A stretch of 35,906 nt of DNA from Candidatus Moraniibacteriota bacterium (GTDB taxonomy: Bacteria; Patescibacteriota; Minisyncoccia; Moranbacterales; UBA1568): positions 1 to 35,906 of the forward strand of contig JBBQYU010000003.1 in the NCBI GenBank assembly GCA_038208355.1, given 5' to 3'. Each line of letters begins with the position of its first letter. Position 1 is the stretch's first letter. Both the position numbers and the translations under genes were made by a program. Under the pieces are notes generated by a model that was not told the origin of the DNA, did no database searches, and saw only the letters and a list, made by a program, of their open reading frames with translations. Of this stretch, positions 1 to 35,906 are shown piece by piece.

Positions 1-91
1 CTTTTCTTACCCTTATCCTCCCTACTGGGAGCCGGAGAAAGAAAATGAAAGTATGAGGAAACGCTCATGTGAAAATCTCTTTGTTTTTCTT
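1..91. repeat. Direct repeat copy A (about 90 bp, may be cut by the window edge)
   Basis: cttttcttacccttatcctccc...ggagaaagaaaatgaaagtatgaggaaacgctca.gtgaaaatctcttt recurs at 288-378 (offset 287) with few mismatches. Confidence 0.9.
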
Positions 92-243
92 TCCTGCGGA
101 GTGAATGGTAACGAAAGTGATGAGTGCGCCGTAAGAAACAGTCAGGAAGCGATGTTTGAGAGCCGGTACCTGACTGTTTCTCGGTCAAACGAGTCACTGT
201 TGTTCAGAAACAAAGTGAGGGAAGAAAAAGAAAGAGATTTCAC
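69..243. other. Long multibranched hairpin element (putative structured RNA or MITE-like)
   Basis: Imperfect outer IR 69-92/222-243; perfect 13-bp IR agaaacagtcagg 134-146 / cctgactgtttct 169-181; hairpin 194-218. Confidence 0.6.
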
Positions 244-287
244 AATGAAAAGATCTCAATGTTTCTCCGCTGTTTCCCCATACTTCC

Positions 288-383
288 CTTTTCTTACCCT
301 TATCCTCCCAGCTGGGAGCCGGAGAAAGAAAATGAAAGTATGAGGAAACGCTCACGTGAAAATCTCTTTCATTTTCTTTCTCC
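288..383. repeat. Direct repeat copy B with an 18-bp perfect inverted repeat overlapping the bcp stop
   Basis: Matches 1-91; ggagaaagaaaatgaaag 321-338 pairs with ctttcattttctttctcc 366-383. Confidence 0.9.
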
Positions 384-848
384 ACCTAATTCTTTTACAT
401 CCCGCAGAATCTCTTCCGCGTGACCATCGGGCTTCACGTTTTCATAAACCTTGGCAATATTTCCCGTGGGGTCAATCAGAAACGACGTGCGCAGAATGCC
501 CATATACTCTCGCCCCATGAATTTCTTCTTGGCCCACACGCCGTACAGCTCCACGACTTTTTTTTCTTCATCGGCCAACAGAGTAAAAGGCAGCTCATAC
601 TTCACAGCAAACTTAGCATGCTTCTTGACGGCATCCGCACTCACGCCCAGCACCACCGTTTTGGTTTTAGTAAACTTAGGAAAGTTGTCCCGGAATTGGC
701 AAGCCTCCACCGTACAGCCCGGCGTATCATCCTTGGGATAAAAATACAGCACCACCCACTGTCCCTGGTAATCTCGAAGAGTATGTACCTTGCCGCTCTG
801 ATCAGGCAAGGAAAAAGCCTTGGCTTTGGTTCCTTTTTTTGGCAACAT
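369..848 (-). CDS. bcp: Peroxiredoxin Q / bacterioferritin comigratory protein
   Basis: YFYPKDDTPGCTVEAC peroxidatic motif and RTSFLIDPTG; start taken at the ATG at 848 (ORF track starts at 860). Confidence 0.95.
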   Translation of the reverse strand: MLPKKGTKAKAFSLPDQSGKVHTLRDYQGQWVVLYFYPKDDTPGCTVEACQFRDNFPKFTKTKTVVLGVSADAVKKHAKFAVKYELPFTLLADEEKKVVELYGVWAKKKFMGREYMGILRTSFLIDPTGNIAKVYENVKPDGHAEEILRDVKELGGERK

Positions 849-885
849 ATTTTTCACCACAATGAATTAAGAGTCAATTTTAACA

Positions 886-926
886 TAAAATATGCGCCCC
901 CGTCACGAACACTGTCGCGCGGGGGC
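886..926 (-). terminator. Intrinsic terminator-like hairpin of the upstream orphan ORF
   Basis: gcccccg 896-902 / cgggggc 920-926 stem followed by a T-rich tract on the minus strand. Confidence 0.5.
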
Positions 927-951
927 ATTCTATCTCCTTAGAGTTGTGACA

Positions 952-1263
952 TCAGGATTTCCCGATGCGTGCGTGGATGGACTGTCTGAGTTCATAGAAC
1001 CCATGCGGGAGAGTTTGTGATCTGCCACCAATCACCTTGAGGATGACCATGGCGCATCCGAAACGGCCATTGTCATGGTGTTGCTTGGCCGTACCAAAAA
1101 GTGCTTCCCCCTCATCGCAAGAAATAGGCACACCTTCTCCGATAACACCCTTCTCTGAATGGGGGCAAAAATCTTCACTGCTATCTTTCAATTTTTCCTC
1201 TTTTCTCTTTTCGAAAACTTCATGAACTCCCACGAAGGGGTCCACATCTATAGCCCCGCACAT
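952..1263 (-). CDS. Hypothetical protein (start uncertain: ATG 1263 or TTG 1191)
   Basis: Open frame between rarA and bcp with a promoter upstream and a hairpin downstream; no recognisable motif. Confidence 0.5.
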   Translation of the reverse strand: MCGAIDVDPFVGVHEVFEKRKEEKLKDSSEDFCPHSEKGVIGEGVPISCDEGEALFGTAKQHHDNGRFGCAMVILKVIGGRSQTLPHGFYELRQSIHARIGKS

Positions 1264-1280
1264 GTCGAGACTGCTTGAGG

Positions 1281-1309
1281 ATGGTAACATGAAAACTATG
1301 CCTCGTCAA
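1281..1309 (-). promoter_or_regulatory. Sigma70-like promoter
   Basis: TTGACG-17-TACCAT with a TGn extension, overlapping the rarA stop. Confidence 0.55.
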
Positions 1310-2543
1310 CCCCGCCGTCCTTCCCTTTTATATCAATATACCTGCGCCCCCGTAAACGCTCAGGAAAATACTCCTGCTTGGCCTCTTTGGCGCTCTTAAA
1401 GTCAGGGGTGTATTTATAGCCCTTTCCATACTGAAGTTCTTTCATGAGCTTCGTCGGAGCATTACGCAAATGAAGTGGCACCGGCTCATTGGGATGCTGC
1501 TGCACATCCTCTTTGGCCTTACCATAGCCGATATACAAAGCATTGGATTTCTTAGACTGAGCCAGATAGACCACCGCCTGCGCCAGATGCACCTCGCACT
1601 CGGGCATCCCCAGCATCTGACAAGCCTGAAAAGCAGCCACTGCCTGGGGCAAAGCGAAAGAGTTAGCCAACCCGACATCCTCCGAAGCAAAGCGCACCAA
1701 GCGCCGAGCCACGTACAGCGGATCTTCCCCGGCTTCGAGCATCCGGGCCAAGTAGTAAAGCGCCGCATTGGCCTCATTGCCACGAAGCGACTTATGCAAA
1801 GCTGAAATGATATTGTAATGCTCTTCACCGTTCTTATCATAGAGTAGATGAGAACGCTTCACGATTTCTTCTACCGTCGGAACATCAATATGCTCTTTTT
1901 TGAGGGCCGCTGCCTCTAGAGTATTAAGCGCCACGCGAGCATCTCCCCCAGAGACTGCCGCCACAAACGAGAGGGCCACGTCATCGGCCACCACTTTTTT
2001 TCCAAAATATGTTTCACTCTCCGTCAAGGCGCGCGTCATCAGGGCTACCAGCGTCTCGCTCGTATGTTGCTCCAATACCAACACCCGAGCACGCGAAAGC
2101 AACGCACTATTCACCTCGAAGCTCGGATTCTCGGTCGTCGCCCCAATCAAAATAATCGTCCCCCGTTCGACGTGCGGCAAGAGACTATCCTGCTGAGACT
2201 TGTTCCACCGGTGAATTTCATCAATAAAAAGTAGCGATTTCTTCCCCTGCGTTTTGTTAGCTTCCGCCTGCTCAAAGATACCGCGCAGCTCTTTGACGCC
2301 ACTGCCCACCGCTGACAATTGAAAAAAGTCCGCCTTGGTTTCTTGCGCAATGAGCAGCGCGAGTGTAGTCTTGCCGCTCCCAGGTGGTCCCCACAAAATA
2401 AGCGACGGCACCTGGTCAGCAACCAGCGCCGCCCGCAAAAAAGCCCCCTCACCAAAAATTTTTTCCTGCCCCAAAAAATCCTCTAGTTTTTGAGGACGCA
2501 GACGCTCTGCCAGCGGGGTGCGGTTGTCAGCAGACTGCTTCAT
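1296..2543 (-). CDS. rarA: Replication-associated recombination protein A (MgsA/RarA AAA+ ATPase)
   Basis: PLAERLRP, GPPGSGKTT, FIDEIHR, GATTENPSF, YDKNGEEHYNIISALHKS, VPLHLRNAPT. Confidence 0.97.
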   Translation of the reverse strand: MKQSADNRTPLAERLRPQKLEDFLGQEKIFGEGAFLRAALVADQVPSLILWGPPGSGKTTLALLIAQETKADFFQLSAVGSGVKELRGIFEQAEANKTQGKKSLLFIDEIHRWNKSQQDSLLPHVERGTIILIGATTENPSFEVNSALLSRARVLVLEQHTSETLVALMTRALTESETYFGKKVVADDVALSFVAAVSGGDARVALNTLEAAALKKEHIDVPTVEEIVKRSHLLYDKNGEEHYNIISALHKSLRGNEANAALYYLARMLEAGEDPLYVARRLVRFASEDVGLANSFALPQAVAAFQACQMLGMPECEVHLAQAVVYLAQSKKSNALYIGYGKAKEDVQQHPNEPVPLHLRNAPTKLMKELQYGKGYKYTPDFKSAKEAKQEYFPERLRGRRYIDIKGKDGGVDEA

Positions 2544-2552
2544 ACTCTTCGC

Positions 2553-3371
2553 TTATCCGATTACCAAAAGCACAGGACAATGGTCAGATCCCAAGACTTC
2601 AGGCAAGATTTTAGCGGCCCGCACTTTTTTCTTGAGACCCTGACTGACCAAAAAATAATCAATACGCCAGCCCACGTTGCGCGCGCGCGAATGAGCGAAG
2701 TGCGACCACCAAGAATAAAAGCCTTTGCCCTGCTGAAACAGACGAAAGGTATCAACAAAGCCGGCCGCAATAAAGTTCTGAAAGCCCTGCCGTTCCTCAT
2801 TAGTAAAACCGTGCTTGCCGACGTTCGCCTTGGGATTAGCCAAATCGTCTTCGGTATGAGCGACATTCAAATCGCCACAAAAAATCACTGGTTTCTTTTT
2901 CTCCAGTTCCTGGCAATAGGCCAAAAAAGCCGGGTCCCAGTGTTTCTGACGAAGCGCCACTCGGCTCAGGTCTTCCTTGGCATTGGGCGTATAGACGGTC
3001 ACCACGAAAAACTCAGCGAACTCGGCAGCAATCACCCGGCCTTCGCTACAGGGATCGCCGTACCCGTCAGCTTCCAGATGAAAACGTTTGACGATATGCG
3101 CCGGAAAATCATTAAATACCGCCTGCGGTTTCATCTTGGTGAAAATGGCCGTTCCGGAATACCCCTTGCGCTCAGCCGAGTTCCAATATTCTTCGTACTC
3201 TGGCAAATCAATCTCGGCCTGGCCCTGCATCGCCTTGGTTTCCTGCAGACACAGGATATCCGGCTGATACTGTTCGATAAACGGCAAAAAAAGTCCCTTC
3301 TTATGGACGGCCCGGATACCGTTGACGTTCCAGGAACACAGGGTCAGTAATTTTTTGGGCATAAGCTTCAT
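2553..3371 (-). CDS. xth: Exodeoxyribonuclease III / AP endonuclease
   Basis: SWNVNGIRA, LCLQETK, GDLNVAH, GWRIDY, SDHCPV. Confidence 0.97.
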   Translation of the reverse strand: MKLMPKKLLTLCSWNVNGIRAVHKKGLFLPFIEQYQPDILCLQETKAMQGQAEIDLPEYEEYWNSAERKGYSGTAIFTKMKPQAVFNDFPAHIVKRFHLEADGYGDPCSEGRVIAAEFAEFFVVTVYTPNAKEDLSRVALRQKHWDPAFLAYCQELEKKKPVIFCGDLNVAHTEDDLANPKANVGKHGFTNEERQGFQNFIAAGFVDTFRLFQQGKGFYSWWSHFAHSRARNVGWRIDYFLVSQGLKKKVRAAKILPEVLGSDHCPVLLVIG

Positions 3372-3405
3372 GTTTACTCTCTTTACATCATACCAGTTTT
3401 CCTCT

Positions 3406-3444
3406 AAAAAAGAAGCGGGCCGCCGTGCAAGATTGCACAGCGGC
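3406..3444 (-). terminator. Terminator-like hairpin
   Basis: gccgccgtgcaa / ttgcacagcggc stem followed by a T-run on the minus strand. Confidence 0.55.
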
Positions 3445-3467
3445 CACGGTTGAACACATTTTCGGGG

Positions 3468-3602
3468 TCAATGACCATGGAGCTGCTCCCAGCTCTCAGC
3501 GGCCATTCTTGTCCCCCACATCGTGCGCTCACGATGCTTTTTCCATGCTTCGCGCACAAACGCTGGCACAATAACCAAACTGAGTAACCATCGAACTTTC
3601 AT
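3468..3602 (-). CDS. 44-aa small protein not in the ORF track
   Basis: MKVRWLLSLVIVPAFVREAWKKHRERTMWGTRMAAESWEQLHGH; AAGGAGG SD 5 nt before the ATG; TATAAT at 3670-3675; terminator downstream. Confidence 0.6.
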   Translation of the reverse strand: MKVRWLLSLVIVPAFVREAWKKHRERTMWGTRMAAESWEQLHGH

Positions 3603-3724
3603 GATTTCCTCCTTGGCCCTAAAAAGGACTTATCTTCCACAATAATCACACCCGTGACTACCTCTTTTTATTATACGCCAAAATCAAGCTCCCACCAAGG
3701 GTAAGAGCACTATTTTTACTTTAT

Positions 3725-4873
3725 TTAAGCCATTTTTCCTTTAAAAGCAACAACGTCCAGCTCATGAAAACGGCGCTGTTTCTCCTCAATAGGGATATCA
3801 TCAATCATCCCCTTGGTGGCAGCCGTACCGGGACGCGGTGAGTACCAAGCGATAAAGGTTTTGACAAAATCTACCCGTTGTACCAAATCAATACTCTCAG
3901 CAAACTGCTCTCGGGTCTCGCCCGGGAAACCAACGATAATATCCGTGGTGAATTGCATAGCTGGTACCGCCGTTCGAATACGGTCAATCAGGTCTAGATA
4001 TTCTTCGCGCGTGTACCAGCGGTTCATTCGTTTCAGGATTTCGTTACTCCCCGACTGCACCGGAAGATGAAGTACCCGATCGATATTCTCATAACGGGCC
4101 ATCACGGCGATGAGCTCCGGCGAAAAATCCCAAGGATTAGAAGAAATGAAAGAAACTTTTTTAAACGACGTCATGGAAGCGATGCTTTCCAAAAGATGAG
4201 GAAACAATGTCGGAATACGATGACGATTAAGGTGCTTAACCATCACCGGATCTACCGCATCGCCGCTCGGTAGCGTATAACGCTCCCCCGTCTTTAGTCC
4301 CTCCATTAAAAAATCTGCCCCGTATGAATTGACGTTCTGTCCCAGGAGCACCACCTCTTCATACCCCTCCTCGGCTATTTTTTCCGCTTCCGCCAGGATG
4401 TCCGCAAAAGGACGTGAACGTTCCTTGCCTCGGGAAAATGGGACGATACAAAAGGCACAGTAGTTATTGCAACCATTAGAAATCACAATAGAGGCCGAAC
4501 GTCCTCGGGCCCGTACGGGTACATGCTCAAAACCCACTTCTTCCAACGGCAAAAATTCCGCATCCGGCAAGCGAGAGGTGAGCCGTTTCATCATCTTTCC
4601 CGATGGTTCACGAGCGGCGGCACCGATGAGACAACCCGTCACCACGATACGCGGAGACTTCTCTCCTAGCTGTGCTTGCAGGCTACGGACCAGACCGTAG
4701 ACTTTTTCTTCCGCCTTATCACGGATGACACAAGTATTCAAGATAAGCACGTCCGCAGCCTCAAGCGTTTCTGCCGGCACGAATCCGCGCGAGCGATAAA
4801 AGCTCTCGATACGCTCCGAGTCAGCCACGTTCTGCTGACACCCGAAAGTTTTGATAAAATATGTTTCAGTCAT
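3725..4873 (-). CDS. miaB: tRNA methylthiotransferase MiaB-like radical SAM enzyme (no TRAM domain)
   Basis: TFGCQQN, NTC and GC of the UPF0004 domain; CNNYCAFC; LLGQNVNSYG; HLPVQSGS; TDIIVGFPGET. Confidence 0.88.
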   Translation of the reverse strand: MTETYFIKTFGCQQNVADSERIESFYRSRGFVPAETLEAADVLILNTCVIRDKAEEKVYGLVRSLQAQLGEKSPRIVVTGCLIGAAAREPSGKMMKRLTSRLPDAEFLPLEEVGFEHVPVRARGRSASIVISNGCNNYCAFCIVPFSRGKERSRPFADILAEAEKIAEEGYEEVVLLGQNVNSYGADFLMEGLKTGERYTLPSGDAVDPVMVKHLNRHRIPTLFPHLLESIASMTSFKKVSFISSNPWDFSPELIAVMARYENIDRVLHLPVQSGSNEILKRMNRWYTREEYLDLIDRIRTAVPAMQFTTDIIVGFPGETREQFAESIDLVQRVDFVKTFIAWYSPRPGTAATKGMIDDIPIEEKQRRFHELDVVAFKGKMA

Positions 4874-4879
4874 AGAGGT

Positions 4880-5929
4880 CTACTGCTCTTTATTTTTTTC
4901 CACCACCAGCTGACCGCAGGCGGCTGCAATATCATCACCCATCGTGCGCCGGCGCATCACAGTCACCTCGGCGTCCTGTAGCTGCTGCTCAAACCGAGCA
5001 AAATCTCCAGGCAAACTGTCACGATAGACGCTCCCGGTAAAGTTATACGGGATAAGATTGATACGCACCTTGCCTACCTTTCGTGCGAAACGAATCAACG
5101 CTTCGGCATGTTCTTTGGTATCATTAACCTTAGAAAGCATCACGTATTCAAAGGTGAGATGCCGCCGCCGGCTATCAAATTTTTCAAAGTAGTCCTTGGT
5201 CCACAGCGCCAGGTCATCCAAAAATCCTGGGAAAGATGTGGGCATCATCTGCTGACGAGTGAGGGCATCCGCACTGTGAAGAGACACTGCCAGGCGCACT
5301 GCCGGCCACTCTGGGTCGGAGAGCAGCTTGCGCAGCATAGGAATCAGACCAACAGTCGAAACCGTAATGCGCGTCATGCCCATATCAGTATGGTGAAGGA
5401 GTGTCCGGAGCGTTTCCTTAACGTGCTCATAATTAGCCAGAGGCTCACCCATACCCATGAAGACCACGTTACTGATCCGTTGTGGAAGCTCCGGCCGCTT
5501 GCCGAGAAAAATCTGCCAAAAACGCACCTGATCAACAATTTCATCAGCAATCAAATTACGAGTGAAGCCCATCGTGCCGGTTGCACAAAACGTACAGGCC
5601 ATCGCACACCCTACCTGGGAAGACACGCACACCGTCCACTGCTCCCGAGCATTTCTCATGAGCACCGTCTCAACGCGCTTGGTATCGACCGTCTCTACGA
5701 CCGCCTTGAACGTGTCTTTTTTCACGCTTTCAAACACCCGCACTTCCTGAATCGAAAGCCATGGGATTTCCTTGGTCAATACCTCGCGCATACCAAGCGG
5801 CATACTGGAAATATCGGAAAAGCTTTTGAACGCAGGGGAAAACAAAGCTTCCTCCATCTGTCTCAGACGAAAAGCGGGTGCCTCAGGGAAAAGCGTTGTA
5901 AATTGTTCCTTGCGGGAGAGTATCATCAT
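4880..5929 (-). CDS. rlmN: 23S rRNA/tRNA m2A methyltransferase RlmN
   Basis: CVSSQVGCAMACTFCATG, VFMGMGEPLAN, SLH, NLIPYN, DIAAACGQL. Confidence 0.93.
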   Translation of the reverse strand: MMILSRKEQFTTLFPEAPAFRLRQMEEALFSPAFKSFSDISSMPLGMREVLTKEIPWLSIQEVRVFESVKKDTFKAVVETVDTKRVETVLMRNAREQWTVCVSSQVGCAMACTFCATGTMGFTRNLIADEIVDQVRFWQIFLGKRPELPQRISNVVFMGMGEPLANYEHVKETLRTLLHHTDMGMTRITVSTVGLIPMLRKLLSDPEWPAVRLAVSLHSADALTRQQMMPTSFPGFLDDLALWTKDYFEKFDSRRRHLTFEYVMLSKVNDTKEHAEALIRFARKVGKVRINLIPYNFTGSVYRDSLPGDFARFEQQLQDAEVTVMRRRTMGDDIAAACGQLVVEKNKEQ

Positions 5930-6040
5930 AACTAAAATACTGTACCCCATTTTTTAGAAAGGGTCAACCGTGTTACCTCATGGAAAAGCTTTCCAGCAAA
6001 ACAAAAAACACCAGCCAAAAAATACCCCTGCTGGTGGTTC

Positions 6041-6370
6041 CTATTTAATGGTCTGACCAGTAAAGATATCCCGTTTGAGTGCCGGAGACTCTTCATGGAT
6101 TCGGGTTTGTTTTTTAAGTCTAGCGACAGTATCCTTGAAAGTTGATTCTTGAAAAACCGTCTCTTTGAAATTCGTCTCCAGAAACTGTTTCTTACTCTCA
6201 TCACTCCACTGATATTGATAGAGGTGCTGATACCAGGAAAAACCACCATACCCAAAGACTATCAAGAAGCCGAGAAAGAACAGCAGTTTATAGTGACGAT
6301 ACCACGAGAACATGGTCTTCTTCATCGAAAAACGCTTGAGCAATTTTTCAAAAAATGACACCTTCCACAT
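6041..6370 (-). CDS. Single-TM hypothetical protein at the end of the pil operon
   Basis: One hydrophobic segment; 6 bp after the pilO-like gene. Confidence 0.65.
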   Translation of the reverse strand: MWKVSFFEKLLKRFSMKKTMFSWYRHYKLLFFLGFLIVFGYGGFSWYQHLYQYQWSDESKKQFLETNFKETVFQESTFKDTVARLKKQTRIHEESPALKRDIFTGQTIK

Positions 6371-6376
6371 AATACT

Positions 6377-7138
6377 TTAGTTTTTATCCAAATAGACTGC
6401 TGTGTCAAAAGAGGCTTCCAGATTCCCTGATACCGGCGTCCCCTGCGACGTTTCTCCGAGCTGAGCACTGCTGCCATCAACCGAAACAGGTACATTCCCG
6501 GGCGTCAAGAGAAAAGGATTTCTCCCGACTCCGACCACTATCGGCTGAGTATCCGATTCCCCTCGATCACGCATACTCACCCCCACTACATCCAAAGCAT
6601 AGGGCAGCGTCTCCATCTTATGCAGAAAGGACACAATACGGACGTATTCACCGCGCACGATGATATCCAGACGCAGGTAGCGATCATAGGGCAAGGTATC
6701 AACTATCGATGCCACCCCTTTGGCCTTACCGGTCGAGTCGTCTCCTGAAGCAACCACCTTCTTTGGGGCTTGCTTGGTAATATTTTTTTCCTGAATCACC
6801 GTACCGTCCTTGGCTTTAATAACAATCTCCACCTTGAGATCCTGCGCCAAACCCTCAAGTATCTTCACAAAATCCACGATATGGTCTTCTGTCAGCAGCA
6901 CATGCAAAGTATTTTCATCGGGCACAATGCTCTCAAACTGCGCACGCAGTTCTGGCAGTTTGCTAACCTGGCGTTCGTGGTTTTCTCGCAGCGTATAAAA
7001 CTGCTGGATAGCGTCAGCCTTCTCAGTAATGAACCCCCGAACGGGCACAATACCCAACCAAAGAATCAGACCCATGCCAGAGAAAAGACTCAACATGACA
7101 GTCAACGGCAGGTATTTTTTGTAAGGGAAATTTTTCAT
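6377..7138 (-). CDS. pilO: PilO-like alignment protein
   Basis: N-terminal TM, coiled coil, GEYVRIVSFLHKME resembling the PilO motif; ATGA overlap with pilN. Confidence 0.65.
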   Translation of the reverse strand: MKNFPYKKYLPLTVMLSLFSGMGLILWLGIVPVRGFITEKADAIQQFYTLRENHERQVSKLPELRAQFESIVPDENTLHVLLTEDHIVDFVKILEGLAQDLKVEIVIKAKDGTVIQEKNITKQAPKKVVASGDDSTGKAKGVASIVDTLPYDRYLRLDIIVRGEYVRIVSFLHKMETLPYALDVVGVSMRDRGESDTQPIVVGVGRNPFLLTPGNVPVSVDGSSAQLGETSQGTPVSGNLEASFDTAVYLDKN

Positions 7139-7701
7139 AGGCCGTATTTTCTCAAACATTCAGGCTGTATTTGAAAGTCGATTTGAAAGTCGATATCCTG
7201 TTGGGAAAAAAGGTTCGAAAGTGGGATATTCACGTCGGTAATGCATTCTGAACCCTTCAAACGCTCATCGAGCAAAAGCAGGTCTTCGCGCGTCGTCGCC
7301 TTGCCTGATAATGAAACGACATACTCTTTGGTGTTAAGCGCGCTCACCGTCACTCCGGGCGGCAACAATGTATCCAACAAGAGGAATATCTGCGTAAAAT
7401 GAAAATGAGAGCGTTCAATCTTCCCAATGGTCAAGACTTGCTCATTCGTGTCACGAAATTTCTTTTCGTATTGGTTCAATTTCTCACCCTGGACAGAAAC
7501 GGGGACGTTCTGATTCGTACCCAAACTCTCCAGACTCCGAAACTGAAAATCCAAGATAAGGTACATCCCAATCAAAATGGTAAAATAAAACATTTCCAAC
7601 AGGAACAAAAGAAACAACTGCCACAAAAGAAAGCGGGAGCGCAGCCGCGTCTGAACCAGATTTTTTTCTTCCTCAGGGAGGAGATTAAGCAAAATCTTCA
7701 T
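7135..7701 (-). CDS. pilN: PilN-like protein
   Basis: N-terminal LNLLP (INLLP PilM-binding motif), TM, LPPGVTV...LSGKA. Confidence 0.8.
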   Translation of the reverse strand: MKILLNLLPEEEKNLVQTRLRSRFLLWQLFLLFLLEMFYFTILIGMYLILDFQFRSLESLGTNQNVPVSVQGEKLNQYEKKFRDTNEQVLTIGKIERSHFHFTQIFLLLDTLLPPGVTVSALNTKEYVVSLSGKATTREDLLLLDERLKGSECITDVNIPLSNLFSQQDIDFQIDFQIQPECLRKYGL

Positions 7702-8779
7702 ATTCGTCCAAACCTCTTAAAGCCAAACCGATAGCTGTCGAATATTGCACCGAATGCCGGCGGTCAATGAGCGGAATCTCTCGACCGAGACGCACATTCA
7801 CCCAGGGGTTACCGAATTCTACCGGCCGTCCCAACCGCCTCGTCATATAGGGCAAAAACCCATTCATATTCGATCCCCCACCACACAACACGATTGAATC
7901 CACCGTTTCCGAATAGCGTAGGTTATTGAGATAAAAATCAATCGATTTCTCAATCTCCACCGCCATACTCTCTAGCACCGGCTCAGCGGCCTTGAGCACC
8001 GGGCTCTTGAGAGCCAGCGAGCCGAGTCCCTGCTTGATTTTCAACTCCTCCGCTTCATCAAAAGAAAGCTGCAAAGACTTGGCAATAGCATCTGTAATCA
8101 TTTGCGAAGAAAGCGGCACGCTCGACGTAAAACAGGGCGTATTGCCAATAGCCACCAAAAAACTGGTACGCCGGTCGCCGATATCGACAATAAGCGTCGT
8201 CTTTTTCTCATTTTTTTCCGCCAAGAGGCTTCTGGCTTGAGCGACAGATTCTGTCTCCAGGCCCAATACCTCTAGGCCGGCACTCTCCAATACCGTTCGA
8301 AACTGGTCAACGACATTGCGAGCGACTGCCACTACCAAGACACTTATCTTGCCTTTCTCTTGGGTGAGATTCAAATCAAGAACCTGCCAATCATAATACA
8401 CCTGGTCCAACGTCAGCGGGATATTGGCCTCTATCTCCCACTTGATAGCCTCTTTCACCTCATCCTCATCCATTTTGGGTAAGGCGATAATCCGCGAAAA
8501 GGCTTTGGTTTCAGGCAGCGAACAGATTACCTGCCTGGTCTTAATTCTCTTCGGACCAGATTTTTCCAAAAGACTGACAATCGCGCTCCTCACGGCCTCG
8601 GCATCCATAATCTCTCCATCCACCACACTACCCAGAGGCAAAGGCACGGAGCCGAAACTAGCCACCGAGTCGCGCTCCCCAGCCTGATTCAGCCAGACAA
8701 TTTTTAGTGAAAGATCACTCAAATCAAGACCAAAAGAACTCGGAAACAAATCAAAAATTTTCTTATGTAGGATATTCAT
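7685..8779 (-). CDS. pilM: Type IV pilus assembly protein PilM
   Basis: FGLDLSD, IVDIGD, LCGGGS, NPW, AIGLALR (actin/FtsA-like). Confidence 0.93.
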   Translation of the reverse strand: MNILHKKIFDLFPSSFGLDLSDLSLKIVWLNQAGERDSVASFGSVPLPLGSVVDGEIMDAEAVRSAIVSLLEKSGPKRIKTRQVICSLPETKAFSRIIALPKMDEDEVKEAIKWEIEANIPLTLDQVYYDWQVLDLNLTQEKGKISVLVVAVARNVVDQFRTVLESAGLEVLGLETESVAQARSLLAEKNEKKTTLIVDIGDRRTSFLVAIGNTPCFTSSVPLSSQMITDAIAKSLQLSFDEAEELKIKQGLGSLALKSPVLKAAEPVLESMAVEIEKSIDFYLNNLRYSETVDSIVLCGGGSNMNGFLPYMTRRLGRPVEFGNPWVNVRLGREIPLIDRRHSVQYSTAIGLALRGLDEYEDFA

Positions 8780-8838
8780 TTATTTTTTTCTTGGTGTTGT
8801 CTGCCTCTATATCATAACACAATTTTCCATCGTTTTCT

Positions 8839-10251
8839 CTAACGCTCTTCCCACAAATCCATCTCATACTGCGTCCCGGTAGGAAAATAGGGCGGCGGAC
8901 AATACAAAAGATTGTTATCATAGATGAGATCACGATTGGTGTACCCCGTATTGTCCGTCCAAGCAAATCCATAACGCTGATTGGTAGCCAAAGCTCCAAA
9001 AAGGGTGAACTGGCTCTTGGACAACCCCGCTCCTCCGGTGTAGTGGGCCCGCCCCACTCGTCCGCTCTGGGCCAAGAGCGCCCCATCGATGCGCAAAGTG
9101 TCTTGACTCCCCTTATAAATCTCAACATCATTTTGACCGATAATCCCAAGGATGTCGCTACAGTCATAATTCGTATACCGGATGTCCTGTCCTATGTACA
9201 GAGACTTCAGGGAAGCAGATGAGAGATTCGCCGCCGCAATAGTCACCCGCTTGCCGTTGATTGACCCCTCAAGCCAAACATTATTTTCTACAAATATGGC
9301 CCCGTTATTTGGCAACGCGTACGTCTGCCAGTTTCCCTGATAGCTATTTATCTCATTCGTAGAGGCATTAAAACTCCTTACTATCCGGATACTGAAAGTA
9401 CCGTTGGTATTCAAAATGATATGTCTCCCCTGATTACTGTTGTCAAAATACTTCCCACCGTTGACACCTGACTGAGCCTGACTCTTGATATAGTTCAAAT
9501 CACCCAAGACACCGGTAAAATCAACCGACGCTACCGGAAAGTCTCGTCCACTCTCAAAGACATCCGGCCGATTAGGCACCGCTGCCGGCGGCAAAGGATC
9601 GACAGGATTGACATGAGTATGAACACCGAATTCATTACCTCCGTTATGATCAGGGTCATCATAGCTTGCCACAGCACTCGAAATAACATTATGGGCCACA
9701 CCGTCGAAGCGAATGCCTCCGTTGGAATGTATTTTTCCATAGACGCTGGTCCCCTCACCAAAGCGAAGCGTCTCGTTAGATAACACGACACTATCACTCC
9801 AGGTCGGCTTGCGAAACCGTACTTGAATGATGCGTATCATATCTGCAGCGCGATAGGCCCAGCCCGTCGCCTTGACCGTCACAGCCGTCGAGCCAGCTGA
9901 AGGCGGTGTCACCTCCAACCGATACTTCCCGATAGGACCGCCGCTCGGATCAACATACTCAGCCTCATAAGGAATGCCTACGCCAATGGGATTCCCAGAA
10001 ACCCAGAAATTATCCACCTGCTGAGCAGTTCTTCCCTCGACATTATGAGCCAGATACCAACGGTAAAACTGTACCCCGGATTCAGCAATCTGGAACGCTT
10101 GTTCACGGGCATGCACCTGAAGCGCGTATTTCGTCTGCCCGGCGATAAAGCTGAGAATAGACGTCATGACGATAGACACAATCATCATAATAATCAGCCC
10201 ATACACCAGGACCGAGCCGCGCGCCACTCTCACTGTTCTGATAACACTCAT
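8839..10251 (-). CDS. PilX-like minor pilin with a large C-terminal domain
   Basis: RGSVLV-hydrophobic N-terminus, QAFQIAESGV PilX motif, C-terminal YD..LL..PPPYFP. Confidence 0.8.
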   Translation of the reverse strand: MSVIRTVRVARGSVLVYGLIIMMIVSIVMTSILSFIAGQTKYALQVHAREQAFQIAESGVQFYRWYLAHNVEGRTAQQVDNFWVSGNPIGVGIPYEAEYVDPSGGPIGKYRLEVTPPSAGSTAVTVKATGWAYRAADMIRIIQVRFRKPTWSDSVVLSNETLRFGEGTSVYGKIHSNGGIRFDGVAHNVISSAVASYDDPDHNGGNEFGVHTHVNPVDPLPPAAVPNRPDVFESGRDFPVASVDFTGVLGDLNYIKSQAQSGVNGGKYFDNSNQGRHIILNTNGTFSIRIVRSFNASTNEINSYQGNWQTYALPNNGAIFVENNVWLEGSINGKRVTIAAANLSSASLKSLYIGQDIRYTNYDCSDILGIIGQNDVEIYKGSQDTLRIDGALLAQSGRVGRAHYTGGAGLSKSQFTLFGALATNQRYGFAWTDNTGYTNRDLIYDNNLLYCPPPYFPTGTQYEMDLWEER

Positions 10252-10889
10252 AAGTTATGGAGATTCCTTAAATCAACAAACGATTCGATATTAATATTGT
10301 TCGGCGCATGCACTGGGTCGATATTCACCAGAAAATGAATCTTCACCAGCTGAATATCTCCGACGCTGGCCGGTGTAGAAAGTGGATTATTAACCGTATC
10401 GCCTGGATAATTGGTATTATAATAATGAAAAATCGGGTCATTATTCTCATTGACCACGAAATTCGTCATCACCGTCACCGTCTGGTCACTCACTGGATAC
10501 GTCACCGGAACCGTATTCATATTCGGCTCCGTCACCCCAACCTTGAACTGATCATTGGCGGCGTCGAGAAAATAGTGTACTCGTTCGGCTATCATATCAT
10601 CATCAACATCGGCATACACCGTCAAGTCAAAATTATCCGCCCTCTCTATCGGATAGTCGCCATCTTCCGCCTGACGAACGCCTCGTAAACGGATAGTTAT
10701 CTGATTGGTGGCCCGGGAAGCCGCCGCTGATGCCATACCCTCTTCCAAGATAAACTTGTTCGTGTCCCAGGTTCTAGCAAACAGCAACATAAACCCGGAC
10801 ATAACTAAAGACCCTATACCGATGGCAATGATAAGTTCCACCAGTGTATGTCCGCTCACGTAATAGGTTTTTTTCTGTCGGTGCATCAT
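10248..10889 (-). CDS. Prepilin-type minor pilin (PilW/PulJ-like)
   Basis: G-HTLVELIIAIGI class III signal with E5. Confidence 0.8.
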   Translation of the reverse strand: MMHRQKKTYYVSGHTLVELIIAIGIGSLVMSGFMLLFARTWDTNKFILEEGMASAAASRATNQITIRLRGVRQAEDGDYPIERADNFDLTVYADVDDDMIAERVHYFLDAANDQFKVGVTEPNMNTVPVTYPVSDQTVTVMTNFVVNENNDPIFHYYNTNYPGDTVNNPLSTPASVGDIQLVKIHFLVNIDPVHAPNNINIESFVDLRNLHNL

Positions 10890-12286
10890 TAGTTGGGGGT
10901 CAATGCTATGCCTTTCGTGGTGAGTGTCGTACCAATGGTCACCGTACTGGTCTTGTTCTGAAATCCGACCGTCGTAACAGTGATGTCATAATCACCCGCT
11001 ACAAGGGCTGGCAATGCTGTTGGAAAATACGCCCACCCATACTGGCCAGTCACCACCGTCGCGTCATAGGCATTAATGACGCTGGAAAGTTTGACGCTCG
11101 CACCATTGACCGGCGAACCGTCTGTGCTATTCGTAACCTCCACTTTAACCGAACCAATATTTTTATCCAAAAGAATTGCCGTTACCTGGCTAGTACTTCC
11201 AGGCAGCAAATCAAAAACATTGGCCACTACACTCGTTTCCGGAGACATTTTGTAGAATTCATAGCCAGAAGCCAACTGGGTAAAAGTATACTGTCCATAA
11301 CTTTCATTAGGATAGACTTTTTCTCCGGAGCCATTGGTACTACTCGTAGACGAAAACCCATACACCAATTCACCGGTAGCTGGATCCGTTCCGAGTACTC
11401 GGCCACCGGTCAAGGCGAAAGAAACATTCGGGATAGCCGTACCAAAAGGGTCATGAGTTGCCAGCTTCACCTCGACCGCCCTGTCGACTACCAATGTTTT
11501 CTGATTGAGCGTATTAATCACCACTGAGGCGTGGACATCAACGGGGTTGTACGATGAAGTTGGATAGGATGGGTACGTAGTAGCTCCGAAATAACCATTT
11601 TTCGAAGCGGTCAAGACGTATTTCTCTGTCCCGGCCGGAGCGCCTGGCAGAGTAATATTGCCCGTAGCATCCGTAGTGGCCGTGAAATCAACCCCGGAAG
11701 CACTATTCACCGCATGGACATTCACCCCAACCACCCCGCTCCCGTCGACGCCGATAATGTTGACCGACAACACTCCGCCGCCGCCCGACGATTCTATACC
11801 GTTGGGTGAAAAATTCCCGAACAAAGCCACTGTCTGATCCACACCAAGGTTCCCCCAACTCACGGTAACCCGCACCCGTTTATAATCTGTCGGGATCGTG
11901 TCATTAGGCGCTCCACCAAGCTTACCATCAAAAGCATCATCGACGTACTGCACAAAGGTGTGCACCGTATACTTCATGGTATTGACGCTGATAGTTTCGT
12001 CTTCAAGCAAGTCCCCCGCAGGAATACCATACACCCAAATACTCCCATTCCAGCGTTTGGTACCGATTTTATCATAGGCAATACTGCGAATAATCTCCAT
12101 TTTCTGATTGGCCAGCGCCGTCGCCCCCAGGCGGTTTTTTGATTCGATGATAAGTCGCGTTCCTACGGTGTAAATCTGAGAAAAAACAACCGCTATCAAA
12201 GCAAAGATAAACATCACCACCAAGGCTTCAATCAGGGTGAATCCCTTGGAGTTTTCGGCCGTTAGCTTAGAGCGTAGAGTTTTCAT
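10889..12286 (-). CDS. Prepilin-type protein with C-terminal beta-sandwich (carboxypeptidase-regulatory-like) domains
   Basis: KG-FTLIEALVV; T/S/G-rich segments TTDATG...GAPAG..Y.LTASKNGY and PVNGASV...GDYDITV. Confidence 0.85.
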   Translation of the reverse strand: MKTLRSKLTAENSKGFTLIEALVVMFIFALIAVVFSQIYTVGTRLIIESKNRLGATALANQKMEIIRSIAYDKIGTKRWNGSIWVYGIPAGDLLEDETISVNTMKYTVHTFVQYVDDAFDGKLGGAPNDTIPTDYKRVRVTVSWGNLGVDQTVALFGNFSPNGIESSGGGGVLSVNIIGVDGSGVVGVNVHAVNSASGVDFTATTDATGNITLPGAPAGTEKYVLTASKNGYFGATTYPSYPTSSYNPVDVHASVVINTLNQKTLVVDRAVEVKLATHDPFGTAIPNVSFALTGGRVLGTDPATGELVYGFSSTSSTNGSGEKVYPNESYGQYTFTQLASGYEFYKMSPETSVVANVFDLLPGSTSQVTAILLDKNIGSVKVEVTNSTDGSPVNGASVKLSSVINAYDATVVTGQYGWAYFPTALPALVAGDYDITVTTVGFQNKTSTVTIGTTLTTKGIALTPN

Positions 12287-12295
12287 GAAAAAATA

Positions 12296-13516
12296 CTACT
12301 TTATGTTCTCAAGAACGGAGTACATCGGCTGCAACATGGCTACAGCGAAAAACCCCACCGAGCCACCGATGAGAAGCATCAGTATTGGTTCAATGATAGA
12401 AGACATGTTCTTGGTAATCTGAGAGACCTCTTCTTCATAAAATTCCGCCAAGCGCTGCAATACCGTTTCCGTTTTTCCCGTCTCCTCTCCCACTTCGATA
12501 ATCTGCGGTACCAAAACAGGAAAAATCTTCGGATAGCGTCGAATCACCTTGCTCAAATCCACACCCTTCTGGATTTCCACGATGGCCTCAGCCAAAGCAT
12601 CCTTGTAGTAAACATTAGAGAGAGTCTTGGAAACAATAGTAAGCGCATTGACCACCGAAACACCACTCTTCAAAAGCGAGCTGTAGATACGAGCGAAGCG
12701 AGCGCAGTTCACCTTGATAATGATATTGCCGATGACCGGCATGTACAAAAAGAGGTAGCCAAAAACGCGTTTGCCCATCGCTGTGCCGGAAAAGAGCTTG
12801 GTGCCCACCACTACCAAAACAACTATGGCCACACTAAGAAAAGCATGCTGCCGCAAAAATTCGCTGAAGGCGATAATAATCTGTGTGGTCACCGGGAGTG
12901 CAACATCCATATCCTGAAAAACGCTGGTAATCTTGGGCAGGATATAGGTCAACATGAGAATGCCGATAGCGATCATCGCGACCACGATGACAGCTGGGTA
13001 GATAAGGGCCCCGTGTACCTTGGAGAGCAAGTCGTTTTCTTTTTCCAACTGCAGCGCCAAAATATCCAACACTTCTTCCAAGTTACCACTCACTTCGCCA
13101 ACATAAACCATATTGACAAACAATTCGTTGAAGACGGTCGGGTACTTACCCAACCCTTCGGAAAGCGTTTTACCTGATTGCAAATCATCATTGACATCCT
13201 CAAGAATTTTCTTAAAAGTTTTGTTGGACGTCTGGATACTCAAGTTATTCACCGCCCGAGATACGGTCAATCCTGACGAAACCATCACCGCCAAGTTACG
13301 AGTGAAAGTCATCTTCTCTTTCAGAGGAACCGTTTTGAAACGATCAAAAAACTTTATCTGGATGCTCGAAGCCACCGCCTCCTCCTTGTGTGAAGTGAGC
13401 AATAGTCCCTGGCTGCGTAAATCCGAAGCAAGCGATTTCTCATCCTTCGCTTCCATTTCGCCACCAGAGGTCTCTCCCGTCACGGCATTTTTCGCCGTAT
13501 AGAAAAATTTCGGCAT
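12296..13516 (-). CDS. pilC: Type IV pilus inner-membrane platform protein PilC / T2SS F
   Basis: MPKFFY.A, GEVSGNLEE, ALIYP, GEETG, IIEP, AMLQPMY. Confidence 0.95.
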   Translation of the reverse strand: MPKFFYTAKNAVTGETSGGEMEAKDEKSLASDLRSQGLLLTSHKEEAVASSIQIKFFDRFKTVPLKEKMTFTRNLAVMVSSGLTVSRAVNNLSIQTSNKTFKKILEDVNDDLQSGKTLSEGLGKYPTVFNELFVNMVYVGEVSGNLEEVLDILALQLEKENDLLSKVHGALIYPAVIVVAMIAIGILMLTYILPKITSVFQDMDVALPVTTQIIIAFSEFLRQHAFLSVAIVVLVVVGTKLFSGTAMGKRVFGYLFLYMPVIGNIIIKVNCARFARIYSSLLKSGVSVVNALTIVSKTLSNVYYKDALAEAIVEIQKGVDLSKVIRRYPKIFPVLVPQIIEVGEETGKTETVLQRLAEFYEEEVSQITKNMSSIIEPILMLLIGGSVGFFAVAMLQPMYSVLENIK

Positions 13517-13600
13517 ATTCCCGAATGTTGGTATGTGTTTTTATGGTTCACTCTTCTGCAAACCTGCTGACATTATACCACACTCCCCCAAAAAAAATCG

Positions 13601-14524
13601 TCAAATATGCAGACGTTCCTTAAACTTCTGAAACACCACCGGCCCGCGCGGCTCAGGGAGAAAAATAAGCATACGGTCATTGGCCTCAATCAGACTTCCC
13701 TCTTGGCGCGTCTTCGGATTTCGTTCTATCTTGGCCTTCTGCCACAGAGAAAGCCACCGCTCCAAAGCGAACAAATCAAAAAATTTCTCCTGTCTATCGC
13801 GCAAATGCAAAGTTGGAAAACTCTCTTCCACCAGCCACCGGCTCGGCGTCAAGGTCAAAGAGAAATTCGGCTTATACTTTCGAATCCAGGTGTTCTTCGC
13901 TTCAAATCGCCGGAACACATCAAAAGAAAAAAGTGGAATCAAAAAACGATACTCATTGGCTGAAAAAAGGTCCTTGGTAGCAATCTCCAAATTATCATCA
14001 GTCACAAAATAATTCAGACAAGCCCGGTTACTGATTTTCTTGCCATGTCGGCGCTTGCCAATGACGTGCAGAAATAAAGTGAGGAGTGTTCGGCCAATCC
14101 AAATCTTGCCCGAACGTAGCACCACAAACATATCCCAATCACTCCCCCTGCTCCCGTGTTTCATCGAAAGGCTCCCCGTGGCCCCAATCATGCGCACGTA
14201 CGGCACATGGACAAGTAGTCGAGCTAATTTCTTCATCCGCTTCAGCTTACTGACTGAAAGTTTTTCACTCCGAATACGTTCTGACACCAGAGCCTCGCGA
14301 CCCACCAAAAAATAAAAACCATCACACTCCAGTACTTTGTCAGTCAATGACCCGAAGATCAGAAATTCACGCACCTCACGGAATGTCACCGGCTCCGGCG
14401 GAACCTCCTGACCTTCATCGTGAGTCACCAGATGTTTCCATACCTCAAAAGCGGTCAACGGAAAATCCAAAACGTCATAATACGTCACTGTGGCCAAAAT
14501 ATTTTTTCGCAAGCTGTAGCTCAT
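13601..14524 (-). CDS. Pol beta-superfamily nucleotidyltransferase-like protein
   Basis: TGSLS...SDWDMFVV (GS-x-DxD) motif; N-terminal YYDVLDFPLT. Confidence 0.7.
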   Translation of the reverse strand: MSYSLRKNILATVTYYDVLDFPLTAFEVWKHLVTHDEGQEVPPEPVTFREVREFLIFGSLTDKVLECDGFYFLVGREALVSERIRSEKLSVSKLKRMKKLARLLVHVPYVRMIGATGSLSMKHGSRGSDWDMFVVLRSGKIWIGRTLLTLFLHVIGKRRHGKKISNRACLNYFVTDDNLEIATKDLFSANEYRFLIPLFSFDVFRRFEAKNTWIRKYKPNFSLTLTPSRWLVEESFPTLHLRDRQEKFFDLFALERWLSLWQKAKIERNPKTRQEGSLIEANDRMLIFLPEPRGPVVFQKFKERLHI

Positions 14525-14742
14525 ACCAAAGAGGGTTCAGTTTCCCACCACTTTTAAGTGAACCTATTCTACCACTTTTCCCCCTGTCCATCACCATTGA
14601 CTTTTCCCTAAAAATTTGCCCTAATTCTCTCTTTATTACCAAACGAAGTGGGTGAAACGAAAGTTTGCTTCCGTTTCCGAGTAAGTACCGATAAAATGGG
14701 GTGAATACTTGTTATTTCAGGTAATTCATCTATATTGTTCAG

Positions 14743-14967
14743 AAAATATCTTCATTTTCTCTCCCTTTCTTGTAAAAAAACTTTTTCTGGCAAGAATCTT
14801 TCATAGTAGCCTTAAAGGCTAAGCGGGCAGGGTTTTTCCGTTTCGGAAAAGAGCGTAGCCTTCAAAGCAGTTTCATTTGCCTCGCCGGGGCAAATGAACG
14901 GTACTATGAAAGGTTGCTTGCTCAGGAAAAGTTTTTTCTATAAAAAAGAAGAAAATGAAGATATTTT
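14743..14967. other. Multibranched nested hairpin element (putative structured ncRNA or MITE)
   Basis: Perfect 18-bp IR 14743-14760/14950-14967; nested stems 14775-14789/14923-14937 and 14795-14808/14902-14915; inner hairpins 14807-14821, 14834-14850, 14872-14898. Confidence 0.7.
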
Positions 14968-15028
14968 TCAACACAAAAACAAACGCTCCGCACGTTTGGA
15001 TTTAAAATTTTATTGAGTATTTAAAATT

Positions 15029-17827
15029 CTAAAGGTATTTTGCGGTGAAGCTACGCTTGCAGGTTTTCAGCTTGTCAGGCGCACCGGCAAAGATGAGCTC
15101 TCCTCCTTTTTCTCCGCCGTCCGGTCCGAGCTCGAGCACCCAGTCCGCCGACGAAATAACGTCGAGGTTGTGTTCCACCACCAAGACCGAGTTCCCTTTA
15201 TCCACCAGTGCCTCCAGCACATCCAAAAGGCGGCGCACATCTTCGAAATGCAGCCCAATAGTCGGTTCATCCAAAATATAGAGTGTCTTGCCAGTCGATT
15301 TGCGCGCCAACTCGGTAGCCAGTTTGATACGCTGCGCCTCACCGCCGGAAAGATTGGTGGCGCTTTGTCCTAGCACCAGATAGCCCAAGCCCACTTCTTC
15401 CAACACTCGTAATTTCTCCTCAATGAGCGGCTGATCAAAGAAAAAACGTCGAGCCTCGGTAACCGTCATGCGTAAGACGCTTGCAATATTCTCGCCCCGA
15501 TATTCAATAGCTAAGGTCTTGGCATTGTAACGTGTCCCCTGACAGACTTCACAAGGCACGTACACATCTGGCAAAAGGTACATCTCGATTTTTTTCAGCC
15601 CTCCACCCTGACAGGCCTCACACCGGCCACCCCGCATATTGAAAGAAAAGTGACTGGCCGAATACTTATCACGCTCCGCTTCCGAAGTATCAGCAAAAAG
15701 ATCACGAATCAGACTAAACACCCCTGTGTAGGTAGCAGCATTAGAGCGCGGTGTCCGCCCGATGGCATCCTGCGTAACCGCAATCACTTTGTCAATATTG
15801 GACAGTCCTTCGATTTTTTTATGCACGCCAGGTGTAGCCTTGGCATGATAAAAATACTTAGAAAGAGCGCGCGACAAGATATCGTGTACCAAAGTCGATT
15901 TTCCAGAGCCCGATACTCCCGACACGGCGACAAAGACGCCCAGAGGAATCTCCACTGTGACATTCTTTAGGTTATGCTCCGTAGCCCCCGAAATGACGAT
16001 AGTTTCTTTGCCTGGCTTACGGCGCTTCTGTTTATCCGAAACCTTTCTTTTGCCCGACAGATACTGCCCGGTCAATAAATGAGAACGAAGCAGCTTGTCC
16101 GGTGTCCCAGCAAAAATGACTTCACCTCCTTCGATACCAGCCCCCGGGCCCATATCGATAATGTAGTCTGCTCGTTTCATGATAGCCACGTCGTGCTCGA
16201 CTACCACCAATGAGTTGTTGCCGCCGCGCAAGTCTTCCAGGGCCAGAATCAGCTTTTCGGTATCACGGCTGTGTAGTCCCACCGACGGTTCGTCCAAGAC
16301 ATAGATGATCCCGGACAGGCCGGACTTCATCTGTACTGACAGACGAATGCGCTGAGCCTCCCCGCCCGACAACGTATCAGCACCTCGGCACAGCTCCAGG
16401 TAGCCCAGACCCACTTTTTCCACCGCAGAAAGACGCATCTGCATTTCACGAAAAATCGGTTCAATAATTCCCTTCTCTCCGCCCTTCAACAATGTTTCCC
16501 GCAACGGTTTAAGCAGGGCCAAGAATTTTTCCGTACTCAGTTTGACAAGGTCATCGATAGACATATCCCCCACTCTGACGGCCAGGCTCGATAATTTCAG
16601 ACGTCGCCCCGCACAAGTCGGACAGACTTTGGATAACATGTAGGCTTCAATTTCCGAGCGCAAATGATCCGACTTGGTATCACGATACTTGTGTTCCAAG
16701 AGAACAATCACCCCGGGGAAATCGGATTCTTTCCCAGTCTTTTCTCCGAACAAGATAACATCCAGACACTTGGCGGATAATTTATCCAACGGCATATCAA
16801 GAGAGAAGCGTTGGCGCTTGGCACACTCACGCAAGAGCTGCATCGGCCCGGTTCCCGCATGACGATCGCTATTCATTTTGCTCCACGGACGAATCGCCCC
16901 CTCAGATAAGGACAAACTCTTATTGGGAATCACCAAAGCCGGAGCAAACTCCAAGGTCACCCCCAAACCGGCACACTTCTCACAGGCGCCATCAGGATTA
17001 TTGAAAGAAAAATGGCTGGGGGTGAATTCTGGCAAGAAGATATTACATTCCTCACAGCGATATTCTTCGTTATAGATATGCTCGACCCCAGTGTCGTTGA
17101 TGCGCAGGGTAAAAGTTCCTTGCCCGACCCGAAAAGCAGTCTGCAAAGTATCCAAAATACGCTCCTTGTCCGGGCGCGCCCGTGACAAGACCAGCCGATC
17201 GATGACCACCGCCACCGGCGAACTCTCCGTAGACGAAGCTGTCTTGAGCGCCTCCGCGATAGATAAGACTTCTCCGTGCAGCAATACTCGGACGTACCCC
17301 CAGGTATTGACCAAGGTCATCGCCTCTTTTTCCGTCTTCCCATCAAGCAAAGAGCTTTCGGCCAAAAACATAAGCGGCGTATTATCCGGCAGTTCCAGAA
17401 TCTCGCCCAAAATGCCCCGCACGCTCTTGCGTGTCAAAATCTTGCCACAGGTAGGACAGTGAGGAACCCCCGTCTTGGCGAAAAGAACACGCAAGTAATC
17501 ATACACCTCGGTCATAGTACCTACCGTCGAACGCGGGCTGCGCGACACGCTTTTCTGATCGATGGAAATGGCCGGACTCAAGTTACGAATGGTATCGACA
17601 TCGGGCTTCTCAAATCCATCAAGAAAATTACGCGCATACGAAGAAAGCGACTCGACATAACGTCGATTCGCTTCCGCAAACAAAGTATCAAAAGCCAACG
17701 AGGATTTGCCCGAGCCAGAAAGCCCAGTCACCACCACCAATGAATCGCGCGGAATATCGACATCCACGTTCTTGAGGTTATTGACTCGCGCGCCCCTGAT
17801 TTCTATGACCGATTTTTTCATTGCCAT
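15029..17827 (-). CDS. uvrA: Excinuclease ABC subunit A
   Basis: Two ABC ATPase domains ([26 protein letters not shown] twice) and CxxC zinc-finger pairs. Confidence 0.97.
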
Positions 17828-17936
17828 CAAGAGGAGAAGAACCTCTCTAAAAAGTATACAGCTGCCCACCATCATACGCCCTTTTTGCCAAGCTGTAAAG
17901 TGTCAGTGGTTATCCACAAAAAAACACTGCCTCAAT

Positions 17937-17967
17937 AAAAAACCCGCGTCAGTCGTACTGAGGCGGG
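17937..17967 (-). terminator. Intrinsic terminator of the orphan gene
   Basis: cccgc.tcagt / actgaggcggg stem followed by T6 on the minus strand. Confidence 0.65.
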
Positions 17968-18009
17968 AGCAATGGAAAACGTACCCGAAAATGGCTCTGC
18001 TCTTCTGAG

Positions 18010-18513
18010 TCACTCCTGGGCAAAAACGAACAGGGCTCCCGGAAGAATCATCTGATTGAAATCCAAAGACTGGAGGCTCAACCTGAGCTCACCAGAAAGA
18101 GCACGGTGCAAATGGAGAAGAGCGGGCTCCCCCAGCGCATTTGTCATCGGATGCATGAAGACAAACAGATGCCCCCACTCCAGTTGCTCATGATAATCCA
18201 GACACCACTTGAGCATGATGGCAGGTGGGACAAAGGCCAATCTCGCAGAAAGCGCTGTCGCCCACATCATCCGAAGGGTTGAACCTTCAATCAGACCAAT
18301 CTGAGCCGGGGTGGCAAAGACCAGTTCACGCGAGCACACCCCGCTCAATGGAAACGGGACATGGCCCTCACGAATCAACTGTTCAATTTCCATGTCAACC
18401 GTAAGACCAGGGGAATTCAACAGCCCATCAAATGAATCGGCCAGAGAGCAACAGACCGCTACCGCCTGCGGATGCCACTGCTCCGATGAACCGGGGGTTT
18501 TCGCTTGTGTCAT
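18010..18513 (-). CDS. Hypothetical protein
   Basis: ORF with AAGGAAGGA SD before the ATG at 18513, own promoter and terminator; no known motif. Confidence 0.65.
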   Translation of the reverse strand: MTQAKTPGSSEQWHPQAVAVCCSLADSFDGLLNSPGLTVDMEIEQLIREGHVPFPLSGVCSRELVFATPAQIGLIEGSTLRMMWATALSARLAFVPPAIMLKWCLDYHEQLEWGHLFVFMHPMTNALGEPALLHLHRALSGELRLSLQSLDFNQMILPGALFVFAQE

Positions 18514-18572
18514 GATGTCCTTCCTTTCTGCCAGAGGCAATGACTCAAAAAATGGTTTTTAACGAACCGCGT

Positions 18573-18601
18573 ACTTTACCTTTTTTCCTCTATCCTGTCA
18601 A
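18573..18601 (-). promoter_or_regulatory. Sigma70 promoter
   Basis: TTGACA-17-TAAAGT. Confidence 0.65.
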
Positions 18602-18620
18602 TCAGCAGAAAGACTGCCGG

Positions 18621-19889
18621 CTAAGGAAGAAACTCTTTTCCTCGCCGCTTACGATGAAAAGACAGGGCAAAGCGATGTGCCTCATCATTGGCCAGCAAAA
18701 TCTCTTTTTTGAAACGAGCCGAGAGTGTCTCCGATCCAATTAGGCGCTCCGGTGTGTGCCGCACATTCTTCACCACACCAACAATCGGCACTGTCACTCC
18801 CGCTTCTCGGAGCGCCTTTTCCGCCACCCCAAACTGAAGCGCCGCCCCATCCACCACCACAAGCTCCGGCAGGTCCCACTCGGCATGTTCCAATCGTCGC
18901 GTCAAAATCTCTTTCAAAGCCGAGAGATCGTTACCACCATGCTCACCGCGCAAAATAAATTTCCGGTATTCGCTCGGCTGCTTCATACTCTCAGCCACTA
19001 CCGTCATCACACCCACACTCTGCTCCCCCATGAGATGAGCCACGTCATAGGCCTCGATACGATGAGCCTGTGCCTCATGGAAATCGTCTTTGACCAGAGC
19101 CATATCCTGAATGTGACCCAGACCAAAAAGTGTTCTTTTAATTTCTCCGGCTTGCTCAAAATCCAAACGTTTGGCGGCCGCTTTCATTTCCCGAGTCATT
19201 TTTTTCTGCAGAGCACTCTTGCGTCCTTCAAAAAATAAACGAATATGGTTGATAGCGCGTGCATAGTCACGCGCCGATATAACCCCTGTACAGACTCCCG
19301 GACACAACCCTATTTGGGCATTGAAGCACGGCTTGGCCGCCACTCGACGACGCGCCGGCAACTCTTCCAACGGCAAACACGTATCCCGAAAGGGAAACAA
19401 TTTGCGCACGATTTTCAAAGCGTCACGCAGCGCTCCCCCAGCAGGAAACGGCCCGAACAGATACTTGACCGGCAGAGTGAATTTCTTCTGCTCAATATCA
19501 CGCCCGCGTACCGTCAACACCCGAGGAAATTTCTCCTGAGTAATCACGACGTGGTTATAACTCTTGTCATCCTTGAGATCAGTATTGTAAGGTGGCTGCT
19601 CTGCCTTGACGAGGCGCGCTTCTAATATGAGCGCCTCCAAGACCGAGTCTGTTTGACGGTAAGCCAAACGCGTCGCCTTCTCCAGCATGAGGACAATCTT
19701 GGGGCCACGAGTGAGCGCCAAGTCCTGAGAAAAGTAGCTCTTCACCCGGTCCCGCAGCGCCGTGGCCTTGCCGATATAAAGAATATTTTTATCCTCGTCC
19801 AGGAAAAAATACACCCCCGGCGTTTCCGGCAAGGTGTTTTTTTTATGAAACGCCGTAAGCGTTATACATTTCTCCCACTGTTTTACCAT
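18621..19889 (-). CDS. uvrC: UvrC-like excinuclease (GIY-YIG + Cys cluster + UVR + RNase H-like; no HhH tail)
   Basis: LPETPGVYFF, LYIGKA..LRDRVKSYF, EALILE, PPYN, IEAYDVAH, VVVDG, DEAHRFA. Confidence 0.88.
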   Translation of the reverse strand: MVKQWEKCITLTAFHKKNTLPETPGVYFFLDEDKNILYIGKATALRDRVKSYFSQDLALTRGPKIVLMLEKATRLAYRQTDSVLEALILEARLVKAEQPPYNTDLKDDKSYNHVVITQEKFPRVLTVRGRDIEQKKFTLPVKYLFGPFPAGGALRDALKIVRKLFPFRDTCLPLEELPARRRVAAKPCFNAQIGLCPGVCTGVISARDYARAINHIRLFFEGRKSALQKKMTREMKAAAKRLDFEQAGEIKRTLFGLGHIQDMALVKDDFHEAQAHRIEAYDVAHLMGEQSVGVMTVVAESMKQPSEYRKFILRGEHGGNDLSALKEILTRRLEHAEWDLPELVVVDGAALQFGVAEKALREAGVTVPIVGVVKNVRHTPERLIGSETLSARFKKEILLANDEAHRFALSFHRKRRGKEFLP

Positions 19890-19973
19890 ACTAGTTTCTT
19901 CATAGCCCCTCCATTCAAGCAGTTTCACGCCCCAAAGGCAACCCGCCCACCGATAACTACATGCTTGTCATTA

Positions 19974-20002
19974 TTGACTTTCCTGATAAAATAGAGTATA
20001 AT
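19974..20002 (+). promoter_or_regulatory. Near-consensus sigma70 promoter
   Basis: TTGACT-17-TATAAT. Confidence 0.8.
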
Positions 20003-20044
20003 ATACTGTTGAACATTAACAACTACCACCTACTGGAGAAAACC

Positions 20045-20542
20045 ATGCAAAACTCCGAAAATTCCCCTAAAAAGGAGGAGACACTCGAGACCGCTATGAC
20101 CCACGAAGTCAAAACGCTGTACTACAGTACCATGCGCAACAACTTCATGTTCCACGAAAAAGCTTATTTGGACATGGAGTGGTTCAAGAAACACTTCGCC
20201 ACTGTGGCGCATCGACATGGATTTGTATTTCACAGCGGCAAGTCCGTATTGAATGACTCGCAGCGGGCCGATCGCCGCGCATACAACCTCTACTTCGAAG
20301 TAGTGCGCAACCGCTTAAGCGCTGCCATCAAACGCCTCCAAAGCAACCAGGCGGAAAATAAACGCCAACAAGCGGAAAAAGTTCTGGCTCGACAAGCTGA
20401 TGGAACTAAGACGCAGGTTCGTACCGTACAACCGGTCCAACTCAGCCTCTCGGCAGACGACACACCAAGTCATCCGTCTCTGTCACCACCCCATTCCTTC
20501 GTGGAGTGGCACAAGCGGTTCAAGGCAACACATGCCAAGTAA
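20045..20542 (+). CDS. Hypothetical protein
   Basis: GGAG SD before the ATG at 20045; promoter upstream and terminator downstream. Confidence 0.7.
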   Translation: MQNSENSPKKEETLETAMTHEVKTLYYSTMRNNFMFHEKAYLDMEWFKKHFATVAHRHGFVFHSGKSVLNDSQRADRRAYNLYFEVVRNRLSAAIKRLQSNQAENKRQQAEKVLARQADGTKTQVRTVQPVQLSLSADDTPSHPSLSPPHSFVEWHKRFKATHAK

Positions 20543-20556
20543 CCGTAACCCCAAAC

Positions 20557-20599
20557 GACGTCCGTCACTTCGTGTGACGCGGCGTCTTTTTCTTTTTTC
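20557..20599 (+). terminator. Intrinsic terminator
   Basis: gacgtccgtcac / gtgacgcggcgtc bulged stem followed by T-runs. Confidence 0.65.
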
Positions 20600-20664
20600 T
20601 TTCAAAAAATGTATCCAAAGAAAAAAGGGAGCAGATATGTTCTATCCCTCTCCCTCTCTGTTTG

Positions 20665-21159
20665 TCACCGAAAAATCCCCCCTTCATCGCCAAGAATATT
20701 TGTGGTCACGGTATTAAGAATCAAATAGACGGTTTCATAAACGTCTTTGGGATCCTCTGCCCGAAAACAGATTTCCTCAAAAGTAATCAAAACCGGGGCA
20801 GATTTCTTATTCTGCACAAAGGGCAGATTCCGTCGATGAAACAACCGGTACGGCCCAAGGGCGCCGATACCGTATTGGGTCTGACCAGCACGGTTCTCCG
20901 TCTGAGCCACAACAAACGTCGCCTGCGTACAACCAAGAATGGTGGACATCTCGCGTCCTCTCTCTCCTGAAAAAAGCTCCCTCAGCTTTCGAGCTAACAG
21001 TCGCTTCATTGGTGTGAAAGCATGGCTTTCCATAATAACCTTGGGAACTATCGGAAACGAAAGCGCCTGCGTGGCCGCCACTTCCGGAGAACGCTCAAGC
21101 AACACCTGGTATGCCCGAGCTACTCTCCTATGAATATAGGATTCTACATAGCCTGACAT
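20665..21159 (-). CDS. Hypothetical protein
   Basis: GAGGAG SD and promoter at 21199-21227; no known motif. Confidence 0.65.
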   Translation of the reverse strand: MSGYVESYIHRRVARAYQVLLERSPEVAATQALSFPIVPKVIMESHAFTPMKRLLARKLRELFSGERGREMSTILGCTQATFVVAQTENRAGQTQYGIGALGPYRLFHRRNLPFVQNKKSAPVLITFEEICFRAEDPKDVYETVYLILNTVTTNILGDEGGIFR

Positions 21160-21198
21160 ACCAAGCTCCTCTCTCTCTTTGTTAAGCTGCGATACTGT

Positions 21199-21227
21199 AC
21201 TATACGACGAAGCAGCAGTACCGTCAA
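21199..21227 (-). promoter_or_regulatory. Sigma70 promoter
   Basis: TTGACG-17-TATAGT. Confidence 0.65.
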
Positions 21228-21260
21228 CGAAGGCGTATGTATAAAAACTTTTCGGGTAAC

Positions 21261-21292
21261 AAAAAAGCCACCCTCTTGCGAGGGTGGCTTTT
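21261..21292 (-). terminator. Intrinsic terminator of csp
   Basis: Perfect stem aaaagccaccctc / gagggtggctttt with T6 on the minus strand. Confidence 0.9.
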
Positions 21293-21305
21293 GCATCAGA
21301 CGCTA

Positions 21306-21503
21306 TTACGCGCGTGATACACCTGTGGCTGCAGGTCCTTTTTCGCCATCGACGACTTCGAAAGAGACGACATCGCCAACTTTCAATTCATCAAAGGTGA
21401 CACCAACCAACTCCTTGGAGTGGAAGAACAGATCCTTCACTTCGCCTTCGCGAGCAATGAATCCGAATCCTCTGTCCGTAAGGGTTTTGATAGTTCCGGT
21501 CAT
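21306..21503 (-). CDS. csp: Cold-shock protein (CspA family)
   Basis: RGFGFI (RNP1), DLFFH (RNP2), KGPAA. Confidence 0.96.
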   Translation of the reverse strand: MTGTIKTLTDRGFGFIAREGEVKDLFFHSKELVGVTFDELKVGDVVSFEVVDGEKGPAATGVSRA

Positions 21504-21573
21504 AGATTTCTTTGGATTGTTTATAGACTGCGCAAACTCGACTCTGTTAGCGTGGCTTCTTCAGCACGTATCG

Positions 21574-21602
21574 ATTATAGCATGGTTTCCAAAAGAATGC
21601 AA
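21574..21602 (-). promoter_or_regulatory. csp promoter
   Basis: TTGCAT-17-TATAAT with a TGn extended -10. Confidence 0.75.
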
Positions 21603-21788
21603 GCCCCGCCTACTAATGCCTCCCTCCCACCTTTTCCCAAGGAGTGGTATACTGAAGAAGCAAAGCCTTCAGAAGGACCGGCGCAAAATTGAAACCCACC
21701 TGGATTTACAGGGAAAAAAGTTTATTTTTTCCGTTACTTCTTTTCACGGGATTCAGCCGCCGCTCTGCATTGAGGGCTTTTTGCATTT

Positions 21789-22355
21789 CTATCCCCTTTT
21801 CTGTGACTTACTCTGCCACCAAGAGGGATATTCTCCGCGACGAAAACACATCATATCAAACACCGCCATAAGCGCAATCAGCCAAGGAGCAAATCCAAAC
21901 AACGTGTCTGAAACCGAATGTGACCGGCGATCAATAAAGGAAAAAATCAGCCCAGCGATGCCTATAAGTATGAGAGTCACCGCCCATCCCCGTCGAGAGA
22001 CAGGATAGTAAAAGGCAAACCATTTCCAGAAACGAGCAGGGCGAAACCAGTAGGCGTGAGATGATGGTGCCAGCTGATCGGCCGCTCGCGGTGTCGCTTG
22101 CGCAAATCTTTTTTTTACCACATCCAATCCCCCTAGGTTGATCACTTCGGTAAACCCCATGTTAACCAAAAGCTGCCTGGCTTGTCCCGAGCGAGCCCCA
22201 GAGCGACAGTACAACTCAATACGCTCCCCTTTATCAGTATCGGCCAACACGCCGATATTGCCACAAGCGATACCAATGAGAGGAATCAAAAGAGCACCGG
22301 GAGCATGGTATTCATCAAACTCCTTCTTGCTACGCACATCAATGAGTAAGGCCAT
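21789..22355 (-). CDS. Rhodanese domain fused to a small 2-TM membrane domain
   Basis: IDVRS..EF...HAPGA, active-site YCRSGARS, NLGG; C-terminal YWF...YPVSRRGW plus two TM segments. Confidence 0.85.
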   Translation of the reverse strand: MALLIDVRSKKEFDEYHAPGALLIPLIGIACGNIGVLADTDKGERIELYCRSGARSGQARQLLVNMGFTEVINLGGLDVVKKRFAQATPRAADQLAPSSHAYWFRPARFWKWFAFYYPVSRRGWAVTLILIGIAGLIFSFIDRRSHSVSDTLFGFAPWLIALMAVFDMMCFRRGEYPSWWQSKSQKRG

Positions 22356-22371
22356 AAAAAATCTAACTTAT

Positions 22372-24180
22372 TTACTTGGAGCGCCGATACGCCCCAGATA
22401 CTTTACCATAGAGAAACAATTCTGTCGCCAGAAAAAGCCATTTGGTCGCGTTGACCACAGTCCAATACTCGGGATGTTTGGTCTGTGCTGCCGCTCGCGA
22501 CATTTTTTCGTACAGTTTTTTATCAGTGAACAAATCAAACAGATACTGAGCCACTTTTTTCGTATCACCCGTCGTCACCAGAAAACCATTTTTTTCATGT
22601 TGAATTTGCAAAGGAATCCCTCCAGTACGATAAGCAACCACCGGTACGCCCTTGGCCAGAGACTCCGTCACTTTCACTTCGAATCCTTCGCGACGGGAAA
22701 GTTGTAGAGCAACCGAACTGCCCCGCAACAACGCATTCAATAACTGATCGACATGCGGCACACGCGCCACTTTGATATCGCTCGCCAGATGTTTGTAACG
22801 ATCCATTTCGAGAAGAAGCAGTATCTCATCGAGAATCATGCTCCCCTGAGGATCATCAATCGCCCCGTTTCCGATGATGACCAACTGTGGAGTCTCTCGT
22901 AGTGAGTGATGCGTATCGTCAAATTCCTTGCGAAACCGCCGATAGGCCTCTACAACATCCGGGATGCCCTTAGAAGGATCGAAACGCGCCACTTGGATAA
23001 TATAGGGCCGACTCAGGCGCAAGGGCGACTGGCCGTTTTCCGCCAGGATTTGATTGAAAAGTCGCTGGTAGTAACGCAGATGCTGTGGTGAAAGTTCTTT
23101 GTTCAATCCGTCCAACGGGTCGGTGGCGGCCGGCATCAACACCACTTTTCCCTTCGGCAAATCCTTAGGGACAAAGGCCTTGATCGGATGACTCACAAAG
23201 ATATCCGCCTGATAGATGTTCTTTTTCAAAAAGCTCCAAGTCTTTTCCTGTGGCAAACCCTGACGATTGATAAGGTCGGCGCGTACCTGGATATGCGAAC
23301 GATAAATAATCTTGACCTGAGGGTTAGCCTGCTTGATAAAGGGAATCATGCCTGAGGGTTGCGGATCATCGATCACCACGACATCAGCGTCTCGATAAAC
23401 CCGACGAAACGCCCGAGCATTCTTAGCCACCCAATCCTCATAGATTTTTTTGTCACTGCTATTGAGTATGACATTGCGCGCCGCCACTCCCTGCAAGACA
23501 TTGTGGAATTTACGCTTGGTCACATCAAACACGGCCGTATCCGGACTCATAACATACCAACTGACGTCCACTCCCAACAATCGATAGAGACGCATCATGG
23601 CGTGGCGCATCAAAGCAACGCCGCCGCCGCTGGGCGTACTGCTGAAAAACACCATTTTGATATGTTTTTCCCGATAGCGACGTGTCCGTTCCATGAGGCC
23701 AGAAAAATCACGCGGCGATGTGACCGCGGCGTATTCATCTAGATTGGTCAAATACGAGGGGATGACCTGGCGCGTGTGCGTCAGAGAGACTCGAGCGATA
23801 GAGCCATCATGATATCTTTTGGCCACCGCTTGGGCAGCTGTGGCTGCTTCTTTTTTGCCGGGCTTTTCCGCAGGAAACAGATGCGCCACAATATCATATT
23901 TCAACCACAACCTGGTGGCTAGTTTAGCATTGCGCTTTTCATCGCCTCCACAAATACCCAGCGCCACTACCTTTACATGGTGCTGCTTTGTATACGCTCG
24001 CAAAAAACGAGTCACCTCCTGCCGAACCTTTTTTCCTGAAGTAACCACAGAGGCCTCGGTCATTTCCCCTCGACGATTGACTATAGCAACAAAGAATTTT
24101 TCATCGTGCCAAGAGAGTCCAGCATACGCCGGCGGAGAGAGAACAGTTGATCGTGGTGGAAGAATATCAATTTTTCGCAT
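22372..24180 (-). CDS. GT4 glycosyltransferase, trehalose phosphorylase/synthase type
   Basis: FFSSTPSGGGVALMRH, IDDPQP, YRSHI, DPLDGLNK, QVARFDPSKG, EGFEVKVTE, GGIPLQI. Confidence 0.88.
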   Translation of the reverse strand: MRKIDILPPRSTVLSPPAYAGLSWHDEKFFVAIVNRRGEMTEASVVTSGKKVRQEVTRFLRAYTKQHHVKVVALGICGGDEKRNAKLATRLWLKYDIVAHLFPAEKPGKKEAATAAQAVAKRYHDGSIARVSLTHTRQVIPSYLTNLDEYAAVTSPRDFSGLMERTRRYREKHIKMVFFSSTPSGGGVALMRHAMMRLYRLLGVDVSWYVMSPDTAVFDVTKRKFHNVLQGVAARNVILNSSDKKIYEDWVAKNARAFRRVYRDADVVVIDDPQPSGMIPFIKQANPQVKIIYRSHIQVRADLINRQGLPQEKTWSFLKKNIYQADIFVSHPIKAFVPKDLPKGKVVLMPAATDPLDGLNKELSPQHLRYYQRLFNQILAENGQSPLRLSRPYIIQVARFDPSKGIPDVVEAYRRFRKEFDDTHHSLRETPQLVIIGNGAIDDPQGSMILDEILLLLEMDRYKHLASDIKVARVPHVDQLLNALLRGSSVALQLSRREGFEVKVTESLAKGVPVVAYRTGGIPLQIQHEKNGFLVTTGDTKKVAQYLFDLFTDKKLYEKMSRAAAQTKHPEYWTVVNATKWLFLATELFLYGKVSGAYRRSK

Positions 24181-24199
24181 TGAATTTTGTTTTATGGAT

Positions 24200-24586
24200 T
24201 CATACTGACAAAACTTCACGCACATAGTCCACCGCTTTCTGCGGAGTGGTTAAAGACTTGATGAGATAAAAACGTGTTTCATACTGCCCAACCGTCTTGT
24301 AGGCATCCTCGTTATCGAGGTTCGACAAGATAATAACGGGAATCTTTTTCAATTCTGCGTCTGCCGCCAGCTCATCCAACACTTCCACTCCGCCCTTCAC
24401 CGGCATCTGCAAATCAAGAAGAATGATATCCGGATGCTCTGCACGAATCACCCGCATTCCCGCTTCCCCATCAACCGCCAACGACACATCAAACCCCTCA
24501 CTATTAAACTTCATGAGGTAAATCTCACGCACGTTCTCATCATCATCGATGATGCATACTTTTTTCTTCGGCGCCATTGCCTCCAT
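24200..24586 (-). CDS. Stand-alone response regulator receiver protein
   Basis: IIDDD, PDIILLDLQMP (phosphoacceptor Asp), IPVIILSN, YLIK. Confidence 0.92.
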   Translation of the reverse strand: MEAMAPKKKVCIIDDDENVREIYLMKFNSEGFDVSLAVDGEAGMRVIRAEHPDIILLDLQMPVKGGVEVLDELAADAELKKIPVIILSNLDNEDAYKTVGQYETRFYLIKSLTTPQKAVDYVREVLSV

Positions 24587-24606
24587 AAGGATAGCTCTCT
24601 TACAAA

Positions 24607-24999
24607 TTAACCAAGAAAATCATAATCGCGCTCAAAACGGGCGCGCCAAGCAATCATATTAATAAACCCGTACAAAAGAACGGTAATCGTCAATAGACCA
24701 AGATTCCGCTCATGATTGAGTGACGCCTGATCCACAAGAAAATAGGTCATGACAAACGCCATAAGTGGCAGTACCACATCTACCCAGCCATTGCCCGGCG
24801 CTTCACTCAAACGAAAATATTTTTCCAAAAGTTCCCAGGCCAAGGCCAGCCCGAGAGTGACAAAAAAAGCATCAAAGGCCGAAAAAGAAAAGGTAATAGC
24901 CGCCAAGGCAGTAACCACCCCGAAGAGAAAATGAGGCACTGACCACCAGTCAAACATTTTTCTCGGGTCAAACAGTTGCCGCTTTTTTTTGTGTTTCAT
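24607..24999 (-). CDS. Membrane protein, about 4 TM
   Basis: DWWSVPHF...AWELLE motif and hydrophobic helices. Confidence 0.75.
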   Translation of the reverse strand: MKHKKKRQLFDPRKMFDWWSVPHFLFGVVTALAAITFSFSAFDAFFVTLGLALAWELLEKYFRLSEAPGNGWVDVVLPLMAFVMTYFLVDQASLNHERNLGLLTITVLLYGFINMIAWRARFERDYDFLG

Positions 25000-25076
25000 A
25001 GAAAACAAGGCTCTTTGCCATTATTCTACCACAATTCTCCTCTTTTGCTACGCCCTGTCAATACCTGCCCACCACC

Positions 25077-25304
25077 CTAGACTGCTGAGAGGTATTCAAA
25101 GACTTTTTTCTTGCCCGTGGCCCCAGAACGGAGTACTAGCCGCGCCGGCGCCACGCCCAAAAACATCGCTAATGCCTTGGTAATAGCCGCGTTAGCCTTT
25201 CCCTCCACTGGCGCTACCTTCACCGCTACCCTAAAATGCGTGGCATCAATCTGCTCCACCTCGGTGGCGCGCGCTTTGGTCTTGGCGATGACAAATAGCC
25301 GCAT
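25077..25304 (-). CDS. DUF167/YggU family protein
   Basis: APVEGKANAA, LA.FLGV, SGATGKKK. Confidence 0.9.
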   Translation of the reverse strand: MRLFVIAKTKARATEVEQIDATHFRVAVKVAPVEGKANAAITKALAMFLGVAPARLVLRSGATGKKKVFEYLSAV

Positions 25305-25331
25305 AACGATACCTGAGAGAAAAGTTAACCT

Positions 25332-26453
25332 CTATTCGAGGGTAATAGAGACGATTTCGGGGACATTACCGACACGCATGGCTGGGCCCCAGGTACCTAC
25401 CCCGTTAGAAGTATAGAGCGTATAGTCGCCCATCGGATACAAACCGTAATCAAACCCTTTATAAACCAGAGCAGTAATCAGCCCAAAAGGATATATCTGA
25501 CCTTTATGGGTGTGGCCGGAGAGCTGAAGATTGATACCGGCCTCGACGAATTGCGTGATATAGGTCGGCGAGTGAAAGAGCAACACATTTGGTTGTCCAA
25601 GATACTGGTCTTTCAGTATTGCCAAGACATCCAAGACACTCGCGGTAGACACACCGCGCTCCGGATACGATAGTCCAATCACTTTAAGCCCGCGCACGTC
25701 AACCACCTGATTGTCGAGAATATGAACCTTGGTCTGCGCCAAAACCGAAAAGACTTCAGAAAGTCCCACATAGGTCTCGTGATTGCCCGTTACAAAATAC
25801 ACTCCCTGAGGCGCGCGCAGGGTATCGAGCGGCTGAACCAGGGTATCAAGATGACCATCCATCCCATCGAAGAGGTCTCCTGTGATAAATACTACTTCTG
25901 GATTAACGGCATTCACCTGTGCCATCACCCCCGAAAGCCACCGAGCCTGGTAGATGGCCCCCAAATGTACATCGGACAACTGAACCACTTTTTTCCCGCG
26001 CCATTCCTCTGGCAGCCCCGGAATACGGACCGTAATCTCACGGACGCGCGGATGGAAAGCGTTGTAGCTGCCGGCAATCGAAACTACCACAGCCAGTCCC
26101 ACTACCAACAAACCCACAACCGTCTGCGCTATGCCCCAACCGAACCATGACAGCACAAAAGAAAAAAACCATGCACCGAGCAAAAGCAAAATAAGATTGG
26201 TTAACAACCCCAGCCAAAAACCGGAAAGAAAGTAGAGCCCTCGAGTAAAAGTATTTTCCTGCCAATGAATAAGCAGCGAGAAAAGGATAAAGCTTGACCC
26301 AAACAGCGCCAAAGCGCCCATGAGCCAATACTTCACCTGAGTCGGGAGAGTCGGGAAAAAGTGCACGATACCCTGATAGGCCAGGAAATGGGCTCCGAAT
26401 AAAATAAGTATCGCCGCACCAATAAAAGCGACTATTTGCATACGTATGGTCAT
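25332..26453 (-). CDS. Membrane-anchored calcineurin-like metallophosphoesterase (YkuE/YaeI-like)
   Basis: SDVHLG, TGDLFD, GNHE, SGHTHKGQ, GTWGP; N-terminal TMs. Confidence 0.92.
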   Translation of the reverse strand: MTIRMQIVAFIGAAILILFGAHFLAYQGIVHFFPTLPTQVKYWLMGALALFGSSFILFSLLIHWQENTFTRGLYFLSGFWLGLLTNLILLLLGAWFFSFVLSWFGWGIAQTVVGLLVVGLAVVVSIAGSYNAFHPRVREITVRIPGLPEEWRGKKVVQLSDVHLGAIYQARWLSGVMAQVNAVNPEVVFITGDLFDGMDGHLDTLVQPLDTLRAPQGVYFVTGNHETYVGLSEVFSVLAQTKVHILDNQVVDVRGLKVIGLSYPERGVSTASVLDVLAILKDQYLGQPNVLLFHSPTYITQFVEAGINLQLSGHTHKGQIYPFGLITALVYKGFDYGLYPMGDYTLYTSNGVGTWGPAMRVGNVPEIVSITLE

Positions 26454-26495
26454 GAGAATACTTCACTATATTTCTTTGTCTATTCTAACACAAAT

Positions 26496-26531
26496 AAAAA
26501 GACCTAGCGCGCCACGATGGACTACGCTAGG
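26496..26531 (-). terminator. Terminator-like hairpin
   Basis: cctagcg / cgctagg stem followed by T5 on the minus strand. Confidence 0.55.
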
Positions 26532-26578
26532 TGATTGAGAAATTCTCCACAAAGGAGAGGGGCCGGCCTGGAATGAGG

Positions 26579-26854
26579 CTACGACACGATGGTGGCCAGC
26601 AGCAGCCCGCGCGCCGTCTGAACCGCCACTTCGAGTTCGTCCAATTCATGCAAGCTGAAGGTGCCAATGCTATGCTTGTTCGGCTTGCGCAACCGTACCA
26701 AGCCACGTTGACCAGGCCTGATTACCAGCGCTTGCATAGAGTGCACCTCGGTGCCGCTGTGCGTTGTGCCATGACATTCGATCCACTTCTCGGCGTTGTT
26801 CTTCTTGCCGGGGCGATGTGTAAAACTCTTCGACTCTTGATTACTGCTCAGCAT
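26579..26854 (-). CDS. Hypothetical protein (91 aa)
   Basis: AAGGAG SD before the ATG at 26854; promoter upstream and terminator downstream. Confidence 0.65.
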   Translation of the reverse strand: MLSSNQESKSFTHRPGKKNNAEKWIECHGTTHSGTEVHSMQALVIRPGQRGLVRLRKPNKHSIGTFSLHELDELEVAVQTARGLLLATIVS

Positions 26855-26930
26855 GTCTCTACTCCTTGTATTGTGCCCCAAGTCCCGACGGAACTTGTAA
26901 AGCAATCAACCTCGATGGTTGATAAAAGAT

Positions 26931-26959
26931 ACTATAGTGAAAGAGAAAAATTCTGTCAA
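26931..26959 (-). promoter_or_regulatory. Sigma70 promoter
   Basis: TTGACA-17-TATAGT. Confidence 0.7.
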
Positions 26960-27049
26960 GAAATAATTAAGATACATGATAAAAAAAGCCCCCAAGAAAT
27001 ATCGGGGAGCCTCTTACTTTGTGCCAACATGAAAGACGAAAACGGGTAG

Positions 27050-27451
27050 CTATTCCGTGGTTGCACCGTCAAATTCCGGACTGTCCGCCTCGGCCTCTTC
27101 GCGGGTTGCCCGCACCACGCCGTCCTGATGATGGGGCGGAGCGTAAATCGTATACAGTTTCAGCGTTTCAGTCTGTGAAGTATTGATGACATTGTGCTGC
27201 GCGCCCATCGGGACGATGACCGCATCACCATCTGTCACTGTATAGACACTCTCGTCGATAACCACTTGGCCCGTGCCACTCTCAAAACGAAAAAACTGAT
27301 CTCCTTCATCGTGGGTCTCCAATCCGATTTCTTCCCCCGGCAAAAGCGACATCAACACCAACTGACAATCCGCCGCCGTATAGAGCACTCGACGAAAATC
27401 ACTGTTGTCTTCAGTCAGCTGCTCGATATTCCCAAAGTATCCTTTTTTCAT
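27050..27451 (-). CDS. Cupin domain protein
   Basis: FRRVLYT, QLVLMSL.PGEEIG.E.H..DQFF, VPMGAQHNV, KLYTIYAPPHH. Confidence 0.92.
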   Translation of the reverse strand: MKKGYFGNIEQLTEDNSDFRRVLYTAADCQLVLMSLLPGEEIGLETHDEGDQFFRFESGTGQVVIDESVYTVTDGDAVIVPMGAQHNVINTSQTETLKLYTIYAPPHHQDGVVRATREEAEADSPEFDGATTE

Positions 27452-27483
27452 ATGATTGAAAAAATTATGGATTATCTGCTTGC

Positions 27484-27741
27484 CTACAGTATACACCCAC
27501 CCGAAGCAATGAGTGTCAGCTTGGCCGCTCGGGACAGTTTTTTGACTCGCGCCTCCGCCTGAGTAGCGGTAGAACGATTGCGGAAACGCTTGGTATAGAC
27601 CAGCTCCACTGGCCGGCGCGCCCGGGTGTACTTGGCGCCCCGCAGAGAAGCGTTATGCTCCTCCACTCGGCGCTTCACATCAACCGTGATGCCGGTATAG
27701 AGCGTCTGATCAGCACATTTCAGAATATACAAATAGTACAT
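27484..27741 (-). CDS. GIY-YIG nuclease (YhbQ/UPF0213)
   Basis: YLYILKC.D.TLYTGIT, GAKYTR.RRP, EARVKKLSR. Confidence 0.93.
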   Translation of the reverse strand: MYYLYILKCADQTLYTGITVDVKRRVEEHNASLRGAKYTRARRPVELVYTKRFRNRSTATQAEARVKKLSRAAKLTLIASGGCIL

Positions 27742-27753
27742 ACGATACTAACA

Positions 27754-28932
27754 TCAAGATTCTATCTGAACAGGTAACAACGCATTCTTCTTTTTCATGG
27801 AATAATATAGGATACTGAAACCCAAGAGCGAAAACAGCCCAGCCGCTATAAACGGATAGTAGGCCTTGATTTCAAACAACGCCCCCGCCAGAAGTGGACC
27901 AAACACCATACTCAAAAACATAATAGAAGCCAAGACACCGAGAATCTCACCGCGCTTCTTGACGTTCTGCCTGATAGTGAGACTGGTCAAAATCACTCGC
28001 AGCACCGACTGTCCCATCGTCATACACAACAGACCAATAATGAAAAAATAAATGTTCGGGATGGCCGTGATGAGATACCCCAGACCGAAGACAAAAAACA
28101 AGGTCAAGGCCAATTTCTGTTCTTCAAAATAACGCAGCCAAAAATGTTTCAGCAAGAGTCCCTGATTGATGACCAGGATTACTCCCACTCCCGCCATGAA
28201 CGATCCTGCCACCGCCGATCCGTACCCGAACACCTTGTCCAAGTACAAAGCAAAAACCGACTGCTGGCTGGCCAACGCTAGGCCAAAAATAAACCACACC
28301 ACATAATTCCCTATCAATTCCTTTTCCCGATAAATCCCCAGTATCGGCGCAAAGGGATTGACACTCAGTTTTTTCTCCGCATCTCGATGCAGATGGCTCT
28401 CCGGCAGATTGATAAAGGCCAATATCAAGTTCAGACTAGCCAGAATACCCACCACCCAAAAAGGAAGCGCGTGAGAAAAGGTCCCCAACCAACCACCCAA
28501 GACGGGGCCAATGATAAAAGCTATCCCGAAAATAGAACCAATCAGTCCTAGGTTGGCAATCCGTTCTTTTTCATCCTTGGCCAGGTCCGCCAGATAGCTC
28601 TGGGCAATAGGCATATTGCCAGCCGCCAAACCATCGATAATCCGACCAACGAACAAAAACACGATACTGTGGGCACTGGCAAAGACCAGCCACCCCAGCG
28701 CGGTACTAGCGATACTGATGAGGAGCACTGGTCGCCGACCAATCTTGTCTGACAAGGCACCCAAATAAGGAGCGCTCAGGAAAGAACACAGGGAGAAAAC
28801 CGAAAACAGCACCGTCACCACGAAAGCAGACACGCCGAAAGACTCAACATAAAAGGGCAAAATAGGAATGACAATACTGACACCCAGCACATCGATAAAA
28901 GCCGTCATCAGAATGATTTGTTTCGGAGACAT
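27754..28932 (-). CDS. MFS transporter, DHA1/TetA-like
   Basis: Motif A GALSDKIGRRPV, GRIIDG, motif C G..IGPVLGG, LPES; about 12 TM. Confidence 0.92.
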   Translation of the reverse strand: MSPKQIILMTAFIDVLGVSIVIPILPFYVESFGVSAFVVTVLFSVFSLCSFLSAPYLGALSDKIGRRPVLLISIASTALGWLVFASAHSIVFLFVGRIIDGLAAGNMPIAQSYLADLAKDEKERIANLGLIGSIFGIAFIIGPVLGGWLGTFSHALPFWVVGILASLNLILAFINLPESHLHRDAEKKLSVNPFAPILGIYREKELIGNYVVWFIFGLALASQQSVFALYLDKVFGYGSAVAGSFMAGVGVILVINQGLLLKHFWLRYFEEQKLALTLFFVFGLGYLITAIPNIYFFIIGLLCMTMGQSVLRVILTSLTIRQNVKKRGEILGVLASIMFLSMVFGPLLAGALFEIKAYYPFIAAGLFSLLGFSILYYSMKKKNALLPVQIES

Positions 28933-29141
28933 AATTGTACGGCAATAGCGTTATTTTTTACCTACGACTTCCCGCAGAGCAGTAGTATGATAGCAGAAAT
29001 ATCGGGCGCAATCCAGCCCCATCAATATATATGCCCCTTCCGTTACCTTGACAAAAGACCTCACTTGAGAGAGAATCTCATATCTATCTGGCCCACGCTC
29101 AGATAGACTAGTCCCTTCCAAAAATCAACCAGGAGCCACTC

Positions 29142-29765
29142 ATGGACGCAACCATTCACCCCTCATTCGCGCGCGATAGTCTGCCAAGCAACGCCCTCGA
29201 ACTCTGTGACCTTTTGAGGCTCAGCAATGAAAGCGAAGTACCCATTGAGTCCTTCACCATCATTTCTGACGGCAACAAAATGGTGACCAAAGTTGGCCCG
29301 GGTACCTACAAGACCGCGCTGGTACTCGTATACCTCTCGGCTCTGGCTGGCTTTCCGGCATTTGTCTTGACCAATGCCATGCACGAGCATATCCTCTCCC
29401 CCTATTTTGGTCTAACGCTTTTGGCCGACGCTGCTAATCCCCAAACCAAACGTACCAACCTCCGAGCGCTCGTCGGAAAAACGGTGCGCATCAAAGTCAA
29501 GTTCAGGCCGGACTATGACCACGCCAATCTTCCCAAGAGTCGCACGGTGCAAGATATTCTCTGGTTTGGCTGGGAACGGCGCGAGTCCCTCACTGCCACC
29601 TCCCCAGAGCCCTTCTTGCGGGCGGCCATTGCCTGGCTCCTCAATCGGGCCGACCACCATCTGCTCGATCCGGACGAGATAATTGGTAGTCTGACGATGA
29701 CCCAGTGGGTGAACCGCGCCCGCAACATGTATTGCCGCCTCACCCCAAACCAGACCGGCTCCTAA
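29142..29765 (+). CDS. Hypothetical protein
   Basis: AGGAG SD; TTGACA-17-GAGAAT at 29048-29076; terminator downstream. Confidence 0.65.
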   Translation: MDATIHPSFARDSLPSNALELCDLLRLSNESEVPIESFTIISDGNKMVTKVGPGTYKTALVLVYLSALAGFPAFVLTNAMHEHILSPYFGLTLLADAANPQTKRTNLRALVGKTVRIKVKFRPDYDHANLPKSRTVQDILWFGWERRESLTATSPEPFLRAAIAWLLNRADHHLLDPDEIIGSLTMTQWVNRARNMYCRLTPNQTGS

Positions 29766-29790
29766 TCCACCACCATCCGCAACGCGGATC

Positions 29791-29825
29791 AAAAAACCTG
29801 CTGCTCACCGAGTACCAGGTTTTTT
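29791..29825. terminator. Bidirectional terminator between convergent genes
   Basis: aaaaaacctg / caggtttttt stem. Confidence 0.65.
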
Positions 29826-29854
29826 CTTTTTCTCAAGATTGTGAACAACGTCAT

Positions 29855-30172
29855 TTACTCTTTGACTGATAATTTTTTCTCCCGATCCGGCCCAAGTCCC
29901 CACTGCCAACGCGGTGACTCCCCCTTGTAATAACAGATCACCAGGAGCCAAGCCGTCAAAAGAATGACGAGAAAGGGGAAGGAATAAAAAGCATTTTGAA
30001 ACGAAGTGCCAAGTTCGGTTTGGGGCGACAAGACAACCAACGCCCCAACATAGGCGAAAATTACCGCCCACCCCTGCCATTTGACCGGGACCCAGCCCCA
30101 GCCATAGACTTTTCGTTTGAACCAATATCCCTGTGGGTTGTCCCGCAGGTACGCCACGTATTTTTTAAACAT
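29855..30172 (-). CDS. Small 2-TM membrane protein
   Basis: YWFKRKVYGWGW.P..WQGW, two TM segments, KGESPRWQWG. Confidence 0.8.
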   Translation of the reverse strand: MFKKYVAYLRDNPQGYWFKRKVYGWGWVPVKWQGWAVIFAYVGALVVLSPQTELGTSFQNAFYSFPFLVILLTAWLLVICYYKGESPRWQWGLGPDREKKLSVKE

Positions 30173-30213
30173 AGATTTGATAGGTTTGCTCAGATACTGA
30201 TTATATATCCAGT

Positions 30214-30244
30214 ATACAGTTACGTAATCAGTTACGTAACTGTA
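30214..30244. promoter_or_regulatory. Tandem palindromic operator
   Basis: GTTACGTAAT 30219-30228 and GTTACGTAAC 30231-30240 (12-bp period). Confidence 0.7.
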
Positions 30245-30303
30245 TGGTCAATTGCAACGCCGTGGTCCTCTTTCACCAAGGCTACGAACGGGCACTTGTC
30301 ACA

Positions 30304-30711
30304 CTACCTATTCATGTAAGTAATTGTTAATTGAAGCGTGACTGCAAATGAGACCCAGAGGAAATATGGGATGTTACTATAGACGACCCAGTGCAAATCA
30401 GGTGAAGCGTGCCAGATAGTGGCGAGGGCCCAGATGAGCGTGCCCAAGACGAGCAGGATGTCGATAGAGGCCAGGAGGTTGTTCTTGAGGCCGAATTGAA
30501 AATAGGTAAAAGAGAAATTGAAGATGAGGTTCAAAATAAACGGCAAGGCTACCATCATCGTAAGCTCTTTGGTGATGAACGTCTTGTAGAAGACTGTGCC
30601 GAAAGAGACGGCGATAAGAGCGTACAGCACCGTCCAGACCGGGCCGAAGATCCAGCTCGGTGGCGCCCAGAAAGGCTTTACTAATTCTGTGTATACTTGC
30701 GGTTCGTTCAT
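30304..30711 (-). CDS. tspO: TspO/MBR family membrane protein
   Basis: KPFWAPPSWIFGPVWTVLY, LIFNFSF, PYFLWVSFA. Confidence 0.92.
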   Translation of the reverse strand: MNEPQVYTELVKPFWAPPSWIFGPVWTVLYALIAVSFGTVFYKTFITKELTMMVALPFILNLIFNFSFTYFQFGLKNNLLASIDILLVLGTLIWALATIWHASPDLHWVVYSNIPYFLWVSFAVTLQLTITYMNR

Positions 30712-30746
30712 ATCTTTTATTTCTTCTCTTACTCGTAGTCCACAAT

Positions 30747-30923
30747 TTATCGTTTATGCCAATCTCTGATTTCCAATCCACCTCTTATTCTTTTGACGAC
30801 CACTTTCTGCTTCTCCCGCCAACCTAATTCCCGCACCAGCTCAATAGGGAGCGTCACGGCAATAGACTTGCCGCCCAACTTGGTCAACTTACGCACGTTT
30901 TTATCTGCAATTGTTTTTGTCAT
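30747..30923 (-). CDS. AbrB/MazE/SpoVT-family DNA-binding protein (58 aa, not in the ORF track)
   Basis: MTKTIADKNVRKLTKLGGKSIAVTLPIELVRELGWREKQKVVVKRIRGGLEIRDWHKR, matching the swapped-hairpin pattern RK...G.S..VTLP...R.LG. Confidence 0.85.
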   Translation of the reverse strand: MTKTIADKNVRKLTKLGGKSIAVTLPIELVRELGWREKQKVVVKRIRGGLEIRDWHKR

Positions 30924-30934
30924 ATATGTACCCT

Positions 30935-30956
30935 GTTACGTAACGAGTTACATACT
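30935..30956. promoter_or_regulatory. Tandem palindromic operator upstream of the AbrB-type gene
   Basis: GTTACGTAAC 30935-30944 and degenerate GTTACATACT 30947-30956, just downstream of TAGAAT (30960-30965, minus strand). Confidence 0.65.
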
Positions 30957-31006
30957 CCCATTCTACTCCCCTCTCACCGCTGCCGCAACCACGTCCTTTC
31001 CCCAAG

Positions 31007-31043
31007 AAAAAACCCGCCTTTGGTCGGATGACCGGGGGCGGGT
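31007..31043 (-). terminator. Intrinsic terminator
   Basis: acccgcctttggtc / gaccgggggcgggt imperfect stem followed by T6 on the minus strand. Confidence 0.65.
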
Positions 31044-31062
31044 AATGAGGGGCGGCGATGTG

Positions 31063-31887
31063 CTATAAAAGCGCACACAGGTTCAGGAAGGCCAATTCCC
31101 TGGCCAGTGGAATGGCCGCTCTTTTGAGCTGCTCCAGCTGGAGATAGTAATCTTCGGCATCCGGTCGCGTTATTTGCGCTACCAAAATTTCCGAATACCG
31201 CTGGTCCAATTCCAGTAATGCGAAAAAGACACCAGACGTATTTCTGATACCCAGTTCCGGGTAGATTTCGGCTACCCTGTCTTTGGTATCACTGCCTTGC
31301 AAAAGGCTGATGTTCGCGCGCTGAATCATCATGCGTCCAGCATAGACTGGAAAACTGAGCGCCTTGCCGAGCAAGCGCGCTGTCTGTTCTGCGGACAAAG
31401 AATCGAAAGCGATTTCACCTCGTTCAAATGCCTCCATTTTGTGGATGAGATACGCCTTGATATCAGCCGCCACATCAGAACGACATTGGATCAATTGCGT
31501 GGGGTTTTCTTTGATGAGGCCGCCACCAGCCATCGCCAAGTTGAAATGCGCAAAAAAAGTGGCCGAAAGACCATGTGCCCCCGACTCCGCCAATGCCGCG
31601 TCTTGCGGTATGAACTGCACCGGAACGTAGAGCTTGTGCGCCACACGATCCAAATCCTGCATCAGAGCAATCACTTCCTGACGATTCGGCTGATTATACA
31701 AAACCAAGACATCAATATCACTGCGGGAGGTGTAATCACCCCGCATACACGAGCCAAGCATGAGTGCAGCAACCACCTCTGGCGCCGCCGCAAGTTCTTT
31801 GCGAATAAATCGCGCAACGTCATAAATAGTCCCGGGCATCGGAACATGCCAACGCTCTATTTCCTCAAACGTGAACACTTTTCCCAT
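31063..31887 (-). CDS. Nucleotidyltransferase (MNT-like) domain with a helical C-terminal domain
   Basis: LGSCMRGDYTSRSDIDVLV; start at 31887 after a purine-rich SD-like stretch (GAAGGGG); the longer ORF-track start crosses a promoter and a repeat. Confidence 0.8.
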   Translation of the reverse strand: MGKVFTFEEIERWHVPMPGTIYDVARFIRKELAAAPEVVAALMLGSCMRGDYTSRSDIDVLVLYNQPNRQEVIALMQDLDRVAHKLYVPVQFIPQDAALAESGAHGLSATFFAHFNLAMAGGGLIKENPTQLIQCRSDVAADIKAYLIHKMEAFERGEIAFDSLSAEQTARLLGKALSFPVYAGRMMIQRANISLLQGSDTKDRVAEIYPELGIRNTSGVFFALLELDQRYSEILVAQITRPDAEDYYLQLEQLKRAAIPLARELAFLNLCALL

Positions 31888-31936
31888 GACAATCCCCTTC
31901 TCAGTGGTTAAGTTGTAAAAAAACGAGCGAAGAAGC

Positions 31937-31965
31937 AGTATACTGAAAAAAGCCTCGAAAGTCAA
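31937..31965 (-). promoter_or_regulatory. Sigma70 promoter
   Basis: TTGACT-17-TATACT. Confidence 0.75.
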
Positions 31966-31982
31966 TGGCCAACCAAAAACCA

Positions 31983-32077
31983 ACCCTCCGTGAGGAAAGT
32001 TGGTTGGAGAAGTTAGGCTTTGGCTTTCTTTTTCTGGTGGCCGAGGTTCTTGATACCCTGGTTCTTCACCTTGCCTT
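31983..32077. repeat. 95-bp direct repeat, copy 1 (att-like)
   Basis: Identical to 35175-35269 except G32002/A35194. Confidence 0.95.
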
Positions 32078-32135
32078 TCCCTCACAAAGGATTATACTGC
32101 AGACATCGAAACTTTCACTCTCCGAGGAGATGACC

Positions 32136-32336
32136 ATGAACTGGCAATGGCTGAAAGAGCTATTTAGCTGGAACGAAGTACCAGATCCAGCAACTGCCGA
32201 GCATCTGGAGGAGGTCCTTCCGGCTTCACCTCAGGCAGGCACAGAGCTCGGCTGCGCGTATTGGGACGGCATGGACGCTAGCTCCGAAGGACCCTTTCAC
32301 AGGAATCCTGACGGACGTATGAACGCTCGGCGCTAA
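32136..32336 (+). CDS. 66-aa acidic, Trp-rich hypothetical peptide
   Basis: GAGGAG SD; TATACT at 32093-32098; terminator at 32358-32391. Confidence 0.6.
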   Translation: MNWQWLKELFSWNEVPDPATAEHLEEVLPASPQAGTELGCAYWDGMDASSEGPFHRNPDGRMNARR

Positions 32337-32357
32337 ACCCAAGCAACAACAAATCAC

Positions 32358-32391
32358 ACCGTCGTCGCGCAACAGCGCCCGACGGTTTTTC
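32358..32391 (+). terminator. Intrinsic terminator
   Basis: accgtcg / cgacggt stem followed by a T-run. Confidence 0.65.
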
Positions 32392-32422
32392 ATTCTTTTA
32401 ACGGAGTAATGGCTTCAGACTA

Positions 32423-33142
32423 TCAGACAAGTGTCTCGGCTGCTTTCACGAGATCTGCTATAAACGAATCTCGATTGGCTGCCGTAACTGCTTGATATTT
32501 CCGTCTCAATCTTCGAAGTATTTTTTCATGCATCGGATAATCTATAGGAACAGCACCGAACACTCTGAGCCAACGTGGTGTCGCCTGAACCACTGAATTG
32601 AAAAGCTCAGTTATGTGCCAACAGAAAAATGCATTCTCTCCCTTTTTTAATTCTGGCCGAGTTCGAAAGAGGTATTGATAGCAAATGAAATGAAGCAACT
32701 CATGAGCGACTACCACGGGTATCAGTTTCTTACGGCGGAATCGGACAGGAATCTGGAAAGTCTTATCTTCGAGATAACGAGGAAACATCCCCCACACTGT
32801 TGGGTAGGCAATATATTTACCTTTTGGCCACGGCAATGTTTCAAAAATCTCATCCGTGAGTTCAAAAAAAACTGGTGCCAATTTCTGCCATACCTGTTTG
32901 GCTGCAAGTATATCGCGTTTTATCCCATCACTCTCTTTCATGTGAAGGTGTCGAATCTGCTGCCGTACCGCCAAAGGCACCGTCCGTCTAGAAACAAGCG
33001 CGGAGCGAAGCTCTGGCGCGACCGAAAAAACTGCCTGTTCCAAGGCTGCTCCATTATCAAAACGAGCATCACGAAGAAAGCCACTCACAGCAGCAACATC
33101 CTTCTGATGACTTGTTGAAAAACGGACTCGTGGGTGTTTCAT
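32423..33142 (-). CDS. HExxH zinc-metallopeptidase-like protein
   Basis: VVAHELLHF with a downstream E in WHITE (gluzincin-like spacing). Confidence 0.7.
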   Translation of the reverse strand: MKHPRVRFSTSHQKDVAAVSGFLRDARFDNGAALEQAVFSVAPELRSALVSRRTVPLAVRQQIRHLHMKESDGIKRDILAAKQVWQKLAPVFFELTDEIFETLPWPKGKYIAYPTVWGMFPRYLEDKTFQIPVRFRRKKLIPVVVAHELLHFICYQYLFRTRPELKKGENAFFCWHITELFNSVVQATPRWLRVFGAVPIDYPMHEKILRRLRRKYQAVTAANRDSFIADLVKAAETLV

Positions 33143-33177
33143 AAAAAAATGTGGCGAAAGAGATTCTCTCTCGCCAC
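33143..33177 (-). terminator. Terminator after the radical SAM gene, abutting the next ATG
   Basis: gtggcga / tcgccac stem followed by T7 on the minus strand. Confidence 0.7.
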
Positions 33178-33199
33178 TAGCATACGCGAATCGGCGTCT

Positions 33200-34567
33200 T
33201 CAGGCAACTGTCTCGGCGTACGTTTGCCAGATTAGCCACTCGAGCGACTTGCGGCTATGCGGGCAGATGCGCCGATCGATATTCCAGCGATTGCCCGTGC
33301 TAAGCTCGACGCTCGCTGGACAACCGCCACCACAGATGGCCAGAGCCGGACAACCATGGCACTCCTTCATGTAGAACGGTGAACGGGTTCGCCACTCGGC
33401 ATGCAACCCAGCCGCAACCGGATCGCTATCGTCATGCACGGAACCACGGAAATACGTCCGGGACTTCACGAAATCCTGGCAGACACCGATGGCGCCATCC
33501 GGAGCGACGATAATCTGGTTACCGCTCACGCCGCAATCGACGAAAATCGGGTCTTGATCGGCAAAAGACTGAACCTTACGCATCATCCGTTCTTCGTAGA
33601 TCCCCAGATCGCGGAAACGTTCGAAGGCCTGCAGAATACAGTCGGCCGCACATTCGTAGTACTCGTCATCCACAGGAACTGCTGGTGAGAAATGCAGGAT
33701 GTTGAAGTTGATCCCACTTTCCACCCGCAGATCGTTGATGAAGAAGTCGAGCACCTCGTCAAAGTGAGCAACCACATCCGGCGTAAGCGTTGCCGAAAGG
33801 CCGACCTCGATACCGACCGACCGCGCCAGTTCATAAGCCCGGCGAGCACTAACGAAGGTATCCACGCCATCCTTCTTGGCAATACGGAACTGATTTGTGT
33901 AAAGAGCTGGCCCATCGAGAGAAATCCCAAGCGCCACCTTTTCCGCCGCGAGGTATCGTGCGAACTCCTCGTCGAGCAGGAGACCGTTGGTGAGGATGAC
34001 TAGCTTGGTTTCGGATGGCAGGGCACCGCTTGCCTTGCATTCCGCCAATCGACTCACAGCCCAGCGAATTGCCTTCTTGTTCATCAGTGGTTCGCCACCA
34101 TAGAGCTGGATAAGCTTTTCTGGATTGGTGCTGCCGTACTGCCTGGTCAACCTGGCAAACGTATCGATCGCCGCGGCCACTGTGGCCTCGTTCATGTGCC
34201 GCGCTCGGAATTGTGGAGCGCCTGGCGATTCCTCAAAGCAGTAGGTGCAACGCAGGTTGCAACCATCCGTCACGAGGAGATACATGACATCAAGCGGCTG
34301 ATGAGCCGCAAGCATAACTTGCCACTTTTCAAGCTCAGCCTGATCATCGTGATCAAGTGTCACCAAGAGGCCTTGCTCAATAAGACGAGGAAATGTTTCG
34401 CCGACCTCTTCGCGCCAGTCAGCTTCGGAACGGGCGGCGTTCCCTGCCTCCCTGATAACTTCCCCCACGACTCGCGAAAGATACGCTACTTCCATCGTCA
34501 AGGCGTGGTACAGGGCGGCCGTTTCTTCCCGGAAGAAGTAATGGACCCAAGTTGATAGACGATACAT
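33200..34567 (-). CDS. Radical SAM/SPASM peptide maturase with an N-terminal RRE-like region
   Basis: CNLRCTYC, YGGEPL, TNG, ISLDG; SPASM CG...DG...C, CHGCPALAICGGGC, distal C; GGAGG SD. Confidence 0.93.
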   Translation of the reverse strand: MYRLSTWVHYFFREETAALYHALTMEVAYLSRVVGEVIREAGNAARSEADWREEVGETFPRLIEQGLLVTLDHDDQAELEKWQVMLAAHQPLDVMYLLVTDGCNLRCTYCFEESPGAPQFRARHMNEATVAAAIDTFARLTRQYGSTNPEKLIQLYGGEPLMNKKAIRWAVSRLAECKASGALPSETKLVILTNGLLLDEEFARYLAAEKVALGISLDGPALYTNQFRIAKKDGVDTFVSARRAYELARSVGIEVGLSATLTPDVVAHFDEVLDFFINDLRVESGINFNILHFSPAVPVDDEYYECAADCILQAFERFRDLGIYEERMMRKVQSFADQDPIFVDCGVSGNQIIVAPDGAIGVCQDFVKSRTYFRGSVHDDSDPVAAGLHAEWRTRSPFYMKECHGCPALAICGGGCPASVELSTGNRWNIDRRICPHSRKSLEWLIWQTYAETVA

Positions 34568-34586
34568 GTCAACCTCCAGATGTGGA

Positions 34587-34622
34587 AAGGGACGGCGTCA
34601 GCTGATTCGCCTGCCGTCCCTT
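34587..34622 (-). promoter_or_regulatory. Intercistronic hairpin between precursor and maturase
   Basis: aagggacggc / gccgtccctt 10-bp stem with only a short T tail. Confidence 0.65.
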
Positions 34623-34646
34623 GTTTGACCAATTGCGTTGCCGCAA

Positions 34647-34805
34647 TCAGCCGACCTGCGCCGACGGCTTGACCGTGGCGCTTTTGCTCCTGCAGCGCAT
34701 GCAGGAGGTGTAGCAGCACTTGGGGCCGCCGAAGGTCTCGCTCGCGAGCCTCCGGGCGACTGCCAAACGCTGTTGCGACGTGGGCGTCGCCATTTGACCG
34801 CTCAT
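34647..34805 (-). CDS. Putative RiPP precursor peptide (52 aa)
   Basis: MSGQMATPTSQQRLAVARRLASETFGG-PKCCYTSCMRCRSKSATVKPSAQVG; GAAGG SD; immediately upstream of the rSAM/SPASM gene. Confidence 0.8.
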   Translation of the reverse strand: MSGQMATPTSQQRLAVARRLASETFGGPKCCYTSCMRCRSKSATVKPSAQVG

Positions 34806-34900
34806 AATGAGCCTTCTTTCTTCAGACACAGGGAAATTCCTGCGCCCTCATTCAACTATGCTTTCCCTCTTGTGTCAAGAGCGCGATGGTTTGTAAAAAA

Positions 34901-35170
34901 TTATTTCTTATCATTCTCATGACTCAGCTGAAAATCAGCACCGATGCGGGTACAAGTGCCATAGTCGCCCAATTCACAAAGTGCGATACGGTCCATAAGA
35001 AAAGACAGGCTGCTCTCAGGAAGATGCGCCAATACATCGGCTCGAGGCTGTTTCAACTTGGTGAAACTGATATGGTGTGAATAGAGCGTATAGGCGTCGG
35101 TCCAACCGCAGACCTTCAGATTACTCTGTTGCTTGGGGCTGAGTTCCGACCAACGGGCGAAATAGCGTAT
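34901..35170 (-). pseudogene. Open frame lacking a canonical start (gene fragment or ATA-initiated gene)
   Basis: No minus-strand stop from 35191 to 34904; GGAGG lies 6 nt before an in-frame ATA at 35170. Confidence 0.3.
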
Positions 35171-35174
35171 CCCT

Positions 35175-35269
35175 ACCCTCCGTGAGGAAAGTTAGTTGGA
35201 GAAGTTAGGCTTTGGCTTTCTTTTTCTGGTGGCCGAGGTTCTTGATACCCTGGTTCTTCACCTTGCCTT
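35175..35269. repeat. 95-bp direct repeat, copy 2 (att-like)
   Basis: Matches 31983-32077; covers the last 65 nt of ORF 35205-35387 plus 30 nt downstream. Confidence 0.95.
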
Positions 35270-35387
35270 CCAGGCGATGGGCTTCGAAGGTCACTTTGAC
35301 GTCTTTCTTGAGCGTGACCAACCCGGTGCGCCGCTTGCTGGGCTGCGGGTCATTTTGTGGGTCATTCTCCGGCGCTTTGATAATCAT
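35205..35387 (-). CDS. 60-aa Lys-rich small protein (apparent integration target)
   Basis: ATG-started ORF directly downstream of the preceding gene; basic C-terminus; no family recognised. Confidence 0.6.
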   Translation of the reverse strand: MIIKAPENDPQNDPQPSKRRTGLVTLKKDVKVTFEAHRLEGKVKNQGIKNLGHQKKKAKA

Positions 35388-35426
35388 AAGAGTAAAGGTT
35401 ACAAAATATCTTTTGTGCGTGTCGGG

Positions 35427-35906
35427 CTATTTCACAATCGAAGTCGGTGTCTGGGCTGGATAATTCGGCACCAAGAGTTGAGCTGTCACCGTATCACAGC
35501 TTTTCCCGGCGCCATGTTCGTACCACAACGTTCCTTCACCATATATATTTATGTTGGCAGTCTGATCAGAAGCCAGGTCAAAGGCCGCACACAACTCGAA
35601 CTCGCCCACTCGCCCCGCACCCTCAACCCGCGATGGAGTCACTACACGGTAGTCATAGGCCAGCCCGGTCGCTGGGTCATTGGCCTGCGCTATACAGTAG
35701 CTATACTGGCTCGACTGACGTAGGTCATCCAAAGAATTTGGTAACGCTCCCAAGCTCTGTGCGTACTGCTTGACACAGTCGGCAACTGTACTCAGATTGT
35801 CTGCTCGGGTCTGATCCAAAGTCCGGCTCCGCTGTGTCGCAGGTGAGCCGCTGACAAAAAAACCAAAGATAATCCCGAGGACCACCAAAGCCGTCATCCC
35901 GCGTCC
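35427..35906 (-). CDS. C-terminal part of a membrane protein with a pseudopilin-G-like domain (DUF5671-like), 5' end outside the window
   Basis: TM then GSP..QR...D..R..NL, LP.SL.DL, DP.TG..Y.Y, FELCA.F. Confidence 0.7.
   Translation of the reverse strand, partial: GRGMTALVVLGIIFGFFVSGSPATQRSRTLDQTRADNLSTVADCVKQYAQSLGALPNSLDDLRQSSQYSYCIAQANDPATGLAYDYRVVTPSRVEGAGRVGEFELCAAFDLASDQTANINIYGEGTLWYEHGAGKSCDTVTAQLLVPNYPAQTPTSIVK

Follow-up and report, generated by a model that had tools for sequence, protein, structure and literature searches.

A radical-SAM peptide cassette between direct repeats of a gene's 3' end in a Candidatus Moraniibacteriota genome

A gene end in two copies and the cargo between them

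The DNA analysed here, a window of 35,906 nucleotides, belongs to a Candidatus Moraniibacteriota genome that is 79% complete (G000), from an uncultured bacterium of ultra-small type, and holds a small islet directly behind small60, a gene for a 60-aa protein. The features of the locus, from the conserved far side of the insertion region up to small60, are as follows.

27050-27496, minus strand: cupin gene, conserved far side of the insertion hot spot (Pfam)
27505-27741, minus strand: GIY-YIG gene, conserved far side of the hot spot (Pfam)
27742-31979, minus strand: older variable block behind the orphan repeat copy (Pfam), absent between small60 and GIY-YIG/cupin in the relative G034
27754-28932, minus strand: MFS transporter gene of the older block (Pfam)
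30304-30711, minus strand: TspO gene of the older block (Pfam)
30747-30923, minus strand: MazE-like gene of the older block (Pfam)
31063-31887, minus strand: nucleotidyltransferase gene of the older block (Pfam)
31980-32077, minus strand: repeat copy 1, the orphan small60 3' fragment, with an in-frame TGA upstream (32084-32082) and a 22-codon open frame
32133-32336, plus strand: ORF of 67 aa, not supported as a gene, with a GGAG-type ribosome-binding site
32423-33142, minus strand: HExxH protein, 239 aa, predicted zincin-like metallopeptidase
33151-33177, minus strand: terminator-like hairpin of 12 pairs plus T-run between the maturase and HExxH genes (from a consensus scan only)
33200-34567, minus strand: radical SAM/SPASM peptide maturase, 455 aa (PF04055, E 4.7e-16; PF13353 also matched)
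34647-34829, minus strand: ORF of the predicted RiPP precursor peptide, likely start ATG at 34805, giving 52 aa
34901-35171, minus strand: LigT' remnant, ~90 codons from the C-terminal end of a 2H-phosphoesterase (LigT-like) gene, its break abutting repeat copy 2
35172-35269, minus strand: repeat copy 2, comprising the last 62 coding nt of small60, its stop (35205-35207) and 33 nt downstream
35205-35387, minus strand: small60 ORF, a conserved lineage-specific gene with the insertion directly behind it

Positions 31980-32077 and 35172-35269 form a single direct-repeat family of 98 nt, identical at 96 of 98 positions, with a start-to-start spacing of 3192 and 3,094 nt of DNA between the copies. 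Both mismatches (31982/35174 and 32002/35194) fall in the non-coding terminator part. A sequence-only reading of this DNA had given 31983-32077 and 35175-35269 as identical at 94 of 95 positions, and had taken one copy to complete the 60-aa ORF and the other to be an orphan 3' fragment; the single mismatch over that span and the in-frame TGA before copy 1 bear this out. The repeat is not dispersed: a genome-wide blastn search found 2 copies only in the 754,879-base assembly (E 3.6e-41). No terminal inverted repeats were found at the islet ends.

The stretch occurs in one sequencing run, which probably represents the source sample, and the Logan contigs of that run were examined for read support. 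Contigs cover all four junctions between repeat and flank. The 75-nt identical core (35195-35269) forms a separate contig with a depth of 16.7, where flanks and islet have 7.1-8.65, from which it follows that there are two core copies per genome. Since the contigs break at the core, where they fit the integrated order and an empty site plus a 3,192-bp circle equally, the integrated order comes from the original assembly alone. This read check thus confirmed the four junctions, and gave neither an empty-site read nor a circular junction among contigs that all break at the core.

The small60 protein has a basic C-terminus (...GKVKNQGIKNLGHQKKKAKA) and matched no Pfam or NCBIfam family. A match was found in 11 of the 36 other genomes examined from the genus and in 0 of 24 from other families of the order, and its relatives in a collection of 5.8 billion proteins are 23 unnamed proteins. 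Aligned small60 gene ends (n=19) vary mostly at third codon positions, and the end is single-copy in each of 11 related genomes and in each of 17 loci from two collections. The two copies in the window differ in their terminators. Orphan copy 1 retains an intact intrinsic terminator (31978-32005), with a 12-bp stem followed by TTTTTGG, a hairpin fold of -34.6 kcal/mol and a terminator-like site listed in the scan; a hairpin and T-run also follow small60 in relatives. In copy 2 the stem is weakened and the T-run missing, the fold (-25.8 kcal/mol, z +0.75) lacks a stable hairpin, and the consensus scan lists no terminator-like site. Beyond the terminator hairpin, the folding of the repeat does not surpass that of shuffled sequences (z -1.42 and +0.75).

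Between the repeats lie the three genes of a radical-SAM RiPP cassette, a 5'-truncated LigT remnant and one unsupported ORF. The precursor, for which Pfam and NCBIfam searches gave no family match, has a leader ending in GG and a core PKCCYTSCMRCRS...; it is 63% identical over 54 aa to the copy in the relative G006, and the core motif KCCYTSC(M/T)RC is common to the window, G006 and a further genome, G180. The maturase, 83% identical in G006 and 52% in G180, shows CNLRCTYC and C-terminal Cys clusters in its translation and matches 66 rSAM families, with many rSAM/SPASM maturase models covered near full-length. Its best NCBIfam match is TIGR04136, the FibroRumin maturase (residues 5-449), at 246.7 bits; the cut-off is 400, and membership of the FibroRumin system was rejected. 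With an rSAM core, a SPASM-type extension and an adjacent conserved precursor, the cassette is by its sequence a predicted radical SAM/SPASM RiPP cluster.

The HExxH protein, a candidate leader peptidase of the cassette, matches no Pfam or NCBIfam family. Its relatives number 108, and the sources that name an organism give Patescibacteria-group; two are labelled SprT-family metalloprotease by JGI. Residues H147, E148, H151 and E179 are invariant across 44 sequences. The structure model (pLDDT 95.6) finds its best structural matches in M1 aminopeptidase catalytic domains, which are of the zincin type, with Z scores of 7.2-7.9, which the tool rates as middling, and an rmsd of 3.5-4.2 over 153-160 residues; Foldseek gave no match at E <= 0.001. 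The 67-aa ORF occupies the 345-nt spacer that separates the cassette from the orphan, belongs to no family, and gave a single marginal match (E 0.006) and no other relative in a search of 49 further genomes from the genus. The islet holds no transporter or immunity gene, and Pfam and NCBIfam searches found no replication gene in the 3,192-base segment and no recombinase among the islet ORFs, in agreement with the earlier statement that none lies within the 3.1 kb.

The islet has a GC content of 52.7%, against 48.6% for the genome, a value reached by only 1.3% of the genome's 3-kb windows, and of 319 genomes from the order 7 have the cassette. In the relative G034 the GIY-YIG and cupin genes follow small60 after 62 nt; in the window the same genes are 7.5 kb away. 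The region behind small60 is an insertion hot spot, and the segment between the repeats is, on this sequence evidence, supported as accessory DNA. The sequence-only reading had called the islet recently acquired; its accessory character stands, and a recent arrival is plausible at 96/98 identity, to which gene conversion between the copies could also lead. Comparison with relatives revealed the empty hot spot of G034; no same-species genome with an empty small60 site was found, the closest small60 being 80-87% identical. The older block behind the orphan, which also holds two unknown ORFs, has a genome-typical composition (in tetranucleotide distance, 77% of the 3-kb windows lie as far out or farther), and no second scar was found there.

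The LigT' frame is open from the repeat junction to its stop at 34901, and alignment with G008 and G011 shows that ~370-400 nt of the 5' part are missing. G011 has a full-length version beside small60 with a match to PF13563, and a 222-aa protein from another locus (L045) matches window positions 35167-34907 at 75% over 87 aa. LigT is the native small60 neighbour in 4 of 21 related loci. As the part of the islet next to small60 is a LigT remnant, the donor was probably a relative and the unit not a self-contained element.

The same cassette and the same scar at other gene ends

When the cassette was searched for by protein similarity alone, both instances found (2/2) proved to be bracketed by repeats of the local gene end. 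In G006 it lies behind a histidine-kinase gene, with 73% nucleotide identity over 2,473 nt and local-end repeats of 94-165 nt; this kinase end carries stacked inserts, and its copy B keeps the reading frame through an indel. The kinase site of G000 is empty, with the kinase, regulator and AspRS genes contiguous. The target is a protein gene at small60, as the sequence-only reading had it, and in G180 the same cassette lies behind tRNA-Asp, bracketed by a 43-nt repeat. The scar also occurs with other cargo: at the end of a sugar-transferase gene on contig C5 of G000 (133 nt, 92%, 5.4 kb insert), where the site is empty in 7 of 11 related loci, and at the ychF end in G011 (172-nt repeat, 84%, 11.3 kb). 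Over the loci, repeat lengths run from 43 to 172 nt.

The diverged repeats allow the intact and orphan ends to be compared as coding sequence. For ychF, 57 codons hold 23.5 synonymous against 5.5 non-synonymous differences (dN/dS 0.03); the ratio is 0.16 for the sugar transferase and 0.16, 0.10 and 0.44 for three kinase pairs. Since most differences between orphan and intact ends at these loci are synonymous, the orphans are alleles and not in-place duplications. Between the window copies there are just two differences in 98 positions, neither of them in coding sequence, and the allele argument therefore rests on the other loci. A search for a 7-mer common to the repeats of at least three of the five loci found none, shuffled controls doing as well. 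That the three sites of the cassette have repeats without a common core argues against a single site-specific enzyme.

Routes of insertion

We favour the reading, with a probability of about 0.4, that the islet is an integrase-less accessory insertion with long target duplication that arose by homology-driven, Campbell-type insertion without an element-borne recombinase. According to the model, the donor would have been a related Moraniibacteriota lineage with small60, LigT and the cassette side by side, and the islet would have arrived with the final ~100 nt of small60 as carried by that donor. A single Campbell-type cross-over in that homology, carried out by host functions, would then have joined the circularised fragment to the resident gene end. 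The incoming end would now complete small60, and because it lacks a working terminator, transcription could continue from small60 into the cassette, while the resident end with its terminator would have been displaced 3.2 kb downstream as the orphan. The sequences show directly the repeats, the orphan, the cargo, the lack of a recombinase, the hot spot and the scar's return at other gene ends; we infer a circular intermediate, a host recombination route and which of the copies is the donor's. In favour of this route, the orphan has the hairpin and T-run of the relatives and the copy in the intact gene does not, and the LigT' 3' part abutting the repeat points to a relative as donor. The foreign GC content, the empty hot spot of G034, the sister loci with their allelic orphans, the lack of a common 7-mer, a tyrosine recombinase complement that is Xer-like only, and the presence of RecA and ComEC also speak for it. 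Against it, a cross-over would be inefficient within repeats of no more than ~70-84% identity, as in G006 copy B and G011 ychF, where one lying further upstream, or the action of a site-specific enzyme, would fit better. Homology alone, moreover, cannot move a cassette to a new gene end, yet three ends carry it. The failure to find a circular junction or an empty site in the same species, and the lack of a second scar in the older block, also count against it. The 79%-complete G000 assembly could miss a recombinase, and G006 and G180 do have large serine recombinases elsewhere in the genome.

Linear one-sided recombination after DNA uptake (homology-facilitated illegitimate recombination) is an unlikely alternative that leaves the same structure; the Campbell-type attL/attR integration that the sequence-only reading had held to be established is thus fitted by the arrangement and not proved by it. 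In the linear route a fragment from a relative would have paired at or upstream of small60, and its far end would have been joined illegitimately within the resident last ~100 nt (joint 32077/32078), giving the duplication without a circle. RecA and ComEC, both present, are consistent with it, as are the allelic orphans and the spread of repeat lengths without a common core, and the cross-over may lie outside the repeat, which removes the problem of ~70-84% identity. The duplication would be one of several possible outcomes, yet 2 of 2 cassette instances have it, and we know of no report of homology-facilitated illegitimate recombination leaving duplications as a rule. In the available portions of the papers concerned, the process is documented in competent species (PMC3240628) and insertions with long target duplication are found mostly in naturally competent species (PMC2853133).

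A tyrosine integrase acting in trans or since lost, with the islet a decayed or cis-mobilisable element that brings a replacement gene end between true attL and attR, strikes us as quite unlikely. Gene 3' ends are targeted, including a tRNA end in G180, inserts are stacked at the G006 kinase end, and the repeats are imperfect with mostly synonymous differences, as they are for e14 and phage 21, integrase-borne elements at the 3' end of icd. Tyrosine recombinase matches number exactly one in 37 of 50 genus genomes and more than one in 11 of 50. However, six islets were examined and none holds an integrase (in the C5 insert of G000 the ORFs were read, with the Pfam scan on the target gene only), and the sole tyrosine recombinase of G000, G006 and G011 is Xer-like; the 79%-complete G000 assembly has one PF00589 match with Xer-type domains and zero PF00239 matches. 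One cassette with three unrelated repeats and no common core would also need three specificities. The earlier suggestion that the islet was mobilised in trans accordingly finds no candidate enzyme beyond one Xer-like recombinase.

Two formal classes were considered and rejected: a transposon or insertion sequence with target-site duplication (no transposase, no terminal inverted repeats, sister-locus orphans that are alleles) and an integron gene cassette (an Xer-type recombinase only, and a repeat that does not fold beyond its shuffles except for the terminator hairpin). Of the marks of a site-specific integrative element, an integrase in the islet and a common core among sites were looked for and not found.

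In the usual picture of long target duplication, a staggered break of ~100 nt is filled in on both sides of the insert. Such a true in-place duplication would suit the near-identity of the window copies (96/98), and in published Helicobacter pylori cases the two repeats resemble one another more than they do the empty target (PMC2853133); we nevertheless judge it improbable. The orphans at diverged loci are under purifying selection, with dN/dS of 0.03-0.16 in four of five comparisons and 0.44 in the fifth, copy B at the G006 kinase is in frame through an indel where decaying in-place copies would not be, and the window insert starts with the native neighbour of small60, as expected if the gene end came along. 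An assembly mis-join through the 75-nt core, from an empty-site chromosome plus a separate 3,192-base circle or from mixed states, is very improbable: the Logan contigs that stop at the core leave both linkages open, at like depths for flanks and islet, but the integrated order is the one that the original assembly arrived at, no replication gene was found in the segment, and related loci whose diverged repeats are not mis-joinable show the integrated arrangement.

Relation to known insertions and significance

Insertions with long target duplication are said to go back to Nobusato et al. in 2000, and we know of no mechanism offered for them since. The available portion of Furuta, Abe and Kobayashi (2010, PMC2853133) describes units of <20 kb with direct repeats of >30 bp that match a single-copy target in insert-less genomes, without integrase or transposase, with repeats often overlapping a gene 3' end and the mechanism unknown. 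The locus is best placed in this class: its 98-nt repeats lie over a gene 3' end, and the insert is below 20 kb and free of integrase and other mobile-element genes. Unlike those of that screen, as far as its available text goes, the islet carries a RiPP cassette and not a restriction-modification system, so that the break-making activity invoked there is absent; its host is a candidate-phyla-radiation bacterium; and the ends at related loci are diverged alleles under purifying selection (PMC2853133).

Another precedent is the microcin island H47 of Escherichia coli, which leaves the chromosome as a circle without need of RecA (Azpiroz and Laviña 2017, PMC5426353). It resembles the islet in being small, encoding a peptide antibiotic, having no recombinase of its own and being flanked by long imperfect repeats. 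It is 13 kb long (the islet is 3.2 kb), and it excises and re-integrates by host functions, with excision demonstrated by PCR, whereas the excision of the islet, and thus its present mobility, is putative; nor does the accessible part of that paper describe the H47 repeats as a gene 3' end (PMC5426353). SGI1, in the available account, is an integrase-borne island at the trmE 3' end (PMC8409611). Like the islet, SGI1, e14 and phage 21 target the 3' end of a protein gene, supply a replacement end and leave the displaced end as a repeat, but they have their own tyrosine integrase and a fixed core; the islet has no integrase and no common core, in a genome with an Xer-type enzyme only. The cargo is like ranthipeptide- and sactipeptide-type rSAM/SPASM RiPP clusters in its short Cys-rich precursor adjoining a maturase and a putative peptidase, and differs from known clusters in that the HExxH partner falls in no named family and there is no transporter or immunity gene.

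Classical mobile elements are scarce in the ultra-small bacteria of the candidate phyla radiation, yet relatives differ in gene content. On its own the window is an ordinary finding, a further example of a known scar with putative mobility. Together with the four sister loci it gives one concrete route of gene gain, in which cassettes come to lie behind conserved genes and the displaced end is left, with no recombinase. The same cassette behind three genes and the sister-locus ends as selected alleles narrow the mechanisms for long target duplication, and such scars mark recently exchanged cargo, here an uncharacterised radical-SAM peptide cluster. A wider proposal, doubtful as it stands, is that Moraniibacteriota, and perhaps ultra-small bacteria generally, gain and stack cassettes by a recombinase-free 'gene-end swap'. 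The spare working 3'-end allele carried by an islet would act as a homology arm that moves with the islet, a sequence-free analogue of attP, with which host recombination could place the islet after the corresponding gene of any relative and push the former end aside, and repeated rounds would build arrays such as that at the G006 kinase locus. If true, this would be a homology-based counterpart of the integron, and would explain long target duplications.

The repeated gene end and the islet it bounds

Within 30000-35906 a repeat search found a sole long direct-repeat family, 31980-32077 and 35172-35269, whose two 98-nt copies are identical at 96 of 98 positions and lie 3,192 nt apart; the 94/95 identity described in the sequence-only reading was reproduced at its slightly shorter coordinates. 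The assembly of this genome, G000 (754,879 bases in 52 contigs, 79% complete), holds just these two copies, a count on which an assembly search and an all-against-all blastn of the assembly concur and which rules out a dispersed repeat. As that reading had also proposed, the copy at 35172-35269 completes the 60-aa ORF at 35205-35387 on the minus strand, here called small60, supplying its last 62 coding bases, the stop codon and 33 bases beyond, and the copy at 31980-32077 is an orphan 3' fragment, because an in-frame TGA sits two codons upstream of the homology. No tRNA or known RNA was found at the repeat, there being no Rfam match in the window at gathering thresholds, and a fold test of the repeat ruled out an integron attC site.

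The two mismatches between the copies (A/T and G/A) both fall in the non-coding part. In the orphan this part forms a 12-bp hairpin followed by TTTTTGG, and a hairpin and T-run are likewise present 3' of the stop codon in small60 relatives. In the copy on the intact gene the stem is weakened, the T-run is absent and the repeat leads directly into other DNA. Since intact small60 has thus lost its terminator, its transcripts would be able to read through into the islet's genes and stop at the terminator of the orphan, as judged from the hairpins and T-runs. Promoter-like DNA proper to these genes is retained and is common to the copy in a related genome, G006. Separately, a promoter-like TTGCCT, 16 nt, TATACT (32071-32098, plus strand; a consensus match only) lies across the orphan/islet joint and faces a 67-aa ORF. 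From the small60 side to the orphan side, the islet contains the following.

34901-35171: LigT remnant, the 3'-terminal ~90 codons of a 2H-phosphoesterase gene whose first ~370-400 nt are missing, recognised by alignments and an open frame
34647-34829, likely start at 34805: RiPP precursor, with a leader ending in GG and the core PKCCYTSCMRCRS
33200-34567: radical SAM/SPASM maturase, with a match to PF04055
33151-33177: terminator-like hairpin between the maturase and HExxH genes
32423-33142: HExxH protein of 239 aa, with no Pfam or NCBIfam match
spacer of 345 nt: holds the 67-aa ORF on the other (plus) strand, unsupported as a gene

The full-length LigT gene of another related genome, G011, matches PF13563; a duplicated LigT end was looked for beyond the far side of the cassette (precursor, maturase and HExxH genes) and none was found. 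Among NCBIfam models the maturase scores best against TIGR04136 (FibroRumin maturase), with 246.7 bits, short of that model's cut-off of 400. The HExxH protein has 108 relatives, belonging to the Patescibacteria group wherever an organism is given, and H147, E148, H151 and E179 are invariant across 44 sequences. Its structure model, a confident one (pLDDT 95.6), finds its best structural matches among zincin catalytic domains, with Z of 7.2-7.9, a range rated middling by the tool, and a Foldseek search against the PDB gave no match at E <= 0.001. The 67-aa ORF has no relatives.

The claim that no recombinase lies in the islet holds, in that none of its ORFs matched a recombinase family in Pfam or NCBIfam. 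A transposon was ruled out by the repeat search and family scans of the islet ORFs, and a diversity-generating retroelement by the lack of a reverse transcriptase among them and by the non-coding position of both mismatches. Islet GC, at 52.7%, exceeds the genome's 48.6% and is equalled or surpassed in only 1.3% of 3-kb windows; the islet's tetranucleotide distance lies in the top 6.3%.

The same scar with other neighbours, genes and cargo

Matches to the small60 protein occur in 11 of 36 further genomes from the genus, and 24 genomes of other families gave none. A large protein collection contains 23 relatives, none of them named; it includes a small60 with 80% identity (P0002) and an HExxH protein with 87% identity (P0025). 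No strain of the same species was found; a degenerate gene-end pattern recovered 10 genome-contig and 7 metagenome-contig stretches, the closest ~81-82% identical at the nucleotide level over 131-142 nt. A full LigT gene lies 3' of small60 at four of 21 distinct loci (G008, the near-identical contig L035, G011 and metagenome contig L045). In G034, GIY-YIG and cupin genes begin 62 nt after small60, their window equivalents being at 27050-27741, 7.5 kb off, and in G032 the following gene encodes a metallophosphoesterase whose equivalent is at 25332-26453. Because the content 3' of small60 varies among relatives in this way, we regard the site as a hot spot. Two blocks occupy it in the window, one on each side of the orphan: the islet, and an older set of genes (nucleotidyltransferase, MazE-like, TspO and MFS) with a composition typical of the genome.

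The cassette also occurs behind other genes. A protein search of the genus with the maturase returned one close copy, 83% identical, in G006, where DNA similarity to the window (73%) extends over 32446-34878, from the cassette promoter region to the stop codon of the HExxH gene. In G006 the cassette sits immediately after a histidine-kinase gene, and beyond it come a duplicate of the final ~165 nt of that gene, a Bro-N gene, a third copy (last 94 nt) and the response regulator; in G000, kinase, regulator and AspRS genes are contiguous and represent the empty site of this insertion. Matches to the HExxH protein occur in seven of 319 genomes of the order, G000 counted. One of these, the complete genome G180 from another genus, carries the whole cassette (maturase 52% and HExxH protein 35% identical; precursor core KCCYTSCTRCN) in a 4.0-kb segment between 43-nt direct repeats formed by the terminator of tRNA-Asp and the final 7 nt of the tRNA, with no recombinase family among the ORFs scanned. 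A further ORF of the G180 islet (~11800-12330 on the minus strand of G180:C1, locus L106) resembles, by eye, a DUF2726-like nuclease-fold protein. G033, G137, G318 and G210 encode distant HExxH relatives that have no close radical SAM homologue beside them, and these were left out of the cassette count. The cassette is therefore found behind three different genes, bracketed every time by the local gene end, and both instances found from protein similarity alone possess the scar, that is, an intact gene end, an insert and a displaced orphan copy of the same end.

The scar is also found with other cargo. On contig C5 of G000 the last 88 coding nt and terminator of a sugar-transferase gene are repeated 5.4 kb downstream (23308-23440 and 28757-28889; 133 nt, 92% identical) around a gene for a 1,243-aa protein and two paired ORFs judged by eye to be AbiE-like (locus L054 covers the first copy). 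This site is empty in seven of 11 related loci, where the transferase is directly followed by the gene lying beyond the G000 insert; two of the remainder have other cargo and two end too early to judge. On G011:C1 (L090) the last 172 nt of ychF (469456-469627) are repeated 11.3 kb downstream (458197-458368) with 84% identity, enclosing genes for a 1,951-aa fn3 protein, a MacB-like ABC transporter and CBS and CHASE4/PAS proteins, and no recombinase. These two loci, the window pair and the G006 locus are the only gene-end scars recognised in self-comparisons of ~1.5 Mb, comprising G000 and 757 kb from G011, G022 and G006 and leaving out the G011 pairs 470564/474632 and 381221/391012.

The other repeat pairs looked at were tandem paralogues, tRNA genes or a dispersed ~140-nt intergenic element. 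The last occurs in seven copies within 32 kb of G022:C3 (61859-62001, 64604-64735, 66283-66411, 71215-71361, 81627-81772, 84741-84880 and 93653-93757; L095 and L096), in both orientations and at 75-95% identity, and is not a tRNA. At L110 (G210:C9) a ~124-nt element with a terminator hairpin is present in three copies between single genes (7445-7567, 8525-8764 and 10048-10194), one gene being 41% identical to the window nucleotidyltransferase (31063-31887), with an rve-type transposase gene 1.6 kb off; the locus is possibly a series of islets with one gene each. At the start of contig C27 of G000, direct repeats of 80 nt (21-100 and 1192-1271; 96% identical) surround a 302-aa gene and overlap no recognisable gene end.

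Integrated order and mode of insertion

Depth was assessed with Logan contigs of the only public run that contains the stretch, probably the source sample, aligned to 30000-35906. All four repeat/flank junctions are spanned, and the 75-nt identical core forms a separate contig at a depth of 16.7 where adjacent pieces have 8.3, 8.5, 8.65 and 7.1, so the two copies per genome are real. Islet depth equals flank depth. As the contigs break at the core, they fit the integrated order and equally a 3,192-bp circle alongside an empty site; it is the original assembly that gives the integrated order, together with the sister loci, whose repeats are too diverged for mis-joining. Logan contigs drop rare forms, which makes the lack of circle or empty-site contigs uninformative; there are no joints or loose ends at the repeats, and the single joint listed, 30376/30494 within the TspO gene, comes from a contig of depth 2.45. 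At the contig start, a 93-nt direct repeat (1-93 and 288-380; 94.6% identical), with inverted partial copies on C31 (4253-4353), probably caused the contig break. At the right end the pilin-like gene (35427-35906) runs on into contig C33 (C33:697-2); as a ~400-aa protein of relatives spans both parts, C3, which the window covers in full, and C33 are neighbours.

Divergence between intact and orphan copies is largely synonymous and bears on their origin.

Table. Substitutions between repeated gene ends (synonymous; non-synonymous; dN/dS)
ychF pair, 57 codons: 23.5; 5.5; 0.03
Sugar-transferase pair: 6; 4; 0.16
Kinase A-B pair: 13; 13; 0.16
Kinase B-C pair: 15; 13; 0.10
Kinase A-C pair: 4; 6; 0.44

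Kinase copy B keeps its frame through an indel and this, together with the dN/dS pattern, argues against copies made in place and then decaying. The substitutions show that either the orphans or the gene ends now in use have a history as parts of functional genes in other lineages. Coding parts are identical in the window pair, so the test is powerless there.

The sequence-only reading had interpreted the islet as a recent acquisition with attL/attR-like ends, mobilised in trans or by homologous recombination. This is supported in part. We favour homology-driven insertion by host functions, and an integrase is no more than possible. A fragment closed into a circle and bearing the gene end of the donor would undergo a single cross-over with the resident end, a route that would always leave the scar and would stack new cargo beside the gene, as at the G006 locus. 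It is possible that the fragment was instead linear, with one homologous end and an illegitimate joint at 32077/32078 giving the same product; such a version better accommodates repeats of ~70-84% identity, but the scar is then expected only sometimes. Neither version accounts for the first arrival of the cassette at a new gene end. G000 encodes RecA and ComEC.

A site-specific integrase is also possible, as elements of that type target gene ends and carry replacement ends that diverge synonymously, and G006 and G180 carry large serine recombinases elsewhere. Against it, one cassette is associated with three unrelated repeat sequences, and the repeats have no common core: across five loci no 7-mer is shared by three or more, and shuffled controls do as well. 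Nor did any islet looked at contain an integrase, and in G000, G006 and G011 an Xer-type enzyme is the only tyrosine recombinase. The one PF00589 match in G000 is a 345-aa protein whose SAM-like and catalytic domains are of Xer type, and its gene adjoins a UvrD-like one; PF00239 has no match in this 79% complete assembly. Of 50 genomes from the genus, 37 contain a single PF00589 match, 11 contain more than one and two lack any.

For the sister loci, transposition that duplicates its target in place is excluded. It is unlikely at the window, where the inserted DNA starts with LigT, a native neighbour of small60; this is what one would predict had the gene end arrived together with the insert.

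Relation to described insertions

The observation is confirmed, and the islet belongs to an already known kind of insertion. Among described kinds, insertion with long target duplication comes closest. It concerns gene units of <20 kb with target repeats of 46-423 bp and without mobile-element genes; the repeats often cover a gene 3' end, most cases are in naturally competent species, and the authors link them to restriction-modification genes and leave the mechanism open (PMC2853133). The present islet differs in its cargo, a peptide-biosynthesis cassette, and in its host, a candidate-phyla-radiation bacterium. A working precedent for a recombinase-less peptide-antibiotic island is the H47 microcin island of E. 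coli, which has long imperfect flanking repeats and excises as a circle without RecA (PMC5426353). A limited literature search found no paper on such islets in Patescibacteria. The interest of the finding lies less in the single islet than in the evidence across loci.
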